Source of the DNA: a virus
Lineage: Duplodnaviria; Heunggongvirae; Uroviricota; Caudoviricetes
Virus record (IMG/VR): IMGVR_UViG_3300029548_000183
Length of the DNA: 64,000 nt
Reading direction: 5' to 3' (one strand)
In this document: in pieces, positions 1 through 64,000 of the stretch
Layout of the letters: every line of letters begins with the position of its first letter
Numbering within the stretch: the stretch's first letter is position 1
The notes under the pieces: model-generated
The model's database searches: none
The model's input: the letters and a program-made list of their open reading frames with translations, nothing else
Told to the model about the DNA's origin: nothing
Made by a program: the position numbers and the translations under genes

Positions 1-1
1 T

Positions 2-133
2 GTTAACATTAAAAAATCTCCAAATGATAAAAAATCAATAATTAAGTATACGGTAAAAAAGAAACCACAAATATCTGACTATTTATTTTGGTTGCCGAGA
101 ATCAAAAAAGCAACGGTTTATGTAATTTATGAT
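2..133 (+). CDS. possible 3' end of an upstream ORF (partial at window edge)
   Basis: Frame open from window edge to TAA at 131-133; no other support. Confidence 0.15.
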
Positions 134-354
134 TAAATACCATACATATAACAGAATATACGAATAATATTGTGAACTACCACACACCTAAAGGTATGTG
201 GATTTACGGCTGATTATTATATAAAAGTGTATGCATACTTACTTACTTTTGTAATCCTACAAACTCAAAAAATCATACATATTACAATTGGGAACAAAGT
301 AACAATAACAACTAATTTATTTAATATTTAAATTTCAGAAAGGAATAAGGAGCA

Positions 355-789
355 ATGGTTAATTCTATAAAAAAAACATATATTAAAATAGATTCAAAAG
401 CAATAAAAGCATTGGAAAAAGAGAAAAAGAAGGAATTAGTAATATGTAAAATAGTTTATGGCATCATATTAGTAATAGGTATTACAGCTATTGTTGACTT
501 AATATTCTTTTCATCTTTTCTTTTCATGTTAATAGAAATGGCAGTCGTTGTATTATTTCTTCCAGTTTCAGAGAGACCCTCGGATTTATATTATTTTGTA
601 GATAATATTAAAGAAGCATCTCAAAACAATAATCAGATATACATAGATGTAGAAAGTAAAGAAGTAACATATAACAAAAACAAAGATTATTACGAGTCGA
701 CCAAATTGCCAGATTACGAATTAAGATATTGGGAAAAAGAAACTGATGAATTATCTTTAGATAATGAAATTTCATACGAATGTATATAA
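355..789 (+). CDS. small membrane protein (KALEKEKKK segment, one TM helix, C-terminal domain)
   Basis: RBS GGAATAAGGAG upstream of ATG 355; hydrophobic core. Paralogous to the frameshifted locus 2228-2736. Confidence 0.5.
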   Translation: MVNSIKKTYIKIDSKAIKALEKEKKKELVICKIVYGIILVIGITAIVDLIFFSSFLFMLIEMAVVVLFLPVSERPSDLYYFVDNIKEASQNNNQIYIDVESKEVTYNKNKDYYESTKLPDYELRYWEKETDELSLDNEISYECI

Positions 790-802
790 GGAGGAAAATA
801 CT

Positions 803-1819
803 ATGGATTTTATACCAACAAAGAAACATACTGAAGTATCTTTAGAACAAGGTCTATCTTTACTAAAATCAAAAGAAATCGATAAACTTTATTTAGATGG
901 TTTATGTGCTAATGAATATATTTATTATGATAAGGATAAAGGCTTCTGCTATGAAGATGGTTGCGTGATTGGGAAAACAATTATTAATACTTATGAAAGG
1001 CTTAATGAATTAGAATGGATTGCAAACAGCAATTTCTATGTTGAAAACATAAAAAACAATATAGAAGATAAACATCTAATAGTGGGAATAGTTATGAAAC
1101 CATTTTTATTATCTCAACTTACAGGAAGTATATGGGATGATTTGTATGTTAAACAAAATTTTGCTGATATTTTAGCCAGATTTAATACAAATTGCATTGG
1201 AATTATTCCACAAGGTATCTTTTTGGATAGATTAAATAGCAATGATACTGATTTATCTATAGATAAAGACTTAACTCAAAATCAGAAAAGGTTTTTGATT
1301 GAACAAATAAATTTGTGTGATGGATTAATATTACAAGGAGGCCTTTCGTCTCACAAATATGAAATCTTTATAGTTCAATATGCAATTGAAAATAATATTC
1401 CAATTATTGGTATTTGTGCAGGTTTTAACAACATTGCAAGAGCTATTGGAACAGAAGTTGAATATGATAAAGATCTTTCAAAAAAACATGATATATATGA
1501 TAAAAAACAATGTCACAATATTTATATTAAAGATAATGCTGACATACTATCAGTTAAAGAATTGTCAAAAAGAATAATACCTGTTAATAGTATTCATACA
1601 ATTACACTTAGTTCATCTGAAGCATATTTGAATAACAGAATAAATGTTGAAGCTGTTTCAAAAGAGAAAGGACTTTGGGGTATTTCATATGAAACAGTTG
1701 AGGCTTTTTCTGTAAAATATACAAAATTTTGTTTAGCTATAAAATGGCATCCTGAACTATTGCCAAATGACGAAATAACAAATTTAATATTCAAAAAATT
1801 TGTTAAATCAATGAAATAA
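803..1819 (+). CDS. class I glutamine amidotransferase-like / peptidase C26 family hydrolase
   Basis: RBS AAGGAGG 7 nt before ATG 803. GICAGF nucleophile-elbow motif and downstream W-H-P-E motif, typical of C26 gamma-glutamyl hydrolase-like domains. Confidence 0.55.
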   Translation: MDFIPTKKHTEVSLEQGLSLLKSKEIDKLYLDGLCANEYIYYDKDKGFCYEDGCVIGKTIINTYERLNELEWIANSNFYVENIKNNIEDKHLIVGIVMKPFLLSQLTGSIWDDLYVKQNFADILARFNTNCIGIIPQGIFLDRLNSNDTDLSIDKDLTQNQKRFLIEQINLCDGLILQGGLSSHKYEIFIVQYAIENNIPIIGICAGFNNIARAIGTEVEYDKDLSKKHDIYDKKQCHNIYIKDNADILSVKELSKRIIPVNSIHTITLSSSEAYLNNRINVEAVSKEKGLWGISYETVEAFSVKYTKFCLAIKWHPELLPNDEITNLIFKKFVKSMK

Positions 1820-1947
1820 TCAACAGATTTGGTAAAAATAACACAAAGACAGAGCCCATAGATAAATGTATATGTGCCTTATGAAAATAAAAAGATAAGT
1901 AAAGAATCAATAAAAGATTTTTTTATGACTGCAAGGAGGAAATAAAA

Positions 1948-2170
1948 CGAGTCGACCAAATTGCCAGATTACGAATTAAGATATTGGGAAAAAGAAACTG
2001 ATGAATTATCTTTAGAAGTAGACAAAAATAATGATGTTCACCTATATTGGACAACTCCGATTTCAAATAAAGTGAAAGATAACGAAGCTAAATTAACTAA
2101 AACAACCATTAATCAGGTTTCTTTGCCGCAAACTCCTAACCCAGAAGTGGTTAATGAATCTTTCAAATAA
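1948..2170 (+). pseudogene. gene fragment carrying a duplicated ~70-bp module of ORF 355-789
   Basis: nt 1948-2017 almost identical to nt 693-762 (encodes ..TKLPDYELRYWEKETDELSL..). No ATG start; only a TTG at 1961, poorly spaced from the RBS. Confidence 0.3.
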
Positions 2171-2227
2171 AACATAAATAAAAATTGGAACTTAGTTCCG
2201 ATTTTACTATTAAAAGGAGGATTTGCA

Positions 2228-2736
2228 ATGGAATATGGAATAAGAAAATTAACTGTAACATTAGATCCTAAAGTGATAAAAAGCTTAGAAGAAAAAGAGA
2301 AAAAAATAAAATAAAAGAAGATGCTGTTATAGGGATTATGATAATCTTGATTTTAGGATTTGTAATAGTGAATGTTTTTCCAAGTACTAAAAAAGCAGAA
2401 TGTATTTTATGTATTGGACTTGTTGTTTTACCTGTAATAATAGCTACTAGCTGTAATCCAGAAAATACTGAACTATATATATTTTTAAGAGATATCAAAG
2501 CTGCTTTACAAAAATATGGATGGCTATATGTAGATGTAGTAGATAATACTATATTGGTTGAAGAAGACAGTAGAGATTATGACTATTGTGAAATTACATC
2601 CATTCCCGAATGGTGTGAAATTAATTATTGGGACAGTACAATTAACGAAATATCCGTTAAGATAGATAAGAAGAATAAAGTAAAAATATATTGGAATAAA
2701 CCAAAATCTGAAAAGTCTGTTATACTAGACCGTTAA
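2228..2736 (+). pseudogene. frameshifted paralog of ORF 355-789 (two frames joined across an A-run near 2297-2312)
   Basis: ATG 2228 with RBS AAAGGAGGA. Frame A encodes MEYGIRKL..KSLEEKEKKIK then a stop at 2312. The similarity to ORF 355 continues in frame +2 (..EKNKIKEDAVIGIMIILILGFVIV..) up to the stop at 2736. Confidence 0.4.
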
Positions 2737-2762
2737 TATGGAGCTCGGAAAGGAGGATTTAA

Positions 2763-3380
2763 ATGGAATGTGAAGAAAAACAATATATAAAAATATCAAA
2801 TAAAAGATTAATATTAAGGCTTGTAATTATGATAAGTATACTACTTGCTTTTGCTTATTATGTTTACACTAATTCAAATATTTTTAATACTAAGCTGGCG
2901 TACCAAACTATTTCCAGTTCAGACTTGTATGAAATTGGGAAAACAAAAGTGATTAAGGAAAGAGGTAAGACTCCTTTTTATAAGGTTGAAATTAAGAATT
3001 TTGGAAACGTGACATTACCTGAATCCACATATAACAAATATATTGGAAATAAGTACAACGCCATTAGAATTAATGAAGAAAAACTCAGTATATATATAGA
3101 CGAAAGCTATTTAATTGAAAGTTCTTTTTCAACATGTACAGAAAGAAGCGTTAAAAGAGTATCATATCCATGGGATGCAAAACAAGCTCAAAAATTTACT
3201 AATAAAGAAATAAAAGAAACAATCAGTATTATAAAAAAAATAGGGATTAATGAAGATAAATGGCATGATGCAAATTTGCCATATGAATACACTAATAAAT
3301 ATTGTATATATCGTGGTTATTTTAATGGCTATAATGTTAACAAAGATATTTCAAACGGAAAAATAATTAAGTGTGATTAA
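2763..3380 (+). CDS. hypothetical membrane-anchored protein
   Basis: RBS AGGAGGA 6 nt before ATG; N-terminal TM helix. Confidence 0.5.
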   Translation: MECEEKQYIKISNKRLILRLVIMISILLAFAYYVYTNSNIFNTKLAYQTISSSDLYEIGKTKVIKERGKTPFYKVEIKNFGNVTLPESTYNKYIGNKYNAIRINEEKLSIYIDESYLIESSFSTCTERSVKRVSYPWDAKQAQKFTNKEIKETISIIKKIGINEDKWHDANLPYEYTNKYCIYRGYFNGYNVNKDISNGKIIKCD

Positions 3381-3475
3381 GATACATAATTTTACACCGA
3401 AATCAATAGTGAAATTTTATTATAGTATAATATTAATAGATAAGAAAATTATTTAGTAAAAAGGAGGAAACAGGT

Positions 3476-3625
3476 ATGTTAATAGTAATTTTAGGATTTG
3501 TAATTGGGGTTATAATAGCAATTAAAGCTTTTAATTCTTTGTTTACAGGGGACCCCAATGCAAAAATGTACTGTATAATGATAGATATTTTAACGGGATG
3601 TCTGATTACAAAATGCTGTGACTGA
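3476..3625 (+). CDS. small hydrophobic peptide (49 aa)
   Basis: RBS AAAGGAGGAAA before ATG 3476; N-terminus ILGFVIGVIIA resembles the TM segment of ORF 2338. Confidence 0.3.
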   Translation: MLIVILGFVIGVIIAIKAFNSLFTGDPNAKMYCIMIDILTGCLITKCCD

Positions 3626-4241
3626 TAAAAGTAAGATAGATTGGGAATATTTAGAGAAATGTATTTCCGAATCAAAAGCACCTACCATTAATCTATCCGG
3701 TAGTGGTGATCCATTTTATAATTGGCAGGATAATATTGATTTTTATAATCACATATATGAATTAGCTACAAAATATGGAAAGAAATTAGATATACATACT
3801 CGTATTCTTCCTACAGATATGGATTTAATTAAAAAGTTCAGGAAAATTGCTTTAAGTATTGAGTCTTATGATGAAGAAGCAATGAAAAGACTACAGGCTA
3901 TGCTGCTGGAAATTACAAAGACTACTAAGGTAAGGGTAATTAATGTATTAAATGAGAGAATGACCACCGAGGATTGTCTTGATTACATAAACAAAATGCA
4001 TAGTATTGGTGTTGAGCAGATTACTTTTAGACAAATGTTTGGTAATAAAAATGCATATCAAAATTTCTTAAAAATCAAAGATACTATTAATATTCCAGGC
4101 GTCATGTTTTTGCCTGATGATGAATACCACAATTACTATTTTACAACTAATAACACACTTTATCCATATTTCTTTGGCTATACAGAACATGGAAAAAGAA
4201 ACGCAGGATATAAATTAAAAAGTTGGATGAAAGATTGTTAG
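3618..4241 (+). CDS. hypothetical protein. The SGSGDP segment is reminiscent of the GGE motif of radical-SAM activases, but no CxxxCxxC is present
   Basis: Long ORF with only a GTG start at 3618; the N-terminus may be truncated. Confidence 0.35.
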   Translation: MTDKSKIDWEYLEKCISESKAPTINLSGSGDPFYNWQDNIDFYNHIYELATKYGKKLDIHTRILPTDMDLIKKFRKIALSIESYDEEAMKRLQAMLLEITKTTKVRVINVLNERMTTEDCLDYINKMHSIGVEQITFRQMFGNKNAYQNFLKIKDTINIPGVMFLPDDEYHNYYFTTNNTLYPYFFGYTEHGKRNAGYKLKSWMKDC

Positions 4242-4253
4242 GAGATAAATTAT

Positions 4254-4775
4254 ATGACAAATTTTTATATAGCAGATACTCATTTTGGACACGATAATAT
4301 ACGAAGATTATCGCATAGACCATTTAACAGTATCGAAGAAATGGACAAAACAATTATTAATAATTGGAATAATAAAGTGAAACCAAGTGATGATGTTTAT
4401 ATTTTAGGAGACTTTACATACAAAGGTAAAGACTATAAACATTACCTAAAACAATTAAATGGTAAAAAGCATTTAATCATTGGGAATCACGATTCAAGAA
4501 CAGTAAGAGAAAGCAGAGGAACTAATGATTTTGTAGAAGTAAAACAAATGCTGGAAATTAATGATAATGGACACAGAATTGTGCTTTGTCATTATCCATT
4601 AGTTGAGTGGAACGGCTATTACAGAGGTACATATCATTTTTATGGACATGTACATAACAATTATCATAATGAAACCACCAGCTATGCTAAGGGTATGCAT
4701 AATGCATTTAATGTGGGAGTAGATGTAATTGGATTTACACCTTGCACATTCGATGAAATTGTAAATAAGAATTAA
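4254..4775 (+). CDS. calcineurin-like metallophosphoesterase
   Basis: Motifs DTHFGH, GDF, GNHD and GHVH in canonical order; RBS GGAGAT before ATG. Confidence 0.8.
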   Translation: MTNFYIADTHFGHDNIRRLSHRPFNSIEEMDKTIINNWNNKVKPSDDVYILGDFTYKGKDYKHYLKQLNGKKHLIIGNHDSRTVRESRGTNDFVEVKQMLEINDNGHRIVLCHYPLVEWNGYYRGTYHFYGHVHNNYHNETTSYAKGMHNAFNVGVDVIGFTPCTFDEIVNKN

Positions 4776-4796
4776 AAAAAATAATAAGGAGATTAT

Positions 4797-5570
4797 ATGC
4801 AAAAATTAAACAGATTCATACTAGAAAAATCGTATAACGATATAGAAATCAATATGATTAAAGAAAAATTAGATAAAAATTCATATATGTATGATTATTC
4901 CTTAATAGATAATGCAGATATTCCATCATTTGTTAAAAATGATACAGATATACCTGTGGGAAGCATACAGTTTGTAGAAAAATATTTAAATATAAAAGAA
5001 AATCCAATAGAACTACCTCCTTATTTAAGGACTGATGAATTTTTGAAAAGAGATTATAAATTTGTAACATGGGATAAAGTACCAAGACAGGGTATGTTTT
5101 TCCTTAAAGACGTTACTAATTTAAAGGAGTTCAGCAAAGTAGTAAATGCTGAATTTGAGGTAAATGATGAATTGTGGAATTATGAAAGAAAAAATGAGTT
5201 CGATAACACTTTAGTCTTAGATAAAAATGCAACTTATTTGGTTAGTAGCACATTTCCTATACTTTCTGAATATAGAGTGTATGTTTTTCAGGGAGAAATA
5301 GATACCATATCTTTATACAATGGTGATGCAACTGTATTGCCGGATATGGATTTAATAAAGAAAGCTGTTTACTTAATTAATAACAATGAAGAATATTTGG
5401 ATTCATATACCATAGATGTAATGGTAGGAAAAGAAGGCACAGCATTAATAGAAGTACATAATTTTACATCCTGTGGCTTGTATTCAACATTATGGGGTAA
5501 TAATCTGTTAACAGCATATAAAGATGGAATAAAATATCTAAAGAAAGATAATCATAAATTAGAAATTTAA
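4797..5570 (+). CDS. putative ATP-grasp-like enzyme
   Basis: RBS AAGGAGA before ATG. The C-terminal ..GTALIEVHNF.. segment resembles the ATP-grasp fold core; weak call. Confidence 0.35.
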   Translation: MQKLNRFILEKSYNDIEINMIKEKLDKNSYMYDYSLIDNADIPSFVKNDTDIPVGSIQFVEKYLNIKENPIELPPYLRTDEFLKRDYKFVTWDKVPRQGMFFLKDVTNLKEFSKVVNAEFEVNDELWNYERKNEFDNTLVLDKNATYLVSSTFPILSEYRVYVFQGEIDTISLYNGDATVLPDMDLIKKAVYLINNNEEYLDSYTIDVMVGKEGTALIEVHNFTSCGLYSTLWGNNLLTAYKDGIKYLKKDNHKLEI

Positions 5571-5586
5571 AAGTAAAAGGAGATAT

Positions 5587-5904
5587 ATGATGATACTTAC
5601 AATTAGATTTGTTGACACAACAGAATCAAAAAATCCTGCTGTACTTACTCTGTGTAACTTGGAAATCAAGACAAATGATGAGGAGACAGTTAAGGACTCA
5701 TATCAAAAATTAATACCTAAGGTACACAATCAAAACTTTTCCGGAAATGCAGCAATGCTGTTACAGGAAGTTACAACCTTGGTGATGTCAGAAAATCCTG
5801 ACATGGTTTTACTGTCAGTTAATGATGATCCAAAGAAGTGTAGCAAGACTCATTTTTTGGATGTTGAGTTAACAAGAAAAACAAATAATCCATATACATC
5901 TTAA
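5587..5904 (+). CDS. hypothetical protein
   Basis: RBS AAAGGAGAT before ATG. Confidence 0.45.
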   Translation: MMILTIRFVDTTESKNPAVLTLCNLEIKTNDEETVKDSYQKLIPKVHNQNFSGNAAMLLQEVTTLVMSENPDMVLLSVNDDPKKCSKTHFLDVELTRKTNNPYTS

Positions 5905-5925
5905 GAAAAGAAAGGAACGAGAAAA

Positions 5926-6135
5926 ATGCAAAAAGACAGCATGAAAGAATTGCAAAATGAAAGATTAAATACAAAGAAAAAAGAAATAGTTAGTAGGCAG
6001 AATGCATTGGAGATATATTGGCAGAACAACAAGGATAAGCCACTGGTTGAGAAAAATGCAATAAACGAACTGCTCATATTAATGCAATTAAAATCAGAGG
6101 TTGAAGAGTTGGAAAATTATTTGAAAATGTTGTAG
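5926..6135 (+). CDS. hypothetical coiled-coil protein
   Basis: RBS AAAGGAACGAG before ATG. Confidence 0.4.
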   Translation: MQKDSMKELQNERLNTKKKEIVSRQNALEIYWQNNKDKPLVEKNAINELLILMQLKSEVEELENYLKML

Positions 6136-6190
6136 AAAAAATTGAAAAAAATATAATAAAAGCAGAAACTCATCAAAAAAAGCATCAAAA

Positions 6191-6620
6191 ACACAGTTGC
6201 AAAAAATGGTGATTTTTGGCATTATGATATTATAATTGCAACAAGAGAGGAAATGTTCCACCAATCCGAATCACCACCCCGGATATTACTTTCTTCTCTT
6301 GTAAAAATACAAGAGGAAAAATAGTTAAAAAGTTAATTTTTCATTTAATAATTTCTTTCTTATAAATATATAAAACAGCTGCCGGTCCTCTTGGGCAGTT
6401 GGAACCGTGGAATCATTGTTTTGACAAACTTACATGACTCATCCCCCAATAAACGCTCTCATGTAAGTGCCGGCTCATCCCGGCTGATTCCAATAGACAA
6501 GGCAAAACTTGTCATGAGTGGCAGCAAAGAGACACTCCTTAACTCTTTGCAAACTCCTATTATTATTTAGACGAACGGATAAGAAAAAGATCATGGTAGC
6601 CACTCCCATGGTCTTTTTTA
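6191..6620 (+). ncRNA. candidate structured non-coding RNA (paralog of the 41617-42215 region)
   Basis: No ORF. Starts with the shared motif AAAAACACAGTTGCAAAAAAT. Shares blocks AAATACAAGAGGA, CCTCTTGGGCAGTTG..GAATCATTG and the hairpin module GTGCCGGCTCATCCCGGCTGATTCCA with 41745-42215. Confidence 0.3.
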
Positions 6621-6728
6621 TGTAAAAAAAAGGAATATTATTCTTCTTTTTTATCTCTTTTTTAAAAAAATCCATATTAAACATATAAAAATAAAAATTG
6701 GAGTTTAAACATGAAAGGAGATACAAAA

Positions 6729-7037
6729 ATGGTTAGATCAAGATATTTTAATGTGGGAGAGGTCTTCGTAACAAAAAGCATAAATGAATTAATTAAGTCA
6801 GACATGCCTTTTAACAAAGCCATTAACAGTGCTTTAACAAAATTTGTAAACAAGGACTGGGGTATTCTTTGTGATGAGGACAAAGCTCTTAATGATGAAG
6901 CTCTTAAACATCCTGATGATCTGTACATTCTTGCTGCATATGAAACACCAAAAGGTAAGGTATACATCATTACAAACAGAAAATCAGAAGAGCCTGGTGA
7001 CAATGTAACCACAATCTGTTTTCCTGATGAGAGATAA
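6729..7037 (+). CDS. hypothetical protein
   Basis: RBS AAAGGAGAT 8 nt before ATG 6729. Confidence 0.5.
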   Translation: MVRSRYFNVGEVFVTKSINELIKSDMPFNKAINSALTKFVNKDWGILCDEDKALNDEALKHPDDLYILAAYETPKGKVYIITNRKSEEPGDNVTTICFPDER

Positions 7038-7049
7038 GAATAAAAAATC

Positions 7050-7078
7050 AGAGTCACATCTTGTGGCTCTCTTTTTTA
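7050..7078 (+). terminator. intrinsic terminator (AGAGTCAC-loop-GTGGCTCT plus T-run family)
   Basis: 8-bp stem with one G-U pair followed by TCTTTTTT. Confidence 0.6.
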
Positions 7079-7094
7079 TGTATTAAAAAAAAAC

Positions 7095-7110
7095 AACCAT
7101 ATTATAAATG
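7095..7110 (+). promoter_or_regulatory. conserved promoter-proximal motif AACCATATTATAAATG
   Basis: One of more than 20 near-identical copies. Each lies 20-60 nt after a terminator and 20-70 nt before an RBS, always on the same strand as the downstream gene. Confidence 0.5.
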
Positions 7111-7150
7111 TATCTATTAATAACAGGAGCTTTAAGAAAGGAGAAAAGAG

Positions 7151-7393
7151 ATGGAAAAGTTCTATTTTACATTTGGAAGCAGTAGTCAGTTTCCATATCA
7201 TGGAGGTTATTTAATTGTAAAAGCAGATGACAGGAATGATGCCATTGAAAAATACAGAAAGAAATATCCTGATGTGAATGAAAATACTGTGAACTGTGCA
7301 TTCATCTATTCAGAAAAAGAATGGAACAATTTTTTGGAATGGTGTGAGTGTTTAAGCATTGGAAGAGAAACATGCCATGAGGTAATTGAATAA
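7151..7393 (+). CDS. hypothetical protein
   Basis: RBS AAAGGAGAAAAG before ATG. Confidence 0.5.
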   Translation: MEKFYFTFGSSSQFPYHGGYLIVKADDRNDAIEKYRKKYPDVNENTVNCAFIYSEKEWNNFLEWCECLSIGRETCHEVIE

Positions 7394-7411
7394 AAAAAGG
7401 AGAAAAAAGAA

Positions 7412-8344
7412 ATGGTAAATAGCATTATGTTTTTAATTGGAGCAGGTATTATTATTTTCACTCTTGTTAAAAGAATTATAAGCAAAGTTGGAACGGGCTA
7501 TAATGATGAAAAAAAGACAAAGGTTAAAATTACAGGATACATTGTGGGATTAATTGTGATTATTCTGTCATCAAGTTTTGTAATTATTCCTACGGGATAC
7601 ACTGGCATTAAAAAGACGTTTGGCCAGATAAGTAAAAATACATTACCTAATGGATTTAACTTTAAGGTGCCCGTTGTTCAGACAGTTGAAAAAATTAACA
7701 ACAAACAGCAGGACATATCATTTGAAGACACAACAATTTCGTCAGAAACCAGTGAACGAAATGAAGTATTCTTTTCAGGCATTACGGTAACATTCAGAAT
7801 TAACCCTGAAAAATCAGCATGGATTGCAGCCAACATAAGTGATTATGAAAGCAATCTGTTGAATGAAGGATTGATTGGCTCGGCAATTAAGTCTGCTGCA
7901 AAAACATTGACTCCTATCGATGTAACAAATCGTGGCAAGATTGAGCCAATAGCACAGGAAAACATTCAGAATTCCATTAATGACAAATATGGCAAGGATG
8001 TAATCTACATAAACAAGGTTGTCATTAACAATGCAACATTCGACAAGGAATACAATGAAAAGATTGCAAAGAAACAGCAGGCTCAGATGGATTATGAAAA
8101 ACAGCAGATAGAAAACAAGAAGGAAATTGAAAAGGCAAGTGCAGAAGCTCAGGTTAAGAAGACAAAGGCTGAGGCAGATGCGGAAGCCACAAAGATAGCT
8201 GCTGATGCTGAAGCAGAAGCCAATAAAAAGATTTCCAATTCCATTACTGACAAGATAATTAATAACAAACTAGCAGAAGCAAGAATCAAGCATGGCTGGG
8301 TAACTGTATCTGGCAGTGACACTGTTGTAACTAATAATAAATAA
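7412..8344 (+). CDS. SPFH/band-7 (prohibitin-like) membrane protein
   Basis: N-terminal TM. GYTGIKKTFGQ..PNGFNFKVPVVQTV matches the SPFH core; C-terminal Ala/Glu/Lys-rich coiled coil. Confidence 0.75.
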   Translation: MVNSIMFLIGAGIIIFTLVKRIISKVGTGYNDEKKTKVKITGYIVGLIVIILSSSFVIIPTGYTGIKKTFGQISKNTLPNGFNFKVPVVQTVEKINNKQQDISFEDTTISSETSERNEVFFSGITVTFRINPEKSAWIAANISDYESNLLNEGLIGSAIKSAAKTLTPIDVTNRGKIEPIAQENIQNSINDKYGKDVIYINKVVINNATFDKEYNEKIAKKQQAQMDYEKQQIENKKEIEKASAEAQVKKTKAEADAEATKIAADAEAEANKKISNSITDKIINNKLAEARIKHGWVTVSGSDTVVTNNK

Positions 8345-8480
8345 CATTCCAAAATAAAAGAGATTCACAATAATGGCTCTTTATTTTTATTTAGCTGCAT
8401 ACTTTTATTTCTTGTATAAAAAAATCCATATTATTATTGTAACAAAAAATAATAGGAGATTAAGAAAGGAAAATAAATTA

Positions 8481-9182
8481 ATGAATAATTTAACTAAAAA
8501 ACTAATATTATTCGATTGGGGAAATGTTTTACTAAACAGTAATTCAGAAAAATATACAATCTATGATGCTAGAAATGATATTGCACTAGATTTAAAGCCT
8601 CAAAATGTCGAAATATTTGAATCAATGTTTAATGATAAATCTTTTTGGACGTCTAGTGGAACTAATCTTTCTAGTGTTATAACAAAGTATCTAAAATCCT
8701 CTGGATGCAAATGTTCAGTAGATGATTTTAAAAATTGTTATTTAAAACATTATCGTAAAGTACCATGGTTTTTAGAAATGAAGAACTTAATAAAAAAGAT
8801 AGCAATAGATCAACGATTTTGTATTGGCATATTATCAACATTATGTGAAATGGATATGGAATTATTAAGAGAAAATTTACCTTTAGATAAATTTAATTAT
8901 CGATTTTTTTCATTTAATTTAGGCATTCAAAAACCAGATCCTCAAATTTATGAAATTGTAGAAACAGTTACAGGACACTATGGAGAAAATATACTTTTCA
9001 TTGACGATTTAAAAGAAAACATTAATGTTGCTAAATCAAGAGGATGGAAAACTTTATTATCAACAGGTTTTGATTATGAAAAAATAGCTATTAAATGCTT
9101 TTCCTTTATGGAAATGAATTATGAAGAAGAACAATTTTTTGAATCATTAGCTTATGATAACATAATGTCATTTTTTGGATAA
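8481..9182 (+). CDS. HAD-superfamily hydrolase-like protein
   Basis: LILFDWGNVLL (motif I-like) and ILFIDDLKENI (motif IV-like). RBS AGGAGA before ATG 8481. Confidence 0.45.
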   Translation: MNNLTKKLILFDWGNVLLNSNSEKYTIYDARNDIALDLKPQNVEIFESMFNDKSFWTSSGTNLSSVITKYLKSSGCKCSVDDFKNCYLKHYRKVPWFLEMKNLIKKIAIDQRFCIGILSTLCEMDMELLRENLPLDKFNYRFFSFNLGIQKPDPQIYEIVETVTGHYGENILFIDDLKENINVAKSRGWKTLLSTGFDYEKIAIKCFSFMEMNYEEEQFFESLAYDNIMSFFG

Positions 9183-9209
9183 CATTGTTTTTAAGAAGAT
9201 TTATAAATT

Positions 9210-9236
9210 AGAGTCACCCCGGTGGCTCTTTTTTTA
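9210..9236 (+). terminator. intrinsic terminator (AGAGTCAC family)
   Basis: AGAGTCACCCCGGTGGCTCT followed by TTTTTT. Confidence 0.6.
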
Positions 9237-9303
9237 TGTCATTGAAAAATGTAACCATATTATAAATGTAAACATTAATAATGGGAGATTGGAGTAAATT
9301 ATT

Positions 9304-9672
9304 ATGAATGAATTTTTAAAAATAAAAAACGAAATCATAAATAATGGGTGGACTGAAATTGAGGAAAGAACCACATTAGAAGGTTGGGGTGATGGAAAAA
9401 TTGGATATACCATTTGGATAAGACGTCCTGACTGGCATGGTAAGGATTCATTTTCATTAATAGGAAGAAATGTGGAACTATATGCATCGTGTAATGATGC
9501 ATCTAATCCGGATATGGTATTGAAAACCATTTCTAATTTAAGAAAACTGGCAAAAAGGGCTTGGGATGATTTTCCTGATGGTATTCCAGTTCAGAATGCT
9601 TTTGGAGAACTTGTGAAAGAAATCCTTTGCCATCCATTTGCAGAAGGGACAAACATAATAAAACAAAAATAG
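9304..9672 (+). CDS. hypothetical protein
   Basis: ATG with GGGAGATTGGAG upstream. Confidence 0.5.
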   Translation: MNEFLKIKNEIINNGWTEIEERTTLEGWGDGKIGYTIWIRRPDWHGKDSFSLIGRNVELYASCNDASNPDMVLKTISNLRKLAKRAWDDFPDGIPVQNAFGELVKEILCHPFAEGTNIIKQK

Positions 9673-9684
9673 GAGGAACTTAAA

Positions 9685-9912
9685 ATGAAAGATTACAACA
9701 AAGCTTATAAAAAAGGCAAGAAACTTTTGGAAGACATTGCAAGACAAAAAGGTTGGAAATATTATGACATTGTAGAGGACAGTTATACTTACCCTTATGG
9801 TTTACTTCTCATTGGCTATGAGGATGAAGCATCAATGAAGGGAATGGTAAGGGACATTAATGAAATTGGTCATGTCTGCATCAATCTTGATGGTTGTGAC
9901 AAACTGGTTTAA
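9685..9912 (+). CDS. hypothetical protein
   Basis: RBS TAGGAGGAA before ATG. Confidence 0.45.
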   Translation: MKDYNKAYKKGKKLLEDIARQKGWKYYDIVEDSYTYPYGLLLIGYEDEASMKGMVRDINEIGHVCINLDGCDKLV

Positions 9913-10285
9913 AAAATCATGATAGAAAGAAAAAATAATTATGGTATTGAAAATTCTTAAATAATTGTAATGAAAATCAGAGTCACCTAAGTGGTGGCTC
10001 TTTTTTAGGTTTGCTTTACAGTATACAAAAACATAAAAATAATTTCTTTAATAAAAGTTAAATTTTAGAAAAAAATCAAAAATTCTAAAAAGTTATAAAA
10101 AAAGGAATAATATTCATTTTAGAGAGCAAAATGTCAGAAATTTAACCATATTATAGTTGAATTAAAATGAAGAATTACTAATTTTGATTATAAAAATTTT
10201 AAATTCCCTAATTTACAGAATGCAAAAAAATATTAAATATGAAAAATGATAGTATTAACAAAAAATAGAAGGAGGAAAATAACTC

Positions 10286-10897
10286 ATGAAACAAAAAAAA
10301 GAAAAAAAGAAAATTTCAAAAGATGAAAAAATAAGTAATTTTATTGATGTTTTTGGAACACAAATAATTGTTGTTTTGGTATTACTATCCATATTTCTAA
10401 TATGTGCAATAGGATTAGCCGGAGATAAAATTTTTAATCATGGAAATTCAATTTTAGCTGATGATGGAAAATTTTTCACAATTAATTATTTCTTTGATGG
10501 TCTTGTTTATATTGCAGGAATCATGATGATTCTTGCCATTGTAGCACTGCTTGAAACAATTATTGTGACAACAACATCAAAAATACTTTTCTTAAGAAAG
10601 ATTAATAACAATCCTGTAACGGATGAAGAATTGGAAGCTCTTAATTTCAACACGGCAAAAGAATATCTTCAGTACATTGCTGAAAAAATAAACATAACCA
10701 CATCAGTTCTTCCTTTTGAATCAGAATTCATTGTCTGTGATTATAGTAAAAGAGTTATTTTAAAAGTGCTTAAAATATGTGAGAAAAAATTTAATGTCGA
10801 TTTAAAGTATGAATTGACATCTGGCTCAATTACATTATACCAAACATCAAAGAAAGAAAAATCAGAAGTATATGAAAGTGTTTCCATAGACGATTAG
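10286..10897 (+). CDS. hypothetical membrane protein
   Basis: RBS AGAAGGAGGAAA; three predicted TM segments. Confidence 0.5.
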   Translation: MKQKKEKKKISKDEKISNFIDVFGTQIIVVLVLLSIFLICAIGLAGDKIFNHGNSILADDGKFFTINYFFDGLVYIAGIMMILAIVALLETIIVTTTSKILFLRKINNNPVTDEELEALNFNTAKEYLQYIAEKINITTSVLPFESEFIVCDYSKRVILKVLKICEKKFNVDLKYELTSGSITLYQTSKKEKSEVYESVSIDD

Positions 10898-10942
10898 GTA
10901 ATTAAGAGTTTTGAAACAAATTATGAAATGAGAGGTGGAAAA

Positions 10943-11506
10943 ATGAACAGGAAGAACACAACAAAATTTCTTGGAAAATTATTGGAAGACGAAAAGTTTA
11001 CAGGACTGGGCAAGTATTGGGCAAAAGAAGTCAGTATTGATCCAATGTCAACAAAAGGAAAAAGAGTGGATTACATGCAATTTTCTCCAAAAGACCAGTG
11101 TTCTCCATCTTCCATCGAAAAAGGAATTTTTACATGCTATGAAATTAAGAGCTGCATTGATGATGTATACAGTGGTAATGGCCTTAATTTCCTTGGTGAA
11201 AAGAACTACATAGTTACAACTGTGGAATGCTACAAGCAGTTAATGTTGGACATAAAAAGTGGTAAATTCAGAGATTATGTTTTGAACAATTATCCTGATT
11301 CATCATTATACTTTGGCATTATGGTTGCAGTTCCAAAAAACTACTCCTTGGATGTCAAAAGTCAATTAAAAAGAGAGTTGGAAAATCCAACACCTTTGGA
11401 CAAACATGACAAATGGACACTTTCAGTTGCAATGTCCTGCAGAGAAGGACCAAGAAAACGTTCAATAACTGAATTGTTGTTTTGCATGCTACGAAGTGGA
11501 AAATAA
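10943..11506 (+). CDS. hypothetical protein; possible PD-(D/E)XK-like core (RVDYMQF..CYEIKS)
   Basis: RBS GAGGTGGAAA before ATG 10943; fold assignment is weak. Confidence 0.4.
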   Translation: MNRKNTTKFLGKLLEDEKFTGLGKYWAKEVSIDPMSTKGKRVDYMQFSPKDQCSPSSIEKGIFTCYEIKSCIDDVYSGNGLNFLGEKNYIVTTVECYKQLMLDIKSGKFRDYVLNNYPDSSLYFGIMVAVPKNYSLDVKSQLKRELENPTPLDKHDKWTLSVAMSCREGPRKRSITELLFCMLRSGK

Positions 11507-11518
11507 AGGAGGACTATT

Positions 11519-12013
11519 ATGGAAAGAAATTTTACAATAAAGCCAAGCAATAACCCTATAGAAGTAAAGGTAGAAACAAATAATATGGTGCCTGAATTAA
11601 CTAAAAGTTCAAATGTATATTCAAAGGTAGCTATGTATTGGGCAATAGCCTCACTTATCATTGTGCCTATAATAAATATTCTGTCAGGATTTATTAAGCC
11701 ATTAAGTGCAATATCCAATAAAATATTTTTAGGAACAATAATTTATGCAATTTTATCCTTCATTATTATAATGAAATTAGGACATAAGATGGCACCTTTA
11801 GGAATAGATCCAATAAATAGAATTAACAAATTACAAAAAGAACTAGAAAACAGTGAACAGTTCCCAGCAAATATTTTTAAAAAGTTTGATGCAAATGAAT
11901 TTAAAAATTGGGATAAAGACTATATTCTTATAAAAACAGAAATAGATGATAAAAAGAAAACCGTAAACATGAATGTATATGTCCCATATAATTCATTGGT
12001 ATTATTGCCTTAA
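11519..12013 (+). CDS. hypothetical membrane protein
   Basis: RBS AAAGGAGGA; two TM segments. Confidence 0.5.
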   Translation: MERNFTIKPSNNPIEVKVETNNMVPELTKSSNVYSKVAMYWAIASLIIVPIINILSGFIKPLSAISNKIFLGTIIYAILSFIIIMKLGHKMAPLGIDPINRINKLQKELENSEQFPANIFKKFDANEFKNWDKDYILIKTEIDDKKKTVNMNVYVPYNSLVLLP

Positions 12014-12354
12014 ATATAAAATAAAAAACAGGAGGTTTATAAAAGTCAACAACCCATCACTAAAGTAGTGTACTTGCAATAGCAAGTGGTTGATTAGCCT
12101 AAATACTTTGAGGACTACGTTACCATAGAATACATAGTCACCAGTGGATACTTCTCACGTCCACTGCTCTGAGAAGCCAAGTAAACATCTCTGAAGGGTA
12201 AGGAGAAGTCGGAGCCGTTAAAACCCATGGATAACATTGGCGATGAGAACCTACCACATTCATTTACTCATATATCTGGATGTGAGAGTGACATGGAGTG
12301 GATTTCCACTTCGATTGTCACATTTTAGTAACCGGAAGAAAGGAGAATTTTTGG

Positions 12355-12654
12355 ATGAATACTGAAGATATAGTAATTATAGTGTTTGTATCGTTATGGA
12401 TTATAGGGCTAATAACTGGGTACTTTTTGTACATAAAGAAAGAAACTAGTTCTTTCCGCATTAATAAGATGACATATGTTCTACCTAACCTTACATTTGC
12501 AATTTGTTTTGTATTTTGCAAGTTTATTATGAATTATGATTTAAAAGATTTTCTTCTGGAAGATGGAATTATGAGTTTAATTATATTTCTACTTTTATTT
12601 GACCCGGAGGAACAAAAAATAATTAATAACGAAATTAAGAGTCATATTTTTTGA
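12355..12654 (+). CDS. small membrane protein
   Basis: RBS GAAAGGAGAA before ATG 12355. Confidence 0.4.
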   Translation: MNTEDIVIIVFVSLWIIGLITGYFLYIKKETSSFRINKMTYVLPNLTFAICFVFCKFIMNYDLKDFLLEDGIMSLIIFLLLFDPEEQKIINNEIKSHIF

Positions 12655-12860
12655 ATATGGCTCTTTTTTTAAAAATTTCAACCATATTAGTATTGAAAAC
12701 ACAGTTGCAAAAAAATTAGTTTTTTTAATTTTGCTAAGATTAATTTGTAACTAAAGAAATTAAAACAACACAAAATGTTCAGCAGGAAACTGTAATTGTA
12801 AACGGTAAAACATAGTGGTTGGTTGACTAAAAGTAATAATGAAAAAGGATGGAAGTACAC

Positions 12861-13175
12861 ATGAAGAAGATAATGCTTATTTTATTGACCTTAATCTGCA
12901 TTACATTAAATTCATTTTTTGTATTTGCAGATGAATCCGTAACACAGAAATGTAGTACACAACAAAAAACACAGTCAGAAACCATAATCCTAAATGGTGA
13001 TACATATGTAAAACAGAATGAAAGTCATAGCCATAATCATGATGTGAATGAAAAATCAGAAAACATAAGTGAAGGTGAAAAGCAAAAGGAAATTTTAGAT
13101 TTGGAAGATATAGTTGCAGTTTGCATTATAGTCATTATAATACTGTTTTACTTTGTTCTTCTTTCCTTATGTTAA
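12861..13175 (+). CDS. small exported protein with C-terminal TM anchor (paralog of 13325-13672)
   Basis: Signal peptide ending VFADE, shared ETII(L/V)N(G/N)DTY block, C-terminal hydrophobic helix. Confidence 0.5.
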   Translation: MKKIMLILLTLICITLNSFFVFADESVTQKCSTQQKTQSETIILNGDTYVKQNESHSHNHDVNEKSENISEGEKQKEILDLEDIVAVCIIVIIILFYFVLLSLC

Positions 13176-13206
13176 CTTTTCCATAAAAAAAGAGAGGTGA
13201 CAAAGT

Positions 13207-13335
13207 ATGGCAAAAATTTGTCCAATTTCAAATGAAAAGGTTTTATATCTTGATTGCTTGGAGTGTGATGAAAAAATATGTAAAAGGGACTATGTAAAAA
13301 AAAATAAAGAAGAGGAGGAAAAAAATGAAGTTTAA
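13207..13335 (+). CDS. small Cys-rich peptide (42 aa; CP..C..C..C)
   Basis: RBS AGAGAGGTGA before ATG 13207; may be zinc-ribbon-like; no other support. Confidence 0.25.
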   Translation: MAKICPISNEKVLYLDCLECDEKICKRDYVKKNKEEEEKNEV

Positions 13336-13672
13336 AAGATTTATATTAATAGTTACAATTCTATTATGTATTGTAATTAGTTCAATATCAGTATTTGCTG
13401 ATGAAAAAACAATTCAAACAAGAGAAGAAATTCCATCTGAAACAATTATTGTAAATAATGATACATATATTTTAGACGAAAAAATTAATAACAAAAACAT
13501 AGATGAGAAAGCAAAACTTTCCATTGGAAACCATACATATTACAAACTTAGTACTACACAAGAAAATAGTAACTCCGTAGATGTTGGTATGCTCGTTTTT
13601 CTCTCAATAGCTACTATTCTTTTATACGTATTCTTATTAGGTAGGTTGGCCACAAAAACGATAGTCGTTTAA
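13325..13672 (+). CDS. small exported protein with C-terminal TM anchor (paralog of 12861-13175)
   Basis: RBS GAGGAGGAAAAAA; signal peptide ending VFADE. Confidence 0.5.
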   Translation: MKFKRFILIVTILLCIVISSISVFADEKTIQTREEIPSETIIVNNDTYILDEKINNKNIDEKAKLSIGNHTYYKLSTTQENSNSVDVGMLVFLSIATILLYVFLLGRLATKTIVV

Positions 13673-13680
13673 AATCCTTA

Positions 13681-14043
13681 GTGAATGACAAAACTTTTTT
13701 GGCAGTTTACTTTCAAATGAGTCACTATTATTTTACATTTGAAAAAGAAACCTATGGGAAAATAAGATTCTTGATTAATTCAGATGAAAATCCGGTCTTT
13801 GCTAATAATAAGTATTTGTGCATTGAATCTTCATCTAAATACTCTCAAGTCTTTTTTCTGACTGATGGAAAGAAGATGTATGAAGTTTTTGAATATAATC
13901 CTTGCATTGAGAAAAAAATGACATCTGATACTTTTCTCATTCAGGATTTTCTAAATGATTTTGATAACTTTGAAGCTGATTTTTATGATTGGATTGATTC
14001 CATCCAAAATAATGAGAAAGGAGTTCACAATGAAAAAAGTTAA
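13681..14043 (+). CDS. hypothetical protein (start uncertain: GTG 13681 or ATG 13722)
   Basis: ORF only. Confidence 0.3.
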   Translation: MNDKTFLAVYFQMSHYYFTFEKETYGKIRFLINSDENPVFANNKYLCIESSSKYSQVFFLTDGKKMYEVFEYNPCIEKKMTSDTFLIQDFLNDFDNFEADFYDWIDSIQNNEKGVHNEKS

Positions 14044-14341
14044 ATGTAGTGAATGCAAGTGCATGAGCAGATGGTGTTTACCTGAAATTGTTAATGACCA
14101 TAATTACAATTATGCCATTTCTACCTATAATGCAGCACAAAGGTCTTTTGTCTGTCTACAGACAGCAAAAACAAAGGCTCTTTCAAATGAACAATATTGT
14201 AAATATTTTGAAGAAAAAAAAGAAGTAGATAGAAACATTGACAAAATATATCAAAAGGAAGTGGAACAATTAAAAAAGAAAATTGAGGAATATGAGAAAA
14301 AAAGAAAAACAATGATGGTAACTAAATTGTACCAAAATTAA
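14030..14341 (+). CDS. hypothetical protein with Cys-rich N-terminus (KCSECKCMSRWC) and coiled coil
   Basis: RBS AGAAAGGAG before ATG 14030. Confidence 0.4.
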   Translation: MKKVKCSECKCMSRWCLPEIVNDHNYNYAISTYNAAQRSFVCLQTAKTKALSNEQYCKYFEEKKEVDRNIDKIYQKEVEQLKKKIEEYEKKRKTMMVTKLYQN

Positions 14342-14370
14342 TTTACATGCTTAAATTTGAGGAGGGTTAA

Positions 14371-15000
14371 ATGAAATATATTTGTAACTTAGTAAATACT
14401 GAAGATAATAAAAGAAAAAATGATGCAAAAATTAATAAATTAGAAGTAAATATTGCTGATGACATTGATACAAAAATTGGTCCTGAACCTGTATTTAAAT
14501 ATGAAATAATTAGTAGTATTTTAAATATATTTTCTTTAATACTTGAGGGTTTGTCTATTTTTGTACTTATTGTCAGTGCTTCTGCTATGTTGCTTGATTT
14601 AAAAAATAAATCATTAACAATATTGTCAAAAGCAATTGTTGTTTCGCTTATTCTGCTTCTCATAAATGTTGTAATTGAACACATAACAAGTAAAAAACTA
14701 ACTACAATAGATATTCAAAAAAATAATTATAATGCTAATAAACGTAGAGTACTTCCAATAAATAAATTACTTGAATTTTTATCAAATAAAGATAACTATT
14801 CAAATATAAACTATGATCCAAAAACAAGAATCATTACATATTTTAACAAAGATGGATTATTAAGAGATTTTAATGCAATTGATGAAATTAATGAGAATAG
14901 CAATGCTTACACAGAATATTGGATGAACAATTATATAAAAATAGACATCGACAATGATAAAATAACAAAATACTACCCAGTAAAATATAAAAAAGTTTAA
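14371..15000 (+). CDS. hypothetical membrane protein
   Basis: RBS TGAGGAGGG. Confidence 0.5.
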   Translation: MKYICNLVNTEDNKRKNDAKINKLEVNIADDIDTKIGPEPVFKYEIISSILNIFSLILEGLSIFVLIVSASAMLLDLKNKSLTILSKAIVVSLILLLINVVIEHITSKKLTTIDIQKNNYNANKRRVLPINKLLEFLSNKDNYSNINYDPKTRIITYFNKDGLLRDFNAIDEINENSNAYTEYWMNNYIKIDIDNDKITKYYPVKYKKV

Positions 15001-15031
15001 TAAAAACAGAATTGTCAGATAGGAGAACATT

Positions 15032-15286
15032 ATGAAGAATTCAAAAAAAATTTATAAAAAAATAAATACTGTATTAGAAAAGATAATATTGTGTGCATTC
15101 ATTATTAGTATTGTTAGTTTTGTAGGCTTTTTTGTAAGCACTATTGGTTTTGTACTTTTTTTCTTATTTGGCCAGTACTATTTATTGGCAAAATCAACAA
15201 TAGTATTTGGAATTATTATTTTAGCTATGCTTCTCTTAATATGTGTTTGCAATCTATTTATTGATATTATTGAATATTCAAATTAA
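15032..15286 (+). CDS. small membrane protein
   Basis: RBS TAGGAGAA. Confidence 0.45.
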   Translation: MKNSKKIYKKINTVLEKIILCAFIISIVSFVGFFVSTIGFVLFFLFGQYYLLAKSTIVFGIIILAMLLLICVCNLFIDIIEYSN

Positions 15287-15369
15287 TGTGTGAATAAGGC
15301 TGTAAAACTAATGGGTATAAATGAACAGAAAAATCTGAAAATATAAAAATAGAAGTGTAAAGGAGATTT

Positions 15370-15651
15370 ATGATGAATAAATATACAAAGCCATATCCAA
15401 CTATTGGAGCTTTAATCAAAGATAAAAATTATGATTATGTAGATTATCGTATTATATATCCTGATTGTGATGATGAAAAACGTGGAGAATTTATTGGATG
15501 TTTTAAAGTAAAAGATGGAAAAATAATTCCATTAGATGGGGATATTTATGAAGAGAATGAATCAGTTATTGCATCTGAGGAGTGGACTAAAGATTATAAT
15601 GGAGAAAAAATAAATGGATTAACTGTAGTAGTAGAAGCTGCACTAATGTAA
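15370..15651 (+). CDS. hypothetical protein
   Basis: RBS AAAGGAGAT. Confidence 0.45.
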   Translation: MMNKYTKPYPTIGALIKDKNYDYVDYRIIYPDCDDEKRGEFIGCFKVKDGKIIPLDGDIYEENESVIASEEWTKDYNGEKINGLTVVVEAALM

Positions 15652-15779
15652 CACCATTATTAATTGAAAAAAGAAGTTTTTTATTTACAAATACTTTTAT
15701 TCAAAAATATAAAAATAAGAGCAACCATATTATAAATGGAACAATAACACTTAGTTTTTAACGAAAGAGAGGTAATAAC

Positions 15780-16664
15780 ATGAAGAAAAAAATGATAAGT
15801 GTGGCTCTAATTGGATGTCTGGTAAGTAGTCTGCTAACCGGATGCATGCAGTCAGAAGATGCAGTAAAATTTAATGAGGATGGTTCTGTTAAAATTTCTG
15901 CTGTTATAAGAGTGGAAAAGGATGCAGTGGATTCAAGTGAGGGAACAACAACAATTAATGGTAAGGATCCAAAAACATTTAAGGTAACAACAATTAATGG
16001 CATTGACTATTATGAAGACACGGAAACAAAGGAATACAAAAATAGCAATGAAGCATTAGCTGCATTAACTAAAAGTGAAAATGACAAGGACAAGGATTCA
16101 AGTACTGGACTTTCAAATGTAACTGTTAACAGTTTTTCATCAAAAACAGTAGACATTAGCATTCCATCTGATAACAATATTAAACAGTCAATGGCAATGA
16201 TAAGTGCAATGGGAAAGGGTAAATCATATGTCAGGTATTCATTTGAGTTTCCTTCGAACATAAAGAAAACAAATGGGGAAATTGATAAAACAAATTCCAG
16301 AAAGGTTAATTTTGATTTTACGGCAACAAAAACATATGAAAAAATGTTTGTAACAACTGAAGACAATGTAAAACCTGCACCAATATTAAAAGTTCAGAAA
16401 ATAAAAAAGATAAAAGTAAAAACTACAAAAAACAAAGCTACAATAAAATGGAGCAAGAGTAAAAATGCAAAATCATACATTATTAAGTATGGTAAGATTA
16501 GAAAGGGAAAATTGGTTAGCCTCAAGACAAAAAGAACAACAAAAACAAAATTCAAAATCAAAAAACTTAAGAAAAACACTAAATACAAAGCAACAGTTTA
16601 CGCAGTTGGAAACAACAACATAAGCACAGGCAAAAGCATAAAATTCAAAACAAAGAAAAAATAA
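15780..16664 (+). CDS. lipoprotein with C-terminal fibronectin type III-like domain
   Basis: Signal peptide with lipobox LLTGC; Lys-rich Fn3-like C-terminus. Confidence 0.6.
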   Translation: MKKKMISVALIGCLVSSLLTGCMQSEDAVKFNEDGSVKISAVIRVEKDAVDSSEGTTTINGKDPKTFKVTTINGIDYYEDTETKEYKNSNEALAALTKSENDKDKDSSTGLSNVTVNSFSSKTVDISIPSDNNIKQSMAMISAMGKGKSYVRYSFEFPSNIKKTNGEIDKTNSRKVNFDFTATKTYEKMFVTTEDNVKPAPILKVQKIKKIKVKTTKNKATIKWSKSKNAKSYIIKYGKIRKGKLVSLKTKRTTKTKFKIKKLKKNTKYKATVYAVGNNNISTGKSIKFKTKKK

Positions 16665-16720
16665 TGAAAAAACATTGAAAAAAGGAATAATATTTCTTTT
16701 TTTTATCTATATTCAAAACA

Positions 16721-16736
16721 TAACCATATTAAATAT
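16721..16736 (+). promoter_or_regulatory. conserved promoter-proximal motif (AACCATATTAAATATG variant)
   Basis: Part of a ~80-bp promoter/5'UTR module nearly identical to 28703-28780. Confidence 0.5.
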
Positions 16737-16778
16737 GAAACAAATTAATAATTGGAGTTAAATGAAAGGAGAAAAAGT

Positions 16779-17369
16779 ATGGGATGGACAGGTTACTGTG
16801 CAACACATTATAAGAATGGAAAAATTGACAGAAAAGCAGAATGTGATGCCTACTTTATGGAAGGCTTAAACAGAGGTAATTTTAAAGTTCTTAAGTCAAC
16901 AATGAAGGGTGCTGTCTATTATGCAGCAATACAGAATATGGTTAAATATGATGGTAAAGATCAAAATGGAGAAGACATATATACACCAATAGATAATGGT
17001 AAAGTGTGGGCTGCCATTTTTCTTACGTCAGTTGAAAATAGTATGTTTTACTATAAAAATATGGATGAAACATATGGTCCTAATTATTATGATTGTCCAA
17101 AATCAATTCTAAACTTGCTTACTGAAACAACAAATGAATATGCACTAAATTGGAGACAATTATGTGTAGAAAATGTAACACAGAAAAATGCGTTATCTAA
17201 GCTTCCTATCGGTGCAACCATAGAATTTGAAAGAGGTAATGGACATAAGATAAAAGCCTATAAACATGAGCCAGCATATCAGTTTAAAAGGGCTTTTTGG
17301 ATGTCTATGGATGGGTATCATATTCCAACAAAAATGATAAAAAACTGGAAAGTATTGGAGGTAAAATAA
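16779..17369 (+). CDS. hypothetical protein
   Basis: RBS AAAGGAGAAAAAG before ATG 16779. Confidence 0.5.
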   Translation: MGWTGYCATHYKNGKIDRKAECDAYFMEGLNRGNFKVLKSTMKGAVYYAAIQNMVKYDGKDQNGEDIYTPIDNGKVWAAIFLTSVENSMFYYKNMDETYGPNYYDCPKSILNLLTETTNEYALNWRQLCVENVTQKNALSKLPIGATIEFERGNGHKIKAYKHEPAYQFKRAFWMSMDGYHIPTKMIKNWKVLEVK

Positions 17370-17590
17370 ATAATGAAAAATAAAGAAAATTTTAATGAAT
17401 GGTATCTATTTAATGATTGCTTTTTTTCATATTACATCAATAATGCAACAGGAGAAAAGAAATTTGAACTGGAAGATGGTGATGTGGAAGTTGAAGCAAA
17501 TTTAGATGACTTTTGCAGTTTTAAGTAAATGGAATCATTGTAGAGTATTTTTTGAAAAAATAAATTAATATTAAACTATATGAAAAAATT

Positions 17591-17618
17591 AGAGTCACAA
17601 ATAGTGGCTCTTTTTTTA
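17591..17618 (+). terminator. intrinsic terminator (AGAGTCAC family)
   Basis: AGAGTCACAAATAGTGGCTCT followed by TTTTTTT. Confidence 0.6.
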
Positions 17619-17623
17619 TTTTG

Positions 17624-17667
17624 CCCCTATTAGTTCGTTAAATTGGTATTTAACGAACTAATAGGGG
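17624..17667. promoter_or_regulatory. perfect 20-bp inverted repeat (CCCCTATTAGTTCGTTAAAT-tggt-ATTTAACGAACTAATAGGGG); candidate recombinase target (res/dif-like) site
   Basis: Seen directly, about 110 bp upstream of the tyrosine recombinase gene. Confidence 0.4.
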
Positions 17668-17779
17668 ACTTTAAAAATACAAAATAACCCTCTCTCCTTG
17701 CTACCATATAGATTTTTTTTAAAAAAAGTCGTATACTATTACATATTTAACATAAAATATAATCAAGGGAGATCTCTTA

Positions 17780-18879
17780 TGGCTGAAAAAAGCGATTATG
17801 CTTTTCAACAGGAAGCAAAAATTAATCAAAAAATAAAACAAATAGAAATGATGCTGCCTCCAATTTGTGGAGAGTATTTTTCCCATTTAATGTTATCAAA
17901 AACACCAAAAACGGTTTATGCCTATGCCAATGACTTAAAAATGTTTTTTGAATTTCTTTGTCAACATGTTTTTGCCACTGAAATGGACCAGATTGACATG
18001 TACATGTTAAAGGAAGTTAAGGCAAGCGACATTTCACATTTTTTGATTACAATGCATAATGGACATGGAAAATATGATAAAAATGGATTAAGAGAAAATA
18101 GAAATGGAGACAAAGCCTTAAGTAGAAAGCTGTCAAGCATTAAATCCTTCTTCCACTACTGCTATCTATATGGCTATCTTCCTTCTGATGTATCTTCAAT
18201 TGTTGAAACACCGACTAAAAGAAGGAAAAGTAAAAATATAATACGATTGACTGAAGAAGAAAATAACATGCTTCTAAATGTGATAGCTTATGGAGAAAAT
18301 TATTCAAACAATACACTTTCAGAAAGACAAATAACATATGCAAAAAAAACAAGAAGAAGAGATTATGCCATTATCATAACTCTTCTTGGAACTGGAATTC
18401 GTGTATCTGAACTTGTTGGGATTGATATAAATGACATTAACTTTAATGACATGTCCATTAGAGTTTTTAGAAAGGGTGCTTTTTATGATACTGTTTTTTT
18501 TGGACAGGAAGTTAATGATGCTCTTCTGACATATCTGGATGAACGCAAAAAAATAAAGCCTTTACCCGGCTCAGAACAAGCTCTTTTTCTCTCTCTAAGA
18601 AAAAAAAGAATTGATGTTCGAAGTGTGGAAAAGCTTGTTAAAAAATACAATTTGCTTACTGGAAATGCAAAAAACATTACTCCTCATAAATTGAGATCAA
18701 CTTTTGCAACATTAACCTATGAGCAAACAACAGACATAATGCTCACAAAGAATGCAATGGGACATGCTGACATCAAGACCACGGAAATATATGTGGAAAA
18801 TACCAGTATGGAAAAAAGAAAGGATGCTGCATCAAAGATGGTCATTTTCAAAAACTCTGATGAAAGCAATTTTGAATAA
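17780..18879 (+). CDS. site-specific tyrosine recombinase, XerC/XerD family
   Basis: C-terminal catalytic signature ..ITPHKLRSTFAT..AMGHADIKTTEIYVE (HxxR, GH, Y). RBS AAGGGAGA before ATG 17780. Confidence 0.85.
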
Positions 18880-18984
18880 TAAAAGTATAAAAAAATAAAT
18901 TGTAAAAATTATTTTATAAGAGGTTAGACAATAATGATTCTGACCTTCCTGTTTTTCTTTTGACACATTAATATATTATTCAAA

Positions 18985-20241
18985 TTAAGGAAGACTTTCT
19001 ATCAGCACCTCTTCTTCTATCACTTCTGCTTTTGGATCAATTATTGATTCCTCTATGTACGCATTTTGGGATTCCACTGTTCCCATACCTGCCCAATTTT
19101 GTCTAATGCATTCTATCAACCAACCTGTTACATTTCTAACATTATTTGCATTATTTAACAATTGACCTGCTTCATCTATTATATGTAAATCGTATCCTGC
19201 ACATTCTGCAACAGCTCTTGCATCAGAAACTTTCAAATCATAAGTATCAGATACATATTCAATTATGGCATTGATTCTTTCCATGTCCTTCTCATCATAC
19301 TTGAACATCTTCTGAGCTCGTTCTCTTATTTCTAACATGTTCTGATGATTTCTTGTATTTCTAAATATGGTGAATACATATTTTTTAGGTCTTCCGTATC
19401 CTCCAACTTCTTCATACTCAAAATCTATGTCCGTTAATTCTCTTATCTCTTTTTGTGCAACATCTATTACTTTTTCTCGTAGGGCATAAGTTTGCTTATA
19501 CTTATTTTTGTCCTTTCCTTTTAATTTAGACATTATTTTTTCATAGTCCTTACATCCCTGACTCATTAATATTTTTGCCTCATTGTTTTGAGAGTCATTT
19601 AAATCATAAATACCTAATTTGAATCTTAATTCACATTCATCAATTTCAACTACAACACTATTTTTAAAAGCTAATTTTCTCAATAAAAAAGATTCTTTTC
19701 TAAACATCTCATACATTTTCATTGAATATTTTGACCTCATGGGAATGGTATTTGTGGAACTAAATACAGTAAACCCAATACCCTTTCGCTGAAGATTAGT
19801 AAGAAAAGGCGTAACACTAGGAGCAAATTTTATTTCAACACCTCGTCTTTCTATGTAATGGGCTTTTTCTATCAATACATAAAACCCTAGATTCATTCCC
19901 TCTTCATTTATCCCCTCAAAATAAAAGGTATTATTGTTTGATAAATCAAATACGGCTCTCTTAACCTGACTGTAAATGGAATTTCCCTTCACTCCCAATG
20001 CTTGTTTTAATTCCCTGATTGGAATAAAGACACCAAGCCCTTTATCTGGTGGAACTTCTTCAAATGGATTTATTTTTGCCAATGCTACATTCAATAATTT
20101 CATGCCATTTAAAGTTAAATTATAACTACTTGTAATTAACGGATTGGATTTTACTATCGTGAATGGAGATGGTAATTCATTTTGACCAACCAACTCCATT
20201 GTTACTGTATCATTTTCCACTACTGGTACATCATTTGGCAT
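18985..20241 (-). CDS. plasmid replication initiator, Rep_3 (RepB-like) family
   Basis: N-terminal IVKSNPLITSSYNLTLNGMKLLNVALAKINP matches the Rep_3 signature (vvKsNdLieasY.LtlnEqrlil); iteron array lies upstream. Confidence 0.8.
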   Translation of the reverse strand: MPNDVPVVENDTVTMELVGQNELPSPFTIVKSNPLITSSYNLTLNGMKLLNVALAKINPFEEVPPDKGLGVFIPIRELKQALGVKGNSIYSQVKRAVFDLSNNNTFYFEGINEEGMNLGFYVLIEKAHYIERRGVEIKFAPSVTPFLTNLQRKGIGFTVFSSTNTIPMRSKYSMKMYEMFRKESFLLRKLAFKNSVVVEIDECELRFKLGIYDLNDSQNNEAKILMSQGCKDYEKIMSKLKGKDKNKYKQTYALREKVIDVAQKEIRELTDIDFEYEEVGGYGRPKKYVFTIFRNTRNHQNMLEIRERAQKMFKYDEKDMERINAIIEYVSDTYDLKVSDARAVAECAGYDLHIIDEAGQLLNNANNVRNVTGWLIECIRQNWAGMGTVESQNAYIEESIIDPKAEVIEEEVLIESLP

Positions 20242-20439
20242 ATTATTTCACTCCCTGATATTTTTTTCGTTCACGTTCAATAAACTTAAATTACAACTTT
20301 TGAGGTTAATTGTCAAGCACAATAACCTTAAATTTTTTCTTAAAATGTGCTGCCTTAAATTCATAAATGTTTTCTTAATTGCCTACATTCCCTTTGTTTA
20401 TGGGTTATTTGCTTATATTTTTTTTAAATTTTTCTTTTC

Positions 20440-21140
20440 AACTCTTGAAAATGAAATTCAACTTTTAGGGTTAATTGTGTTTTTCCATTTTACCCTTTGT
20501 AAAAAAATCTTGGTATTTACTCCAAGACTAAAAATCCATCAAAAAGTTTTGACTTTCTATCAAAAAGTTTTAACTTTTTTCCCACAGTTCCCATTTTTCC
20601 TGACTTTTTTTTGACTGTAATATGTTTAACATACTATTTTGTAAATTCATTAGGGGATAGTATATAAGCTTTGAATAATATATTATATTTATATTTTATA
20701 TTTAAGTTTTAGCTATCTTATATCTTTTGGGGAAAGTTTGCAACCCTATTTTTTTGAAAAATCTGGAGTGTCTGCACTTTTCCAGTATTACTTTTTTGAA
20801 CTTTTATTTAATTTCAACTTTTTTAAGTGTTTTTTTGTTTAACTACAAAAAGTTTTGTTTTTTAATTCCATTTTTTTATTTTTCTTTCGGTGATGATTTT
20901 ATTCTTAAAAATAAACTTTTTGCACTATTTATTTTTTTTACTTTAATATAGAAGAAACTCATTACAGATTTGTTTATTTTTGTATTTTGTTTCTTCTTTT
21001 TTTGAAATTCAACTTTTGTGGTTATTTTGCCTTGAGCTCTTCTGCTTTATTTTGTAATTATACAAAAAGTTTTATTTACACTTGTATTATGTTTTGCCTT
21101 TTTAAAATTCAACTTTTTGCAGTGTTTTTATTTATGAAAA
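20440..21140. repeat. dispersed inverted copies of the iteron core (AAATTCAACTTTT..GGTTA)
   Basis: At least 4 copies of the reverse complement of AACCAAAAAAGTTGAATTT, between rep and the direct-repeat array. Confidence 0.45.
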
Positions 21141-21282
21141 TAATCTTCAAAAAATTTTTTTATATATTTGTAAAAAAAATCACTTACATGGATTTGTGTA
21201 CAAGTTAGAAAACAGATCATCATTTTATTGGCAAAAAAATAATTTCTTAGAGAAATAAATTCATCTTTTAAGGTAAATAATT

Positions 21283-22285
21283 AACCAAAAAAGTTGAATT
21301 TCAGGGAAATCTATGTTGCACTTCTGCTTTTTCTTCATAATAAATAAAATTTTGAAAAAAACAAAATAAAACTTTTGTAGTTATTAATTAACCAAAAAAG
21401 TTGAATTTCAGGAAAAACTATATTGGTCTACTTCTTTTGCTTCATAATAAAAAGGATTTTTTAATGACAAATAAAACTTTTAAGGTTATTATTAACCAGA
21501 AAAGTTGAATTTCAGGAAAAATTATATTAGCTTTCTACTTCTGATACATTATAAACAGGATGTTGGGTAAGAACAAAATAAAACTTATGGGGTTAACATT
21601 TAACCAAAAAAGTTGAATTTCAGGAAAAACTATGATGCTTTTTTGCTTTTGCTACATAATAAAAGGGATTGCTTTAAGTAAAATAAAACTTTTAAGGTTA
21701 TTATTAACCAAAAAAGTTGAATTTCAGAAAAAACTATGTTGTTCTACTGCTTTTGCTACATAATAAAAGGGATTGCTTTAAGTAAAATAAAACTTTTAAG
21801 GTTATTATTAACCAGAAAAGTTGAATTTGATAAAAAAAACAAGTTGCTCTCCTGCTTTTACTACACAATAAAAGGGCTTTTTGGGAAAAAAACAAAATAA
21901 AACTTTTGTAGTTATTAATTAACCAAAAAAGTTGAATTTTGGAAAAAACTATGTTGTTTTTCTGCCTTTACTTCATAATGAAAGGAATTTTTTAATAAAA
22001 ATAAAACTTTTATAGTTATTAATTAACCAAAAAAGTTGAATTTTAGAAAAAAACTATGTTGTTCTACTGCTTTTACTACATAATAAAAGGGCTTATTTTA
22101 ATGGAAATAAAACTTTTAAGGTTATTATTAACCAGAAAAGTTGAATTTGATAAAAAAAACAAGTTGCTCTCCTGCTTTTGCCACACAATAAAAGAAATTA
22201 TTTGGAAGAACAAAATAAAACTTATGGGATTAATAATTAACCAAAAAAGTTGAATTTTGGAAAAGTATCATATACTATTGCATAT
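21283..22285. repeat. iteron array: ~10 direct repeats of ~105-110 bp, each containing the core AACCAAAAAAGTTGAATTTCAG
   Basis: Repeat starts near 21283, 21379, 21493, 21601, 21706, 21810, 21920, 22027, 22130 and 22238. Array lies upstream of the divergent Rep_3 gene. Confidence 0.7.
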
Positions 22286-22351
22286 GTTAATAATAAGAAA
22301 TTTTTTTTCATATATAAAAAAAGAAAGCATTTCTGCTTTCCTTTTCTTTTC

Positions 22352-22852
22352 TTATTTCTCTTCTTTTGATAAATTTATTTCTATTATTTTTTTTAGATCA
22401 GGATACTCATTTGAAAGAATATTTAAGTATTCTATAATTGCATCTCTAATAAATTGGGATGTGTTAATATCAGCATATAATGCTGCAGTTTTACTCAACT
22501 CATCCAATTTTCTTGTAAGATATATTTTTTTTTGAATTGTATTTTCTGTTTTTACAAAATCTTCTAACATTTTTTTTATTGAAGTATTTGTTTGATCATC
22601 TGATGATAATTCTTGTTTTTCTTCCTCTTTTTGGGGAAGTGACATTTTTTCTTCTTTTTTTATTTCTTTCTCTAAGTTTATGTTTGACTCTTCAGTAGCA
22701 TTTTCATTTTCTGTTTTATCAGATAATGAATCAGAATCATTTTCTGATATTGGTTTTATTTTTTTTTCTACAACATTATTGCTTTCTTTTTTCTTTTTTT
22801 CACTTTCAAATCCAAACAACAATTCCTCAGTGAAGGATTTTGTTTTTGCCAT
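22352..22852 (-). CDS. small acidic protein with C-terminal ribbon-helix-helix-like segment; probable ParG/omega-type centromere-binding protein
   Basis: Immediately downstream of parA in the same operon; C-terminus ..SKTAALYADINTSQFIRDAIIEYL. Confidence 0.5.
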   Translation of the reverse strand: MAKTKSFTEELLFGFESEKKKKESNNVVEKKIKPISENDSDSLSDKTENENATEESNINLEKEIKKEEKMSLPQKEEEKQELSSDDQTNTSIKKMLEDFVKTENTIQKKIYLTRKLDELSKTAALYADINTSQFIRDAIIEYLNILSNEYPDLKKIIEINLSKEEK

Positions 22853-22869
22853 AATTTTATTTCTCTCCT

Positions 22870-23637
22870 CTATTTTTCATTTATAAATTCATCAACTAAT
22901 TTGACATAGTCTTTTGCACTTGTACAATTAGGCATGTAATTTAATAACAGTTCTCTTTTGGTTTGCGCTTCCTTGACACTAATGCATCTTCTAATTGTTG
23001 TTTTAAAAAGTTTTGTTCCTATTTGTCCAGCTATTTCTTCCAAAGTTTTTTTAACTTCTCTGGAAAGAATAGTTCGTTTATCATCCATGACAAGAAGTAA
23101 TCCTGCTATATTTAAATTTGGATTAAATCTTTTTTGTGTCTTCTTTATTGAGTCATATAATTGAGCTAATCCCTGTACTCCATATTGATCTGCTGTTATT
23201 GGGATGATAATATCATCAACTGCAACAAGGCAATTAATCAATAATGTATTTAAACTTGGACCAGTATCAATAACTAAATAATCATATCCATTTAAATTGG
23301 AAATGGAATCTCTCAATTTAAAGAAACCATCAACATCTCCATTTAATATTTTGTCAGCATTTGAAAGAAGACTATCAGATGCAATAATATCTCCTGCTTC
23401 TGTATGCTGAATTGCTTCATTAATGTCAACCGGATTTTCTTCTTCAAGAATTACATCATATAAGGTAGTTATACCATCTCCTGTATTAGCTCTGTATGTA
23501 TTAGTGCTGTTGCACTGTGGATCTGCATCTATAAATAAAACCTTATATCCTTTTGTTTGCAATACATTTGCTATTGCTGTGGCTGTGGATGTTTTTCCAA
23601 CTCCACCTTTTTGATTTGCTATAAGTATAGTTCTCAT
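22870..23637 (-). CDS. parA: ParA-family partition ATPase
   Basis: Deviant Walker A motif KGGVGKT in ..IANQKGGVGKTSTATAIA..; typical ParA length. Confidence 0.9.
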   Translation of the reverse strand: MRTILIANQKGGVGKTSTATAIANVLQTKGYKVLFIDADPQCNSTNTYRANTGDGITTLYDVILEEENPVDINEAIQHTEAGDIIASDSLLSNADKILNGDVDGFFKLRDSISNLNGYDYLVIDTGPSLNTLLINCLVAVDDIIIPITADQYGVQGLAQLYDSIKKTQKRFNPNLNIAGLLLVMDDKRTILSREVKKTLEEIAGQIGTKLFKTTIRRCISVKEAQTKRELLLNYMPNCTSAKDYVKLVDEFINEK

Positions 23638-23689
23638 TTTTTTCTCCTAATTTTATAATATGTGTACTCCTTTTATATACTATACTTTT

Positions 23690-23880
23690 TTTTGATTTTT
23701 ATGTCAATGAATTTTAGTACCAAAGTACTAAGGTACCAAGGTACTATAGTACTGTTTTTTTTTAGAAAATAGACGGTACCAAAGTACCAAGGTACTGCTT
23801 TCTTGAAAAATAGACGGTACCTTGGTACTTTGGTACTACTTTTTAAAAGGAAAGACAGAACCAATGTACCTTAGTACTAG
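23690..23880. repeat. heptad-repeat operator/centromere-like site upstream of parA (GTACCAA/GTACTAA units, direct and inverted)
   Basis: GGTACCAAAGTACCAAGGTACT in both orientations. Confidence 0.5.
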
Positions 23881-24295
23881 ATTTAAAAATGTATAGTATT
23901 TAAAAAAATCGATAACTGAGGAAAAGTTCTTCTTAAATAACTACTTTCGTATGGTTTTTTATATAATATTTTTTGTATTTTAATATGGTAAGTATATTTT
24001 ATCTGATATGCTTGCATATGAAATACAAGTATATCTGACACTTGGAGATTTACAATAGTAAGAAATATTTGTTCTCCAATTTCCATAATAATTGTTCATA
24101 TTCATTAAGAAAATTATGGTGTTAAATTTTAAAAAAAAATTGTTGCTTTTTTTTAATTTAAAAAATCTTGCTCATTTATTATGTTCCAGCCTTTGTTGTA
24201 AATAATATTATGTTTTATATTTTACATTAAAAAGAAATACCCTTAAAATTGCATTCAGTTATATTATCTTGAAAATATGAAGGGGCTGCGTTTAT

Positions 24296-25190
24296 GATTG
24301 GCAAACAGTATTAAAGTACCAAGGTACTGTCTTTCAGGAATGTATAGACAGTACTAAAGTATCAAAGTACCAAGGTACTATCTTTTGGAAGCATATAGAA
24401 GGTACTAAAGTACCAAAGTACCAAGGTACCAAGGTACTGCCTTTCAGGAATGCATAGACGATACTAAAGTACCAAAGTACCAAGGTACTACATTTTGGAA
24501 GTATATAGACGGTACCAAAGTACTAAGGTACTACATTTTAGAAATACATAAACGGTACTAAGGTACCAAAGTACCAAGGTACTGCCTTTCAGGAATGCAT
24601 AGACGGTACTAAAGTACCAAAGTACCAAGGTACTACATTTTAGAAATACATAAACGGTACTAAGGTACTAAAGTACCAAGGTACTGCCTTTTAGGAATGC
24701 ATAGACAGTACTAAAGTACCAAGGTACTACATTTTGGAAGCATATAGACGGTACTAAAGTACCAAAGTACCAAGGTACTACATTTTGGAAGTATATAGAC
24801 GGTACCAAAGTACTAAGGTACTGCCTTTTAGGAATGCATAGACGGTACTAAAGTACCAAAGTACCAAGGTACTACATTTTGGAAGCATATAGACGGTACC
24901 AAAGTACTAAGGTACTACATTTTAGGAATATATAGACGGTACTAAAGTACCAAAGTACCAAGGTACTACATTTTGGAAGCATATAGACGGTACCAAAGTA
25001 CTAAGGTACTACATTTTAGGAATATATAAACGGTACTAAGGTACTAAAGTACCAAGGTACTGCCTTTTGGAAGCGTATAGACAGTACTATAGTACCAAGG
25101 TACCAAGGTACTGCCTTTCAGGAATGTATAGACAGTACTAAAGTGCCAAAGTACCAAGGTACTACATTTTAGAGACTATACAAACAATTA
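24296..25190. repeat. array of ~17 tandem ~45-58-bp units, each ..ATAGACGGTACYAAAGTACCAAGGTACT..; candidate parS centromere
   Basis: Seen directly. Built from the same GTACYAA heptads as 23690-23880; no unique spacers. Confidence 0.6.
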
Positions 25191-25309
25191 TAAAAGTATA
25201 TATTAAGTAAAAATCAAAGTATTTTAAGAATTTCTTAATGCACTTTAATATGAAAATCCATATTGAAAATTTTTTCCTAAGAATATAAAATATTTTTGAG
25301 GTATATAAA

Positions 25310-26443
25310 ATGAATTATAACAAAAGAAACCCATGTCCAATATGTGGAGCAACAGATTATTGTGCATATATTAAGTCTCAAAATGGATACTTAGTGACAT
25401 GCCATAAATTAAAACAGCTTGTTAAAAAGAATGAAGTAGTAGATGGAATAGATGGAAAAGAGTACATTTTTCTGTATGAAAAAAACGGATGCTTCATGTT
25501 TGAAGAAAAGAATCAGTATGAGGCTGCAAAAAAGGCATATTACGAAAGTTTTAACAGTAATGCAAGCAAGGTTACGATTGCCAAGGAAAAAACTCAAAAC
25601 ACGCCAAAATTGAAGAGTAAAAAGATGTATGAATATACAAAAGTTTCGCATGATGTCCTTAATGAAGTTTATGAAAAAATTTTAAACAGATGTGTATTGG
25701 ATAAAAAACACATAAGAATGTTAAAAAAAGAGAAGTGGAGTGATGAATTAATAAATAAATCAGGATATTTTTCAACACCTGATTTGTTTACAAAGAATGT
25801 GATTCTTAAAGACATCAAACAAAGTAACTTACCTTTGGCTGGAGTTCCTGGCTTTTTTACAAAAAATGGTGTATGGACCTATAACATGGTTTCAGGAATG
25901 ATTCTTCCTGTTTATGACATTGATAAAAAAATAATAAGATTACAGATAAGACCGGACTGGAATCATTGGCAAATAAATTCCTTCAGGAAAAGAGGAGAAG
26001 ATCCACCAAAATACATTAATTTTTCATCAGATGGAAAAAAGAATGGCACAAAAAGCGGATCAATGGCAGGCATTCATTACAATGAACCAAGATTTAGGAC
26101 AATTATTGTAACGGAAGGCTCAAAAGATGCTAAAATTACATTAGAATATTTAAAAAGAGCCTGTGTTTATCTTCCGGGTGTTGATACCTATAATGCTTTT
26201 CTTAACTCAGATTTATTTAATGAACTTAAAAAAAGAGGACTTGAAAATGTCATAATTGCATATGATGCTGACATTATTTACAAGCCTCAAGTAAAGAGAG
26301 CAATGGAAGGATTTTACGAAAAACTTGAAGAAGCTAATGTTAATGTATACTATGCAAAATGGACCATAAATGAAGGAAAGGGCATAGGTGACATGCTCTT
26401 AAATGGTTTCAAACCTAAAATATATAAAAGAATAAAAAAATAG
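25310..26443 (+). CDS. putative plasmid primase: N-terminal zinc finger plus Toprim domain
   Basis: CPICG..C..C zinc-binding start. Toprim motifs IIVTEGSKDA (E-G..D) and IIAYDADI (DxD). Confidence 0.65.
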   Translation: MNYNKRNPCPICGATDYCAYIKSQNGYLVTCHKLKQLVKKNEVVDGIDGKEYIFLYEKNGCFMFEEKNQYEAAKKAYYESFNSNASKVTIAKEKTQNTPKLKSKKMYEYTKVSHDVLNEVYEKILNRCVLDKKHIRMLKKEKWSDELINKSGYFSTPDLFTKNVILKDIKQSNLPLAGVPGFFTKNGVWTYNMVSGMILPVYDIDKKIIRLQIRPDWNHWQINSFRKRGEDPPKYINFSSDGKKNGTKSGSMAGIHYNEPRFRTIIVTEGSKDAKITLEYLKRACVYLPGVDTYNAFLNSDLFNELKKRGLENVIIAYDADIIYKPQVKRAMEGFYEKLEEANVNVYYAKWTINEGKGIGDMLLNGFKPKIYKRIKK

Positions 26444-26523
26444 TAAAAAACGAGAAAAGTTTTAAAAAAAAGAGTCATTTTATGGCTCTTTTTTTAAATT
26501 AAAAAGCAACCATATTATAAAAG

Positions 26524-26790
26524 AATGCAAAACACAGTTGCAAAAAATCAACATTTCTTAAATTTGGCGTAATTCAGGCTAATCATTGCGGAATCATTGA
26601 TAATTCTTATTCTGGAGATAACGATCAGTGGAAATTTCCTGCAATTGCATTAAGAAATACAAAAATCCATAAAAATGATAGGATTTGTCAGTTCAGGCTT
26701 ATGAAAAAAATGGAAGATGTGACATTGGAAGAAGTTGAACATCTTAATGAGAGAGACAGGGGTGGCTTTGGCTCAACTGGAACCAATTAG
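26524..26790 (+). pseudogene. dut: dUTPase remnant (C-terminal ~85 codons only)
   Basis: The frame encodes ..[35 protein letters not shown]. These are dUTPase motifs III-V. Motifs I/II and a start codon are absent, and the frame opens at a stop within the promoter motif. Confidence 0.6.
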
Positions 26791-26971
26791 CAAAAAACAT
26801 TATAAAAAACGATTCAAAAAGGAACATTATTCCTTTTTGAAAATAAAAATATTATAAAAATTAAAAAATAAGAGTCAAAAATGGCTTTTTTTTTTATTTC
26901 ATAAAAATTTTTTTACATATTAAAAATGTAACATAAAAAAATAATAGGAGCTAAGAAAAGGAGAAAAAAGT

Positions 26972-27565
26972 ATGGCAAAAATTAACGGAATTGAAATTAA
27001 GGCTTTAAAAAGATTTGCAGATCATGAAGGTTGCAGGATAGCACAAGGAAACTTGTACCTTGGAGGCAAGAAATTAGGTTTCTGGAGTCAGGACTATATG
27101 TGTGGACCGGATAGATTTGACTTTGACAAAATTTATGATGATGAAAAACTAAACAATAAAGTCAAGCAGTTGAATTTTGACAAAAGGATTGAAATTACCT
27201 GTCGTAATGGTTCAAAAACATTCCTTGAATATGATTTGGATCTGCTTTTATATGATTTGCTTACATTAAAGGAAGAAGAAAAATTCTTTAAAAAGCAGGC
27301 TAAAAAGATTGATCATAATCCAGTTGTCATAGTTATTAATGGACAACATAGTTGGAATGCATTATCTCTTAATGCTGAATCTTACACAAAATTATCAGAT
27401 GAACAAATCCTTAATCTTGAAAACATAAAAAAAGAAATCAAGGAAATAAAAAAGGAAGTTTCATATGGTGGTGAAACTTCAGAAGTAAAAGTAACAATTT
27501 ACAGAACACTAAAAAATTTTGACATTGGAGAACACATCAAACTGGAAGACATAAAAACAAACTAA
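26972..27565 (+). CDS. hypothetical protein
   Basis: RBS AAAAGGAGAAAAAAG. Confidence 0.5.
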   Translation: MAKINGIEIKALKRFADHEGCRIAQGNLYLGGKKLGFWSQDYMCGPDRFDFDKIYDDEKLNNKVKQLNFDKRIEITCRNGSKTFLEYDLDLLLYDLLTLKEEEKFFKKQAKKIDHNPVVIVINGQHSWNALSLNAESYTKLSDEQILNLENIKKEIKEIKKEVSYGGETSEVKVTIYRTLKNFDIGEHIKLEDIKTN

Positions 27566-27634
27566 TTGTAACTAAATTTAGTTGCAAAAGTGCGTAAGTG
27601 GAGTATAATTAAATTAGCAAAGGAGAAAAATGTA

Positions 27635-27889
27635 ATGGGACAAAAGGAAAAATTGGTGGAGAAATTAAAATCAAAACCAAAAACATTTACCTTTGATGAT
27701 ATGGTAAAACTTCTTGGATTCTTTGGAATGAAATGTTCAAATAAAGGTAAAACTAGTGGCTCGAGAGTAATGTTTTCAAGTCAAAAACATGGATGCATAA
27801 GAATGCATAAACCTCATCCGCAAAAGGAATTAAAATCATATCAGGTTAAGCAACTGTTGGAATTTTTAGAAAAGGAGAATTTGGTATGA
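27635..27889 (+). CDS. hicA: HicA-like (YcfA family) mRNA interferase toxin
   Basis: ..GKTSGSRVMF..IRMHKPHPQKELKSYQVKQLLEFL resembles the HicA fold signature; overlaps hicB by 4 nt. Confidence 0.6.
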   Translation: MGQKEKLVEKLKSKPKTFTFDDMVKLLGFFGMKCSNKGKTSGSRVMFSSQKHGCIRMHKPHPQKELKSYQVKQLLEFLEKENLV

Positions 27890-28218
27890 AAAATACAATT
27901 AAGTACAAAGGCTATATTGGAAGTGTTGAGTTTTCAGAAGAAGATGAAGCTTTTTTTGGAAAAGTTCTTGGAATTAAATCTTTAATTTCATATGAAGGCA
28001 AAAATGCAAGTGAGCTTTTAAATGATTTTCATGATGCAATTGACGAATATTTGAAAGAGTGTAATGAAAATAACATTAAACCTGAGACTGCATATAAAGG
28101 AAGCTTCAATGTAAGAATTTCTCCACAACTTCATGAAAAGATTGCAATGAAGGCTTTGTCTGAAAGAGTTTCGTTAAATAAATTTGTGGAAACAGCATTA
28201 CAAAAATCAGTATTATAA
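27886..28218 (+). CDS. hicB: HicB-family antitoxin
   Basis: N-terminal YKGYIGSVEFSEEDEAFFGKVLGI matches HicB; C-terminal RHH-like segment FNVRISPQLHEKIAMKA. Confidence 0.75.
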   Translation: MKNTIKYKGYIGSVEFSEEDEAFFGKVLGIKSLISYEGKNASELLNDFHDAIDEYLKECNENNIKPETAYKGSFNVRISPQLHEKIAMKALSERVSLNKFVETALQKSVL

Positions 28219-28290
28219 ACAAAATAAATTAAAAGAGTCACACTGGTGACTCTTTTTTTAACATTTTAAAAAAAAGCAACCATTTTATAA

Positions 28291-28668
28291 TTGCAATTGC
28301 AAGAGGAAAAGGAGAAATGTAATATTATAAAAACAATATGTATTAATGTAAAAGATACAATTAATAGTCCATCTGCATTAACAAGAGAACAAGGGAGAAT
28401 CATTCATAAAATCATAAAAGAAAAGATACTAGGCGGCTATAAAGTTGAACTTGATTTTCAAGATGTGGAAAGTTTAATAATACTATTTTTAAATGTAGCC
28501 ATTGGAAAATTATATGAACATTTTTCGAGTGAAGATTTACAAGAAAGATTAAAAGTAATAAATATCCCACAAGGAAAATCATTATATTTCAATATTGTCA
28601 TTGAAAATGCAAAAAAATGTTATTTTATCCCCAAAACTGTTATCCCCAATAATAAAGAATGCAGTTGA
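28291..28668 (+). CDS. hypothetical protein (no in-frame ATG; TTG 28291 or ATT 28324 as start)
   Basis: 125-codon frame without Met. RBS GGAGAAA 6 nt before ATT 28324. Confidence 0.35.
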   Translation: MQLQEEKEKCNIIKTICINVKDTINSPSALTREQGRIIHKIIKEKILGGYKVELDFQDVESLIILFLNVAIGKLYEHFSSEDLQERLKVINIPQGKSLYFNIVIENAKKCYFIPKTVIPNNKECS

Positions 28669-28677
28669 GGTGTAATT

Positions 28678-28706
28678 AGAGTCACAATTTAGTGGCTCTC
28701 TTTTTT
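28678..28706 (+). terminator. intrinsic terminator (AGAGTCAC family)
   Basis: AGAGTCACAATTTAGTGGCTCT followed by CTTTTTT. Confidence 0.6.
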
Positions 28707-28723
28707 ATCTATATCCAAAACAT

Positions 28724-28739
28724 AACCATATTAAATATG
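28724..28739 (+). promoter_or_regulatory. conserved promoter-proximal motif (AACCATATTAAATATG variant)
   Basis: Within the duplicated promoter/UTR module. Confidence 0.5.
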
Positions 28740-28780
28740 AAACAAAATAATAATTGGCGTTACAGGAAAGGAGAAAAAGG

Positions 28781-29416
28781 ATGAAAGAGATTCAGTACAG
28801 AGCAAAAAACATTGAAACAGAGGAATGGGAAACAGGTTATTATGTTAGATTACAAAGTAATAAAGTATATACTAAAACACATCGCATATATACAGGCTAT
28901 GCAGAAGAGGATACTGGGGAACTATTTCCAGAATATGTTGATGTAAATCCCAAAACCGTTTGCCAATTTACCGGAATGTATGACATAAATGAAAATTATA
29001 TTTATGAGCATGACATTGTGGAAACAAGGATTGGAAAAGCATACATCATTGGCGAAGTCAAAAATGAGGATGGAACATGGGTAATTGTCGATTATGGTAA
29101 GATTAATCTGTTTGATGTTAGATCAGAATACATCAAGATTCTTGGTAATACCATTGACAATAAGGAATTGCTAGACAAAACACATAATGAAAAACCAATG
29201 GTTAGTGATTTCATTTACAGTGGAAGGGTCCGAATAATGTGTCTACCCAAAAGGGAAGTGTCAGAAAAAAGCTTTTACCAAGAACTTATAGGAAAAGAAG
29301 GCAGAATTGTCACAATAAGCCAAGATCTCATAGGTGTTAAAATTGATGAGGTTCCAAATCCTGAAAGCAAATATGATTGCTTTTGGTTTGATGCTGAATG
29401 CATGGAAAAAATTTAA
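28781..29416 (+). CDS. hypothetical protein, possibly YopX-like phage protein
   Basis: N-terminal KEIQYRAKNIETEEWETGYY resembles the YopX family; weak. Confidence 0.35.
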   Translation: MKEIQYRAKNIETEEWETGYYVRLQSNKVYTKTHRIYTGYAEEDTGELFPEYVDVNPKTVCQFTGMYDINENYIYEHDIVETRIGKAYIIGEVKNEDGTWVIVDYGKINLFDVRSEYIKILGNTIDNKELLDKTHNEKPMVSDFIYSGRVRIMCLPKREVSEKSFYQELIGKEGRIVTISQDLIGVKIDEVPNPESKYDCFWFDAECMEKI

Positions 29417-29444
29417 AATTATCCAGACATAGGAGGAGATAAAT

Positions 29445-29795
29445 TTGAAAAAGAAAGAAATTCGAATTGGAGAAGTAGTATATTTTTTAAATAAGGAACA
29501 TGATTGTATTGACCAAGGAATTGTTAAACACTTCTATGAGGATGGAACCTGTCTTGTAAGAAAAGAAATAGGCGGATTGTACAAACCATACCATTATTTG
29601 TACAAAACATTTTCAGAGGCAGAAAAAGAACAGGCTAATTGGCATAAAATACAATATGCCAAATATAAGTCAGAAATTCATGATCTAAAAGATTTGCTTA
29701 TTTTCATGCTTCACAATATGGATGCCTCAGAAAATGAAGTTGCAAAAAAAGTTTCAGTAGATTGCATAAAGGAACAACTTGGAATACAGCTATAA
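29445..29795 (+). CDS. hypothetical protein (TTG start)
   Basis: RBS AGGAGGA 7 nt before TTG 29445. Confidence 0.45.
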   Translation: MKKKEIRIGEVVYFLNKEHDCIDQGIVKHFYEDGTCLVRKEIGGLYKPYHYLYKTFSEAEKEQANWHKIQYAKYKSEIHDLKDLLIFMLHNMDASENEVAKKVSVDCIKEQLGIQL

Positions 29796-29850
29796 TTTGA
29801 AAAACATAGGCTTGAAAGAAGAACAACATTCCTTTACTTAAACATTATGA

Positions 29851-29880
29851 AGAGTCACAATTTAGTGGCTCTTTTTTTTT
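29851..29880 (+). terminator. intrinsic terminator (AGAGTCAC family)
   Basis: AGAGTCACAATTTAGTGGCTCT followed by a T9 run. Confidence 0.6.
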
Positions 29881-29975
29881 AGCAAAAAAAATGAATATTA
29901 TTCCTTTTTTTATTTAATTATGACTTTAATCCCATATTTTTTGTGTAATCAAAACATTAATAGGAGGTATTTTTT

Positions 29976-30383
29976 ATGACATACTTATTGAGTGAAAGAA
30001 CAATGGAAACAAACTTAAACAAGATTGAAGCAGTTGTAGACTGCACAATTGACATTACGGAAATTTACCATTCCATGGTGGAAAATGGAGAGGTAAAACC
30101 AATAAAATCCAAGGAAAAAACCAGAGAAATCATAAAGAATATTGCACTTGATTTTTCAGAAATCTATCCTATAAGAGAATATTGCATTAATTATGATGAA
30201 AAACTTTCTGAATTTGCAAGAAAAACTCTAATTGAAAAATTAAACAATGTAAAAATAATTACAGTTAAAGTTAACATTGAAAAAAGCAATGATGAGTTAT
30301 CAGAAAAAGGGGAAGAAAGCGTTGCAAAAAATGTAATGGATATAATTAATAATGCAGGATTAAAAGGTTTTACAACAATTTAA
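29976..30383 (+). CDS. hypothetical protein
   Basis: RBS TAGGAGGT. Confidence 0.5.
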   Translation: MTYLLSERTMETNLNKIEAVVDCTIDITEIYHSMVENGEVKPIKSKEKTREIIKNIALDFSEIYPIREYCINYDEKLSEFARKTLIEKLNNVKIITVKVNIEKSNDELSEKGEESVAKNVMDIINNAGLKGFTTI

Positions 30384-30395
30384 GGAGGTTTCTTT

Positions 30396-30740
30396 ATGGA
30401 ATTAATGGTAAATGAAATAGTTAAAGCTCCTAAAAACATTGATGTTGAAGAATACTTGGATTATATGGGTGAAGAGTTTTCTGAATATCTTAAGGATAAT
30501 AAAAAGATAAAATTCTCAGAAGCTTATGAAAAACTTAAAGAAATTTTTTATGATTATGATATGCCTTTGGATTTAATTGATTTCACAAGAAATTTCAATG
30601 ATACTAAAAAGATGGAAACAATGGAATTCACAATTGGGCATACATATTTTTGCTATACATTCATTTCATTAGAAGACATCCAACTATTAGAGGAAATTCC
30701 AGATAACATGCCGGGAAAATGGTGCATTAAAAATTCATAA
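30396..30740 (+). CDS. hypothetical protein
   Basis: RBS TAAGGAGGT. Confidence 0.5.
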   Translation: MELMVNEIVKAPKNIDVEEYLDYMGEEFSEYLKDNKKIKFSEAYEKLKEIFYDYDMPLDLIDFTRNFNDTKKMETMEFTIGHTYFCYTFISLEDIQLLEEIPDNMPGKWCIKNS

Positions 30741-31249
30741 AAAATAATGAAAATTAGAAGTCACAATGTGGCTTCTTTTTTTTGCTCAAAAAAAAAGAAG
30801 GCAATGCCCATATTAAGGAAAAGGAAAACAAAATAAACAAAAAATAAAAATATGAAAGGAAATTCAAGAAAAATGCAAGAAGAAAAATCAAACAAAAAGA
30901 AACAAAGGAAACAAAAAAAATTAAAATCATAGACGTATTAATGTTTGGCTTCGCTTATTCGATGGTTGCTGTCTGCTTATTTATTTTATTTATTCTTTTT
31001 TTTTCTATAAAAAATGCTCAAAAACACAGAATGCAAAAATTTTAAAAAAATCAAAAAAAGTAAAGTAGACATATCAGGTTTTCGAAATCTGAAAAACATC
31101 AAAAAAGCATTAATAAAAAATTAATAAAAAAGAAAGGGCATGGCTAATGAGAAAAAACATAAAAAACAGGGGTCACCCATCCCCCCTGACAAAAAGATGA
31201 AGATTATTTGTGTACATTGAAAATTTAAACAAGGAGGAAAGCCTTTCAA

Positions 31250-32776
31250 ATGAAAGGTATAAAATATTTTATGATAAAAGCAATTATTATTGGTGTTGCA
31301 GTAGTATTATTTTTAATTCTTATTTTAACTAGTTATGTTAAGGCTCCACCAAATATGGCATATGTAATTTCCGGATTAAAGAAACATCCAAAAGTATTAA
31401 TTGGAAGAGCAGGAATTAAGTGGCCAATACTTGAAAGACTTGATAAATTATTATTAGGTCAGATTACAATTGACATTAAGACTGAAGGATACATTCCAAC
31501 AAGAGATTTCATTAACATTCAGGTTGATGCTGTTGCAAAAGTTAAGGTTGGAAATACAGAGGAAATGATGGCTCTTGCAATGAAAAACTTTTTAAATAAG
31601 AATTCTGATGCAATCATTGAAGATTTACAGGATTCACTTCAGGGCAATATGCGTGAGATCATAGGTACTCTTGATCTTAGAAGCATCTGTAATGACAGAA
31701 ATGAATTTGGTAACATGGTGCAGGAATCTGCAACTAAAGACATGGCAAAATTAGGAATTGAAATCATATCATGTAACATTCAGAATGTAAATGATGAAAC
31801 AGACTTGATTGTAAACATGGGTGCTGACAATACTGCTAAAATCAGAAAAGATGCAAGCATTGCAAAAGCAGAAGCAGAGAGAGATGTGGCAATTAAACAG
31901 GCAGAGGCAGATAAGGCTGCCAATGATGCAAAAGTAGCATCAGAACTCGAAATTGCTCAGAAGCAGAATGAATTGGAAATCAAGAAAGCAGAGTTAAAGA
32001 AAGTTGCTGATGCAAAGAAAGCAGAAGCTGATGCGGCATATGAAATTCAGCAGCAGGAACAGAGAAAATCAATTGAAATTGCTTCATCAAATGCAGACAT
32101 TGCAAAACAGGAAAGAGAAGCAGAAAAGAAAAAACAGGAAGTATTGGTTAAGGAACAGGCTCTTGCAGCTGAAGTCAAGAAGACAGCAGAGGCAGAAAAA
32201 TTCAGAAGACAGCAGGAAGCAGAAGCTGAATTATTTGAAAGACAAAAAAATGCTGATGCACAGAAAGCAGAAGCAGAAGCTAAAAAATATGCTTTGGAAC
32301 AGGAAGCTGAAGGTATTAAGGCAAAAGGACAGGCAGAAGCTGAGGCAATCAAGGCAAAGGCTCTTGCAGAAGCAGAAGGTCTTCAGAAGAAAGCAGAAGC
32401 AATGCAGAAGTATGGTGAAGCAGCAATACTTGAAATGTACTTTAAATCATTGCCTGAAGCTATTAAAAATGCAGCTGAACCACTTGGAAATGTTGAATCA
32501 ATTACAATGTATGGTAATGGCAACAATGAACAGATGGTAAGTTCAATTATGAACACAGTAACGCAGGTTAATGATGGTATTAAGGGTTCAACAGGACTTG
32601 ACATGAAATCTGTACTTGCAGGTGTTCTTGGAACTAAGGCTCTTTCATCAGTTGCATCTGATAATAATGAAGATGTTGATGCTGATGATCAGAAGAAAGA
32701 AGAAAAAACATCAAAAGAAAATGCTAAATATACAGAAGTTGTAGAAACTGTTAAAAAAGAAAAAACAGAAGAATAA
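31250..32776 (+). CDS. flotillin-like SPFH protein (FloT/YqiK-like)
   Basis: N-terminal TM, SPFH core, then a long Ala/Glu/Lys/Gln coiled coil with EA repeats. The ORF-track entries embedded at 32004-32604 are frame artefacts. Confidence 0.8.
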   Translation: MKGIKYFMIKAIIIGVAVVLFLILILTSYVKAPPNMAYVISGLKKHPKVLIGRAGIKWPILERLDKLLLGQITIDIKTEGYIPTRDFINIQVDAVAKVKVGNTEEMMALAMKNFLNKNSDAIIEDLQDSLQGNMREIIGTLDLRSICNDRNEFGNMVQESATKDMAKLGIEIISCNIQNVNDETDLIVNMGADNTAKIRKDASIAKAEAERDVAIKQAEADKAANDAKVASELEIAQKQNELEIKKAELKKVADAKKAEADAAYEIQQQEQRKSIEIASSNADIAKQEREAEKKKQEVLVKEQALAAEVKKTAEAEKFRRQQEAEAELFERQKNADAQKAEAEAKKYALEQEAEGIKAKGQAEAEAIKAKALAEAEGLQKKAEAMQKYGEAAILEMYFKSLPEAIKNAAEPLGNVESITMYGNGNNEQMVSSIMNTVTQVNDGIKGSTGLDMKSVLAGVLGTKALSSVASDNNEDVDADDQKKEEKTSKENAKYTEVVETVKKEKTEE

Positions 32777-32791
32777 TTTCTAGCAATACAT

Positions 32792-32828
32792 AAGCCTTCT
32801 GCCCATAATGGGCAGGGGCTTTTCTTTT
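32792..32828 (+). terminator. intrinsic terminator
   Basis: GCCTTCTGCCCATAATGGGCAGGGGC hairpin followed by TTTTCTTTTT. Confidence 0.6.
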
Positions 32829-32921
32829 TGTAAAAAAACATAAAAGACATACCAACAACCATATTAATATAAAAGGAAAAATTTATTTTTTTTCAATAAA
32901 ATGTAGAAAGGAGAAGAAAAT

Positions 32922-33317
32922 ATGGATTATTCTTATGCAGTGGATTCCTACTATTCTTATGGTACAGGACCAACAGTATCACCAGTATTTACAATTGCAT
33001 ATTGGATAGTATTAATCATTTCGTTGGTTGCTTCCTGGAAATTAATTTCAAAGGCAGGAGAACCGGGATGGAAATGTCTTATTCCAATATATAATGTATA
33101 CATAATGTTCAAGATTGTGTATGGTAATGGTTGGAAATTCTTTTTATTGTTAATACCAATTGTTAACATTGTGATTGCCATTAAGTATGTAATTGACTTG
33201 GCTAAAGCTTATGGTCAAAGTACACTTTTTGGTGTTGGAATAATTTTTGTTCCATTTATTTTTCAGTTAATATTAGCATTTGGTGATTCAGAATATGAAG
33301 GACCATTAGGAAAATAG
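32922..33317 (+). CDS. small polytopic membrane protein
   Basis: RBS GAAAGGAGAAG; 3-4 TM helices. Confidence 0.5.
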   Translation: MDYSYAVDSYYSYGTGPTVSPVFTIAYWIVLIISLVASWKLISKAGEPGWKCLIPIYNVYIMFKIVYGNGWKFFLLLIPIVNIVIAIKYVIDLAKAYGQSTLFGVGIIFVPFIFQLILAFGDSEYEGPLGK

Positions 33318-33391
33318 TATTTTGAAAAGAAGATTCTTATTAAAAGCAGATAAGGTCTTCTTTTTTTTATGAAATTTCAAAGCATATTTTC

Positions 33392-33407
33392 AACCATATT
33401 ATAAATG
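33392..33407 (+). promoter_or_regulatory. conserved promoter-proximal motif AACCATATTATAAATG
   Basis: Followed at 33427 by AAAAACACAGTTGCAAAAAAT and a hairpin-rich leader before infC. Confidence 0.5.
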
Positions 33408-33575
33408 TGGCAAAAAGTAGTCAAAAACACAGTTGCAAAAAATGAGCAAAAACTTGTTTTTGATATAGTATTTGTCAAAAGGCAGTCCACGGTTCGGCTC
33501 CGTTAGGCTAAGTGGGATGAGCAGATACATTTCCAACTGCCAATAAAACTAAAAATTAAGAAAGGAAAATTTTTA

Positions 33576-34070
33576 ATGAAGAAAATTTTTTCAAATTATG
33601 AAATCAGAGAAAAAGAAGTTTATGTGGTTAAGGACAAAATGGAAGGTCCTGTACTAAAAAAAGAAGCAATGAAAGAGGCTCAGGAGCAGGAACTTGATCT
33701 TGTTCAGATTGCAGTCAAGGATGGAGTTCCAATCTGCAAATATCTTGACTATAACAAGTATGTGTATGATTTAAAGAAAAAAGAAAAGGGAAACAAGCAT
33801 AAAAAACAGGAAGTAAAGGAAATAAAGATTACTGCAAACACAGAAGAACATGACATAAAAATTAAGGAAAACAAAATAAGAAAAATGCTTGAAAAAGGCT
33901 GTGAAATTAAAATAACAATGATGTTTCGTGGCAGGGAAAAGGCTAACAAGAAATTTTATGTTCCTAAACTTGAATCAATGGTTGAAGACTTAATGGATGT
34001 TGCAGTTGTGTCAAAAAAAATAAAAATTACTGATTACAATGCATTTGTGATTCTTAAATCAAACAGGTAA
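33576..34070 (+). CDS. infC: translation initiation factor IF-3 homolog
   Basis: By-eye alignment to bacterial IF3 over its full length: ..IREKEVYVV..ELDLVQIAVKDGVPICKYLDYNKYVY..QEVKEIKITANTEEHDIKIKENKIRKMLEKGCEIKITMMFRGRE.. Confidence 0.8.
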   Translation: MKKIFSNYEIREKEVYVVKDKMEGPVLKKEAMKEAQEQELDLVQIAVKDGVPICKYLDYNKYVYDLKKKEKGNKHKKQEVKEIKITANTEEHDIKIKENKIRKMLEKGCEIKITMMFRGREKANKKFYVPKLESMVEDLMDVAVVSKKIKITDYNAFVILKSNR

Positions 34071-34083
34071 AAGGTATTTCATA

Positions 34084-34866
34084 ATGAAAAAAAGAAAAAT
34101 AATATTTTTAACAATTGCATACACAATGCTAACATCTTTTGTTGGTTGTCAAAAAATAAACATAAGGTCTCCAGAAAAAACTGAACAGACAACAGAATTT
34201 TTTTCTGCAAGAGAGACTGAATTAATTACACAACCAATAATAAACATAAGTAGCAAGGATAAATCAAAACCAAAGAAATTTAAATACTTAAATATAGAAG
34301 AAACTCCAAAAGAATTAACGGTTGAATCGTATGATGGTTCATGCAAGTTTCTGATAATTCCTGATGAATCCAATGAATTGCCAGTAACAGGAATTACAGG
34401 TTCAGCATTTTTTGGAAGTAAAGCAGGATTTAAGTATGTGATTTTTGGAAAGAACATAAAAGAAATAGGTAAAAATGCTTTTTGCCAACAGAAAAATTTA
34501 AAATACATTAATTTTAATGATTGCTTGGAAAATATTGATGATGCTGTTTTTTTATCAACAGGTCTAAAAGGAACAATAGTAATTCCTAACAGTGTTAAAT
34601 ACATAGGTAATGGTGCATTTGCTGACACAAAAATAGAAAACATAATTGTAGGAAGTGGTGTGAAAAAAATATCAGCAGTTGCATTCAGTGTTGGTCCAAC
34701 ATTAAAAACAGTTACATTTACGAGCATGAACATTGAGTTTGATGATGACAATAAGAAAGATGGAAACATATTCTATGGTTGTCCAAACTTAACAATTATT
34801 GCACCAATAGGTTCAACAGCAGAAAAATATGCCAAAAAGCACAACATTAGCTTTAAGGAATTATAA
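34084..34866 (+). CDS. lipoprotein with BspA-type leucine-rich repeats
   Basis: Signal peptide with lipobox FVGC. Repeats ..IGKNAFCQQKNLKYINF.., ..IGNGAFADTKIENIIV.. and ..ISAVAFSVGPTLKTVTF. Confidence 0.6.
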   Translation: MKKRKIIFLTIAYTMLTSFVGCQKINIRSPEKTEQTTEFFSARETELITQPIINISSKDKSKPKKFKYLNIEETPKELTVESYDGSCKFLIIPDESNELPVTGITGSAFFGSKAGFKYVIFGKNIKEIGKNAFCQQKNLKYINFNDCLENIDDAVFLSTGLKGTIVIPNSVKYIGNGAFADTKIENIIVGSGVKKISAVAFSVGPTLKTVTFTSMNIEFDDDNKKDGNIFYGCPNLTIIAPIGSTAEKYAKKHNISFKEL

Positions 34867-34951
34867 AAATATTTGGAAAATAAGAGTGTACTTTTGTGTA
34901 TACTCTTATTTTTTTGTCATTAACACCCATTTTATAAATGGAGGTGATTTT

Positions 34952-35560
34952 ATGGGATACATGATATTCAATGTGTATGCTAAACACCATCAAAAATGGA
35001 TGGATAATTTTACATATACGCTTAAGTACACAAAAAAAGGGTTCTACTTCGTTTTCAAGGTAAAAAAAGAAGACATAAAAAAGATTAAAAGAGAGATAAG
35101 AAAACATCATTTGAGATATGCAATGTATGAGGAAAAATGGGAAAGATCAAGTTCCTACAGAAAGAAGTTTTTTAAGGCAAATAAAGGTCCATACAGATGC
35201 CGTTATTGTAACCAAATTCTAAAGAAGGAATACCTTGTGGTTGACCATATTTATCCAATTGCAAAAGGAAAGTATAACAAAGAAAGCAGAAAATTACTAA
35301 ATCTAAGAGGAATTGAAAATGTTAATGATACAAGAAATCTGGCAGCAAGTTGTTTTAAATGTAATGAAAAAAAGGGAGACAAACTTGGGCTATGGTACAT
35401 AAGGGGACTACTTGGACAATATGACTGGTATTGGAAAACATTAAAAATTTTAAAAATTTTGATTATTATTGTAATTATTTTAAGCCTGATTTTCATTTTT
35501 CTGCATTTTTCCAACCTTAATTTCCACTTGCAAAAAATTATAAAAAATCCATTACGCTAA
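34952..35560 (+). CDS. HNH endonuclease with C-terminal transmembrane anchor
   Basis: RBS GGAGGTGA 7 nt before ATG 34952. HNH core CRYCNQ..VVDHIYPIAKGG-like..N..NL..SCFKCNEKKGDK. C-terminus ILKILIIIVIILSLIFIFL is hydrophobic. Confidence 0.7.
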   Translation: MGYMIFNVYAKHHQKWMDNFTYTLKYTKKGFYFVFKVKKEDIKKIKREIRKHHLRYAMYEEKWERSSSYRKKFFKANKGPYRCRYCNQILKKEYLVVDHIYPIAKGKYNKESRKLLNLRGIENVNDTRNLAASCFKCNEKKGDKLGLWYIRGLLGQYDWYWKTLKILKILIIIVIILSLIFIFLHFSNLNFHLQKIIKNPLR

Positions 35561-35596
35561 TATCTTTTTATGATTTTTTAATTTTCATAAAAAAAC

Positions 35597-35612
35597 AACC
35601 ATATTAGATATG
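35597..35612 (+). promoter_or_regulatory. conserved promoter-proximal motif (AACCATATTAGATATG variant) upstream of the cas12a-like gene
   Basis: Same cassette motif as elsewhere. Confidence 0.45.
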
Positions 35613-35641
35613 AAAACCAAAATGATAAAAGGAGATAAAAA

Positions 35642-38600
35642 ATGGATAATTTTAAAAATTTTACGGATTTAAAACAGAAACAGATTACAATCTGTCAGAA
35701 ACTCATTCCTGTTGGAATGACAAGAAAAAACATTGACATTTTTAATGCAATGGAAAGTGATGAATATGTCTCTGAAAATAAGGGTGAAATCAGAAAGTTA
35801 ATTAAGCTATTGGCCAGAGAAAAAATGGAAGAAGGAATAAGCAAGGCAAAATCAAATTTAAGTTTTACAAAACTTCTTGGCTTGATGAATGAGTACAATG
35901 AAACTGATTCTGAATATAAGATGGAAGTCCTTGAAAGACTCTTTGATGAAAGAGTAAGACTTGCCAACATTATTGCATCAGAATTTAAGACAAAATTTTC
36001 CTGTGCTGACACAATAACTACTCTTCTTCCTGAATATGTTAATGAACATTTCAATGGAAGTGAAAAGGAAGAATACCTAAACCTTCTTGAAGAGGTTAAG
36101 AAACATCAGGCAATGTTTAACAGGTTTGAGTCAAACATTGACAACATGTTTTCACCAATGCTAAAAAAAGGCTCTGTTGTATACAGAATGTTGGTTGAAA
36201 ATACTCAGATATTTCTTAATAACAAATCAAAAACTGATAAGGAAGATTTTAAGAAAATCATTGATTTGTCAGAACTTGATGATGAAACAAAAAGCATCAT
36301 CATCAAAAGATGCATTGACATTGATGAAGAGTCATATGCAGAAGTCCTAATTCAGGAAGACATTGACGGATACAACTATTGCATTGGAATGCTTAATAGT
36401 GAAAGCAAGATGTTTTGTGATAAAAACAAATTAAACTACAAGGACTTTGAACTTAAAAACTTATATAAGGCAATGCTCTGTGAAAAGACTGCATTCTTTG
36501 AAAAAATTGATTCATTTAAAAATGATGAGCAGATTGTGGATTCCTACAATTCATTAATGTCAAACATTAATGCAAAAAACATTGCAAAAACATATGAAAA
36601 GTGCATGGGACACATGGATGGAATGCACATAAAACCATCAGTTCTTTCATTTTATTCTAATGTTGTGTATGGCAAATGGAATGTTGTAAGAAACTGCATA
36701 AGAGCCTACTGTCAGGATGAAATGAATTCAATAAAAAAGAATAAAAAGAGTCTTGATGATTATTATGAAGCTTTCATTAAGAAAGGCATAACAATTAACC
36801 AGATAAGTAACATTGTATCATCATATGCTGAAGAACTTGAGCTAAAGGTCTTTGAGAAAGATTTATCAGATACAATATACAGTTATCTTTTACATAAATA
36901 TGCATGTGTGGAAGAGGAAAAAACTCCATTGAAGTCTGATGAAAGCAAAAATGCAGAAACAATCAGGGTTGAACTTGAACATTGCATTCAGGCATTAAGG
37001 TTACTAAAAATTTATGACACTGAAAATGACAATCTCAATGAAGAAATGAAAACATTGATTGATGAAATCATTGATGAATTGTCACCTGCCATATTATTGT
37101 TCAACATGACAAGAAACTACATAACTGCAAAACCTACTCCAAAGAAAAAACTTGCATTGACATTCAATACTGCAAGCTTTGGAGGAGGGTGGAGTGAAAG
37201 TGTTGAAAGTTCAAAGAGAGTGAGTTTACTAAAGGATGATGAAGGAAACAAGTACCTGATGATATACAACATAACAGGATGTAAGGCTAACAATGTTTCC
37301 ATGGTATCAGTTACGGAAAAAGTAAAGGCGAATTTACTTAATGACAAGAAGAACATTGACTGTTACAGAAAACTTGTATACAGTGCGGTTCCTGATGCAT
37401 TAAAGGACATATCAAGACTTTTCATTAACAAACTTGAAGATGAAGAAATGATTAAACGCTACAAGAATAAGGAACACAAGGAAAACAGGGAATTTCTTAA
37501 TGAACTGATAAGTGTCTTAAAGAAAAAGATTAATGAGCATCCTACATGGTCAAGATATGGCTTTAAGTTTAGGGATGAATACGATTCCTTTGATGATTTT
37601 TGCGATGACATTAATAATCAGGGCTACTATGCAAAATGGAAATACATTCCAAAGACAGTAATTGATGAGTATGTCGAAAATGGATGCATTTATCTGTTTA
37701 AGATTTACAACAATGATTATAGTGCATACAAAAAGGCAGGTTCAAAGGTTAAAACCCATACAAGATACCTTGATTACTTATTTAGTGATGAAAATGAAAA
37801 AACAGATCTCATCAAATTACTTGGAGGTCTTGAAGTATTCTATAGAGAGCCTCAGATTAAGAATCCTTATGTACATAAAAAAGGTAGCATTCTTGTAAAC
37901 AAGAAATACAAGGATGGAACAATCATTGGTAATGAATATAAGGAGTTATTTAAAAAGGCACAGACAACAAAACTTGACAATGTGTATACAAGAGCGTGTC
38001 CATATGACATCATAAAGGACAAGAGATATACAATGGAACAGTTTGAAGTTCATTTTCCAATATTGATTGGTAATGACAATAATCCTGAAAATTTCATTGA
38101 AATGAGTAAACACTTTGTTGAAAATGCAAAGCACACGGTTGTTGTTGGTAGAAACAGGGACAATCTTTTATATGTGTCTGTTTATGAGGAAAATGCCTTA
38201 ATTCATTCAAAATCACTTAATAAAGTAAATGGAACTAATTACAAGGATAAGTTATTCATAATTGAAGATGCAAAGAAAAACAATGCAAGAAACTGGAAAA
38301 CAATAGGCTCAAATGATGCATTGCTGACAGGATACATTTCAGCAGTAATAAAAGATATCACAGACCTTGTTCTTAAATACAATGCAGCTCTCGTCATTGA
38401 AATGGGAAGTAACTTGGCAAAAGACAGAAATCTCTTGCCAAACAGAGTATATACAAAGTTTAAGGAAGCACTACTTCACAAATTGGAATTTCTAATTGAT
38501 TCAGAAAAGGCTGATGATGAACCGGGTGGATTATTACATCCTTATCATTTGACTGAAATTAATAAGAAAAATCCAAAGAGAAGTATTGATACTCCACACA

Positions 38601-39181
38601 ATGGAATAGTGTTACTGGTACCTTCATTTTATTGTGGTTTAACTGATCCGGAATCAAATCTTTGTAATCTTACTTATGCAAGAACAAAAAAGGAAAAGGA
38701 AGAGGTTCTTAAAAAAATTAAGGGATTTAAGTACAATAAGGAAGAAAGTATTTTTGAATTTGTTTATGACATGTCATTATTCAATCCTAACATGAAAGGA
38801 AAGTTTACTTGTACAAGCAATGGAGACAGACTGGTTGATACAGAAAATGATAAGGTGGTAATGGACTTAACACATTATATTGAAGATAAGTTAAAATCAC
38901 TTGGAATCGAGTATAAGTCAGGAAATGAAATTAATCTCATTTCTGATGATGGGTTAACAAATGAAACTTTATTTAACTGTATTAGATACACATTACAGAT
39001 GAACAATGGTAATTTCTTCATTTCTCCTGTTACGGGATTTTGCTATACTTGTGATGGTTGTTCAAACATTTCTTATAATAGAAATTTGTACAACAGATCA
39101 AAACTGGTTAAGGAAAACATAAAGAGTGGAAAGAAACTTAAGTTCATGACAATCAAGGACATTTACAAACCTCAGTCTTAA
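35642..39181 (+). CDS. cas12a: Cas12a (Cpf1)-family protein; RuvC and Nuc catalytic residues appear substituted (predicted nuclease-deficient)
   Basis: Cas12a hallmark blocks found by eye: QKLIPVGMTRKNI (WED-I), RNYITAKPTPKKKLALTFNTASFGGGW, GCIYLFKIYNNDYSAYKK..THTRYLDYLFSDENEKTDLI..LEVFYREPQ, YDIIKDKRYTMEQFEVHFPI, and the RuvC-II block YNAALVIEMG with Glu retained. The RuvC-I position reads TVVVGRNRDNLLYV where IGIDRGERNL is expected. The Nuc block reads TLQMNNGN (Arg replaced by Asn). No DADANGAY-like RuvC-III motif is present. Confidence 0.85.
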   Translation: MDNFKNFTDLKQKQITICQKLIPVGMTRKNIDIFNAMESDEYVSENKGEIRKLIKLLAREKMEEGISKAKSNLSFTKLLGLMNEYNETDSEYKMEVLERLFDERVRLANIIASEFKTKFSCADTITTLLPEYVNEHFNGSEKEEYLNLLEEVKKHQAMFNRFESNIDNMFSPMLKKGSVVYRMLVENTQIFLNNKSKTDKEDFKKIIDLSELDDETKSIIIKRCIDIDEESYAEVLIQEDIDGYNYCIGMLNSESKMFCDKNKLNYKDFELKNLYKAMLCEKTAFFEKIDSFKNDEQIVDSYNSLMSNINAKNIAKTYEKCMGHMDGMHIKPSVLSFYSNVVYGKWNVVRNCIRAYCQDEMNSIKKNKKSLDDYYEAFIKKGITINQISNIVSSYAEELELKVFEKDLSDTIYSYLLHKYACVEEEKTPLKSDESKNAETIRVELEHCIQALRLLKIYDTENDNLNEEMKTLIDEIIDELSPAILLFNMTRNYITAKPTPKKKLALTFNTASFGGGWSESVESSKRVSLLKDDEGNKYLMIYNITGCKANNVSMVSVTEKVKANLLNDKKNIDCYRKLVYSAVPDALKDISRLFINKLEDEEMIKRYKNKEHKENREFLNELISVLKKKINEHPTWSRYGFKFRDEYDSFDDFCDDINNQGYYAKWKYIPKTVIDEYVENGCIYLFKIYNNDYSAYKKAGSKVKTHTRYLDYLFSDENEKTDLIKLLGGLEVFYREPQIKNPYVHKKGSILVNKKYKDGTIIGNEYKELFKKAQTTKLDNVYTRACPYDIIKDKRYTMEQFEVHFPILIGNDNNPENFIEMSKHFVENAKHTVVVGRNRDNLLYVSVYEENALIHSKSLNKVNGTNYKDKLFIIEDAKKNNARNWKTIGSNDALLTGYISAVIKDITDLVLKYNAALVIEMGSNLAKDRNLLPNRVYTKFKEALLHKLEFLIDSEKADDEPGGLLHPYHLTEINKKNPKRSIDTPHNGIVLLVPSFYCGLTDPESNLCNLTYARTKKEKEEVLKKIKGFKYNKEESIFEFVYDMSLFNPNMKGKFTCTSNGDRLVDTENDKVVMDLTHYIEDKLKSLGIEYKSGNEINLISDDGLTNETLFNCIRYTLQMNNGNFFISPVTGFCYTCDGCSNISYNRNLYNRSKLVKENIKSGKKLKFMTIKDIYKPQS

Positions 39182-39287
39182 TTTTAACAAAGTCAAAATT
39201 ATAAAAGAAAAATGAGTGAATATACCCAAAATCATTGTGATTATGTACTTTTTTCATAAAGAAAATTGTGCATAATCACAAGATAAG

Positions 39288-39502
39288 AGTTAAAGAAAAG
39301 CAAATGTCTGCTGATATGCAGATTAGATTGTGCCACTCATTCCATCAGAAGTTAAAAGAAGACGAAATGTCTACCATCATGTAGATCATAACAAGTAGCA
39401 TATCCCAATATACAGTAAAAGGAAGTAAAATGTCTGCCATTATGTAGATATGGTGTGATTACTCTGGATTTCAATGAGAAAAAATTCTGCTGTTGATGAA
39501 AT
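39288..39502 (+). CRISPR. mini CRISPR array: 3 Cas12a-type repeats plus a degenerate terminal repeat, 3 spacers of 26-27 nt
   Basis: Period of 63 nt. Repeats of ~36 nt end in AATGTCTGCTGATATGCAGAT, AATGTCTACCATCATGTAGAT and AATGTCTGCCATTATGTAGAT (Cas12a-like UCUAC-loop-GUAGAU hairpin). A 4th copy at 39470-39502 is degenerate. Confidence 0.75.
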
Positions 39503-39628
39503 ATATTCCGTAAGCTTGTAAAATCATGAAAAGAAAAAATTATTCAAAAACTAAATAGAGTCAGTTAATCTGGCTCTTTTCTTTTTGTAGAATGCAAAAA
39601 TTGAGATAACAAACAAAATGGTATAATA

Positions 39629-39726
39629 AAAAATAAAAAAAGTAATGTCTGCTGTTATGCAGATTCAGTGTGTGTAATAGGACAAACTATATTAAAAGAA
39701 AACAAAATGTCTGCTATTGCGTAGAT
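39629..39726 (+). CRISPR. second mini-array: 2 repeats, 1 spacer (26 nt), with its own promoter-like and terminator sequences
   Basis: Repeats end GTAATGTCTGCTGTTATGCAGAT and AAAATGTCTGCTATTGCGTAGAT. TTGAGA-N15-TATAAT lies upstream (39601-39627). A hairpin plus T-run lies downstream (39740-39766). A separate terminator at 39558-39596 divides it from array 1. Confidence 0.65.
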
Positions 39727-39833
39727 ATAATAAGTAAAAATTGGAGTCAAAAGTAGACTCCTTTTTTTGTACAAAAATAAACAAGGAAACAACCATATTA
39801 AGTATAAGAAAACAATGAAAGAAGGAAGAAAAG

Positions 39834-40691
39834 ATGCTTAACTTAAATTCTTTATACAATGGGGATTGCCTTGAAGTAATGAATCAGATTGATGACAAAT
39901 CAATTGACTTAATATGTACTGACCTGCCTTATGGACAAACAGCAAGAAATAAATGGGATACTGTCATTCCCTTTTGTGATTATGTGAAAATAAAAGGAAA
40001 TACATACTATGAAAATGATGTATTTAAAATTAGTGGTGTGCTTAATAAGAATATGGAATACACAAAAAAATGGTTTGATGAAAACAAAAAGACAGGACTA
40101 TGGACTCATTATAAACGTATCATTAAGGACAATGGAGCAATTGTTTTGTTTGCAAATGGTATGTTTACGGCTGACTTAATGAAAAGCAATGAGAAAATGT
40201 GGAGGTATAATCTTGTATGGCAAAAAACGCAGCCAACAGGTCATTTAAATGCAAAAAGAATGCCATTACGTTCACATGAAGACATATGTGTTTTCTACAA
40301 AAAACTTCCAACATATAATCCACAAAAAACAACAGGACATAAAAGAAAAGTATCAACAGCAAAAAACAAAATGAACTGTAAGAAAACATTAAATTATGGT
40401 GAATATAATCTGACATCATATGATAGCACGGAAAGATACCCAACCTCAGTATGGACTTTTTCAAAGGACATACAAAAATCAGCAATACATCCGACACAAA
40501 AACCAGTTGCCTTAATTGAGAAAATAATAAAAACATATTCAAATGAAAATGAAATTGTTCTTGATTCCTGTGCCGGAAGCATGACAACTACGATTGCCAG
40601 CATTAACACACACAGGCAGTACATATGCATTGAAAAAGACAAGGATATTTTTGAATCTGGAAAGGAAAGAGTACAAAAAGCAAAAAAATAA
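39834..40691 (+). CDS. DNA methyltransferase (N6-adenine/N4-cytosine, beta class), orphan
   Basis: Motif IV DLICTDLPYG precedes motif I DSCAGSMTT; no adjacent restriction endonuclease. Confidence 0.8.
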   Translation: MLNLNSLYNGDCLEVMNQIDDKSIDLICTDLPYGQTARNKWDTVIPFCDYVKIKGNTYYENDVFKISGVLNKNMEYTKKWFDENKKTGLWTHYKRIIKDNGAIVLFANGMFTADLMKSNEKMWRYNLVWQKTQPTGHLNAKRMPLRSHEDICVFYKKLPTYNPQKTTGHKRKVSTAKNKMNCKKTLNYGEYNLTSYDSTERYPTSVWTFSKDIQKSAIHPTQKPVALIEKIIKTYSNENEIVLDSCAGSMTTTIASINTHRQYICIEKDKDIFESGKERVQKAKK

Positions 40692-40786
40692 TAAAAAAAA
40701 ATTGTAAAAAATACAAGAAATTTTATTTTCATAAAATTTTCAACCATATTAGTAATGAAACAAATGATAATAGGAGGATTAATTTT

Positions 40787-41497
40787 ATGGAAAAGAAAAA
40801 ATTTGACTTGAAAAACTTATCAGACAAGGATCTTGATAACATGTCAAAAGAAGAACGTGATGAGTTGGTTGATCAGTTATTTAAAGAGATGAGAGTTCAT
40901 TTAAGAATGGTAAAAATTAAATTTTTCATATCAATATTTCTTATATTTATGATGCCAATGGTTGTATTTATGTTGTTTGATAATTTAAAAGATAATTTCT
41001 CAAAACCATACCTATATACTATTGAATCATCAGTAAAAGAGGTTAAGGTTGAAGAGAAGGATACCCTCACAACAGATGATAAGTCATCTCATGTTCTTAT
41101 AATTAATGGAAGTAATGTTACAATCTCTGATGATGATTACAAAAAATATTTTGGAAATGGTTTAAGTACAATTAAGTTAAAGGAGAAAAAAATAACCATT
41201 TATGAAGATGGAAATGACATTCAGTATGAGAAAACTTACACTACATGTCCCTGGGAAAAGGAAAAAAGCCTGAGTGAAAAAGATGTGGACAAGATTCTTA
41301 AAAATTTCTCATCAACGGGAAATGATAAAAATAAAGAGTTTGAAGAAACTTTATTATCTGTATATGACAGAGGAAAGGATTCAAGCTCAGTTAAGAATGT
41401 AACAAAAAGCAGTTTAAAATACTGTCCAACATCAATAGCAAGTTGCCTTGATATGGTGGAAATGTTAATAATAATTCTGATTTTCCTAAAATTTTAA
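40787..41497 (+). CDS. hypothetical membrane protein
   Basis: RBS TAGGAGGAT; N- and C-terminal TM helices. Confidence 0.5.
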   Translation: MEKKKFDLKNLSDKDLDNMSKEERDELVDQLFKEMRVHLRMVKIKFFISIFLIFMMPMVVFMLFDNLKDNFSKPYLYTIESSVKEVKVEEKDTLTTDDKSSHVLIINGSNVTISDDDYKKYFGNGLSTIKLKEKKITIYEDGNDIQYEKTYTTCPWEKEKSLSEKDVDKILKNFSSTGNDKNKEFEETLLSVYDRGKDSSSVKNVTKSSLKYCPTSIASCLDMVEMLIIILIFLKF

Positions 41498-41616
41498 AAA
41501 TCATTAAAGAGTCTCAAAAATTTTAAAGTGTATGGGCAACCATATTATGAATACAGAAAGATTTGAGGCTTTTTATATTAAAGAAAATAAAAAACTGGTC
41601 AAAAAAAAAGCCAAAA

Positions 41617-42215
41617 ACCCACTTGCAAAAATCTGGGTATTTTGGAATTTGGTATCATAGTTCTTGTCAAGAGGACAAAACAAACATAATGATGTCATAA
41701 ATCTTTCTCTTACAAAATGAGGAATCATTGTATAGACAAGCCACAATAAAGAAGTCTTATCCCCCTAGTGACTCACAACTGTGGTGTTGGTTCATCCCAA
41801 CTGATTCCACTTGGCAATGATTTTTGCCAAAATAATACTTCTGTCGTAAGAAGTACTCCTTATTTATTGATCATTTCTCCATGGTTAGAAGGCTGTGGAG
41901 AAGAATGCTCTACAAAAAAGTTTGTATCAGGAAAAATCAACATTGTTTTCCTGTTGCAATAAATACAAGAGGAATATTTTTTTTCGAAATGTGTTCATAT
42001 ACTACATTTTTTGTAGCTTGCGTTTGCAACTGTTGTACCTCTTGGGCAGTTGCATCATAGAATCATTGCCTTGGGCATGCCATATGTTGAAATATAATAT
42101 CCTATCCCCCCATTTTTTTTCAATGTATGGTGCCGGCTCATCCCGGCTGATTCTACTTGGCAAGATGAATTGCCAATTTTTTTTAATCTTTTTCACTCAC
42201 ATCCTTTGGGGTGTG
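41617..42215 (+). ncRNA. candidate large structured non-coding RNA immediately upstream of the tRNA (paralog of 6191-6620)
   Basis: ~600 nt without an ORF. Contains two copies of a module: a 5-bp stem with a YTCATC loop (GTTGG..CCAAC / GCCGG..CCGGC, compensatory changes), then TGATTCYACTTGGCAA-N6-TTGCCAA plus a T-run. Shares further blocks with 6191-6620. Confidence 0.3.
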
Positions 42216-42221
42216 GGGCTT

Positions 42222-42295
42222 GGATCATTAGCTCAGCAGGTTGGAGCGGTTGTCTCATAAGCAACAGGTGGTAGGTTCGACTCCTACATGATCCA
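42222..42295 (+). tRNA. tRNA with anticodon CAU (elongator Met or lysidine-dependent Ile2 type)
   Basis: Cloverleaf folded by hand. Acceptor GGATCAT/ATGATCC with 7 Watson-Crick pairs; D-arm GCTC-AGCAGGTTG-GAGC; anticodon arm GTTGT-CTCATAA-GCAAC; T-arm GTAGG-TTCGACT-CCTAC; discriminator A; no encoded CCA. The paired 1-72 position argues against an initiator. Confidence 0.85.
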
Positions 42296-42504
42296 TTAAA
42301 AAAGGAATATTATTCCTTTTTTTTTGCTCTTTTTCTCTGATTAAACAAAAAAGAGTATACAGCCATATTATAAGTGAAGGGCAAAAAGTCCTTCTTCTAA
42401 GTATTACAAATTTTAAATTCAAAAGAAAGGAGGATCAGGGATTAAACTGAATATCAATATTCTACCCATCTGTTATTCTCACAGATGGGTCCCTGTTTTT
42501 ACGA

Positions 42505-43419
42505 ATGTTTTTATTTTTCATTGTGATTGCATTGGGAATTGCAGTTGTTTCAACATGTGTAAAGATTGTGCCACAGGCTCATTCTTACATAATTGAAAGA
42601 TTGGGAGTGTATCAACAGACATGGCCAGTTGGCATACATTTCAAAATTCCATTTTTGGACAGAGTGGCAAGAAAGGTTAATTTAAAGGAGCAGGTTGCAG
42701 ATTTTGACCCACAGCCTGTTATTACAAGAGATAATGTAACAATGCAAATTGATACAATTATTTTTTATCAGATTACGGATCCAAAACTTTATGCTTATGG
42801 CGTTGAAAATCCAATTTTGGCAATTAAGTCATTGACTGCAACAACACTCAGAAACATAGTAGGCGACTTGGAACTTGATGAAACTCTTACTTCAAGAGAA
42901 ACAATCAATGCCAAGATGCGCACAGAACTTGACGTAGCGACTGATCCTTGGGGAATAAAGGTCAACAGGGTAGAACTTAAAAACATCATTCCACCAAGAG
43001 ACATTCAGGAAGCAATGGAAAAGCAGATGAGAGCTGAACGAGAAAAACGTGAACAAATTCTTAGAGCAGAAGGTGAAAAGAAATCCGCAGTTCTCATTGC
43101 AGAAGGAAAGAAGGAAGCTGCAATTCTTAATGCAGAAGCAGATAATAAGGCTGCTGTTCTTAAAGCTGATGCTGAAAAGAAAAAACGAATTCTTGAAGCT
43201 GAAGGTGAGGCACAGGCCATTCTTAGTGTTCAGAAGGCAACGGCAGATGGAATTAAGGTGATTAAGGAAGCAGGAGCAGATGATGCAGTTCTTACACTTA
43301 AGAGTTTAGAAGCTTTTGTGGCTGCAGCTGATGGTCAGGCTACAAAGATTATCATTCCATCAGAAATCCAGGGAATTGCCGGTTCAGTAAAGGCTTTGGC
43401 AGAAACAATCAAGGATTAA
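42505..43419 (+). CDS. SPFH-domain protein (stomatin/QmcA-like)
   Basis: N-terminal TM. IVPQAHSYIIERLGVYQQTWPVGIHFKIPFLDRV matches the stomatin-type SPFH core. No clear RBS before ATG 42505, so the start is uncertain. Confidence 0.8.
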   Translation: MFLFFIVIALGIAVVSTCVKIVPQAHSYIIERLGVYQQTWPVGIHFKIPFLDRVARKVNLKEQVADFDPQPVITRDNVTMQIDTIIFYQITDPKLYAYGVENPILAIKSLTATTLRNIVGDLELDETLTSRETINAKMRTELDVATDPWGIKVNRVELKNIIPPRDIQEAMEKQMRAEREKREQILRAEGEKKSAVLIAEGKKEAAILNAEADNKAAVLKADAEKKKRILEAEGEAQAILSVQKATADGIKVIKEAGADDAVLTLKSLEAFVAAADGQATKIIIPSEIQGIAGSVKALAETIKD

Positions 43420-43585
43420 AGAAGTTAGGGCAAATGCTTTTTAACACGCCGTGAGCAAGAAATCCCCCACCTCTACAGGTGGTGGAATGAATTGCGATAA
43501 ACACGGCATTTTATTGACTTTTGCATCTCATAGTATTATAATCATAGTGTAATCAGTCGTAAACGTTGTAAAGGTTATAAATTAT

Positions 43586-44002
43586 ATGAAATTAGATAAT
43601 AATAATCATTCGGTATTCATGCTCCATTATCACCTTATTATGTGCATTAAATATCGTAATAAAGTTATAGATGATAAAATCTCAAACCGTCTCAAAGAAA
43701 TATTTGAGAAGATAGCTCCTTCCTATAACATCACGTTAGAGGAATGGAATCACGACATAGACCATGTACATATACTATTTCGAGGACAGCCCAATACGGA
43801 AATAAGTAAATTTATCAATGCTTATAAATCTGCAAGCAGTAGACTTATCAAAAAAGAATATCCTCAGATACGTAAATATCTCTGGAAAGAGATGTTCTGG
43901 TCACAGAGCTTTTGTCTGTTAACCACGGGCGGTACTACGGTAGATATTATTAAGCAATATATCCAATCTCAAGGTAAGAAAGATGGCAAACAGAGCAATT
44001 AA
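43586..44002 (+). CDS. tnpA: IS200/IS605 family transposase TnpA (HUH Y1)
   Basis: HYHLIMC..YRNKV.. and ..HDIDHVHILFRGQP.. (HuH motif), ..ASSRLIKKEYP..LWKEMFWSQSFCLLTTGG.. over 138 aa. Confidence 0.85.
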   Translation: MKLDNNNHSVFMLHYHLIMCIKYRNKVIDDKISNRLKEIFEKIAPSYNITLEEWNHDIDHVHILFRGQPNTEISKFINAYKSASSRLIKKEYPQIRKYLWKEMFWSQSFCLLTTGGTTVDIIKQYIQSQGKKDGKQSN

Positions 44003-45128
44003 GTACAGAGCATATCCTACAACTAAACAATCTGTCATGTTTGCTAAGACCTTTGGCTGTTGTCGTAAGGTCTATAATCTCATGCTTTCAGATAAGATTG
44101 AAGGCTACAAGGCTACTGGTGAGTTTCCTACTGTTACACCTGCTAAGTATAAGAACGATTATCCTTATCTTAGAGAAGTAGACAGCCTTGCTCTTGCCAA
44201 TAAGCAGATGGACTTACAGGAGGCTTTTCGTAATACATTTAGTAAATCTCGTAAGAAGAAAAACGGTTTTCCTAAATTCAAGTCTGCCAAACATAGTCGT
44301 AAGTCCTATACTACAAACAATCAAAAAGGCACAGTTGCTATCATAGATAACAAATGTATTAAGCTCCCTAAGATTGGAAAGGTAAAAGCTGTTATCCATC
44401 GTGTGCCTGACGATAGTTGGACAATTAAATCGGCTACCGTATCACAGGAATCTGACGGCAAATATTATATCTCCGTACTCTTTGAGTTTGAGAATACCGT
44501 AAATCCTTATGTAGCCGATAAAACTAATGCCATCGGGTTAGATTATGCTTCCGACGGCTTATACGTAGATAGTAATGGCAATACAGGTACTAATCATAAG
44601 TATTATCGTGAGAGCCACAACAAGCTTGCTAAGGCTCAGCGTAAGCTATCACGTATGCAAGGCTCTAAGAAACACGAGGTTAAGTCCAATAATTATATAA
44701 AGCAACTCCGTAAAGTGAATAAGATACATAGGCATATCGCTAATCAGCGTTTGGATAACCTGCATAAGATATCTACTGAGATAGCCAATCAGTATGATGT
44801 TGTTTGTGTAGAATCCCTAAATATGAAAGTTATGTCAAATAAAGGTTTTGGTAATGGCAAAGCTACTCTTGATAACGGATATGGCATGCTCCTGTCTATG
44901 CTTGAATACAAGTTATCTGACAGGAATAAGTATCTCATCAAGGTAGACAAGTGGTTCCCGTCATCACAGATATGTCATTGTTGTGGTATGCTACATCCTG
45001 AAATGAAGAATTTAGCCATCCGTAAAATGACATGTAATTGTGGTCTTACAATAAGCCGTGACCAGAACGCTGCTATCAATATCCTAAAGGAAGGATTACG
45101 ACTACTGACTGAAGTAGCCCGAAACTAA
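43983..45128 (+). CDS. tnpB: TnpB (IS605 OrfB) RuvC-like RNA-guided nuclease family protein
   Basis: C-terminal zinc finger ICHCCGM..CNCG, followed by ISRDQNAAINILKEG (RuvC-III). Start overlaps the end of tnpA. Confidence 0.85.
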   Translation: MANRAIKYRAYPTTKQSVMFAKTFGCCRKVYNLMLSDKIEGYKATGEFPTVTPAKYKNDYPYLREVDSLALANKQMDLQEAFRNTFSKSRKKKNGFPKFKSAKHSRKSYTTNNQKGTVAIIDNKCIKLPKIGKVKAVIHRVPDDSWTIKSATVSQESDGKYYISVLFEFENTVNPYVADKTNAIGLDYASDGLYVDSNGNTGTNHKYYRESHNKLAKAQRKLSRMQGSKKHEVKSNNYIKQLRKVNKIHRHIANQRLDNLHKISTEIANQYDVVCVESLNMKVMSNKGFGNGKATLDNGYGMLLSMLEYKLSDRNKYLIKVDKWFPSSQICHCCGMLHPEMKNLAIRKMTCNCGLTISRDQNAAINILKEGLRLLTEVARN

Positions 45129-45295
45129 ATATGACAGTAGGGATGGAATAGCCCAAACTTATACGCCTGTGGACACTGTGTAAGACGAGCCGTTACGTAT
45201 CATTGTAGCCAGTGCAGTAGTGGTTGAAGCAGGAAGCTCCGACTTCTATAAGTCAGAGTAGTTCACATGTATGTGCATTAATAATAGATGTAATT
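45129..45295 (+). ncRNA. probable omega-RNA / right-end region of the IS605 element
   Basis: GC-rich structured segment directly 3' of tnpB, as is typical for TnpB guide RNAs; boundaries not determinable by eye. Confidence 0.35.
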
Positions 45296-45321
45296 TTCTT
45301 TGTCAAAATGTTATAAAAATC

Positions 45322-45350
45322 TGAGTCACTTTTTAGTGGCTCTTTTCTTT
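45322..45350 (+). terminator. intrinsic terminator (AGAGTCAC family), probably the original terminator of the SPFH cassette
   Basis: TGAGTCACTTTTTAGTGGCTCT followed by TTTCTTTT. Confidence 0.55.
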
Positions 45351-45401
45351 TGTGCCAACAACCATATTACAGGTATGAAACAAAAGAAAGGGGGAAGACT
45401 T

Positions 45402-45944
45402 ATGACAAAATTAGAGTTTGATAATAAAAGATTTTCTGAAATAATAACATCCAATAATTTAAATACAAAAGAATTGGCAAAAAGCCTTGGCATATCTGAA
45501 ACAACAGTGTTTAACTGGATGAGAGGAGATGCCATTCCATCCAATGGATATGTTGAAAAGATTAATAAAGTAATAGGTGTGGAACTGTTTTATAAAACAA
45601 AGTCTGATAAAAAGACAAAATATAAAAATGATAAAACAGTAGTGAATGGCATAAAGTTTGATTCTGTTAAGGAAGCAAAACGATATTCAGAATTAAAGAT
45701 TCTTGAAAAAATGGGAGAAATCACTGACCTTCAGATGCAGGTTAAATATGTATTAATTCCTTCCCAAAAGGATGAAAAAGGAAAATGCATTGAAAGAGAA
45801 TGCTCTTACCTTGCTGATTTTGTATATAAAAATAAAGAAGGGAAGATGGTGGTTGAAGACACAAAGGGTATCAGAACAACAACATACATCATAAAAAGAA
45901 AATTGATGCTATATGTTCACCATATAAAAATAATAGAAATTTAA
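45402..45944 (+). CDS. HTH (XRE-like) DNA-binding protein with C-terminal DUF1064-like domain
   Basis: LAKSLGISETTVFNWMRG helix-turn-helix. C-terminal ..NGIKFDSVKEAKRYSEL..YLADFVY.. RBS AAAGGGGGAAGA before ATG 45402. Confidence 0.5.
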   Translation: MTKLEFDNKRFSEIITSNNLNTKELAKSLGISETTVFNWMRGDAIPSNGYVEKINKVIGVELFYKTKSDKKTKYKNDKTVVNGIKFDSVKEAKRYSELKILEKMGEITDLQMQVKYVLIPSQKDEKGKCIERECSYLADFVYKNKEGKMVVEDTKGIRTTTYIIKRKLMLYVHHIKIIEI

Positions 45945-46039
45945 AAATATTGAAAAAAAGGGGCAAAAACTCACTTGCGAAAATTTTCTTCAAAATTGAT
46001 GTGCTATAATAAAGAAAAAAGAAATAGGAGGAATTAAAA

Positions 46040-46204
46040 ATGAAAAAGGATACAAAGTATTATGAAGATTTAGCAAAAAACATTGATCAGGAGGCAATAC
46101 TTAAAAACTTTATGAATAAGCCACTTACAGAAGAAGAACAGAAGTCAGTTAATATGGCAAAAGAGCTTGATGAGACTGTAAGAGAAATAAAGGCAAAAAA
46201 ATAA
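46040..46204 (+). CDS. small hypothetical protein (54 aa)
   Basis: RBS TAGGAGGAATTAAAA before ATG. Confidence 0.3.
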   Translation: MKKDTKYYEDLAKNIDQEAILKNFMNKPLTEEEQKSVNMAKELDETVREIKAKK

Positions 46205-46426
46205 TTGCAAAAATGCAGAAATAATTGCAAAAAAAAGGGGCTGTAAGTTTACAGCTCTTTTTTTAACATAAAAAACAAGGCAATAACCATATTAAAAAAG
46301 AAGAAAATTGAAAGGAGGAAAAATATTATGCAGACAAAAGATGCAGAAATTAGAAGAATAGAAAATTTCTTTAAAAAAGATAAGAAAAATAAAAAAAAGA
46401 AAAAGTAGTGGAAAGGAAGTACTAAA

Positions 46427-48499
46427 ATGTTGGAGATACTAAAGAAACACAAACAAGGCATAATGAAAATGCTTATGTTCTTTCCAATATCTGTAGTTGC
46501 AGTGGATACACCAATTGCATTCATTACAATAAATCTTGCAACCATATTATTCATTCATTTAAGCAAAATTAATATTGGGAAAGAAAAAAAGGAAAAATTT
46601 AAAAACATATCATTAATATTACTGATGCTTTTACTATATGCATTAACCATAATTGCAAGTGTGGATAAGGCATGCACATTTGTTAATCTGGCAATAGCTT
46701 ATGGATTAATGATGCTTGGTCCATCAGGAGAACATTTTAAAAATGACTTAAAAAAAGTGCTAATAATAGCATTATCATTCTTCACAATTGAATTCTTAAA
46801 TGGATCAATACCTGTAATGGCTGAAATGTACATTACATACAAATCACCATACAATTTTGGAATGATATTTAACTTATGCATAATATGTTTTGCTTACTAT
46901 ACAATAAGCACTTTGGTAAATGGTAGAAAATTGGGAATATATTTGACCACAATTTTATTGGCAATATTATCTATAATTAACTTCTTTGTAGTGCAATGGA
47001 CACAGCAATCAGTAATAATCAGTGACATAATTAAACTTAGAACAGCAATGAGTGTCGTGGGTAAGCAGTCATTTACAACATCAATGCTTATTACCCTGGT
47101 AATTGGTGTGATTTTATGGAGCATTGTATTTATGCTGATTCGCAAAACAAAAGCAAAAAAGAATGGATATATACTTGGAAGATTGATAAAGAATGCATTT
47201 CTACTTATGATAATGTGTTTCCTTGTAATGTTTGCAAATCAGGTGTTGTTAAACTTTAATGGAGGACAGGTATATGGTGTTCTTACAAATCTTACAATAA
47301 CAACAGGTAATGGATTGAGAGCCCCTGAAAATCCGATAAATTACAATAAATATAAAAAAACTTCAACAACTGAAAATAACAAACCAAATGTCATCATAAT
47401 AATGAGTGAGGCATACAGTGACTTGTCATACAGTTCAGACAAACTACAACTATCAGATGATTACAGATCATATTTTAAGGAGTTATGCAAGAGTAATCCA
47501 TCAGGAATTGCATATTCATCAGTGTATGGAAACAATACCGTGACAAGTGAAGCTGAATGCCTGACTGGAACATCATCACTGTTTTCAACTGAGGGTGCAA
47601 AGCTGTGGAGAGAATATGTTACAACCGATACATACAGCATAGTGAAGGATTTTAATTCCTATGGTTATGATACTTATGGCATTCATCCAAGTTACTCATT
47701 CAGTTACAACAGAAACACAGCTTGGCAAAATCTCGGTTTTAAGAACATATGGTTTCTGGAAAACTTACAGAACAATGATACAAAAAAATACAGGGATTTG
47801 GTTACTGATGAACAGGATTATGAATACATAATGAAAGCCTATGAAAATAGCAAGAAAAATAGCAAACCATTTTTCTGCTTTAATGTTACCATGCAAAATC
47901 ATGCTGCATACAGTGAGAATTTAAGTTCATATGGACTTAAAAAGATAACATCAAATGTAAAGGATGCATCAACAAAAACAGAAACAGAAAATTATGCAAG
48001 TCTTCAAAAGGCAAGTGATGCTGCATTGAAAAAACTAATAAACTACTTTGAAAAGCAAAAAGAAGAAACAATAATTTTATTCTTTGGCGATCATCAGCCA
48101 ATGTTTGCCAAAGATGTTTATACTGAGTTAAATGGAAAGAATGCTGATAATTTATCATTGGCAGAATCAACTCGGTTTTACAAAGTACCATATCTCTTAT
48201 GGTCAAATAAAAAGATAAATGTAAAGTTACCAGAAGTTACATCCATTAATTACCTTTCATCATTAATATATGAAGTGGGTTCAATTAAGAAACCTTGGAA
48301 TATTCAGTACAATTTGGAATTGATGGAAAAATATCCGGTGGTCACTGCAAACTTCGTTATGGACTACAAGAACAATCTTCTTAATAGCATGGAAGTTGTG
48401 GATGCCGTAAACAAGAAGTCAGTTACAGGTGATTTACAGAAGTTAAAGATTTATCAGAATATGTCATATAATTTACTTCTTGGAAAAGATGTAAATTAA
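46427..48499 (+). CDS. LtaS-like polytopic membrane protein with extracellular sulfatase-superfamily domain
   Basis: ~8 N-terminal TM helices. Then ..NVIIIMSEAYSD.. and ..LFFGDHQP.., as in LTA synthase / phosphoglycerol transferase family enzymes. Confidence 0.55.
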   Translation: MLEILKKHKQGIMKMLMFFPISVVAVDTPIAFITINLATILFIHLSKINIGKEKKEKFKNISLILLMLLLYALTIIASVDKACTFVNLAIAYGLMMLGPSGEHFKNDLKKVLIIALSFFTIEFLNGSIPVMAEMYITYKSPYNFGMIFNLCIICFAYYTISTLVNGRKLGIYLTTILLAILSIINFFVVQWTQQSVIISDIIKLRTAMSVVGKQSFTTSMLITLVIGVILWSIVFMLIRKTKAKKNGYILGRLIKNAFLLMIMCFLVMFANQVLLNFNGGQVYGVLTNLTITTGNGLRAPENPINYNKYKKTSTTENNKPNVIIIMSEAYSDLSYSSDKLQLSDDYRSYFKELCKSNPSGIAYSSVYGNNTVTSEAECLTGTSSLFSTEGAKLWREYVTTDTYSIVKDFNSYGYDTYGIHPSYSFSYNRNTAWQNLGFKNIWFLENLQNNDTKKYRDLVTDEQDYEYIMKAYENSKKNSKPFFCFNVTMQNHAAYSENLSSYGLKKITSNVKDASTKTETENYASLQKASDAALKKLINYFEKQKEETIILFFGDHQPMFAKDVYTELNGKNADNLSLAESTRFYKVPYLLWSNKKINVKLPEVTSINYLSSLIYEVGSIKKPWNIQYNLELMEKYPVVTANFVMDYKNNLLNSMEVVDAVNKKSVTGDLQKLKIYQNMSYNLLLGKDVN

Positions 48500-48621
48500 T
48501 TTAAAAATTCATTTCCTTTCATATTTAACATGAAAAAGAAAAACTGGAGAAAAATCATTTTACAAAAGAAATGTTGACCTGTTTTTTCTTTTTAATATGG
48601 AAGAAAGGAGGTTAACCTATC

Positions 48622-49407
48622 GTGGAAAGCTTTGAAGGAAGTTACAACGAAAGACTAAGAAGTGTTGTAAAAAAACTAAGACCAATTGACGACATATTTT
48701 TTCAAAAATTTGCAAGTAACAAGGAATTTTGTGAAGAACTGGTAAGAACGGTGTTAGAGGATGAAAGCATTACAATCCTTGAGCACACTGTACAATGCAA
48801 TCTTAAAAATTTAACTGGACGTTCAGTGATTCTGGACTTACAATGTAGATTAGGAGATGGTACACTTTGTAATGTGGAAGTGCAAAAATCCGATAATGAA
48901 AACCATGTTAGACGTGCAAATTACAATGCCTCAATGATGGAAACATGTTATTCATTATGTGGATCAACTTTTGACGAACTGCCAAACACAATAGTCATTT
49001 TCATAACGGAACATGATTTTTTTGGATTTGGAAAAACAATGTATGTACAAAATAGTGTTCTTAGATTCGATGGTGGATCAATTGATATGGATTTTGGAAG
49101 AAAAATCATATATCTCAACATTGAATCAAAAAATAACACAAAAATTGGAAAATATATTCGTCAATTTGGAGAAAGTAATCCGGAAAATTGCACATCTACA
49201 AAATTAAAAGAAATAATGGAATTATATAAAGGCAATGAGAAAGGAGAAACAATTATGTGCAAGGAACTACAGGAATTACTCACAGAAGAAAGACTAAAAA
49301 GCATAGTCAATATGATTAAGGCAGGCTTTGACAAGGATTCAATTCTTAAATGTGAGTATACTGAAGAAGAGTATAATAAAGCTGTTGAAAAAATGAAACA
49401 ATTGTAA
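48622..49407 (+). CDS. PD-(D/E)XK nuclease-family protein (Rpn/YhgA-like); GTG start
   Basis: ..ILDLQCRLGDGTLCNVEVQKSDN.. resembles the D..E.Q core of the Rpn family. RBS AAAGGAGG 8 nt before GTG. Confidence 0.4.
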   Translation: MESFEGSYNERLRSVVKKLRPIDDIFFQKFASNKEFCEELVRTVLEDESITILEHTVQCNLKNLTGRSVILDLQCRLGDGTLCNVEVQKSDNENHVRRANYNASMMETCYSLCGSTFDELPNTIVIFITEHDFFGFGKTMYVQNSVLRFDGGSIDMDFGRKIIYLNIESKNNTKIGKYIRQFGESNPENCTSTKLKEIMELYKGNEKGETIMCKELQELLTEERLKSIVNMIKAGFDKDSILKCEYTEEEYNKAVEKMKQL

Positions 49408-49420
49408 AATACTTAAATTA

Positions 49421-49448
49421 AGAGTCACTCAGGTGGCTCTTTTTTTTG
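49421..49448 (+). terminator. intrinsic terminator (AGAGTCAC family)
   Basis: AGAGTCACTCAGGTGGCTCT followed by a T8 run. Confidence 0.6.
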
Positions 49449-49570
49449 CATGCAAAAAACATAAAAAGTCAAATAAAATACGTCAAAATTTAGAATAAAT
49501 AGTTAAAAATTTCAGGTATATCCGGCACCCATTTTGTTTTTAGACAAACAAAATGAAAGGTGGAAACGAT

Positions 49571-51895
49571 ATGCAGACAAGTATATTTGATTTTATGATG
49601 CCGGAAATCTCAATAGACAAGCCAATAAGACTTATTGAACTGTTTGGTGGATATGGCTCACAAGCTATGGCACTAAAAAGAATAGGAGCAAATGTTGAAC
49701 ATTGGAAAATGTCTGAATGGGAAATAGATGCAGACAAGTCATACAACAGTGTTCATAATAACAAGGATTTTAAAAATTATGCAAGGGGAAAGAGCAGAGA
49801 ACAACTTGCAAGAAAATTATATAAAAGGGGCATATCAAATGATGGCAGCACTCCAATGCCTTATTCAAAAATAAGAAAAATGAGTTTGGAACAGTTACAG
49901 AAAACATATAATTCATTCTGCCAGAATCAGAATTTGGGAAGCATAACAAACATAAAAGGAAAACAACTAAACATAGTGAATACCAATAAGTATGAATACA
50001 TAATGACATATTCCTTTCCCTGCACTGATTTATCATTGTCAGGAAAGCAAAAAGGAATGAAAAAGGGAAGTGGAACAAGAAGCGGACTGCTATGGGAAGT
50101 TGAAAGAATTCTCACTGAATTAAGAGACGAGGGAAGGGAACTTCCTCAAATATTATTCATGGAAAATGTACCGCAAGTCATTGGAGCAAAGAACATTGAA
50201 GATTTCAGGGATTGGGAAGATTTCTTAAAAAGTCTTGGATACTCAAATCATCTGCAAATATTAAATGCAAAAAATTATGGAGTTGCTCAAAATAGAGAAA
50301 GATGTTTCATGCTTAGTTTTTTAGGGGAATATAACTATCATTTTCCGGAACCGATAAAATTGGACAAGAGATTAAAGGACTATCTTGAAAAAGATGTTGA
50401 TGAAAAATATTACATAAAAAATGAAAAAGCAAAAAGGTTAATAGATGAATTAATAAAAAGTAGAACATTTAAACCTGATTCCATAATGACATATGACATT
50501 CCTCAAACTGTTCTTGTAAGAAAACATGAAATAGATAATAAAAAATTATGTGAATTTTTAAGAAAACATAAGGCAAATTCAAATAAAACAAATGTTGAAA
50601 TTGCAGAAAATTTAAATCTGCCTGTAACACAGGTTGAGCACTGGTTTAGAATGGATAACAGCTTTGCAGTTCCTGATGCAAACGTATGGATTAATCTAAA
50701 AAAATGTCTAAATATACAGTCTGATGAATGGGATGAAAAAATCATGACATTTGAGGAGAAATTATCAGTTTTTGAAAAAGGAAACAGATGTTATGGTGCC
50801 AATGGAATAGCACCTACAATTACAAGTTCAAGTGCTGATGAAAAAATCATAGAACCTAAGTGTCTGAATAGTAAAGGTGGCAGAAATGGAGTAGAAGGAC
50901 TTCAACCAAAAGTTATAGGCTCAATTTATACTGAAAATTCAGAAATGTTTGGCACAAAATTAATGCCAATAGCACATACATTAAAGGCATCAAAAAATGA
51001 TGTGGCAATTGTTGAAAAAATTAAGGAATCTGAACCACAAATTGAAGTTCTTGGTAATTACATGAAGAGTAACCATGATGCAACAAGAGTGGTATCACCT
51101 GAAGGCATTGCACCAACGGTAAGAGAATGCCATGGTTCAGTTACAGCCGTTGCACTTGAGGATGAGAGTAATGATGCACAGATTAACATACTTGGACTTC
51201 TGGACATAAAAGGAAAAGATCAGGTTAGACGTGTATATGGTGTTGATGGAATTTCACCTACACTTAACACAATGCAAGGAGGAAACAAACAACCAAAAAT
51301 AGTTGAAAGTGAAGTGGTATCAGCAGCAATAAGAGGAAGATATGATGAGAATGGTAAGGTGGAACAGCATTTGGAACAGGGAAGCAGGGAGTACTCAAAC
51401 ACAATAACAACTGTAACAAAGGATAATATGGTAATAGAAAAGAATAACAAGCCTGAAAGGGTCGGTCAAATTTCAAGTGATGGAAGTCAATGTGGAATGG
51501 TGTATTCTGATGATGGACTCTTCCCTACACTTAGTGCGGGATGTCATGGATATGCAAATCCACATGTATATACACAATATAGAATAAGAAAACTGACACC
51601 TGTTGAATGTGGAAGACTAATGGGTGTCAATATGGATGACATCATAAGAATGATAATTGCAGACCACAGGAAAGCTGATGAATATTTACAATACATGAAA
51701 GACAATGGCATTGAATATGAAGGAAAAAAACAAATGGATGAACTTTCAAAAATACAGGGAATGTCAAATTCCAAATTATACAAGCAGTATGGAAATTCAA
51801 TTGTGGTTGATGTGATGTGTGCAATGTTTAGAAACTTAAACATCAAGGGTATTAAAAATTGGAATAATTATTGTAAAAATCAGGCAAAAAAATAA
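49571..51895 (+). CDS. DNA (cytosine-5) methyltransferase with long C-terminal extension, orphan
   Basis: Motif I ELFGGYGS, IV FPCTDLS, VI FMENVPQV, VIII AQNRERCF. About 500 aa follow motif VIII. RBS AAAGGTGGAAA before ATG 49571. Confidence 0.85.
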   Translation: MQTSIFDFMMPEISIDKPIRLIELFGGYGSQAMALKRIGANVEHWKMSEWEIDADKSYNSVHNNKDFKNYARGKSREQLARKLYKRGISNDGSTPMPYSKIRKMSLEQLQKTYNSFCQNQNLGSITNIKGKQLNIVNTNKYEYIMTYSFPCTDLSLSGKQKGMKKGSGTRSGLLWEVERILTELRDEGRELPQILFMENVPQVIGAKNIEDFRDWEDFLKSLGYSNHLQILNAKNYGVAQNRERCFMLSFLGEYNYHFPEPIKLDKRLKDYLEKDVDEKYYIKNEKAKRLIDELIKSRTFKPDSIMTYDIPQTVLVRKHEIDNKKLCEFLRKHKANSNKTNVEIAENLNLPVTQVEHWFRMDNSFAVPDANVWINLKKCLNIQSDEWDEKIMTFEEKLSVFEKGNRCYGANGIAPTITSSSADEKIIEPKCLNSKGGRNGVEGLQPKVIGSIYTENSEMFGTKLMPIAHTLKASKNDVAIVEKIKESEPQIEVLGNYMKSNHDATRVVSPEGIAPTVRECHGSVTAVALEDESNDAQINILGLLDIKGKDQVRRVYGVDGISPTLNTMQGGNKQPKIVESEVVSAAIRGRYDENGKVEQHLEQGSREYSNTITTVTKDNMVIEKNNKPERVGQISSDGSQCGMVYSDDGLFPTLSAGCHGYANPHVYTQYRIRKLTPVECGRLMGVNMDDIIRMIIADHRKADEYLQYMKDNGIEYEGKKQMDELSKIQGMSNSKLYKQYGNSIVVDVMCAMFRNLNIKGIKNWNNYCKNQAKK

Positions 51896-52016
51896 CAAAA
51901 TAAAAAGTAATGGGAAGGTGAATGTTAATGTCATCTTCCCTTTTTTCATTTGTGCAGGAAAAAAATACATATTAATGATGAAATAAAAATAATTGGAGTA
52001 AAGGAGACTAAAATCT

Positions 52017-53054
52017 ATGGAGAGAAATTTAATAATAAGTCAGTTGCAAAAACAGGACCAGTCAGTTATATCATTTCCTGACAGAAACAGTGAGTGGGGT
52101 GATTCCAAGTATCGTGGAAACTGTTCAGGTTGGATACAGGCTTTTCTCATATGGAAGTATCAGGTAGAAAAATTTGCTGAATTGTTTAGTGGCTCAGGTA
52201 CGGGATATGATGTGGCAAAGGACATGGGTATTAAATATGTTGGAGCTGACCTTAATCCTGTTCCTGTAAGACCGGGCATACTTCAGGTAAATGCAGTTAC
52301 TGATGAAGTACCCGAAGCATTTGTTCAGAGTGACTTTATTTTCATGCATCCACCCTATGGTGCTGAAATTGGCATACCATATGCCGGAGCAGAATGGGGG
52401 GCAGAAAAGAAATGGACAAAGGTTAATGGCAGAAACAAATGTATCATCACTGATCATACCAATGAATTAATACCAAAAATGGGATATGATCCCAAGGATT
52501 ATGATTTGGGACGAATGGAATGGAATAAATTCATCAAGACATTAAACACAATAATAATGAAATATTATTCAGCAATGCAGAATGGTGCAAAAATGGGAAT
52601 CCTCATGGGTGATGTGAGAAGAGCAGGAAAGTTTCATTCTATGCTTACGGACATTGTTAAACCCGGAAGCCTAGAGCAGGTAATCATTAAGATGCAACAT
52701 AATACTGTGTCTGAAAGACAAAACATACAGTATGCTCACAAAAATTTTGTTCCCTTGGTACATGAATACATAATGGTTCTAAAGAAAATTACGCCATACA
52801 TAATTGATTTTTCGTTACCAACAAAATATGAAGGGGACATAAGGGATTCTTCATCAGCCACATGGAGAGATGTTGTTGTTGCTGCAATGAACAATCTTGG
52901 AGGAACAGCAGATCTTAACTCAATTTACAATGAAATTGATGGACATAAGAAATGTAAAAATAATGAACTTCATTGGAAAGAAAAAATCAGACAGACATTA
53001 CAGCATTACAATGTATTCATAAATATTGAACGTGGAGTTTGGTCCTTGGCTTAA
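52017..53054 (+). CDS. putative N6-adenine DNA methyltransferase (gamma-like motif order)
   Basis: Motif I-like FSGSGTG, then motif IV-like MHPPYG. Confidence 0.6.
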   Translation: MERNLIISQLQKQDQSVISFPDRNSEWGDSKYRGNCSGWIQAFLIWKYQVEKFAELFSGSGTGYDVAKDMGIKYVGADLNPVPVRPGILQVNAVTDEVPEAFVQSDFIFMHPPYGAEIGIPYAGAEWGAEKKWTKVNGRNKCIITDHTNELIPKMGYDPKDYDLGRMEWNKFIKTLNTIIMKYYSAMQNGAKMGILMGDVRRAGKFHSMLTDIVKPGSLEQVIIKMQHNTVSERQNIQYAHKNFVPLVHEYIMVLKKITPYIIDFSLPTKYEGDIRDSSSATWRDVVVAAMNNLGGTADLNSIYNEIDGHKKCKNNELHWKEKIRQTLQHYNVFINIERGVWSLA

Positions 53055-53062
53055 AGAAAATC

Positions 53063-53095
53063 AGAGTCACATTTAGTGGCTCTAATTTTTTTGAA
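53063..53095 (+). terminator. intrinsic terminator (AGAGTCAC family)
   Basis: AGAGTCACATTTAGTGGCTCT followed by AATTTTTTT. Confidence 0.55.
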
Positions 53096-53449
53096 AAATA
53101 AAAAAGAAAAAAGCAAGGCAATGACCATATTATGAATGAAAGAAAACATAAACAAATGCAACAACCATATTATGTATAAAACAAAATAAAAAAGAATTTC
53201 AAAAATTACAGTATGCAAAAAAATAGGATTTTTCAGTTTTTGATATACTTTTGCTAAATAAAAAAGAGCCAAATGCATTGCAAGTGGCTCCTACCTGTGA
53301 ATGAACATTTTGTAGTCATAATATGTCCATTCAAAGTGTATCAAAAGTAGAAAGAAAAATCAATAATAATAGAAAGGAACTAAAAAAAATTATGGAAAGA
53401 AAAGAATTAGAAATAGAATTAGAAAAAAAAGAACAAAATCATTAATGAT

Positions 53450-53707
53450 ATGGAAATATTTTTAAAGGACAGATACAAACTTTGCAAGGAAGAGGAAAAG
53501 GTCGCAAATGAAAATAGAGATTACAGTGGAGAAGATTTATGGAAGTATGAAGCCATAGCAACTGAAATTTGTCTTAATGAATTAAAGGCAATAATTAGAA
53601 GAGCCTACCAAAAACCAAAGAAAAAACAGGAAAACTCCCCTAAAAAAGGATTAAATACAGAAATCAATGAAACAAAAGCAAAAGAAAAAGGAAAGGAGAG
53701 CAATTAA
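53450..53707 (+). CDS. hypothetical basic protein
   Basis: No RBS. Preceded by a 17-codon mini-ORF (53391-53444, MERKELEIELEKKEQNH) that has an RBS. Confidence 0.3.
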   Translation: MEIFLKDRYKLCKEEEKVANENRDYSGEDLWKYEAIATEICLNELKAIIRRAYQKPKKKQENSPKKGLNTEINETKAKEKGKESN

Positions 53708-53708
53708 A

Positions 53709-54059
53709 ATGTTTGGAAATTTTGATGTTACAAAGAAAAAAATGAGTCAGGAGGAATTAAAGAAGAAAAGTCAGACAATTGGCAAACACATGAATCCTAA
53801 AATGTTTAATGCAATCACAAAACAGGCATCAAAGAAAATGGCAGATGTTATTGTAGCAATTGCAAATCAGACAGAAGATAAAACATGTGAAGTTACAATG
53901 GCAGACTTGGGAAAACTCTATGGTCTTAATGTGGAACAGGCAGGAGCAATGTTTTTAGTGCAGGGCTTCTCTGATATGGTTATAACAAAAGCTTTAAAAA
54001 ATGAAAACATTGAATCATGCTTTTTTAATGAGGACAAGTTCATTGTGATTAAAAAGTAA
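53709..54059 (+). CDS. hypothetical protein
   Basis: RBS GGAAAGGAGAG before ATG 53709. Confidence 0.45.
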   Translation: MFGNFDVTKKKMSQEELKKKSQTIGKHMNPKMFNAITKQASKKMADVIVAIANQTEDKTCEVTMADLGKLYGLNVEQAGAMFLVQGFSDMVITKALKNENIESCFFNEDKFIVIKK

Positions 54060-54111
54060 CAAGTAAATCAAAAAAAGGAATATTATTCCTTTTTTATCAA
54101 AAAAGAATTAA

Positions 54112-54137
54112 AGAGTCACAGCAGTGGCTCTTTTTTA
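54112..54137 (+). terminator. intrinsic terminator (AGAGTCAC family)
   Basis: AGAGTCACAGCAGTGGCTCT followed by TTTTTT. A second terminator family member (AAAGGAATATTATTCCTTTTTT) lies at 54072-54099. Confidence 0.6.
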
Positions 54138-54200
54138 AAAAACAAAGATAGCAACCATATTATAATAGGAAGAAACTCAAAAAATGAAAGGAGAATATTT

Positions 54201-55256
54201 ATGGTAAAGGCAGTAATTTTCATTGTGGTACTAGCATTGGTGTTACAGATTCTTAACTATGTGGTATTAACATCATTGTATGGTATTCAGTTAAATTTAA
54301 TGGTAAAAAGTGTTGGAAATAAAAAACAAAAAGTAGTAAAAATAACATTGTCAGTTATGTACTTTATTGCAACTGTGTTACTACTTGGTGTGGTTTATGC
54401 AGTAATAGGTGATGTACATAAAATTGTTGGTGTGGAAAAGAATAGCATATTGTCAATAATAACTTCTCCATTAAATTTAATGTCTGTTAACAAGGTTTAT
54501 ATTTTCATTCCGGCAATCATTTTCATAAATGAGGTAGCTGTATTATTTAAGAAAGAAAACAGAGATACAAAGAAAAAAATAGGACTTGCTATTTTTAGTT
54601 CAGTATTTTTAACATATTGGAGTTTTATGCTACCTTCAGGCATATCATTGTATTGGATATGTAGAAAACTTTTTGAACCATCATTAAAGATAAGAGAGAA
54701 AGGACAGGATAGATTAAACAAACTTATGCAGAAGAAGATGTACGAAAATCCTGAAGCATATAGAGAATACTTGTTAAAACATCAAGAAGAAAAGGCAAAA
54801 AAAGAGAAAGAAAAGAAAGAAAAAACGAATGACGCATTTAATCTTCATCGTTTCATAGATGTTCAAAACGGAGTATATGATATGGCTTTAAATGAGATAA
54901 AAACAGGTCAGAAGAAAAATCACTGGATGTGGTACATCTTTCCACAAATGAAGGGACTTGGAGAGAGCCTTGCATCTGAAAAGTATGGAATTTCATCCAT
55001 TGAGGAAGCTAGAGCATATATGGAAAATGAAACATTAAGAAACAGGCTCATAAAAATAACCAATGAAGTTGTAAACTTAAATGAGAATAAGATAGAATAC
55101 ATATTCCCTTATCCTGATCATTTAAAATTTAGATCATGTATGACATTATTTATGATTGCAAATCCAGAGTGTGAAGTGTTTAAAAATGCACTTGATAAAT
55201 TCTATGATGGAAAACAGGATGAAAAAACACTGGAGTTTCTTGGATTAGAGGCATAA
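54201..55256 (+). CDS. membrane protein with C-terminal DUF1810 domain
   Basis: 4 TM helices; ..HRFIDVQNGVYDMALNEIKTGQKKNHWMWYIFPQMKGLGES.. matches the DUF1810 signature. Confidence 0.55.
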   Translation: MVKAVIFIVVLALVLQILNYVVLTSLYGIQLNLMVKSVGNKKQKVVKITLSVMYFIATVLLLGVVYAVIGDVHKIVGVEKNSILSIITSPLNLMSVNKVYIFIPAIIFINEVAVLFKKENRDTKKKIGLAIFSSVFLTYWSFMLPSGISLYWICRKLFEPSLKIREKGQDRLNKLMQKKMYENPEAYREYLLKHQEEKAKKEKEKKEKTNDAFNLHRFIDVQNGVYDMALNEIKTGQKKNHWMWYIFPQMKGLGESLASEKYGISSIEEARAYMENETLRNRLIKITNEVVNLNENKIEYIFPYPDHLKFRSCMTLFMIANPECEVFKNALDKFYDGKQDEKTLEFLGLEA

Positions 55257-55257
55257 T

Positions 55258-55521
55258 ATGAGTAAATACACAATAATTGTAAAAATAAAATCCATAAGAG
55301 AACTAATCAGATTTTCCAATGTATTACAGGATGTAAGAGGCATATACATAATTCAGAAAACAAAAAGAGATAACTATGTTAAAATCAGACCTGGAAGCAT
55401 AATGGGATTGTTTTCTCTGGAAGATATGTGTAATCTGACTTTATATACTGAAGATGAGAATGTATGTCAAAAGGTAGAGAAAGTATTAAATAAAGAAGGA
55501 TTTTCTACTCAAAGGGTTTGA
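55258..55521 (+). CDS. hypothetical protein
   Basis: ATG overlaps the previous stop. Confidence 0.4.
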   Translation: MSKYTIIVKIKSIRELIRFSNVLQDVRGIYIIQKTKRDNYVKIRPGSIMGLFSLEDMCNLTLYTEDENVCQKVEKVLNKEGFSTQRV

Positions 55522-55892
55522 CCGTAAATTGTGCTTTTTGTATAATGGCATCAGAGGTAAAAAAGCAACACAAAAAGGAGAAAACAGTGATTGATACAAA
55601 TACGGTTAAGTTCATATCATTACTTAATCAATTGGCAGAAAAAAGCAAAAATGGAATAAAGTCAATACTGGAAGTACAGGAAAATAATGCAGATTGCATT
55701 GTATATGACATAAGTAAGAAAATTTCTAATGGATATCCGGTAGTTACTTATACACATACAAAGATGTATGATGAGGAAGGATTAATTATGGTAGCAATGG
55801 TGGATGAAGAAAATCCATACATTTCAGTAACTTCAAAAACAGAACCATTTTTCAACATAGTCATTGAGAATGGTAAATGGTATTGTACATAA
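55518..55892 (+). CDS. hypothetical protein (TTG start coupled to upstream stop, or ATG 55545)
   Basis: ORF only. Confidence 0.35.
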   Translation: MTVNCAFCIMASEVKKQHKKEKTVIDTNTVKFISLLNQLAEKSKNGIKSILEVQENNADCIVYDISKKISNGYPVVTYTHTKMYDEEGLIMVAMVDEENPYISVTSKTEPFFNIVIENGKWYCT

Positions 55893-55962
55893 AGCCAAGC
55901 AAAAAAAGTAAAAAAAAAGAGTGGTACACAAGATGTATCACTCTCTCCTTTTTAGAAAACAA

Positions 55963-56412
55963 CTAAAACAAATCAGGATGGATGATTGCGAAGTTATATG
56001 CTTCCACCAAATCTTCCATATCGACTGAATTTGATTTATCAATCTTAATTTTGACAAAGTATTCATTTGTCATTGAATGACATACACTATTAAGCCAAAG
56101 AATTTTTCTTGCTGACATCTCATATGTATGTTTTGCAATTTCATATTTTTCTTCCTCTGTATACTCAGCCATTCTAAATGAATTTCTCTTGATGTAGTTA
56201 GTAATGTAAAGTGCCTGAATCTTTGCATACCAACTTCCAAGTGTCTTTAATTCTTCAAGAAGAAGGGTTTCTGTCCCATCTCTTCTTACTCCGATTATTT
56301 CATTACAGTTAGCTGCAATGAAATCCTTCAATAGTTCAACATCAATAATTGCTTTTGCCTTGTTTAATTCGTTTTTTAAAATAGTATTCATTTTTATCTC
56401 CTTTTCTTCCAC
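55963..56412 (-). CDS. hypothetical protein
   Basis: RBS AAGGAGAT before ATG on the minus strand; upstream promoter motif in reverse orientation at ~56478-56493. Confidence 0.5.
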   Translation of the reverse strand: MEEKEIKMNTILKNELNKAKAIIDVELLKDFIAANCNEIIGVRRDGTETLLLEELKTLGSWYAKIQALYITNYIKRNSFRMAEYTEEEKYEIAKHTYEMSARKILWLNSVCHSMTNEYFVKIKIDKSNSVDMEDLVEAYNFAIIHPDLF

Positions 56413-56530
56413 AATTTGTGTGGACTCAGTTGTATTGAAGTGTTTAATTGTTCGTCCAACTCCAATAATTAATCTTTACATTCTTAATATGGAAGAATTT
56501 AAAAATGAAATTAAAAATAAAAGAGAGTCC

Positions 56531-56818
56531 TCAGTGAGAACCCTCTTTTTGTTCAAGATTAAGCAATATTTTTTCAACTTCATATGAAAAATCCTTATCA
56601 TTTGAAATTCTTATAAAGCTTTTTAAAAGATACTTTGAATGTAAATCCTTTGGTATCTTTTTCTTAGTATACATTCTCATTATCCAACGAACAGTATTGT
56701 AATTATTAACATGAGTATGTCCATTGTCGAAATCCTTATGCTTATTGTACAAGATGTAGGAAGATGTTTTGTTCTTCCATAAAATTATAAAATCCTTGTT
56801 TTCATAAATTTTCTTCAT
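56531..56818 (-). CDS. hypothetical protein
   Basis: RBS GGAGAAATGGAG before the ATG at 56818 (minus strand). Confidence 0.45.
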   Translation of the reverse strand: MKKIYENKDFIILWKNKTSSYILYNKHKDFDNGHTHVNNYNTVRWIMRMYTKKKIPKDLHSKYLLKSFIRISNDKDFSYEVEKILLNLEQKEGSH

Positions 56819-57311
56819 ATTTTCTCCATTTCTCCTGCAATAAAAACAGGGCACCTGCACCGAAAGAATGTATGCATCTCCGATGATTTATCCTTATATT
56901 TTTAATATGGATGAATATGCAAATGTAAATTTATGATTGATTTTGTTTTATAAATATAATTCCTGTTTTGCATACTGTAAAATGAAAGGAGTTATGGGTA
57001 ACACATAATATTTTTTATGTGTAGGAAAGGATTATTAATTCTAATGAAACAAAGTAAAAATAGGAAATTTAGAAAATAAAAAGAAGATGCAGTACACTGA
57101 CTACATCTTCTTTCTTTAGTAAATGAAATCACCGAAAGAGTACAATAAAGACTCTATCATTGATTTCTCCTCCTGAAATTGTAAAAAAAGATTCGATAAC
57201 GCATGTAAAACATGTCAAATATAACTACCATTATATTCCTCGCTTACGGGATATCTCATCAATTTCATTATAAAAGTACATTATCTTATTGTCAATCATC
57301 TTTACATAAAA

Positions 57312-58328
57312 TTATGTATTATTTAAGTTTTTTTGCTTTTTTTCAAGTTCTTTTATAGTGTATTCCAATTCTCTTTTTTCTTTTATTAAGACATCAACCT
57401 TTTTTATTAATTTATTCTTTTCTCTTTTTGTGTTTCTAAGTCTATTTTTAAGAGTATGAATTTCTGCATTTTTTCTTTTTAACTCTTCATAATCAAAGGG
57501 AATTTGTCTGAGTCCAAAATAATTTCGCACATCCTTTTCTATTACTTTAAAACCACCATTGTATAATTTCTTTTCCATTGTTTTTATAATGTCTGACTTT
57601 TGATCAGTGTCGATAAAGAGAGACTTTATTAAATAAAAAGCAATGTAATCAGCAAGTTCAATACCTGCATTCTCTGTATGCTTTGAAATGGTTACAAAAC
57701 TTCGAATTCTTTTTCTAATTTCTAAATTATTTATGTTTAAAATTCCTTTGTTGTTAATTAAAGTTTTACAGTAATTGTGATACATCTTTATGTCAGCAGA
57801 ATTAATTGTTCTATGTTCATCTCGTGATTCATATACAATATCTCCAATTGCATTTTGATTTTTTAAAAAATGTGCATAATTCTCAATGATGTTTTGTATT
57901 GCAATATTATATATATCATCTTTTTGTTCTTTTGAATAATACTCTTTATATTTATTTATGTCTATGATACATCCCAAAATAGTAATATCAAGAGTACTAA
58001 TGGTTTTTCTTATTTGCTCTGTAACACCATCAATTTTATCTTTTATTAAATTTGGTTCAATTGATTGAAAAAATTTATATTCATTTCTTTTTATGTAACT
58101 ATAAAGTAACTTATTTTTTCTATTATTTTTAATTGTTGCTAATTCAGTACAATGCAATATGGTGTCATGAGAATTAATGTAATTTTCAGTCCATAATATA
58201 GTTTTGGCTTTATGTATTTGCTCTTTTAAAAAGTCAATGTCCTTTTCTCTTATTGCAAAACCAGCAACAAGAATTATTTGTTTTTCAGTGTTTATGCTTT
58301 CATCAAGATAAAGTTTGTATTCTTTCAA
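57312..58328 (-). CDS. DUF3800-like protein with C-terminal coiled coil (TTG start)
   Basis: RBS AAAGGAGG 6 nt before TTG. N-terminus KEYKLYLDESINTEKQIILVAGFAI matches the DUF3800 start. Confidence 0.45.
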   Translation of the reverse strand: MKEYKLYLDESINTEKQIILVAGFAIREKDIDFLKEQIHKAKTILWTENYINSHDTILHCTELATIKNNRKNKLLYSYIKRNEYKFFQSIEPNLIKDKIDGVTEQIRKTISTLDITILGCIIDINKYKEYYSKEQKDDIYNIAIQNIIENYAHFLKNQNAIGDIVYESRDEHRTINSADIKMYHNYCKTLINNKGILNINNLEIRKRIRSFVTISKHTENAGIELADYIAFYLIKSLFIDTDQKSDIIKTMEKKLYNGGFKVIEKDVRNYFGLRQIPFDYEELKRKNAEIHTLKNRLRNTKREKNKLIKKVDVLIKEKRELEYTIKELEKKQKNLNNT

Positions 58329-58549
58329 AATATTCCTCCTTTGCACTAAAAACATTATAGCATAATCTATCTGATATTTGTAAAAGAGGTTAAAACAAAT
58401 AAAATTAAAAAATTTATGTAAAATAATTAAAATTACAGTATGCAAATTTGTGGTTATAAAATTTTCTGGTATAATATGATTATAAAAAAAGAAAATAACT
58501 TAGTAATTGAGGTATAAAAAATTTAAAAAAGAAAAAGGAGAGAAAAAGA

Positions 58550-59641
58550 ATGAAGAAAACAATTAAGAAGGGATTAATTCTTGCAATGGCAGGAATCATA
58601 GCAATTATGCCTGTGACCGTAAATGCATGGAGTTGGGACAATGAAGATGACAACTTGTATAGTGGAGCATCACAACTTGTTGCGCCAAAGGACATCAAAT
58701 ACAAAAAACCAAAGGCTGTAAGTTCTCTTACAAATCCAACAGAACTTAAAGTATATCGTTCAACGGAAGCTGCATTAATATCATGGCAGAAAGTTGAAAA
58801 TGCAGATTACTATATGATATATCGAAAACAGGGAAAGTCAAAATGGTTGTATCTTGGAAAAACATATGAAAAGGACTTTTACGCATCTACATACTATGAT
58901 AATGTTAGAGAGTTTGTAGACATTAGATATAAAAACAGCAAAAAAAAGTCAAGTGTCAATTACAAGAAAAAAGCTTATAATTATAAGAAGAAATACACAT
59001 ACAAGATTGTTGCAGTAAACAGAAATGTAAAGAGTACAGGAGCAACTTGCACAAGTAAGAAGTGGAAAATGAAAAAAGCTGAATTATCTTACTACACACT
59101 ATATCTCGTAAACAAGGAAAGAAAAAAGAAAGGTAAAGAATTTTATACTTGGGGACATTCTTATGAAAAAGGAAGTCTTACAAGAGCAAAGGATTTAGTT
59201 ACCCAAACAAAGAAATCAAGAGACAAATGGCACAGCAGGCCTAATGGCTATGGTTGGAGTCATGCATTTCTATACATGGAAAATCTAACAATGAAGGATC
59301 CAATTACAGGAAAGAAAGGCTATGCCTGTCCTGTAACTGAAGATGTTGGCTATACTAGTGGAGGAACTGAAGATGTTTTTGAAGCATACTGTAACAGTAA
59401 GGGACATTATGGACCATTAATGTTTAATGCTGATGAACCGGGAGCAGACATTGATGTTGAAGTTTTTTATAATGGAGTTAATGTTGTCATACCTAAAAAT
59501 TATGTTGTAAGAAGTGGTTTATCATTATCATCTGCAACATATTCAAGCAACATACTTAAAAGTACAGTATATCATGAACTCGTAATTGGCGATGAGGATC
59601 ATATCATAAAGAAAAATCAAAAGTGGAAATGGGGAGAATAA
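58550..59641 (+). CDS. secreted protein with Fn3-like segment
   Basis: Signal peptide ..MPVTVNAWS; RBS AAAAGGAGAG. Confidence 0.5.
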   Translation: MKKTIKKGLILAMAGIIAIMPVTVNAWSWDNEDDNLYSGASQLVAPKDIKYKKPKAVSSLTNPTELKVYRSTEAALISWQKVENADYYMIYRKQGKSKWLYLGKTYEKDFYASTYYDNVREFVDIRYKNSKKKSSVNYKKKAYNYKKKYTYKIVAVNRNVKSTGATCTSKKWKMKKAELSYYTLYLVNKERKKKGKEFYTWGHSYEKGSLTRAKDLVTQTKKSRDKWHSRPNGYGWSHAFLYMENLTMKDPITGKKGYACPVTEDVGYTSGGTEDVFEAYCNSKGHYGPLMFNADEPGADIDVEVFYNGVNVVIPKNYVVRSGLSLSSATYSSNILKSTVYHELVIGDEDHIIKKNQKWKWGE

Positions 59642-59674
59642 AAAAATATAAAATGTAATTAATCATAAGAAATT

Positions 59675-59706
59675 AGAGAATCCAAAGTTGGGTTCTCTTT
59701 TTTTGC
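59675..59706 (+). terminator. intrinsic terminator
   Basis: GAGAATCCAAAGTTGGGTTCTC followed by TTTTTTT. Confidence 0.55.
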
Positions 59707-59786
59707 CCTTTTTTCCTGTAAAAAATTTCAAAAGGAGCAAGCAGCCATATTAGTGATGGAACTAAATAGAAAGGAGAGATTTTGTT

Positions 59787-62700
59787 ATGAGATTAAAGAA
59801 ATTAAAACAAAATTGCAAGAAAATCTTATCTTGCACCTTGGCCATAGCCTTAATGGCCTCCAGTTTCGTTGGAGTTTCATCTCCACTAACAGTCAATGCA
59901 AAATTTCCATCCAATAAGACAAACAAGTCAGCAACACTTACACATTCAGACCATGTATTTGTAAATAATTTGTCTTATTTGGGAACAAATTGCATTGAAA
60001 GAATTACCTTGACCAGTGGAAAGGACAGTGTAGCTGCCTTTTGTCTGGCTCCCGGTAAGCCACTTAATAATAATTCAACTTATAAATCAAGTGAATTAAA
60101 AGCCGGCTATGCAGAAAAGTACTATAAGGCTGCTCTTGCGTTCTATTACAAGGATGGACACAACAAGGGTGATGACAAATTTGCATACAGAGCTACAACA
60201 CAGTTACTCATATGGAGAATTGCAAAATACAAGGAATCAACAAAAAAGGATTTTAAGGCAAGTGACCTTAAAACAAAAAGTTTAAAGACTACTGTTGTTA
60301 ATACCTTGAATGCAATGAAAAACAAGGGAACCATTGAATTTGCAAAAGGAAAGAGTGCAAGTGATTACTATGATGCTGCTGTTAAGACAATCTTTACTGA
60401 GGGTGAATCAAAGACATATAACAATGATGTTTCATATGTTAAATGGTCAGACGGACAGGGACAGATTGTACTTTCAGGTAAATATGCTCCAGTTGAAGAT
60501 GTCTATGTTAATTTAAAAATTAACAAAAGAGGTGTGGATGCGAATGGTAACACTGTAAAGAATGCCAACCTTGCAGGTGTAGAATATTATGTTTACTCGG
60601 ACGTTAAATGTTCAACAAGAGAAAAGGACAAGGATGGTAATAAACTTTCAATTAAGTTAAATGCCAATGGAGAAGGTACAAGCTCATACATGAAACTTGA
60701 AGAAGGTGAAGTAAAAACAGTTTATGTAAAAGAACACTCAAGCACTTCTGGTGTAAACATTAATAATTCAGTAGCTTATCTTGTGATAAGAGCAGATGGT
60801 TTCAAGGATGGATCAAAAAACACGGTTACGGTTCCTACTGCATCAACGGTTGATGATGTGTGGTCAGCAAAGTTAAAGCTGATTAAAAAGGGTGATGATG
60901 ACAAGATAATTCCCGGAGCTGTTTTTGAGGTGTATGAATGGAATGGCTCAAAATACGTAAGCACAGGTGACAAACTTACAACAGGTTCTGATGGTACTGT
61001 AACATCAAAAACTTACTATTACACAAAAACAAATGTAGGTAAGTTCATGGCAAAGGAAGTTTCTGTTCCAAGACCATACATGAATCAGGGGTGGTCACAA
61101 GAGTTTACAATTTCCAAGAAAGATCAGACATTTGAATATACTGTAATCAACAGAGCACCAAAAGCTACAGGAGATGTAACAGTAACAAAAATTGATAAGA
61201 TAACCAGAAAACCAATCAGTATAGACACAAAATTTTACTTATATAAATATGTAAGAGATTATGAATATACTGATGTAACGGGACTTACATACTATGGAAC
61301 TCTTGAAGAAAAAGGTAATGGAATTTACTCACTTGGAAATCTTCCAGAAGGTGAATATTGGGTATCAGAAATTAATTCATCAGGTGGATATAAGTATCTA
61401 GCATATAAGGATCCAGCAGGAACTTTAAAAACAGAAAACATTGATGATGGTTTTAAGTTCACAATCAAGCCGGAGAATGAAAGCAATCATTTTGTTTTTG
61501 AAAAAGAAAATGAACTTATTCCATGTAAGATTACTGTTTTAAAACTTGACAAAGACACAAAGGAAACTCTTGGAGGCTTCACATTTGGACTTTATGAATA
61601 TAATGAAAACAGTGAATCAAAAGATAAGTATGATCTTGTTTCTCTTGGTGAAACAGATGATAAAGGGGAGCTTACATTTGACAATCTTAACATTACACAT
61701 AAGTACAAGGTTAGAGAAATAAGTGCCAAGGAAGGCTATACCATTGAAGATGACAATGAAAAGGAAATTGACATGTTAAGGGATACTGGAGCTGATACAA
61801 CAAAAATTCAGCTTACTGATTGGACTGGTGCAAAGACTGACGACATGATAATTGAAAAATATAAGGCAGTTGCTAACTATAACTACAATGTTAAGGTAAC
61901 TTTTGAAAATGAAAAGGTTAAAAGACCAATTCATATTCATAAAACTTCATCAAACAGAACAGGTAAGGAAACTTACAATGTTGCAGGTGCAAAATTCGAT
62001 GTGTATGATGCATCAAAACTTTCAGAAGAAGACTTAAAGGATTACCTAAACTTTGATTATACAAAGTATGAAGCTGTTGATAGTGTCACAACTGATGAAA
62101 ATGGTAATGCAACAACAAAGGCACTTCCATTTGGAAAATATATTCTTGTTGAAATACAGGCACCAAAAAATATGTTAAAGGCTGATAATCAGGTAATAGA
62201 AATTGATCCTAATATTGGCAAGGCTGATGATTCAACTGGTGTTGAAAATCCATCTGATGATACAAAGGTTGATGCAGACACAAGTGTAGCAGATGACAAC
62301 GGCAAATATGTAAATGTTGATGTTGTTGATGCAGAATTTGAAGCAAGACTAAAAATTGTTAAAAAGGATAAGGTTACAGGTGAAGTTGTAAAACAGGCAG
62401 GAACACAGTTCAAGGTATTTGATAAGGATAACAACAAGTACATAAAACAGACTGTTTATGAAACAAAAAAAGTAAAACATGATGTGGATGATGTCGATGA
62501 AAATGGAAATCCAATTAAAAAGCAGGTAGAAGTTGAAGAAATTGTAAATCAGTATGACACTGATGTATTCACAACAGATGAAAATGGAGTTGCAACACTT
62601 CCTAATGTGCTTGCATGTGGTCATTATGAAATTGAAGAAGTAAAGGCACCTGCAGGATACACATTAAGTAAGGAAAAAATACCATTCATTGTTGATGAAA

Positions 62701-63761
62701 CAGTGGAATATGAAGTTGATGAAACATATCAGGATCCTGTAATTTCAATTAACTTTGCAAATGGCATCATTAAGGCATTGTTTAGTAAGACTGACATTGT
62801 GACAGGTGAACCTGTAATTGGTGCACAGATGGTAGTCCTTACAACTGATGGAAAGGTAATTGATAGATGGACAACAACAAAGGAACCTCATATGATTGAA
62901 AGACTTCCTGTTGGTGAATACATCTTAAAGGAAGAAATTGCTCCTACAGGTGATGGTTATGTTACAGCAGAAGAAGTTAAGTTCACTGTAAATGACATAG
63001 GTGATGCCATCCAGACAGTTGAAATGAAGGATGATTACACAAAAGTACAGATTTCAAAAACTGATATTACTGGAACAAAAGAAATTGAAAATGCAAAACT
63101 TAAGGTTGTAAATGCCAAGGGTGAAGTGGTCAGATCATGGGTTACAAATGGTCAGATAAGTCAGATAGACAGACTTCCTACAGGCAAGTACACATTGATA
63201 GAAGAATCTGCTCCATATGGTTACATTATTGCTGAAAATGTTGAATTTGAAGTAAAGGATACTGGAGAAATTCAGAAAGTAGTAATGAAAGATGACTATG
63301 CCAAGGCTGTAGTGACATTGACAAAGGTTGATTCAAAGACAGGCAAAGGTCTTCCAAATGCAGAATTTACAATCTATGACACACACAATAAGAAGATTGG
63401 AACAATGAAGACTGATAAGAATGGTAAAGCAAAATCATCAAAAATCAATATTCCTGAAACTAAAGATAATGCCCTTGTATTAACGGTTGTTGAAACAAAG
63501 GCACCTACAGGATACAAGAAGAGTTCAAAGAAATATACTGTTGTATTCAAGTATCAGGATGAGAAAACACCTGTCATTACAAAAGACTTAGGCAAAATTA
63601 AGAACACAAAGAAGGAAATTCCAAGCATTCCTGACATTGCAACTCATGTAAAGACCGGAATTCAGGAAAACAAGGTTCCATTTGCAATATTCTTGATTTC
63701 AGCCTGTGGACTTGCAGGTGTGATTGTCATTACAAGAAAGAAAAAGAAAGCAAATAATTAA
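59787..63761 (+). CDS. large surface adhesin with repeated SpaA/CnaB-type (prealbumin-like) domains and C-terminal anchor
   Basis: Signal peptide. At least 6 repeats of the pattern G(A/T).F.(V/L)Y....TDENG.A....LP.G.Y...E..AP.GY. C-terminus ..THVKTG plus a hydrophobic helix plus RKKKKANN, which looks like a sorting signal. Confidence 0.75.
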   Translation: MRLKKLKQNCKKILSCTLAIALMASSFVGVSSPLTVNAKFPSNKTNKSATLTHSDHVFVNNLSYLGTNCIERITLTSGKDSVAAFCLAPGKPLNNNSTYKSSELKAGYAEKYYKAALAFYYKDGHNKGDDKFAYRATTQLLIWRIAKYKESTKKDFKASDLKTKSLKTTVVNTLNAMKNKGTIEFAKGKSASDYYDAAVKTIFTEGESKTYNNDVSYVKWSDGQGQIVLSGKYAPVEDVYVNLKINKRGVDANGNTVKNANLAGVEYYVYSDVKCSTREKDKDGNKLSIKLNANGEGTSSYMKLEEGEVKTVYVKEHSSTSGVNINNSVAYLVIRADGFKDGSKNTVTVPTASTVDDVWSAKLKLIKKGDDDKIIPGAVFEVYEWNGSKYVSTGDKLTTGSDGTVTSKTYYYTKTNVGKFMAKEVSVPRPYMNQGWSQEFTISKKDQTFEYTVINRAPKATGDVTVTKIDKITRKPISIDTKFYLYKYVRDYEYTDVTGLTYYGTLEEKGNGIYSLGNLPEGEYWVSEINSSGGYKYLAYKDPAGTLKTENIDDGFKFTIKPENESNHFVFEKENELIPCKITVLKLDKDTKETLGGFTFGLYEYNENSESKDKYDLVSLGETDDKGELTFDNLNITHKYKVREISAKEGYTIEDDNEKEIDMLRDTGADTTKIQLTDWTGAKTDDMIIEKYKAVANYNYNVKVTFENEKVKRPIHIHKTSSNRTGKETYNVAGAKFDVYDASKLSEEDLKDYLNFDYTKYEAVDSVTTDENGNATTKALPFGKYILVEIQAPKNMLKADNQVIEIDPNIGKADDSTGVENPSDDTKVDADTSVADDNGKYVNVDVVDAEFEARLKIVKKDKVTGEVVKQAGTQFKVFDKDNNKYIKQTVYETKKVKHDVDDVDENGNPIKKQVEVEEIVNQYDTDVFTTDENGVATLPNVLACGHYEIEEVKAPAGYTLSKEKIPFIVDETVEYEVDETYQDPVISINFANGIIKALFSKTDIVTGEPVIGAQMVVLTTDGKVIDRWTTTKEPHMIERLPVGEYILKEEIAPTGDGYVTAEEVKFTVNDIGDAIQTVEMKDDYTKVQISKTDITGTKEIENAKLKVVNAKGEVVRSWVTNGQISQIDRLPTGKYTLIEESAPYGYIIAENVEFEVKDTGEIQKVVMKDDYAKAVVTLTKVDSKTGKGLPNAEFTIYDTHNKKIGTMKTDKNGKAKSSKINIPETKDNALVLTVVETKAPTGYKKSSKKYTVVFKYQDEKTPVITKDLGKIKNTKKEIPSIPDIATHVKTGIQENKVPFAIFLISACGLAGVIVITRKKKKANN

Positions 63762-63927
63762 AGCAAAACAATTGCAAAAAATATTAACAATTAACAATTT
63801 TTGTGAAAAATAAGTAACAAGTAGGTAGGGGACTGCTAAAAAGTAGTCCCTTAAATTAAAAATAAAAGTAACAAAAAACAATAAAGAATAATAAAAAACA
63901 ATAAATTCGAAAAGAAGGTAAATACAA

Positions 63928-64000
63928 ATGAAGGCAATATTACACGAATACGGAATGGCATTGTTTAGCATGATTTGTGTCATATTTTTAATATGCATAG
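63928..64000 (+). CDS. hypothetical membrane protein, 5' part (truncated by window end)
   Basis: RBS AAAGAAGGTAAA before ATG 63928; runs to the window end. Confidence 0.3.
   Translation, partial: MKAILHEYGMALFSMICVIFLICI

Follow-up and report, generated by a model that had tools for sequence, protein, structure and literature searches.

We confirmed the region 6240-6619 of the window (the whole 64,000-nucleotide stretch of DNA analysed) as a predicted stand-alone, heavily folded non-coding RNA of about 380 nt, here named RNA A, and showed its probable non-coding paralog, RNA B, at about 41665-42184 (the two RNAs span 380-520 nt). Both predicted RNAs carry a compact four-way-junction module, in one copy in RNA A and two copies in RNA B, and the best reading of this module is a narrowly distributed structured non-coding RNA family with tRNA-like geometry, outside the known families. 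The structure is clear and new, and the family is confined to one element lineage. That it represents a genuine structured RNA family is in our view very probable; the best explanation of its function, paralogous RNAs that would act in trans with the module as a tRNA mimic, is held with about even confidence.

Two predicted paralogous transcription units

The initial annotation had described 6191-6620 as the second copy of an RNA family first noticed beside a tRNA gene, bounded by an opening box and a hairpin terminator. The two loci are indeed paralogous, but the unit of the family is the module, present three times with two of the copies in RNA B. Both boundary elements were found, the box as part of a predicted promoter and the hairpin as an intrinsic terminator (Table 1). 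The terminator pattern scan allows loops of up to 8 nt, so the RNA A terminator with its 9-nt loop escaped the scan and was seen in the sequence and the fold. The transcription starts would lie at about 6240 for RNA A and about 41665 for RNA B, as inferred from the promoter positions.

Table 1. Predicted features of RNA A, RNA B and the adjoining tRNA gene (positions in the window)
Feature	Position	Strand	Sequence or pairing	Evidence or remark
RNA A promoter	6186-6233	+	box AAAAACACAGTTGCAAAAAAT (6186-6206), extended -10 TGATATTAT (6225-6233)	
H1, 5' hairpin of RNA A	6241-6302	+	ACAAGAGAGGAAA / UUUCUUCUCUUGU, 13 pairs	full-RNA folds
Conserved linker block	6305-6318	+	AAAUACAAGAGGAA	14-nt exact match, identical to 41961-41974
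H2 hairpin	6376-6401	+	CAGCUGCC, loop GGUCCUCUUG, GGCAGUUG	present in full-RNA fold
Module A, four-way junction	6409-6491	+		MFE fold, z = -4.3; covariance model 111 bits
Module A, P1	6409-6415 with 6485-6491			unpaired A6492 after P1
Module A, P2	6416-6419 with 6424-6427			
Module A, P3	6429-6437 with 6459-6467		loop contains CUCAUCCCCC	
Module A, P4	6469-6473 with 6480-6484		loop CUCAUC	
P5 hairpin 3' of module A	6496-6513	+	GACAAG / CUUGUC	one pair compensatory relative to RNA B copies
Hairpin 3' of P5	6524-6550	+	GCAAAGAG / CUCUUUGC, loop ACACUCCUUAA	full-RNA fold
RNA A intrinsic terminator	6584-6619	+	13-pair stem AAAAAGAUCAUGG / CCAUGGUCUUUUU, 9-nt loop, U-run	
RNA B promoter	41613-41658	+	box AAAAACCCACTTGCAAAAATC (41613-41633), extended -10 TGGTATCAT (41650-41658)	
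5' hairpin of RNA B	41664-41715			homologue of H1
Module B1 (41721-41808) and P5 hairpin (41811-41830)	41721-41830	+		z = -2.9; covariance model 125 bits
H2' hairpin	42026-42053	+	GCAACUG / CAGUUGC, loop UUGUACCUCUUGGG	
Module B2 (42059-42154) and terminator-like P5 (42157-42176) with U8 run	42059-42184	+		z = -4.4; covariance model 119 bits; P5 detected by terminator scan
tRNA, anticodon CAU (Met or Ile2 type), no encoded CCA	42221-42296	+		ARAGORN; Rfam tRNA 63.7 bits

The predicted promoters belong to a wider set in the window. The 17-mer AAACACAGTTGCAAAAA is present in four perfect copies and in 12 copies at up to three mismatches (1.9 expected), 11 of them on the + strand, and six copies of the box align with an extended -10 element, TGnTAnnAT, about 21 nt downstream. 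Two such promoters precede RNA A and RNA B, and the others precede protein genes of the element, including the IF3 gene. The + strand holds the promoter box as well as the terminators and the tRNA, and it folds better than the reverse strand. Three G.U pairs occur in P3 of module B2 and several strain variants also create G.U pairs, which supports the + strand because these pairs would read A.C on the opposite strand.

The sequence blocks reported earlier as common to the two loci were found, with small corrections of position for two of them. The first, AAATACAAGAGGAA, is located at 6305 and 41961. The second, CCTCTTGGGCAGTTG, is at 6387 and 42038, so that its previous position in RNA B (42047) was off by 9 nt; it is followed by GAATCATTG at the variable spacing proposed, 8 nt on in RNA A (6410) and 7 nt on in RNA B (42060). 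The third, GTGCCGGCTCATCCCGGCTGATTC, is identical over 24 nt at 6467 and 42130 (2 nt from the reported 6469) and is preceded, as claimed, by ACTCATCCCCC at 6437-6447. The initial annotation had overlooked the second module in RNA B, the fold common to all three modules and additional common blocks, namely CAAGAGRGG of the 5' hairpin, which is common to both RNAs together with UCUCUU, and the 8-mer ACUCCUUA (DNA ACTCCTTA), located 3' of the module at 6534 and 41855-41862.

The regions have 54 9-mers in common (mean 3.4 and maximum 14 in shuffles). The core TCATCCCRRCTGATTC was detected three times in the window, with 0.12 copies expected, and its third copy at 41792 demonstrates that the tRNA-adjacent RNA has two units, not one; GAATCATTG is likewise present at 6410, 41722 and 42060. 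RNA A and RNA B have a common architecture, consisting of the 5' hairpin, the linker, a hairpin with a linker-complementary loop, and the module or modules, each followed by a hairpin. RNA B resembles a longer form of RNA A, in which one more module and further hairpins would have been inserted 3' of the 5' hairpin. The linker CAAGAGG is complementary to the H2 loop CCUCUUG, as read off the sequence, suggesting a possible pseudoknot. The stem sequences of H2 and H2' differ between the two RNAs, and each of the three strain substitutions in H2 (6378 G>A, 6382 C>U and 6383 C>U) preserves the pairing.

The SPFH/Band_7 genes downstream of each RNA represent the only protein paralogy between the loci and are 24% identical, whereas the RNA blocks of 14-24 nt are identical. 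This divergence of the SPFH proteins points to selection or later exchange of the RNA blocks, not to a recent segmental duplication.

The four-way-junction module

The module of about 86-96 nt was detected at 6409-6491, 41721-41808 and 42059-42154. Folded alone, each of the three copies has the same minimum free energy topology, a four-way junction followed by a 3' hairpin (z scores in Table 1), and the full-length folds are also more stable than those of shuffles (z = -7.3 for RNA A and -5.2 for RNA B). The junction is closed by P1, seven pairs of GGAAUCA with UGAUUCC; within it, P2 forms a short hairpin and P3 a long one, whose large loop holds the motif YAUCCCCC, and P4 is a 5-pair hairpin with the loop YUCAUC. 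An unpaired A after P1 precedes the P5 hairpin. Sequence conservation among the modules is strong in P1, in the P4 loop and in the P3-loop motif. The P3 stems have 9, 6 and 14 pairs in the three copies and are unrelated in sequence.

RNAalifold on a plain MAFFT alignment recovers P1, P2, P4 and P5. In the alignment of the paralogs 5 of 22 pairs are changed on both sides, within P1, P2, P4 and P5; the P4 stem, for instance, is GUUGG/CCAAC in module B1 and GCCGG/CCGGC in modules A and B2. Among 14 distinct variants 96.4% of the cells are paired, compared to 17-45% after a shift of the partners by 1-3 columns, and the covariation score is 0.21 versus 0.11 in shuffles, with none of 500 shuffles as high. 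The basis of this covariation is three paralogs and near-identical orthologues of one element lineage, so that each compensatory pair amounts to about a single event. The four-way junction is the minimum free energy fold in 12 of the 14 natural variants. Substitutions in stems among strains are divided into nine compatible (mostly wobble) and three disruptive singletons, a split that is suggestive only, being not significantly above the approximately 50% expected for transitions.

The common fold, the pairing frequency and the double-sided pair changes support the original proposal that two diverged paralogs reflect a functional RNA rather than a remnant, and the sequence comparison favours selected structure over a remnant.

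The connectivity of the module is tRNA-like in all three copies. The 7-pair P1 is directly continuous with the 5-pair P4, giving the 7+5 geometry of an acceptor/T-arm; P4 directly abuts the 3' strand of P1, and the junction linkers are 0-1 nt long. The modules and the adjoining tRNA both have an unpaired A after the closing helix and no encoded CCA. With its thresholds lowered, ARAGORN called each module almost precisely at the P1 boundaries, one base further on the 3' side, with scores of 60-80% of the threshold and amid obvious false positives.

Distribution and host element

Neither locus matches any known Rfam family. In the scan of the whole window against Rfam 15 at the gathering score only the HEARO RNA and the tRNA were matched, and at E <= 10 the regions 6100-6700 and 41550-42320 and the module alone gave noise or nothing. 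The covariance model scores the true copies at 96-125 bits, versus a best match of 22.7 bits in 0.88 Mb of unrelated viral DNA. This control match has no P4.

True copies returned by the pattern searches came only from the same element. The TCATCCCNNCTGATTC pattern had 120 matches in IMG/VR, none of which has the P4 stem together with the upstream GAATCA, and two longer module patterns had no IMG/VR matches. The module pattern detected 22 loci in metagenomes, of which only five are true, all of them from the same element; in 185,579 GTDB genomes there were 12 pattern matches and no covariance-model match. No match was found by blastn against INPHARED and PLSDB, by the tRNA(CAU) sequence used as an anchor in IMG/VR, or by a structure-aware regular expression applied to the collected loci beyond the three copies of the window. 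Neighbouring genes were also followed: relatives of the 108-aa neighbour protein and homologues of Cas12a (43-55% identity, on other gut mobile elements) occur without the RNA, and no relatives of the ATP-grasp neighbour protein were found. According to the metagenome scans and exact-protein look-ups, the RNAs are confined to copies of a single extrachromosomal element that are 94-100% identical. The source assemblies are numerous human metagenomes, with several records labelled human gut, and the index of the collection lists the neighbouring gene in 144 blocks. A candidate fourth locus, CATCCCCC at 31178 upstream of a flotillin gene, was rejected, as it forms no more than a simple hairpin in a region without structure (z = -0.4).

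The host element is best described as a large plasmid-like element of about 220 kb (its contigs reach 232 kb) from an uncultivated low-G+C Firmicute, with a G+C content of 30%. A phage origin was rejected, as the genes identified by Pfam are plasmid-like, among them those of a Rep_3 initiator, a recombinase and an adhesin. Pfam matches in the window include the Rep_3 replication initiator, adjoining large iteron-like arrays, a tyrosine recombinase, a SpaA/thioester adhesin, a sulfatase, three DNA methylases, HicB, YopX, an HNH protein, three SPFH proteins and IF3. The window also carries Cas12a with mini-arrays, IS200/IS605 TnpA and TnpB, and an orphan HEARO RNA. The Rep proteins of Clostridium, Butyrivibrio and Roseburia plasmids share about 25% identity with the one encoded here.

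Comparison with known RNAs

RNA A and RNA B resemble ROOL and GOLLD in kind and tRNA-like processing elements in shape. The module is similar to tRNA (RF00005) in its four-way junction, in the 7-pair closing helix continuous with a 5-pair arm, in its linkers and in its 3' end, and one copy is part of a putative unit with a real tRNA. It differs in the loops: the P4 loop is the 6-nt YUCAUC, compared to the 7-nt T loop UUCRANY; the P2 loop has 3-4 nt (UUUG, AUAG or UUG) and no D-loop GG; and P3 has 6-14 pairs with a loop of 21-34 nt, compared to the 7-nt anticodon loop. Default ARAGORN and the Rfam tRNA model called only the gene at 42221-42296 and no module, and an assignment of the module as a tRNA was rejected on the basis of these loop features and model matches. 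tRNA-like elements cut by RNase P and RNase Z are represented by mascRNA/menRNA and the plant mitochondrial t-elements, and the tRNA cluster of phage T4 includes two small stable RNAs.

ROOL (RF03087) and GOLLD (RF01998) are also long, heavily structured RNAs of mobile elements, often located beside tRNA genes; RNA B has such a location on a mobile element beside a tRNA, and RNA A has no adjoining tRNA. GOLLD env-38 adjoins a Met-tRNA, and tRNAs can be located inside GOLLD (PMC12286853). Unlike ROOL and GOLLD, RNA A and RNA B are built of repeated cloverleaf modules and are encoded on a plasmid-like element, not a phage. Assembly into homo-oligomeric cages is taken as a hallmark of ROOL and GOLLD. 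The ROOL and GOLLD covariance models matched neither the window at the gathering score nor the two loci at E <= 10, and membership in ROOL, GOLLD or Y RNA was rejected, as no model matched.

The bacterial Y RNAs (YrlA) are described as carrying a tRNA-like domain (PMC4201824). They are similar to RNA A and RNA B as modular non-coding RNAs with one domain mimicking tRNA. YrlA keeps canonical T- and D-loops; the module lacks them and has no Rfam match. Among the approximately 50 ORFs of the 64-kb window scanned with Pfam, neither a TROVE domain, expected of the Ro60/Rsr gene that neighbours a Y RNA, nor an RtcB domain was detected.

Proposed mechanism and alternatives

We suggest a function in trans for RNA A and RNA B, which would be stable, structured molecules whose module may be recognised through the P1/P4 helix and the conserved loops. 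The candidate partners are the tRNA-processing enzymes, with RNase P potentially acting at the 5' edge and RNase Z after the unpaired A, thereby cutting the transcript; alternatively, the partner could be another tRNA-binding factor. The two UCAUCCC-bearing loops would then represent the functional surface. Bacterial RNase P and RNase Z accept acceptor/T-arm minihelices, so tRNA-like recognition and excision, or recognition by a tRNA-recognising factor, would be the simplest mechanism. The sequence conservation of P1, the P4 loop and the P3-loop motif probably reflects contact with a specific partner, because RNase P and RNase Z do not require it, while P3 drifts freely. Against mimicry, the T-loop and D-loop features used by RNase P in real tRNAs are absent from the module, and the tRNA-mimic mechanism taken alone is a tentative proposal that we regard as somewhat doubtful.

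In our reading the UCAUCCC loops resemble the anti-Shine-Dalgarno tail at the 3' end of 16S rRNA, which suggests pairing with G-rich sequences or binding by a factor that recognises this tail. An undescribed class of tRNA mimics with anti-Shine-Dalgarno-like loops, tampering with the initiation of host translation or decoying defence nucleases that target tRNA or rRNA, would be a speculative and improbable extension of this suggestion. Such a mimic would be produced in several copies by a human-gut megaplasmid with its own IF3 and tRNA(CAU).

The resemblance to the 16S rRNA tail is also an argument for RNA A and RNA B as base-pairing regulatory RNAs, whose exposed pyrimidine-rich loops would base-pair to G-rich ribosome-binding sites in mRNAs of the host or the element and whose junction would be no more than a scaffold. 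The C-rich loops of the Firmicute sRNAs RsaE/RoxS and RNAIII pair with such sites, and RNA A and RNA B are similar in carrying several unpaired C-rich motifs in hairpin loops of a stand-alone transcript. Four kinds of C/U-rich motifs (YAUCCCCC, YUCAUC, CCUCUUG and ACUCCUUA) are located in predicted loops and conserved between the paralogs, and the RNA is predicted as a stand-alone transcript with its own promoter and terminator. With a predicted promoter, a Rho-independent terminator at 6584-6619 and no conserved ORF, RNA A has the expected features of a stand-alone bacterial sRNA. However, RNA A and RNA B are much larger than RsaE/RoxS and RNAIII, their motifs are embedded in a four-way junction, and neither sequence comparison nor the Rfam models of RsaE and similar RNAs gave a match. 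The window contains no target signal: every occurrence of GGGGGATR is accounted for by the reverse complement of a module or of its motif, GGGATGA counts are at the chance level, and the loop duplex energies with 70 ribosome-binding-site windows are no better than those of shuffled loops. We consider a base-pairing function unlikely, though it fares best among the alternatives.

Functionless evolutionary debris, in the form of decayed tRNA genes or a MITE-like selfish repeat copied three times, would account for the cloverleaf topology, the copy located beside a real tRNA, the sub-threshold ARAGORN calls on the modules and the very narrow distribution. It is, however, an improbable explanation. 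The conserved loops are not tRNA loops and are common to all three copies, compensatory change keeps the stems while P3 has fully diverged, and the copies are found in one orientation inside promoter-to-terminator units, amid other conserved parts. A MITE is expected to have terminal inverted repeats and many dispersed copies in unrelated genomes; here, no terminal inverted repeats and no copies in the other genomes searched were found, and the three copies are located in two transcription units. The common blocks are thus not explained by a MITE-like repeat without conserved structure, the possibility that had been named as fatal to the initial annotation, and a mobile-repeat origin is contradicted.

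The role of a cis-acting leader or attenuator, in which signal sensing by the module would govern read-through into the tRNA(CAU) and SPFH genes, is also contradicted by the data, and its probability is slight. The arrangement at RNA B is in its favour: the P5 of B2 is terminator-like with a U8 run, the tRNA(CAU) starts 37 nt past this run on the same strand with no separate promoter seen, and both RNAs are located upstream of SPFH/Band_7 genes. However, RNA A is closed by a strong terminator, no U-run accompanies the P5 hairpins of modules A and B1, the downstream genes possess a CCATATTA box of their own, and SPFH homologues (53-68% identity) on other contigs are without such an RNA. In several strains the RNA A terminator is separated from the next gene by one to three extra, unrelated genes, and RNA A keeps its place beside the upstream 69-aa gene; RNA A is therefore not the leader of the downstream gene. 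The fixed 5' UTR position and expression platform of a riboswitch or cis-leader were not found.

The encoding of small proteins is hardly credible. The candidates are two 23-codon ORFs (6253-6324 and 41989-42059) and a 59-codon ORF (6391-6570), of which two are preceded by purine-rich stretches. This reading is contradicted by the natural variants, which include four non-synonymous changes, one synonymous change and a frameshift in the first ORF, a stop at codon 3 of the second in one strain and two separate 1-nt insertions inside the third, and by the ORFs not being common to RNA A and RNA B. No conserved ORF was thus found in the RNA A region or among the small ORFs of RNA B when the natural variants were compared.

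Implications

The narrow distribution limits both the general importance of the family and the strength of the comparative evidence. If real, the new structured family joins a small set of large, ornate mobile-element RNAs located beside tRNA genes, and its compact tRNA-shaped module of 86-96 nt is an easy subject for in vitro work. The host element is widespread in the human gut yet uncultivated, and carries Cas12a, HEARO, IS605 and an initiation factor; the RNA, if real, could belong to how such elements manipulate their hosts.

Genes and mobile units of the element

The promoter box, a recurring upstream box with an extended -10 about 21 nt downstream, is common to RNA A and RNA B (the two paralogous structured non-coding RNAs of the window) and the gene for the element's own translation initiation factor IF3, whose leader of about 100 nt contains the T-arm-like hairpin ACGG-UUCGGCU-CCGU. 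Another copy was detected directly 5' of a partial dUTPase gene, which is truncated or split. Upstream of a flotillin/SPFH gene a degenerate box precedes the hairpin CAGGGG-UCACCCAU-CCCCCUG, bearing the fourth CATCCCCC of the window; apart from this hairpin the region is unstructured (z = -0.4).

Throughout the window, most genes have a second box, AACCATATTA(nn)AATG, upstream of them, usually directly after a GAGTCAC...GTGGCTC terminator hairpin, and on this sequence pattern each gene looks like its own cassette. The second box does not match a standard sigma-70 promoter.

The palindromic AU-rich hairpin AAAAAAGGAATATTATTCCTTTTTT recurs 3' of both RNA loci and also elsewhere. In related-strain copies of the element extra genes are inserted at this hairpin, and in one of them (L144) it is duplicated at the insertion. 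The exact 70-nt direct repeat overlaps a glutamine amidotransferase-like gene. RNA B is followed by an SPFH gene, and the IS200/IS605 unit immediately 3' of that gene is absent from some strains (the related copies L167 and L183).

Other mobile elements from the gut, about 100 kb in size, carry homologues of the Cas12a (43-55% identity). The repeats of its mini-arrays (three at 39303-39449, two at 39643-39727) terminate in AATGTCTRC-N6-GYAGAT. The HEARO match is followed by no IscB gene; the next ORF (12298-12654) encodes a 118-aa membrane-like protein, for which the Pfam scan gave no match.

Coordinates of the features in the window
Feature	Position	Details
70-nt direct repeat, exact	692-761; 1947-2016	1255 nt apart
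Palindromic hairpin	6626-6650; 16678-16702; 42298-42325	AU-rich
Second box, examples	7095-7110; 9253-9268; 16722-16737; 42363-42372	
HEARO (IscB omega-RNA) match	12045-12254	93 bits
Rep_3 replication initiator	within 18985-25223	minus strand; adjoins both direct-repeat arrays
Direct-repeat array 1	21216-22264	units ~105/212 nt
Direct-repeat array 2	23696-25223	GTACYAARGTAC-type 8-nt units, spacing 43-51 nt
Partial dUTPase	26530-26790	C-terminal half only; Pfam profile positions 65-129 of 129
Degenerate promoter box, then hairpin	31019-31192	box AAAAACACAGAATGCAAAAAT; SPFH gene at 31250
IF3	33425-34070	Pfam IF3_N + IF3_C
Cas12a (Cpf1)	35642-39181	
Two mini CRISPR-like arrays	39290-39730	after Cas12a
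IS200/IS605 unit	43586-45128	TnpA 43586-44002; TnpB 43983-45128

Nature of the element

The two large direct-repeat arrays beside the Rep_3 gene are probably the replication origin with its iterons, and because of this the window, recorded as a Caudoviricetes virus, looks plasmid-like rather than phage-like.

Follow-up and report, generated by a model that had tools for sequence, protein, structure and literature searches.

Introduction

Promoter-early stem-loops (PeSLs) are known from T4-type phages (Arbiol et al., 2010, PMC2839356; Comeau et al., 2014, PMC4122927), and their principle is regulatory punctuation that doubles as a joint for modular gene shuffling. We analysed a window, meaning the whole stretch of 64,000 nucleotides, in which comparable junctions recur. 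Like PeSLs, these junctions are small composites of a putative terminator, a putative promoter and a Shine-Dalgarno (SD) sequence, present in dozens of copies within variable regions, 5' of genes that are mostly ORFans; their stems contain G-T pairs, and indels and replacements between close relatives terminate in the modules (PMC2839356; PMC4122927). For the junctions this likeness is known from sequence, promoter and terminator activity and mini-circles being features of the PeSLs. By analogy of parts, the phage PeSL is the closest known analogue of the junctions, and we found no plasmid analogues of PeSLs in the literature.

Promoters that are independent of a -35 element include the extended -10 class (TGnTATAAT) and the T4 late promoters (TATAAATA, read by gp55). 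Among the sporulation sigma factors of B. subtilis, the -10 consensus is CATnnTA for sigma-G, CATAnnnTA for sigma-K and CATAcanT for sigma-E.

The plasmid and its relatives

The 64-kb window is part of a Rep3/ParA/T4SS plasmid of conjugative type, which is prevalent in the human gut and uncultured. Besides iterons, it has genes for a Rep3 initiator, ParA and a tyrosine recombinase; the element showed no virion genes. A T4SS coupling protein and PcfJ are encoded in loci of the plasmid family (relatives), whose contigs reach 213-270 kb.

A megablast search of PLSDB and INPHARED with the window gave no match, and a 116-bp junction used as a blastn query gave no significant match. The Rep protein was only ~25% identical to plasmid Reps of Clostridium, Butyrivibrio and Roseburia, and Rep peptides found nothing in GTDB species genomes. 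The plasmid also encodes a divergent IF3 homologue, for which no close relatives were found, and exact copies of its TnpB occurred solely in the same plasmid context.

Hairpins at the junctions

Two families of hairpins recur in the window (Table 1). Family A (AGAGTCAC-loop-GTGGCTCT) gave 9 exact matches against 0 expected. At all 15 positions listed in the earlier note, the degenerate copy at 26871 included, a family-A hairpin was present within ±4 nt, far above chance, and two further copies (8361 and 39557) brought the total to 17. The CRISPR region contains one of these (39557..39577). All 17 were on the + strand and each was followed by a T-run. A scan of positions 1-20000 for terminator-like structures returned family-A hairpins as its five best matches.

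The hairpins sat shortly after stop codons on the coding strand, with the T-run on the 3' side, and folded with a mean of -9.9 kcal/mol in the sense direction against -6.1 kcal/mol in the antisense direction. The family-A stem carried a conserved U.G wobble, and variants at the stem top were compensatory. Across the plasmid family, a GAGTC../..G(G/A)CTC stem made up ~56% of 137 distinct hairpins. Among close relatives, which are related and non-independent sequences, 2/194 stem sites and 9/59 loop sites were variable, compared with 3.8% for intergenic DNA. A stable stem-loop, a U-run, a position 3' of the stop codon on the coding strand and selection that acts on pairing and not on the loop are all features of intrinsic terminators, and the hairpins would accordingly seem to behave like one-directional intrinsic terminators, the terminator-like character that the earlier note had given them.

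The palindromic family-B hairpin (AAAGGAATATTATTCC) was found at all seven sites previously reported (within ±4 nt), again far above chance, and was weak, at -1 to -12 kcal/mol. A tRNA-Met directly precedes one of these palindromes (42301..42322).

A conserved motif follows many of the hairpins

The motif was strongly enriched in the window. AACCATATTA occurred in 18 exact copies, every one on the + strand, and in 40 copies at <=1 mismatch where 13.5 were expected; the 16-mer at <=3 mismatches gave 24 against 4.4 expected. A PWM scan (site threshold: score >=14) returned 27 sites on the + strand and 2 on the - strand, with a null of 0.45 per strand. All 24 motif sites that had been listed (22 on the + strand and 2 reverse-complement copies upstream of minus-strand genes) were recovered within ±4 nt, three more were added (6670, 8424 and 34925), and the orientation did follow the downstream gene as stated.

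The core was misplaced in the earlier note, which gave it as TATTATAAAT. The invariant part is CCATATTA, and the 'TAAAT' part varies. In 90 non-redundant junctions, the only conserved positions were those of CCATATTA and, more weakly, a TG and an A. Between the same close relatives, again as non-independent sequences, 0/152 sites of the CCATATTA core varied against 3.8% for intergenic DNA, and the TG at motif positions 14/15 was polymorphic (4/38).

The motif lay 27-65 nt upstream of the start codon in 16/25 cases. Its distance to the SD ranged from 15 to >120 nt, and the SD began just 15-19 nt after the motif start at several junctions, namely 34925 and family loci with 'AACCATATTAtaagagaaaGGAG'. 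Many leaders contained a second block, TAATAAyAGGAG..AAAGGAG, and the 20-25 nt from the T-run to the box were A/T-rich and not conserved. A motif was said to follow each terminator within 20-60 nt; this was so within 60 nt for 12 of the 17 family-A hairpins and not for the rest. The window held 15 junctions with both a family hairpin and the motif, and 19 genes with a family hairpin. That almost every gene is an independent cassette was an overstatement: the motif lay upstream of 26/65 + strand genes (40%), the remaining ones being either tightly coupled in operons (24) or preceded by other upstream regions (15).

Genes downstream of the motif include cas12a, methyltransferases, SPFH proteins, the IF3 homologue and many ORFans, and most of them had no match in Pfam. 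The element also encodes a LytTR response regulator and some HTH proteins, and nothing ties them to the CCATATTA box.

The exact composite of hairpin and motif was found at 35 metagenome loci, about half of them without homology to the window, on contigs that were all <=76 kb and carried plasmid-type genes. It was absent from 185,579 species-representative genomes (GTDB). In IMG/VR the composite had zero matches and the 16-mer gave single chance matches only. Plasmids with a Rep of just 58% identity contained both the CCATATTA core and, at separate places, the exact AGAGTCAC..GTGGCTCT hairpin. Over the range of 58-100% Rep identity, the motif travelled with the plasmid family. A literature search on CCATATTA returned unrelated matches only, and Rfam, in gathering and E-value modes, found no family at the junctions.

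Table 1. Hairpins and motif sites in the window.
Feature	Position	Strand	Remarks
Family-A hairpin AGAGTCAC-loop-GTGGCTCT + T-run (anchor)	7050..7070	+	sense -10.6, antisense -6.1 kcal/mol; stop codon at 7037, 13 nt before
Family-A hairpin, degenerate	8361..8380	+	weak, -0.4 kcal/mol
Family-A hairpin	9210..9229	+	
Family-A hairpin	9979..10001	+	
Family-A hairpin, compensatory stem-top variant (..CAT/ATG..)	12638..12664	+	
Family-A hairpin	17591..17611	+	L004 deletion variant crosses over here
Family-A hairpin, compensatory variant	26471..26489	+	
Family-A hairpin, degenerate	26871..26889	+	-6.1 kcal/mol
Family-A hairpin	28234..28253	+	sole window copy without T.G wobble
Family-A hairpin	28678..28699	+	homology boundary in L057
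Family-A hairpin	29851..29872	+	
Family-A variant AGAAGTCAC..GTGGCTTCT	30756..30776	+	
Family-A hairpin, compensatory CAG/CTG variant	39557..39577	+	CRISPR region
Family-A hairpin	45322..45343	+	homology boundary in L042-L045
Family-A hairpin	49421..49440	+	
Family-A hairpin	53063..53083	+	
Family-A hairpin	54112..54131	+	
Family-B palindromic A-run/hairpin/T-run	6629..6650	.	left copy, 96-bp repeat at L002/L003/L021 indel
Family-B palindrome, weak	10098..10119	.	
Family-B palindrome	16681..16702	.	right copy, 96-bp repeat at L002/L003/L021 indel
Family-B palindrome	26818..26839	.	-12.4 kcal/mol
Family-B palindrome	29889..29910	.	
Family-B palindrome	42301..42322	.	after tRNA-Met
Family-B palindrome	54074..54095	.	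breakpoint in L047
Motif AACCATATTATAAATG, promoter-like	7095..7110	+	PWM 24.8; ATG 56 nt downstream at 7151
Motif variant ATCCATATTA	6670..6685	+	ATG at 6711, 41 nt downstream
Motif variant ATCCATATTA	8424..8439	+	ATG at 8481, 57 nt downstream
Motif, exact 16-mer	9253..9268	+	
Motif	10144..10159	+	long leader (142 nt)
Motif	12680..12695	+	then AAAACACAGTTGCAAAA box
Motif, exact 16-mer	15723..15738	+	
Motif	16722..16737	+	homology with 92%-Rep relatives stops here (16724)
Motif	26508..26523	+	5' of truncated dUTPase
Motif variant AACCATTTTA	28278..28293	+	
Motif	28724..28739	+	5' of YopX gene
Motif	32857..32872	+	
Motif, exact 16-mer	33392..33407	+	5' of IF3 homologue, long leader
Motif variant ACCCATTTTA	34925..34940	+	SD from 15 nt after motif start; limits TSS position
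Motif	35597..35612	+	45 nt 5' of cas12a
Motif	39791..39806	+	5' of N6/N4 methyltransferase gene
Motif	40742..40757	+	
Motif	41538..41553	+	
Motif variant AGCCATATTA	42361..42376	+	
Motif	45360..45375	+	ATG at 45402, 42 nt downstream
Motif	46285..46300	+	
Motif variant GACCATATTA	53123..53138	+	in tandem with 53163 copy
Motif	53163..53178	+	
Motif	54153..54168	+	ATG at 54201, 48 nt downstream
Motif variant AGCCATATTA	59743..59758	+	5' of SpaA/TED adhesin gene
Motif	56897..56912	-	upstream of minus-strand gene 56531-56860
Motif (TTCCATATTA)	56479..56494	-	upstream of minus-strand gene 55963-56412

The motif as a putative -10-region promoter element

Because the motif comes after the terminators, genes past a terminator would need a new start, and the promoter-like character first proposed for the motif is supported. 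It is best read as a -10-region element, since it has no -35 partner and an SD is possible 15 nt after the motif start. For CCATATTA we propose as the best register C-13 C-12 A-11 T-10 A-9 T-8 T-7 A-6. The assignment of the transcription start site (TSS) is weakened by the polymorphism of the TG at motif positions 14/15.

No -35 element of the sigma-A, E, F, G or K type was found at proper spacing from the motif. Over 79 junctions the frequency of TTGnnn upstream of the motif at spacers 16-18 was 0.00, and sporulation-sigma (sigma-G/E/F/K) -35 elements at their expected spacers had frequencies of 0.00-0.03. The gene at 58550, rep, parA and IS605 tnpA have TTGACA-like/17/TATAAT-like promoters with T at -12, whereas the motif class invariably has C at -12; since the backbone genes rep, parA and IS tnpA have canonical TTGACA-17-TATAAT promoters, the motif would be a second promoter class. 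A generic sigma-70 consensus scan, with 116 sites where 123 were expected, carried no information in DNA as AT-rich as this.

Several other assignments were rejected. A sigma-A/sigma-70 housekeeping promoter was discarded for want of a TTGACA-like -35 at 16-18 bp and for the C at -12, and sporulation-sigma promoters because the cognate -35 is absent at proper spacing. The motif as a -35 element (AACCAT-17-TAATAA) would leave the SD or the ATG too close in several junctions. The earlier suggestion of an (extended) -10 element survives in its -10-region part; the extended form does not, as -15/-14 are AA, AG, AT or TC in nearly all copies and the lone TG variant at these positions is TGCCATATTA in L011.

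Rearrangements at junctions

A comparison of related plasmids, proposed in the earlier note, showed gene blocks gained and lost at junctions. L002, L003 and L021 lacked 6722-16677, with the crossover within a 96-bp junction repeat. In L004 the missing stretch was 7080-17582 and the crossover lay in the GTGGCTCT arm; in L022 it was 9309-9668, and the crossover lay in the SD/leader. Three clear indels crossed over in 8-21 bp microhomologies inside modules. The junctions fell at cassette boundaries, as had been claimed, and some indel endpoints between relatives lay inside them.

Breakpoints fell within ±60 bp of a junction feature in 18/42 cases against ~11% expected by our estimate (60 features x 120 bp), and 9/42 were strictly inside features, which cover 3.9% of the window. 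Over half of the 42 breakpoints were away from junction features. The breakpoint at 26547 was discarded as a junction crossover, being a truncated dUTPase fused to a putative promoter box.

The earlier description of identical ~60-bp junctions, ideal for homologous recombination, did not hold. Junctions were 40-73% identical to one another, and the longest exact match common to a pair had a median of 11 nt and reached 25 nt in one pair only. Exact homology between junctions is too short for classical RecA recombination.

Interpretation and alternatives

The reading that we consider probable, taken as a whole, is that the junctions, each composed of a terminator, a -35-independent promoter and a leader with SD, punctuate the co-oriented accessory region of a plasmid borne by a Gram-positive human-gut bacterium and act as recombination endpoints. 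Each junction would begin with a Rho-independent terminator, mostly of the GAGTC...G(G/A)CTC stem family, in which the conserved U.G wobble would make the stem strong in the sense direction only. About 20-25 A/T-rich nt further on would lie the -35-independent promoter with the invariant CCATATTA as its -10 region, the predicted transcription start being ~7 nt downstream of the box, often at the G of the semi-conserved TG, followed by a short leader with a strong SD sequence. The junction may in this way close the upstream unit and restart transcription for the next, with a mean unit of ~2.5 genes and a single promoter class that would drive ~27-29 units in 64 kb. Because short stretches (stem arms, motif and SD) are common to the junctions, these may be preferred endpoints for deletion, insertion or replacement of gene blocks, and recombination over short homologies there could produce the mosaic cassette content among relatives.

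Candidate readers of CCATATTA, which the earlier note assigned to a single dedicated sigma factor or regulator, would be a host alternative sigma factor, sigma-A helped by a further factor, or a factor from the plasmid. On the host chromosome the motif may be a promoter type in common use. An ordinary host promoter, either a sigma-A variant or one read by a host alternative sigma, with its repeats due only to strong expression selection and the copy-paste of one junction, is a possible though doubtful account. It agrees with the finding of no sigma-family gene in ~150 kb of window and family loci (~70-130 kb of the full plasmid lies outside, and divergent sigmas could escape Pfam), with the L011 variant, whose TG fits the extended -10 register, and with the resemblance of the -10 half to the CAT-type boxes of the sporulation sigmas. 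However, the same DNA has canonical promoters at rep, parA and the IS, no -35 of any tested type accompanies the motif, and the composite is absent from the species-representative genomes and from IMG/VR; a -35-less sigma-A promoter in particular is opposed by the missing T at -12 and the missing TG extension. It seems unlikely that CCATATTA is instead read by a dedicated plasmid factor, whether an unrecognised minimal sigma akin to gp55 of T4, a sigma-like protein of another kind or an RNA polymerase outside the canonical type, which would make the accessory genes a plasmid-controlled regulon apart from host sigma-A. The two mutually exclusive promoter classes on one element (backbone canonical, cargo C-12 without -35), the invariant core, the co-travel of the motif with the plasmid family and the confinement of the composite to contigs <=76 kb with plasmid-type genes would all fit such a factor, but these facts are equally explained by an alternative sigma of the host. 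Furthermore, Pfam showed no Sigma70_r2/r4 or RNAP domain in ~50 window ORFs, 105 non-redundant family-locus ORFs and the flanks (precomputed Pfam), and PHROGs found no regulator among 10 ORFans.

That the box works at the level of RNA, in transcripts that read through, is very improbable; it would there mark a site of processing or a signal for translation, perhaps tied to the plasmid IF3 homologue. Its strictly sense orientation upstream of the SD, the divergent IF3 and the second block of many leaders are in keeping with an RNA-level role. However, strong putative terminators precede the box and the 20-25 nt between are not conserved, so that the downstream gene would have no other promoter, the SD distance varies widely, and no Rfam family matched. 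We regard as very improbable that the hairpins serve primarily for recombination and not termination, as sites of a cassette system like that of integrons on which the neighbouring tyrosine recombinase would act. Their conserved stems, variable loops and conserved mismatch could be so explained, as could the co-oriented cassettes that end beside the recombinase gene and the coincidence of hairpins with several variant endpoints. Yet every hairpin has a stop codon before it and a T-run after it, there is no GTTRRRY-type core, the cassettes appear to have their own promoters, and the crossover point differs per event (stem arm, SD or motif edge). The recombinase itself is of generic Xer-like architecture, and its likely site is a 44-bp perfect inverted repeat of its own (17624-17667).

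Significance

If the reading of the junctions as terminator, promoter and recombination joint is confirmed, the PeSL principle of T4-type phages would also apply to a large gut plasmid that is widespread, with a compact, strongly conserved promoter box off the housekeeping consensus of the same element's backbone genes. The box would offer a handle for predicting transcription units on an uncultured megaplasmid and for tracing the factor that reads it and, through that factor, the host, and the junctions a handle on the exchange of cas12a, methyltransferases and ORFans among plasmid variants in human populations. A bolder and rather doubtful proposal is that CCATATTA marks an undescribed -35-independent promoter class read by an unrecognised factor of the megaplasmid family, be it a minimal sigma-like protein or a specificity subunit of another kind. 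If true, ~40% of the genes of a ~220-kb, highly prevalent gut plasmid would form one plasmid-controlled regulon, insulated block by block by one terminator family, with modules that double as joints for cargo shuffling.

Comparison with known systems

The hairpins resemble Rho-independent terminators in their GC-containing 8-9 bp stem, 3-7 nt loop and U-run, in being co-oriented with genes, and in having conserved stems and free loops. They differ in that one stem sequence accounts for most of the distinct family hairpins, an unusual uniformity that points to the spread of one module. With -35-independent promoters the motif shares a single conserved 8-10 bp box at -10, no conserved -35 and an A/T-rich upstream region. 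Unlike the extended -10 and T4 late promoters, the box is CCATATTA, which has C at -12 and lacks a TG at -15/-14, and unlike the T4 late system, no gene for a gp55-like or other sigma was found in the ~150 kb of window and family. The -10 half begins CAT(A), as in the sporulation-sigma boxes; however, the -35 elements of those promoters are absent here, and cas12a/methylase cargo gives no reason for sporulation control.

Integron cassettes with attC sites are likewise small and co-oriented, bordered by hairpin-forming repeats and adjacent to a tyrosine recombinase gene. In contrast, the hairpins here, 19-27 nt long and followed by T-runs, are putative terminators; the cassettes bring a promoter motif of their own, and there is neither an attC core nor a fixed crossover point. 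The PeSL differs in other ways. Its resident is a T4-type myovirus, whereas the resident here is a plasmid (Rep3, ParA, no virion genes seen); its hairpin overlaps the promoter, whereas the hairpin here lies upstream of the putative promoter; and its promoter is the host sigma-70 consensus, whereas the motif here lacks a -35 at any spacing and has C for T at -12.

The element carrying the window

The window has a GC content of ~30% and is 100% identical to one part of scaffold_71 of ERZ28577282, a 143-kb human-gut metagenome contig. Near-identical copies of its proteins occurred on hundreds of contigs, the longest of 213-270 kb, which suggests that the element is a prevalent, probably conjugative megaplasmid of a Gram-positive gut bacterium. 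Loci of this plasmid family carry genes for a T4SS coupling protein, PcfJ, a cell-wall hydrolase and actin-like partitioning, and a sortase gene lies immediately past the window end. No close match to the element was found in PLSDB, INPHARED, IMG/VR or the GTDB species genomes.

Predicted terminator hairpins

Every hairpin and motif coordinate listed in the earlier note was confirmed. Family A is the hairpin AGAGTCAC-loop-GTGGCTCT followed by a T-run. Exact AGAGTCAC-N3-9-GTGGCTCT occurred 9 times in the window vs 0 expected, and relaxed matching recovered all 15 listed sites and 2 extra, all on the + strand and each with a T-run. The weakly folding family-B palindrome AAAGGAATATTATTCC was found at 7 of 7 listed sites.

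Family-A hairpins lay a few to a few tens of nt 3' of stop codons, with 5-8 T among the 9 nt directly after them. Their mean fold energy was −9.9 kcal/mol for the sense RNA vs −6.1 kcal/mol for the antisense. The difference comes from a U·G wobble, kept in 14 of 16 copies, that is a C·A mismatch on the opposite strand. Differences between hairpins at the stem top were compensatory (CAT/ATG, CAG/CTG), and in closely related plasmid copies 2 of 194 stem positions and 9 of 59 loop positions varied, against an intergenic background of 3.8%. Such a pattern marks selection for an RNA hairpin, and the hairpins are predicted to act as intrinsic terminators in one direction. Of 137 distinct terminator-like hairpins in the family loci as a whole, ~77 had a GAGTC…G(G/A)CTC stem, which indicates that a single predicted terminator module has spread widely. 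The GAGTC in the conserved 5' arm is a GANTC site; the element also carries several orphan DNA methyltransferases, which may be coincidence.

The box and the putative promoter class it defines

The promoter-like motif AACCATATTA was present in 18 exact copies, on the + strand every time, and at ≤1 mismatch gave 40 matches in the window vs 13.5 expected. A position weight matrix scan returned 27 + strand and 2 − strand sites (0.45 per strand expected at that score), and both minus-strand sites precede minus-strand genes (56860 and 56412), as the earlier note had described. In alignments of the motif (25 copies in the window, 90 non-redundant ones over all loci), conservation was limited to CCATATTA, then a weaker TG 4 nt on and then A; TAAAT, previously taken as part of the core, was variable, and the region 5' of CCATATTA was A/T-rich without conservation. 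Among close relatives, 0 of 152 sites in the 8-nt core varied where ~5.8 were expected at the intergenic rate (binomial P≈0.003, indicative only, as the sequences are not independent).

The box was typically 37-46 nt past the terminator stem, and in 16 of 25 cases the start codon came 27-65 nt after the box. In several junctions of hairpin, motif and leader (34925 in the window; family junctions such as AACCATATTAtaagagaaaGGAG…ATG), the Shine-Dalgarno (SD) sequence starts just 15-19 nt after the motif start. So short a distance rules out the box as a −35 element, and as a putative promoter element it must be the −10 region. We propose the register C-13 C-12 A-11 T-10 A-9 T-8 T-7 A-6, chosen to put the universally required A and T at −11 and −7, respectively; the semi-conserved T and G then fall at −1 and +1.

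Reading CCATATTA as a sporulation-sigma promoter or as an extended −10 promoter failed: no −35 of sigma-A, E, F, G or K type stood at proper spacing in the 79 non-redundant CCATATTA junctions, and the TG typical of extended −10 promoters was likewise absent bar one variant. On the same DNA, the promoters of rep, parA, the IS605 tnpA and gene 58550 are canonical (TTGACA-like/17 bp/TATAAT-like) and have T at −12. Taken together, these observations argue that the predicted cargo promoters are a separate, −35-independent class. A host alternative sigma is as likely as a plasmid factor to read the box; searches of the window, the precomputed flank annotations and 105 further family-locus ORFs gave no sigma-70-family or RNAP domain, and comparison with PHROGs added nothing to this search.

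Genes carrying the punctuation, second box and leaders

The motif was upstream of 26 of the 65 plus-strand genes, a family hairpin upstream of 19 and both upstream of 15, and the earlier claim that almost every gene is punctuated was overstated. Of the others, 24 of 65 are closely coupled to the gene before them and 15 of 65 have other upstream regions; predicted transcription units average ~2.5 genes.

A second conserved box, AAAAC(A/C)CA(G/C)TTGCAAAA (variant ACAGTATGCAAA), lies 24-25 bp 5' of (TGn)TATAAT-like −10 hexamers. This spacing exceeds the normal −35 distance, so the box may mark promoters of an activator-dependent class. Three copies stand just 3' of a CCATATTA box, giving predicted tandem starts, and the second box is also present in family loci L032, L043 and L059. 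A leader subfamily shares the sequence TGnAACAnnTAATAAyAGGAGnTTnAGAAAGGAGAAAA-ATG, with two SD-like GGAG blocks ~10 nt apart. The IF3 homologue has a structured leader of 184 nt; no relatives of the protein were found at E<=1e-20 apart from copies in this plasmid family.

Recombination at junctions

The earlier note had called the ~60-bp junctions identical and well suited to cassette shuffling by homologous recombination. The junctions are not identical 60-mers: the median longest exact match per pair was 11 nt, and one pair only shared a 25-nt match. Related loci nonetheless differ by block indels with endpoints inside the modules. Window 6722-16677 is missing from L002, L003 and L021; their hybrid junction follows the left copy up to the SD (ATGAAAGGAGA) and the right copy from there on, within two similar junctions that pair over 96 bp. 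In L004, 7080-17582 is absent and the changeover falls within the GTGGCTCT arm of the 7050 and 17591 hairpins; in L022, 9309-9668 is absent and the changeover falls in the leader/SD. For one shared cassette, homology to plasmids with a 92%-identical Rep ends at the promoter box, at 16724. Thirty-five metagenome loci contain the exact hairpin and motif composite; of these, roughly half have no other sequence in common with the window. Plasmids with a 58%-identical Rep have both the exact AGAGTCAC..GTGGCTCT hairpin and the CCATATTA core, the latter in the form TCCCATATTA or AGCCATATTA, but the two stand apart and do not make an adjacent composite.

Among 42 distinct breakpoints, 9 fell inside junction features, which cover 3.9% of the window, and 18 within ±60 bp of them. 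By these counts the junctions appear to be preferred, not exclusive, joints. The shared stretches are short, which suggests microhomology-type events and not classical homologous recombination.

Other features of the element

Features of the element, with window coordinates unless a locus is named
Feature	Coordinates	Strand	Remarks
Second box	6188-6204, 12696-12712, 26529-26545, 33424-33440, 41614-41630		
Second box, variants	53208-53219, 58435-58446, 56967-56978(-)		
Leader subfamily	7110-7150, 8440-8480, 9268-9303, 16737-16778, 28739-28780, 40757-40786		
HEARO/IscB omega-RNA	12045-12254	+	full-length match, 93 bits
44-bp inverted repeat	17624-17667		perfect; CCCCTATTAGTTCGTTAAAT-TGGT-ATTTAACGAACTAATAGGGG; just 5' of tyrosine recombinase gene
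Rep3-type initiator	18985-20241	-	adjoins 104-bp iteron-like repeats
Repeat regions (rep iteron-like, parA-side and second arrays)	21265-22264; 23732-23842; 24313-25172		
dUTPase gene 3' remnant	26548-26790		C-terminal 80 aa (...RGGFGSTG*); fused directly to promoter plus box
IF3 homologue	33576-34070	+	full-length, very divergent (IF3_N + IF3_C)
Cas12a gene	35642-39181		compact, 1179 aa; driven by predicted CCATATTA promoter
Two mini-arrays	39304-39449, 39645-39726		3' of Cas12a gene; degenerate repeats ending ...ATGTCTnCnnnnnnGnAGAT
tRNA-Met (CAT) gene	42221-42296		then family-B palindrome
IS200/IS605 element (TnpA + TnpB)	43586-45266		GC above surroundings
ParA gene			with GGTACC-type repeat arrays
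Tyrosine recombinase gene			
DNA methyltransferase genes			several
SPFH protein genes			three
SpaA/thioester adhesin			LPXTG-type
Giant ORF	L021/L022/L023 1-7541		at least 2685 aa; directly 5' of window start

The Cas12a mini-arrays are kept apart by a family-A terminator and a TATAAT-type promoter, and no accompanying cas1, cas2 or cas4 genes were seen. The omega-RNA match has no IscB-sized ORF downstream, the next ORF being just 118 aa, and in locus L058 this segment is in a changed place relative to its neighbours. The 44-bp inverted repeat, likely a resolution or recombination site, is kept in a related version in the 92%-Rep relatives. Adjoining rep are nine to ten repeats of 104 bp, and GGTACCAAAGTACC-type arrays lie 5' of parA; a second array has ~17 units and is centromere-like. 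Contigs that are identical in all else differed in repeat copy number by a single unit (100 bp). Relatives L002, L011-L015 and L057 have an intact 142-aa dUTPase gene. Exact TnpB copies occurred only at the same plasmid position (23 contigs), and L042 has an IS200/IS605 copy at a different site, adjoining another family-A hairpin. The giant ORF had no Pfam domain.

Comparison with known systems

The observation of the earlier note was confirmed and its interpretation supported in part only. We consider it reasonably probable that the junctions are a PeSL-like terminator/promoter/SD family with a −35-less CCATATTA promoter class, and that they are also favoured sites at which cassettes are gained or lost. 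The junctions failed the membership tests for integron attC cassettes. No prior description of the plasmid, or of a plasmid analogue of the promoter-early stem-loops (PeSLs) of T4-type phages, was found in the searchable literature.

PeSLs are the closest analogue. Each is a composite module of stem-loop, early promoter and SD, and G-T pairs occur in the stems; the modules are concentrated 5' of ORFans in hyperplastic regions, and indels as well as mini-circles arise through them (PMC2839356, PMC4122927). The plasmid junctions have the same architecture, genomic role and indel evidence. However, they sit on a plasmid, their promoter departs from the housekeeping consensus, and their hairpin is upstream of the promoter, whereas the PeSL hairpin overlaps it.

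Follow-up and report, generated by a model that had tools for sequence, protein, structure and literature searches.

The open reading frame at positions 33576-34070 of the 64,000-nucleotide stretch of DNA analyzed here (the window) encodes, as judged from its sequence and its modeled fold, a full-length, two-domain homolog of translation initiation factor IF3. The best explanation for its presence, to which we give about equal measures of trust and doubt, is that it is a putatively working IF3 paralog and a conserved backbone gene of large plasmid-like elements of Gram-positive, probably Lachnospiraceae, gut bacteria. Every step of this explanation beyond the homology to IF3 is one that we infer. 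The features concerned are listed in Table 1.

Table 1. Features of the window that bear on the IF3 gene, in order of position.
Feature	Position	Strand	Remarks
Structured non-coding locus, part	6394-6481	+	Within about 6236-6620; four inverted exact blocks of 9-11 nt in common with the leader
Rep_3 initiator gene	18985-20241	-	Plasmid replication
Iteron fields (two)	21.2-22.3 kb and 24.3-25.2 kb
ParA gene	22870-23637	-	Partition
DUF4325 (STAS-like) gene	28324-28668	+	Start probably AUU (28324) or AUA (28327)
Terminator-like hairpin and T-run	33324-33368	+	After the upstream DUF5684 gene; read from the sequence: GAAAAGAAGATTCTTAT...ATAAGGTCTTCTTTTTTTT
Intergenic motif AACCATATTAnnnATG	33393-33409	+	Promoter-like or regulator site; repeat families D5, D15, D18
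Second promoter-like unit	33412-33469	+	Upstream box AAAACACAGTTGCAAAAAAT, then extended -10 TGATATAGT at 33461-33469
GC-rich leader element	33481-33541	+	61 nt; invariant outer 6-bp stem GGCAGU/ACUGCC
Shine-Dalgarno GAAAGGA	33560-33566	+	Modest; 9 nt before the AUG; weaker than the AGGAG/AGGAGG of most window genes
IF3 homolog gene	33576-34070	+	164 aa; IF3_N 7-71, Lys-rich linker helix 59-73, IF3_C 79-161
BspA-type LRR lipoprotein gene	34084-34866	+	Pfam LRR_5, E 3e-18; starts 13 nt past the IF3 stop
HNH-motif protein gene	34952-35560	+	Pfam HNH, HNH_5, PHROG HNH families; alternative start 34829
tRNA(CAU)	42221-42296	+	ARAGORN, Rfam; elongator Met or Ile2 type

Both IF3 domains are recognized in the protein by Pfam, i.e., IF3_N (PF05198; profile positions 2-68 of 70, E 3.9e-17) and the ribosome-binding IF3_C (PF00707; 2-84 of 86, E 2e-19), and the score of 112.5 bits against the NCBIfam infC equivalog model TIGR00168 lies above its curated cut-off of 60 bits. 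The solved IF3 chains of Thermus, Geobacillus, and E. coli align over the whole protein (E 1e-23 to 1e-25), and the profile of virus-encoded IF3s, PHROG 9787, matches residues 1-162 with its positions 1-166 of 168 (E 3e-35). The AlphaFold model (mean pLDDT 84.7) consists of two alpha/beta domains with a joining helix at residues 59-73. In a Foldseek search with this model, full-length IF3 chains ranked first; the C-domain superimposes on 1tig with an rmsd of 1.7 Å over 85 residues (TM 0.87), and the N-domain matches 6o6d and 1tif (TM 0.64-0.67). The original prediction of a match to IF3 over the full length is thus borne out by both Pfam domains, the equivalog score, and the predicted fold; the similarity is not restricted to a single domain. 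The identity to chromosomal-type IF3s is 33-44%, and by sequence comparison the protein is a distinct lineage with at most 50% identity to any other sequence. In an exhaustive HMMER scan, which yielded 7,722 relatives, only one protein, P0008 (50% identity), scored below 1e-30, and no relative was found in the GTDB representative genomes or in IMG/VR. The gene for P0008 adjoins that for a UvrD-like helicase on a contig of 27% G+C and is preceded by the motif ACCATATT (see below). Its location on another A+T-rich contig was counted as a sign of longer-term retention of IF3.

The replicon that carries the IF3 gene looks like a plasmid, judging from its Rep_3 and ParA genes and its iterons. The window, which has a G+C content of ~30%, also carries genes for a tyrosine recombinase, HicAB, DNA methyltransferases, SPFH/flotillin proteins, sortase-type adhesins, and Cas12a, as well as an IS200/IS605 element and a HEARO RNA. 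Among its larger open reading frames, no genes for virion or conjugation proteins were detected, nor did the precomputed Pfam labels for ~20 kb of flanking contig point to any. Because the flanks encode sortase and SpaA-domain adhesins, the host would be Gram-positive. Within this group, the Lachnospiraceae are the probable family, since the DNA of the IS element at 43438-45266 is 96-97% identical to copies in genome bins of Lachnospiraceae and Eubacterium. Exact-protein look-ups retrieved related contigs of up to 143-232 kb from many samples, with labels such as GUYA17, ZHAN15, and YUJU15, which we take to be names of human-gut cohorts. The window thus looks like part of a family of large plasmid-like elements that is present in many human-gut metagenomes.

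Within this family, the IF3 gene was located between the DUF5684 and LRR genes in all ten contexts that were returned for a nearby backbone protein (ten samples, contigs of 45-221 kb), which argues that it is a backbone gene. An identical IF3 protein is encoded on 22 contigs. Altogether, ten alleles of leader plus gene were found among 33 contigs, and the reading frame is intact in 32 of them; in the remaining one (contig L005), a run of eight A residues is shortened to seven, causing a frameshift. The alleles differ by 14 non-synonymous and five synonymous substitutions, corresponding to a dN/dS of roughly 0.6, while the equally diverged flotillin and Cas12a genes nearby give 0.06-0.2. Thus, either the constraint on IF3 is relaxed or the protein is diversifying. 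Both this ratio and the frameshift count against the best explanation. Most of the substitutions are conservative, and the four that are not (Y8H, E12G, G50D, and D65G) are located in the N-domain and linker; none affects the residues named in the comparison with other IF3s below. The possibility that all changes are in the N-domain was rejected, as the non-synonymous substitutions in the ten alleles are divided over residues 1-79 (eight) and 80-164 (six).

The protein was aligned with 125 background IF3 sequences and E. coli IF3, and the E. coli numbering is used here for the positions compared. Retained are N16, I19, A46, D52, C65, D69, K72, Y75, K94, H105/D106, K110, G121, and F130, as well as the R131-G-R133-E134 segment with G132. 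Many of these residues are highly conserved in the background (n = 125), i.e., D106 and R133 in 100% of the sequences, K94 in 99%, G132 in 98%, K110 in 96%, E134 in 90%, Y75 in 87%, and R131 in 78%. D106 and K110 have been implicated in contacting the ribosome and R131 in contacting the mRNA and in start-codon discrimination, while Y75 was termed critical (PMC3401457). These four residues, together with R133 and E134, are invariant in the ten alleles, and the residues in the C-domain on which discrimination might depend, for which the original prediction had suggested a check, are intact, including R131 and Y75. Departures from the majority residue were found at R25, which is replaced by Tyr, and at P58, P62, I67, G71, and P176. 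Further departures, at positions that are conserved in most IF3s, are F117M, K123E, H137N, G167D, and R168Y; these five were counted against a working paralog.

The substitution at R25, the most striking of these departures, has a counterpart in E. coli genetics. R25 was invariant in the alignment of Singh et al. and contacts G19, psi55, C56, and A57 in the elbow of the initiator tRNA (PMC9723500). In E. coli, IF3 with the R25A substitution, alone or combined with Q33A and R66A, did not restore start-codon fidelity; initiation at AUU and AUA was increased in these mutants, and initiator tRNA lacking the three G-C pairs was accepted (PMC9723500). The residue of the element's IF3 that aligns with R25 is Tyr16, with no gap in the alignment between N16 and R25. 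An Arg is found at this position in 65% of the 125 background sequences and a Tyr in none of them, while Tyr is present in all ten alleles and in the sister protein P0008. By comparison with these mutants, the replacement of R25 by Tyr is one concrete hint of changed discrimination of start codons or initiator tRNA.

IF3 determines the stringency of start-site selection, and its ratio to the ribosomes is normally fixed by feedback: IF3 represses its own translation via the odd start codon of infC, which is AUU, AUA, or AUC. Consistently, in two chromosomal relatives, the Shine-Dalgarno sequence AGGAGG is followed by ATC (L002) or ATT/ATA (L006), and no canonical start codon is present upstream in either infC gene. 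On the element, the start codon is the ATG at position 33576, located 9 nt after AGGA, and no ATG, GTG, or TTG is found further upstream in the reading frame. A normal AUG start, unlike that of chromosomal infC, had indeed been predicted. The gene for P0008 likewise starts with ATG. Because they start at AUG, the plasmid IF3 gene and its sister should escape the self-repression loop and, judging from the start codon, the plasmid-encoded protein should be free of the usual autoregulation. Few genes of the window have a weaker ribosome-binding site; hence, expression may be low, which counts against the best explanation.

The gene upstream of that for IF3 encodes a DUF5684 membrane protein. The terminator-like hairpin between the two sets the IF3 gene apart as its own transcription unit; it was passed over in a scan for consensus terminators because its stem is A+T-rich. 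The motif AACCATATTAnnnATG behind this hairpin recurs upstream of many genes on the element, and it is similar to the motif ACCATATT found upstream of the sister gene on contig L008. The second promoter-like unit belongs to a group of five copies in the window (D14), which share the box AAAACACAGTTGCAAAAAAT and the sequence TGnTAnAAT ~19 nt downstream. Transcription is predicted to start at about position 33475-33478. No terminator is present between the IF3 gene and the LRR lipoprotein gene, which are probably co-transcribed, and their order is kept in every related contig. The HNH gene is presumed to be the third gene of the unit. Neither thrS nor rpmI or rplT was found near the IF3 gene in the window or in any of the related contigs. 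The usual infC-rpmI-rplT context is therefore absent, in agreement with the original prediction, and is replaced by neighbors encoding a DUF5684, an LRR lipoprotein, and an HNH protein.

Between the predicted transcription start and the IF3 gene lies the GC-rich element of a leader that had been described as containing a hairpin. With a G+C content of 56% (30% in the window), this element tops all 60-nt stretches and is comparable in this respect to the tRNA and the HEARO RNA; only 0.02% of the 60-nt windows are equally G+C-rich. It is also conserved: three of its 61 positions vary among the ten alleles, whereas its non-coding flanks vary at 32 of 195 (p = 0.02). The outer stem is present in every fold and is the sole robust stem. 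In folding energy, the leader does not surpass shuffled sequence (z -0.3 to -0.8), and three methods gave three different results for its inner fold. In the alleles, which comprise only four distinct leader sequences, the pair 35-53 shows GC, GU, and AU, a covariation that was matched by 236 of 500 shuffles and is not significant; RNAalifold produced a different inner fold and no covariation. Thus, the G+C-richness, the conservation, and the outer 6-bp stem of the described hairpin hold, while there is no folding excess and the inner structure is unsupported. In Rfam, no family reached the gathering threshold with the leader, and the matches at E values up to 10 were at chance level; the leader's pattern was not found in IMG/VR. 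Its segment GGCAGUCCACG resembles positions 798-809 of 16S rRNA, and mimicry of the IF3-binding helix 24 was considered; this was ruled out, since local alignments of the leader with E. coli 16S and 23S rRNA were no better than those of shuffled leaders. From its position and conservation, the leader is probably an element near the 5' end of the mRNA that stabilizes or regulates the message. Lying only a few nt from the predicted 5' end, it would most likely serve as a 5'-terminal stabilizer or control element of the IF3 unit.

Two other features of the element had been brought into connection with start-codon selection. Initiator tRNAs are distinguished by a C1xA72 mismatch, an anticodon stem with three G-C pairs in a row, and an A11:U24 pair. 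In the tRNA(CAU) of the element, G1 pairs with C72 and C11 with G24, and the anticodon stem is GUUGU/GCAAC. It lacks all three hallmarks and was rejected as an initiator, and the idea that IF3 and this tRNA together form a device acting on initiator-tRNA discrimination was abandoned. The second feature, the open reading frame 28291-28668, was proposed to lack an AUG and to start at AUU or UUG. It has, indeed, no in-frame ATG, and behind the AGGAG at 28310-28314 come an ATT (28324, 9 nt downstream) and an ATA (28327). The only TTG codons are located upstream of AGGAG, including the one at 28291 that is chosen by public gene callers and has no ribosome-binding site; therefore, the AUU or the AUA is the likely start. 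Hence, the absence of AUG and the AUU behind AGGAG were correctly noted, whereas the UUG is discounted. A general shift to non-AUG starts was not seen in the window, where nearly all of the ~60 genes start with ATG behind a strong AGGAG. The DUF4325 gene is the sole one among them with a credible AUU or AUA start, and it is missing from several variants of the element that keep IF3.

The element's IF3 belongs to a known class of IF3 genes on mobile elements. With chromosomal infC (TIGR00168; PDB 5lmn, 5me0, and 8jsg), it shares the two domains with the Lys-rich linker, the fold, and the residues Y75, D106, K110, and R131-G-R133-E134. Chromosomal infC, however, starts with AUU, AUA, or AUC and has thrS, rpmI, and rplT as neighbors, whereas the element's gene starts with AUG and stands alone on a Rep_3/ParA replicon. 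In its start codon and stand-alone position, it resembles the IF3 genes of jumbo phages (PHROG 9787; gp47 of Escherichia phage 121Q and those of other Asteriusvirus), which are also stand-alone and ATG-initiated and are located on large mobile genomes. Yet, the jumbo-phage proteins are only 33-35% identical to the element's IF3. Also, gp47 of 121Q has kept R25 and contains the sequence TSGRG, whereas the element's IF3 has Tyr at this position and has kept FRGRE. Moreover, the former genes are on phage genomes, while the element carries plasmid replication and partition genes, no virion genes in the parts scanned, and has no match in IMG/VR. To our knowledge, phage IF3 genes have been noted and never tested. 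The L20 leader and other infC-operon leader RNAs (RF00558) are structured RNAs located ahead of infC, a position comparable to that of the leader described above, but the leader does not match RF00558 at the gathering threshold or at E values up to 10, and no terminator-like U-run follows it. A described stand-alone plasmid IF3 was not found in literature searches. Some records in PLSDB that are labeled as plasmids do have IF3 annotations. Two of these 67 records were inspected (Klebsiella pneumoniae NZ_CP079608.1 and Bacteroides finegoldii NZ_OY725913.1), and both contain ordinary thrS-infC-rpmI-rplT operons on chromosome-like records; being chromosomal operons and not accessory copies, they were rejected as a precedent. 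What sets the element's IF3 apart is the plasmid-type replicon, its status as a backbone gene of a widespread gut element, the AUG start, and the replacement of R25 by Tyr.

If the protein is a working paralog, its C-domain would bind the platform of the host's 30S subunit like host IF3 does and add to the cellular IF3 pool. The synthesis of host IF3 would be curbed by IF3 through the AUU, AUA, or AUC start codon of infC, while the AUG-initiated plasmid copy would be blind to this loop. Activity of the plasmid IF3 should then lead to less host IF3 being made, so that a substantial part of the pool would be plasmid-encoded. With Tyr in place of R25, the contact of the N-domain with the elbow of the initiator tRNA should be altered, and the plasmid IF3 may thus proof-read start codons or tRNAs differently from host IF3.

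An alternative, which appears unlikely though worth considering, goes further and regards the protein as a specialized IF3 with altered fidelity, in which the Tyr at R25 and other changes in the N-domain relax or re-target the proof-reading of start codons or initiator tRNA, thereby favoring plasmid messages with weak or non-canonical starts or biasing initiation to plasmid mRNAs. The Tyr is consistently present in the window's protein, its alleles, and its sister, and E. coli mutants of the R25A type show raised initiation at AUU and AUA (PMC9723500), but a Tyr could stack on the tRNA elbow and so keep the contact, and the fidelity residues R131 and Y75 in the C-domain are intact. The four non-conservative changes in the N-domain and linker would fit this reading as well. 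The element does have at least one AUG-less gene with a good ribosome-binding site before an AUU; however, it is only one against ~60 others that start with ATG behind a strong Shine-Dalgarno sequence, it is absent from several IF3-bearing variants, and the tRNA(CAU) of the element is no initiator.

Still less probable, in our estimation, is that the gene is a passenger that was captured long ago and is drifting, with no role for the element. Its dN/dS of about 0.6, the frameshifted allele, the weak ribosome-binding site, and operon partners, i.e., the LRR lipoprotein and the HNH protein, without a link to translation would be expected of such a gene. Drift is harder to reconcile with an intact frame in all but one of the 33 contigs, which come from many samples, with the presence of IF3 in every sampled variant while neighboring genes vary, and with the retention of all universally conserved IF3 residues. 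Also, the substitutions are mostly conservative, the leader element is less variable than its flanks, and a 50%-identical homolog is intact on another A+T-rich contig with the same upstream motif. A use of the IF3 fold for a non-routine purpose is similarly improbable, e.g., for preventing the association of ribosomal subunits under stress or when a new host is entered, or as a decoy against a toxin, a defense system, or an antibiotic that targets initiation. The unusual surface positions K123E, R168Y, and G167D in the C-domain would be compatible with such a purpose, and the gene is always linked with the Cas12a and HNH block, with further conflict genes, namely HicAB and methyltransferases, also nearby. 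Furthermore, it has been suggested that jumbo-phage IF3s support phage translation or ribosome rescue (PMC7824862). Against this, PADLOC gave no match to a defense system for IF3 and nine other window proteins, including its neighbors, the sister gene is found in a different context, and the sequence gives no sign of a new partner.

A working paralog would be of relevance for the host, whose start-site balance could be shifted once a mobile element provides an IF3 that is unregulated and differs slightly from its own. The gene, which is intact and conserved, also carries a natural substitution of a residue that is linked to fidelity by E. coli genetics. If no such shift occurs, the gene would simply join the other accessory translation genes of large mobile genomes.

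A far-reaching extension, which we consider a long shot, is that the element runs its own initiation regime, in which the AUG-initiated IF3 with Tyr at R25 displaces host IF3 via the host's AUU feedback and changes the accepted start sites to the element's benefit, while its own synthesis is set by pairing of the leader with a structured non-coding RNA from about 6236-6620. This locus is located behind another copy of the leader's promoter class and ends in a terminator. Because the leader and the segment 6394-6481 are inverted relative to each other, their RNAs would be complementary if both are transcribed from the + strand. The shared blocks include 33486-33495 with 6402-6411 and 33531-33541 with 6394-6404. 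Three of the blocks, of 10-11 nt, are collinear and complementary, and the gain in co-folding of the leader and the locus is -19 kcal/mol versus -7.5 +/- 3.5 for shuffled sequence. The cluster of blocks outscored 299 of 300 shuffles, but equally high scores are common for native G+C-rich segments of the window, which is rich in repeats. The segment could thus be an antisense partner of the leader or an inverted duplicate. The locus itself is strongly folded on the + strand (z = -6.5), and it is 100% identical in ten of 16 contigs from other samples.

The structured non-coding locus at 6236-6620 carries a strong first hairpin (6241-6302, z -3.1), followed by a G+C-rich multi-hairpin domain at 6376-6560 with z -6.5 on the + strand. 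The locus matches no Rfam family, and its sequence is 98-100% identical in 16 contigs of other samples. Inverted blocks of 9-11 nt are common to this locus and to the GC-rich leader of the gene for the translation initiation factor IF3 homologue.

Features of the element, with positions in the window
Feature	Position	Strand	Remarks
Class-I glutamine amidotransferase / peptidase C26 protein	803-1819		
R2K-clade ATP-grasp protein	4797-5570		Pfam R2K_2/R2K_3
Non-coding locus	6236-6620	+	Preceded by promoter-like unit 6176-6235; terminator at end
AACCATATTAnnnATG motif sites (examples)	7095-7110, 9255-9270, 16722-16737, 28722-28737, 35597-35612, 40742-40757, 53161-53176		
HEARO (IscB-associated omega RNA)	12045-12254		Score above Rfam gathering threshold
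Two large iteron fields	21265-22264, 24313-25172		Flanking rep-parA region
Stop-free frame, 89 codons	26521-26790		Without ATG, GTG or TTG; inside ~400-nt leader
DUF4325 (STAS-like) gene	28291-28668		Downstream of HicAB; no in-frame AUG
Cas12a gene	35642-39181		All five Cpf1 Pfam domains matched
Two short, degenerate CRISPR mini-arrays	39290-39730		Downstream of Cas12a gene
IS200/IS605 element	43438-45266		TnpA + TnpB

Two sequence motifs recur in the window. The conserved motif AACCATATTAnnnATG is found at many intergenic sites, approximately 40-50 nt upstream of start codons and mostly directly past a terminator, and the second unit, AAAACACAGTTGCAAAAAAT-N19-TGnTAnAAT, is present in five copies (6176, 12684, 26517, 33412, and 45954). 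They look like two classes of promoters or regulator sites that are specific for this plasmid-like element. The leader that holds the stop-free frame lies 3' of a copy of the AAAACACAGTTGCAAAAAAT unit and 5' of the gene at 26972; this region may represent a non-coding RNA. Since the ORFs flanking the HEARO RNA (11519-12013 and 12298-12654) are without Pfam match, no IscB or HNH nuclease was recognized beside it.

Several genes of the element may touch the translation apparatus. Besides IF3 and the elongator-type tRNA(CAU), these include the genes for the ATP-grasp protein, of the R2K (RimK/Cdc123) clade, and for the amidotransferase/peptidase; the two proteins together could constitute a peptide-ligase and hydrolase pair. 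In the 5' region of the DUF4325 gene, an AGGAG sequence precedes a mini-ORF, ATGTAA (28317-28322), that is out of frame; the in-frame codons ATT (28324) and ATA (28327) come next. The start assigned by public gene callers is a TTG without a ribosome-binding site. In one related contig only (UMGW01011533.1, 4203-4700), an A8 run of the IF3 gene has lost one base at codon 148, which truncates the last strand of the C-domain. This deletion could be either an assembly error or a genuine inactivation.

The linkage of the Cas12a gene to the IF3 block is constant in the related contigs. No cas1, cas2, or cas4 gene accompanies the Cas12a gene and the mini-arrays. The latter, with approximately five spacers, were not called by repeat finders, and their conservation is limited to the 3' hairpin of each repeat, e.g., GTCTGCTGATATGCAGAT, GTCTACCATCATGTAGAT, and GTCTGCTGTTATGCAGAT.

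In one of the iteron fields, a 104-107-nt unit is present ~9 times; in the other, a 43/51-nt unit built from GTACCAAAGTAC repeats is present ~17 times. The GC skew switches sign in the 18-24 kb region, the pattern expected of a replication origin.

The sole clue to the host is the similarity of the IS200/IS605 element to copies in Lachnospiraceae, Eubacterium, and Butyrivibrio. Its DNA is 96-97% and its TnpB protein 98% identical to copies in rumen/gut Lachnospiraceae and Eubacterium genome bins, and TnpB shows 85-92% identity to the Butyrivibrio copies.

Follow-up and report, generated by a model that had tools for sequence, protein, structure and literature searches.

A divergent, probably inactivated Cas12a branch on a plasmid-like element that may silence DNA without cutting it

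Of all genome-editing effectors, Cas12a is among the two in widest use, and its engineered nuclease-dead form, dCas12a, is a standard multiplex CRISPRi tool in which retained crRNA processing permits multiplexed guide arrays. Among other type V systems, Cas12c uses a tracrRNA and V-B depends on one. Silencing by inactivated Cas12 effectors has precedents in V-C, V-M, and Cas12b3 (PMC12669027, PMC11656645). V-M systems are overrepresented on plasmids and repress genes essential to plasmids (PMC11656645, PMC11013384, bioRxiv 10.1101/2021.12.06.471469), and Cas12b3 is an inactivated V-B variant with RuvC substitutions and a mini-array on an Actinomyces conjugative plasmid (PMC12669027). Plasmid type IV-A3 obtains its spacers in trans and acts by transcriptional silencing (bioRxiv 10.1101/2023.06.23.546257; PMC11656645). 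We found no description of a natural nuclease-dead Cas12a branch in the literature searched.

The effector described here, encoded in a window of 64,000 nucleotides (the whole stretch of DNA analyzed), shares features with several of these systems. It is like canonical Cas12a (LbCas12a, FnCas12a, and AsCas12a) in its match to the curated HMM, fold, domain order, single-crRNA hairpin handle, RNase triad, and 5'-TTTV protospacer flank, but the RuvC-I Asp, RuvC-III Asp, adjacent Glu, and Nuc Arg are all replaced. It also differs in the replacement of one PAM-contacting WED Lys, a clade-specific WED-III insertion, a shorter C-terminus, the lack of cas4-cas1-cas2 in cis, and carriage on plasmids or other mobile elements. 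Like engineered dCas12a (ddCpf1, used for CRISPRi), it lacks the RuvC-I and RuvC-III carboxylates and appears to keep the processing site, although it is natural and seemingly maintained and has lost the Nuc Arg too. Cas12m (V-M) and Cas12c (V-C) belong to type V as well and achieve interference through binding rather than cutting, as this effector may by analogy, but they are separate Cas12 lineages of other sizes, and PADLOC gives only Cas12a for the window effector. Cas12b3 shows a similar pattern, being a plasmid-borne, inactivated offshoot of a subtype that is normally active, with a substituted RuvC and a short array, but it derives from V-B rather than V-A and comes from a different phylum. 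Type IV-A3 too is carried by plasmids and has neither a nuclease nor an adaptation module, but it is a class 1 complex of several subunits that includes a DinG helicase and is unrelated in sequence. Cas12k (V-K CAST) has a RuvC inactivated by point substitutions, short arrays, and no adaptation genes, but resides in Tn7-like transposons with tnsB, tnsC, and tniQ, none of which flank the window's clade. Cas12a2 and Cas12a3, relatives that mount abortive infection when triggered by RNA, in contrast have an active RuvC and cleave collaterally upon RNA recognition, whereas the triad is disrupted here.

The effector gene (35642..39181, plus strand) encodes 1179 aa. The initial annotation, made from the sequence alone, had called it a Cas12a-family protein that could not be placed in a described subtype. 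The family assignment is borne out by a full-length match to the curated model TIGR04330 (cas_Cpf1; residues 4-1132, 437.3 bits against a cut-off of 300), by the ordered Pfam domains REC1, REC2, PI, RuvC_1, and NUC, by PADLOC (Cas12a, E 6.5e-158, with all 14 matches to Cas12a models), and by the predicted fold. Pfam order and the AF2 model together give the bilobed REC1-REC2-WED-PI-RuvC-Nuc architecture of Cas12a; the model, only moderate in quality (pLDDT 73.8), matched LbCas12a at E 4e-52 and TM 0.58, and across LbCas12a, ReChb, and FnCas12a gave TM 0.55-0.59 with E down to 4e-52. None of the 14 PADLOC matches was to a Cas12m model, and the length of 1179 aa contrasts with the compact Cas12m family. 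The best family and PDB matches (TIGR04330; HMMER against the PDB) are DNA-targeting Cas12a. A subtype can now be given: by curated models the effector is type V-A, as a divergent branch that is uniformly inactivated judging by its residues.

Residues of the nuclease site were compared using HMMER alignments to solved PDB Cas12a chains and MAFFT alignments with 120 canonical Cas12a (165 sequences aligned in all). The IDRGER motif of the solved chains aligns opposite VVVGRNRD in the effector, which places Gly836 (codon 38147..38149) at the RuvC-I Asp position, a column occupied by D in 120/120 canonical sequences and by G or T in 10/10 members of the window's clade. Gly836 ends a predicted beta-strand (831-836), and the conserved Glu neighboring this Asp is replaced by Arg839. 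At the RuvC-III Asp position (D in 114/120 canonical), the window effector has Asn1142 (39065..39067), at the start of a predicted helix (1140-1162). This Asn is shared with one relative, P0001, while the other eight clade members carry Glu; no RuvC-III motif was found hidden in another reading frame. The Nuc-domain Arg, which is needed for target-strand cleavage in Cas12a and is R in 116/120 canonical sequences, is replaced by Asn1121 (39002..39004; LQMRNS to LQMNNG), and this column holds N, L, Y, or F across the clade. The RuvC-II Glu (Glu920, 38399..38401) is invariant in 165/165 sequences, so that the D-E-D triad, whose columns are D, E, and D in 120, 120, and 114 of the 120 canonical sequences, reads G836-E920-N1142, with Glu920 the sole carboxylate left. 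The by-eye reading of the initial annotation, which put Gly at RuvC-I near nucleotide 38147 and Asn at the Nuc Arg near 39003, therefore holds, as the HMMER and MAFFT alignments restored neither Asp nor the Arg. Its claim that the RuvC-III Asp is absent stands for the window protein but needs qualifying for its relatives, most of which carry Glu there. The RuvC-II Glu in all sequences and the RuvC-III Glu in eight of ten clade members leave room for residual or altered chemistry in those relatives.

These losses are not confined to the window. Aligned against the 120 canonical Cas12a, its effector falls in a clade of 10 sequences, all inactivated, adjoined by a second inactivated clade of 17 representatives. 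The four catalytic-site residues are lost and the RNase triad is kept in 10/10 and 17/17 members, respectively, and every member of both clades comes from an element of gut or rumen Clostridia that lacks cas1, cas2, and cas4. The ORFs of the window's clade are full-length (~1140-1180 aa) at 35-55% identity, with all non-catalytic motifs conserved, and 9 contigs, drawn from different samples and reaching 143 kb in length, encode the identical effector protein. Full-length ORFs at this divergence and the identical copies are signs that the gene is maintained in nature.

The effector also appears equipped to process and use guides. The WED-III segment (37874..38017, plus strand; low AF2 confidence) carries H745 (37874-37876), K754 (37901-37903), and K792 (38015-38017), with a clade-specific insertion between these residues. 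Their columns are conserved in both inactivated clades and in canonical Cas12a, in agreement with the earlier reading that the processing His and Lys were retained, and they correspond to the His/Lys/Lys pre-crRNA RNase site of Cas12a. A PAM-contacting WED Lys found in 97/120 canonical sequences is replaced by Val across the window's whole clade, so PAM reading may differ, while the PI-domain Lys K588 is kept in 8/10 clade members.

Five Cas12a-type repeats follow the gene, three at 39289-39449 and two at 39630-39726, as the two short arrays first noted. Array 1 (39289..39502, plus strand) has repeats at 39289-39323, 39351-39386, and 39415-39449, spacers at 39324-39350, 39387-39414, and 39450-39476, and a degenerate fourth, terminal repeat (~39477-39502) that the first description lacked. 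In its leader (39235..39288), a perfect inverted repeat of 11 bp, TTGTGATTATG...CATAATCACAA, is found together with a TGnCATAAT -10-like element; the inverted-repeat leader also precedes both arrays of one relative (L001). We infer that this leader acts as a promoter; a promoter consensus scan of it was not above background. An intrinsic terminator with an 8-bp stem and T-run was detected at 39557-39577, within the annotated feature 39557..39586. Array 2 (39630..39753, plus strand) consists of repeats 39630-39664 and 39691-39726, one spacer (39665-39690), and a trailing pseudo-spacer (39727-39753) continuing into a second terminator, found by pattern search at 39743-39761 (annotated feature 39743..39770). 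All five repeats end in the Cas12a-type hairpin TCT(A/G)C-N6-G(T/C)AGAT, and their stem variants (TCTGC/GCAGA, TCTAC/GTAGA, and TCTGC/GTAGA) represent compensatory or G-U changes.

Arrays were present at all examined clade loci that extend past the effector gene. Short arrays, proposed earlier as a trait of the system, are not general: relatives have 5 to 15 repeats, and in L022, a contig from another sample with an effector identical to the window's, the array has two additional leader-proximal repeat-spacer units containing perfect copies of repeat 1. Such differences suggest that the arrays work and are still growing. The difference between L022 and the window could instead reflect a deletion in the window's lineage.

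Targets were found for only 2 of ~65 spacers, and none for the window's own four genuine spacers. The newest spacer of L022 has a 26/26 protospacer within a chromosomal surface-polysaccharide locus; a TTTA PAM flanks it, and the 217-kb contig that holds it has the same GC content. A Eubacterium album spacer has a 26/26 protospacer with a TTTC PAM inside sduA (Shedu), in a chromosomal defense island with ToxN and Wadjet. The two spacers belong to arrays of different effectors, one the identical protein and the other a relative with 43% identity. Both flanks fit the 5' T-rich (TTTV) PAM of V-A (n=2), and the chance of TTTV at both is ~6.5e-4. Both protospacers fall in the middle of a gene and have their PAM on the template strand; with engineered dCas12a, elongation is blocked less well in this orientation.

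These spacers bear on whether the protein might be an anti-CRISPR decoy, a plasmid-encoded dead Cas12a that binds or processes host V-A crRNAs or occupies targets and so shields the plasmid from host Cas12a. The canonical V-A repeat handle, the intact RNase site, and the plasmid nature of the element fit this view, and a similar idea exists for phage-encoded RuvC-dead Cas9 (PMC11656645, PMC10910872). A pure decoy, however, needs no arrays of its own, whereas here they occur at every examined clade locus reaching past the gene and hold diverse, changing spacers with PAM-flanked protospacers; we consider it unlikely.

The orientation of the protospacers could also point to RNA targeting, with the crRNA pairing with mRNA and blocking translation or marking transcripts, because each of the matched spacers can pair with the coding strand and hence with mRNA, and RNA-targeting relatives with Cas12a-type crRNAs are known in Cas12a2 (PMC12669027) and Cas12a3 (PMC13594972). 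The shared orientation has a chance of 0.25 with n=2, though, and the known RNA-targeting relatives work by means of an active RuvC, a property lost in this effector. Retention of K588 in most of the clade argues for dsDNA PAM reading, and the TTTV flank, explicable by acquisition alone, is also consistent with DNA targeting. We judge this reading quite unlikely.

Genes around the effector support its placement on a plasmid-like element, as first proposed: Rep3 (18985-20241, minus strand) and ParA (22870-23637, minus strand) are encoded in the window along with DUF3854, and the loci of relatives are surrounded by VirB4-like, NlpC/P60, SSB, and relaxase-like genes. Also as first stated for the window, phmmer searches of six-frame translations, covering the window and 11 clade loci, found no homologs of V-A Cas4, Cas1, or Cas2, while the same queries found the module in canonical loci (E 1e-29 to 1e-168). 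No tnsB, tnsC, or tniQ Pfam families occurred in called genes within +/-10 kb in L021/L022 or relatives. The only transposon near the effector is an IS200/IS605 TnpA-TnpB unit at 43586-45128.

Upstream, an HNH endonuclease gene (34952..35560, plus strand; 202 aa, Pfam HNH/HNH_5) with CxxC...DH...N...CxxC motifs and a C-terminal hydrophobic helix ends 81 nt before the effector start on the same strand, as the initial annotation had it. That annotation suggested that a nuclease might be supplied in trans, in which case the dead effector would be the targeting module and the membrane-anchored HNH protein, once recruited, would cut. The intact motifs, the conservation of the pair in all contigs of the window's lineage (L020-L024), and the repeated addition of HNH modules to CRISPR effectors (PMC10910872) are in keeping with this. 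However, the gene adjoins the effector only in that lineage and lies beside none of the other clade members examined (P0002, P0003, P0004, P0005, P0008, and L012-L014), so HNH adjacency is not constant and the trans-nuclease model is unsupported. The inactivated state is far older than the adjacency, the HNH protein has no PADLOC family, and a predicted membrane tether would place it oddly for a partner in DNA targeting. The gene is probably a neighbor and not part of the system, and we regard cutting in trans as very unlikely.

Could the RuvC be rewired and not dead, with another acidic residue allowing nicking or cleavage? A preprint documents rewired RuvC catalysis in the TnpB/Fanzor lineage (bioRxiv 10.64898/2026.06.23.733943), and the Glu residues at RuvC-II and in most relatives at RuvC-III might serve. 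Yet the window protein lacks two of three carboxylates, the adjacent Glu, and the Nuc Arg, and no substitute acidic residue near RuvC-I is kept clade-wide (D840 in the window, E in P0001, absent from P0003-P0005), which makes this highly improbable. A decaying, functionless remnant, as the lost catalytic residues, degenerate window repeats, and short arrays might imply, is barely credible given ORFs intact at such divergence, conserved non-catalytic motifs and RNase triad, identical copies in many samples, compensatory changes in the repeat stem, and polymorphic leader-end spacers.

Binding and silencing, the mode first proposed, remains the best inference from the disrupted RuvC and Nuc sites and the intact processing site: the effector most likely binds and silences DNA without cutting it. 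We think it probable that this is a naturally nuclease-dead V-A branch, carried on a large plasmid with Rep3 and ParA in a low-GC, Clostridia-like host from the human gut, that silences without cleavage. Transcription of each array would start in its own leader and stop at the intrinsic terminator. Given the conserved RNase residues and compensatory stem changes, the effector would cut pre-crRNA upstream of the UCU(A/G)C-loop-G(U/C)AGAU hairpin via H745/K754/K792. The complex would then locate DNA beside a 5'-TTTV PAM, as the two perfect protospacers suggest, and form an R-loop that it should be unable to cleave because the RuvC-I Asp, RuvC-III Asp, and Nuc Arg are gone; we deduce from residues both that cleavage is lost and that DNA binding is kept. 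Once bound, it may block transcription or replication, like Cas12m, Cas12c, and plasmid type IV-A3. Since the arrays are polymorphic and adaptation genes are absent in cis, host-supplied Cas1-Cas2(-Cas4) may add new spacers at the leader end.

Both matched targets are chromosomal, so non-lethal silencing of host or competitor functions that benefits the element is plausible, and an effector that cannot cut would let elements keep spacers against such genes. Much more tentatively, mobile elements of gut Clostridia may use a self-processing dCas12a as adaptive CRISPRi against the host chromosome, with spacers acquired via host adaptation proteins, and silencing of Shedu, a nuclease acting against plasmids and phages, or of cell-surface polysaccharide genes might ease establishment or transfer, a reprogrammable, heritable, RNA-guided plasmid counter-defense that we hold as a doubtful possibility.

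If the proposed silencing is correct, V-A would join V-C, V-M, V-K, and Cas12b3 among the type V subtypes in which binding independently replaced cutting, which would strengthen the view that mobile elements repeatedly favor non-lethal RNA-guided silencing. These proteins would form a set optimized by selection for tight binding without cleavage while still processing arrays. Leader-end polymorphism without cas1 and cas2 in cis offers a testable case of class 2 spacer acquisition in trans. If the chromosomal targets are representative, plasmids would use adaptive CRISPRi against host defense and surface genes, a new layer of plasmid-host conflict in the human gut.

The window, with a GC content of ~30%, encodes at 35642-39181 (+) a 1179-aa protein that is a member of the Cas12a family, an assignment we base on agreement among family, domain and structure matches. 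The protein matched TIGR04330, the NCBI Cas12a/Cpf1 equivalog, with 437 bits against a cut-off of 300 over residues 4-1132. Its Pfam domains followed the Cas12a order (REC1, REC2, PI, RuvC_1, and NUC), and 14 out of 14 PADLOC matches were Cas12a models. The best solved-structure matches were also Cas12a chains, namely ReChb (8qwd, E 9e-82), then Lb2Cas12a and LbCas12a. A shallow alignment yielded an AlphaFold2 model (mean pLDDT 73.8, pTM 0.49) that superposed over its full length on LbCas12a, ReChb, FnCas12a, and AsCas12a in Foldseek (E down to 4e-52, TM 0.55-0.59). Curated family tests therefore place the protein in Cas12a, but the features that define the nuclease, the D-E-D triad and the Nuc-domain Arg, are not intact.

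We compared catalytic positions in two alignments, one combining the window protein with database relatives and canonical Cas12a from genome contigs, and the other combining it with the best 150 of 1577 matches obtained when 1.84 billion representative proteins were searched exhaustively with a profile. The canonical set (n = 120) was defined by Asp in the RuvC-I column, so that this residue is Asp in 120/120 by definition; the window protein has G836, and HMMER alignments to PDB chains likewise place the motif IGIDRGER opposite TVVVGRNRD. The Glu of "GER" (120/120) is replaced by R839, the Nuc-domain Arg of LQMRNS (116/120) by N1121, and the RuvC-III Asp of DADANGAY (114/120) by N1142, while the RuvC-II Glu (120/120) is kept as E920. 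The initial annotation, aligning by eye, had proposed the Gly and Nuc Asn substitutions, and both are borne out. It had also seen no RuvC-III Asp before the C-terminus; the Asp is indeed lost, but the column exists as Asn. No reading frame contains a RuvC-III motif, which rules out one masked by a frameshift. Secondary structure predicted from the AlphaFold2 model agrees with these equivalences: strand 831-836 closes at G836, strand 915-921 bears E920, and the last long helix begins at residues 1140-1142, the RuvC-III position.

The WED pre-crRNA RNase site (H745, K754, and K792) is conserved, as had been suggested for its His and Lys residues. Trp885 of the bridge helix and Lys588 of the PI domain are conserved too. 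One WED Lys with a PAM contact in canonical Cas12a (97/120) is replaced by Val.

Downstream of the effector gene lie two blocks resembling transcription units. Array 1 has three repeats of 35-36 nt (39289-39449) and a degenerate fourth (~39477-39502), followed by a terminator (39557-39577); array 2 has two repeats (39630-39726) and a terminator at 39743-39761. Promoters were read only by eye, because a consensus scan did not rise above background. Every window repeat ends in the Cas12a handle, AATGTCT(A/G)C-N6-G(T/C)AGAT. Stem variants within the window (TCTGC/GCAGA, TCTAC/GTAGA, and TCTGC/GTAGA) and in relatives (CCTAC/GTAGG and CCTGC/GCAGG) together comprise, at two positions of the stem, double changes that compensate for each other, along with one G-U intermediate, which is the pattern that selection on an RNA hairpin would produce. 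Small arrays had been taken as a trait of the system, but relatives carry larger ones, so this is not a defining property: we counted 4+6 repeats in L001 (the locus of a 54%-identical relative), 5+1 in the related locus L007, 12+3 in Eubacterium album, 11 and 7 in two metagenome-assembled genomes (MAGs), 6 in the related locus L010, and 5 in the sister-clade locus L011.

Several features of the leaders and repeats are recorded here as separate observations. The window leader contains a perfect 11-bp inverted repeat, TTGTGATTATG ... CATAATCACAA, with 25 nt between the arms (39235-39281), and the same inverted repeat is found at 10/11 in both leaders of L001 (13550-13600 and 13955-14005); it may serve as a site of regulator or integration-host-factor type. 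In L001, a second copy of the leader and the final ~40 nt of the effector gene lies downstream of array A (13860-14010) and precedes array B, whose repeat is slightly different; new arrays seem to arise through such leader duplication. In L007 (9758-9804), a lone repeat with a 28-nt "spacer" and then a terminator-like hairpin precedes the start of the dead cas12a by ~200 nt, an arrangement that recalls crRNA-like autoregulatory RNAs described at other CRISPR loci (bioRxiv 10.1101/2023.03.03.530964).

Differences between arrays suggest that they are being used. In L022, which carries an identical effector from another sample, array 1 has two extra leader-end units. The repeats of both units are identical to repeat 1, in contrast to the older ones, which are diverged. 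We read this pattern as a trace of polarised spacer acquisition. The difference could alternatively reflect deletion in the window's lineage, although the extra units would still have needed acquisition at some point.

Two spacers had perfect (26/26) targets. The newest L022 spacer matched a metagenome contig of 217 kb whose GC content is the same (30.6%), with the 5' flank TTTA, inside the gene of a 531-aa membrane protein neighboured by flippase, UDP-galactopyranose mutase, acyltransferase, VanZ, and dTDP-glucose dehydratase genes. The first spacer of the array adjoining the E. album effector matched, with a TTTC flank, a site within a Shedu sduA gene (PADLOC E 1.8e-111). The exact targeted SduA protein is present on 331 contigs, and in the five long contigs (66-249 kb) that were examined sduA lies ~5 kb downstream of rpsL-rpsG-fusA-tuf. 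The chromosomal defence island around it (L027-L031, 10001-21062) also holds DUF4747, ToxN, and Wadjet JetA/B/C. The protospacers are at L025 5181-5206 and L027 10422-10447 (also L026 3001-3026). TTTV occurs at 2%-3% of positions in these loci, giving a chance of ~6.5e-4 for both sites. Both protospacers are mid-gene, with the spacer corresponding to the antisense strand and the PAM on the template strand.

The remaining ~63 spacers had no target in the collections searched. Twenty spacers gave none among PLSDB plasmids and INPHARED phages; a second set of 45 (43 new) had no match in PLSDB and one credible match in INPHARED, and exact IMG/VR scans with five spacers found no match. Matches of 22 nt to E. 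coli phages (E = 2) were taken as chance. Self-targeting within the plasmid was rejected, as no spacer matched elsewhere in the window or within 10 kb either side of related loci. Convergent targeting, considered because of 10-11-mers that spacer 2 of the window shares with spacers from two other loci, was also rejected, as shuffled spacers share equal or longer words.

The best-supported reading is that the window effector is a natural dCas12a. Conserved RNase residues and the repeat hairpin suggest that it processes its own guides, and the two protospacers together with the retained PI Lys suggest that it recognises TTTV-flanked DNA. Having lost four catalytic-site residues, it probably does not cleave and, because of this, would interfere by occupancy, a mode demonstrated in Cas12c and Cas12m and also predicted for V-O, V-P, and Cas12b3 (PMC12669027; PMC11656645; PMC11013384). 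Spacer uptake would rely on host Cas1-Cas2, a route that plasmid type IV-A3 is reported to take (bioRxiv 10.1101/2023.06.23.546257). Chromosomal spacers are tolerable for an effector that does not cut, which fits the two targets found; on the basis of these two spacers, host defence or surface functions may be silenced. The binding or silencing role proposed in the initial annotation is thus favoured. Among its rivals, RNA targeting draws on the finding that crRNAs for both targets are complementary to the coding strand and the mRNA, which we treat as unexplained at n = 2. A crRNA decoy and a rewired RuvC are further, less likely alternatives to occupancy by a natural dCas12a.

A nuclease supplied in trans by the HNH gene directly upstream (34952-35560, +) had also been envisaged. 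This gene is real and apparently intact, but its adjacency to the effector is confined to the window's own lineage and extends to no other clade member examined, so we do not count it in the system. Adaptation genes were absent, as first noted: six-frame phmmer with four V-A Cas4/Cas1/Cas2 query sets found none in the window or 11 clade loci, while the same queries matched one another in canonical loci (E 1e-29 to 1e-168). CAST-like function was rejected for lack of Tn7 genes.

Gene content supports a plasmid or conjugative element as carrier, in line with the plasmid assignment made at the outset. Besides several orphan DNA methyltransferases, the window encodes a Rep3 initiator, ParA, a tyrosine recombinase, DUF3854, a HicAB pair, and a SpaA/thioester adhesin, and relatives are surrounded by relaxase-like, SSB, SNF2, VirB4-like, NlpC/P60, and sortase/surface-protein genes. 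No close homologue was found in PLSDB or INPHARED. Other cargo includes an IS200/IS605 unit 4 kb downstream of the arrays (43586-45128; the Y1 transposase TnpA plus TnpB) with strong PADLOC Cas12f/Cas12u matches, and two related 49-nt elements just upstream of it (41782-41830 and 42128-42176). An IF3-like translation-factor gene (33576-34070) and three SPFH/flotillin-family genes (31250-32776, 42505-43419, and 7412-8344) are unusual plasmid cargo near a CRISPR locus. Three DNA methyltransferase genes (39834-40691, N6/N4; 49553-51895, C5; 52017-53054, N6/N4-like), with no restriction enzyme identified beside them, are probably anti-restriction cargo. A DUF3800-domain protein (weak Pfam match; 57312-58445, -) is encoded at a distance of 18 kb; such proteins are reported to occur with one sub-branch of Cas12a2 (PMC10910872). 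When the 75 window ORFs were scanned as a set, one matched the PADLOC model "Csx1 (found elsewhere)" (E 1e-33), and 15 of them scanned individually gave no match to that model.

Inactivated effectors form distinct groups. A word-indexed search returned only five close relatives (99%, 55%, 54%, 43%, and 43% identity) before a gap down to ~26%, and a GTDB species-genome scan added the isolate E. album LFL-14, whose 43%-identical effector is the same or nearly the same as the related protein P0004, and two Lachnospiraceae MAGs (35%-36%). In identity-based clustering of 165 sequences, the window protein fell in a group of 10. None of its members has the Nuc Arg or the RuvC-I Asp (replaced by G or T), and the RuvC-III column is Glu in eight and Asn in two. 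Whether dead-RuvC orthologues form a clade had been asked in the initial annotation; they do, but not one with a constant HNH neighbour. A second, larger Cas12a-like dead group has 17 representatives (P0008, P0012, P0014, P0018, P0020, P0023, P0024, P0033, P0037, P0041, P0055, P0064, P0080, P0090, P0100, P0109, and P0151), in which the RuvC-I Asp is I/V/T/A and the Nuc Arg and entire DADANG segment are absent; one locus of this group (L011, 1131-5275) has a 5-repeat array with the handle GCTTA-loop-TAAGC. The RNase-triad His is invariant in both groups; all three residues are kept in the group of 10, and the two Lys positions are basic in all second-group representatives except P0090. Decay is opposed by full-length conservation across 35%-55% identity and by the identical 1179-aa effector on nine contigs from different human-gut samples (longest 143 kb), both of which argue for maintained function in the dead clade. 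Eighteen further representatives scattered inside the canonical group carry RuvC-I D to N/S/T/C/H/I changes (P0016, P0017, P0028, P0029, P0036, P0072, P0088, P0103, P0119, P0127, P0134, P0136-P0139, P0144, P0153, and P0154); most still have the RuvC-III Asp and Nuc Arg, and they may be independent, more recent inactivations.

Canonical Cas12a loci contain an adaptation module, whereas the window effector's locus does not. The effector's mode would resemble that of Cas12m, Cas12c, and type IV-A3, yet it is no member of those families. The inactivated type V effectors that we found described comprise V-C, V-M, V-O, V-P, V-K, and Cas12b3; the last, an inactivated V-B variant with a mini-array on a conjugative plasmid (PMC12669027), is the closest evolutionary parallel. 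An inactivated Cas12a clade is absent from the 2023 terascale CRISPR survey, the 2024 mobile-element CRISPR review, and the 2025 classification, and we found no description in the literature searched, coverage of which was incomplete. The weight of the finding lies in the prominence of Cas12a, the size of the dead clades, and a target that is a chromosomal defence gene.
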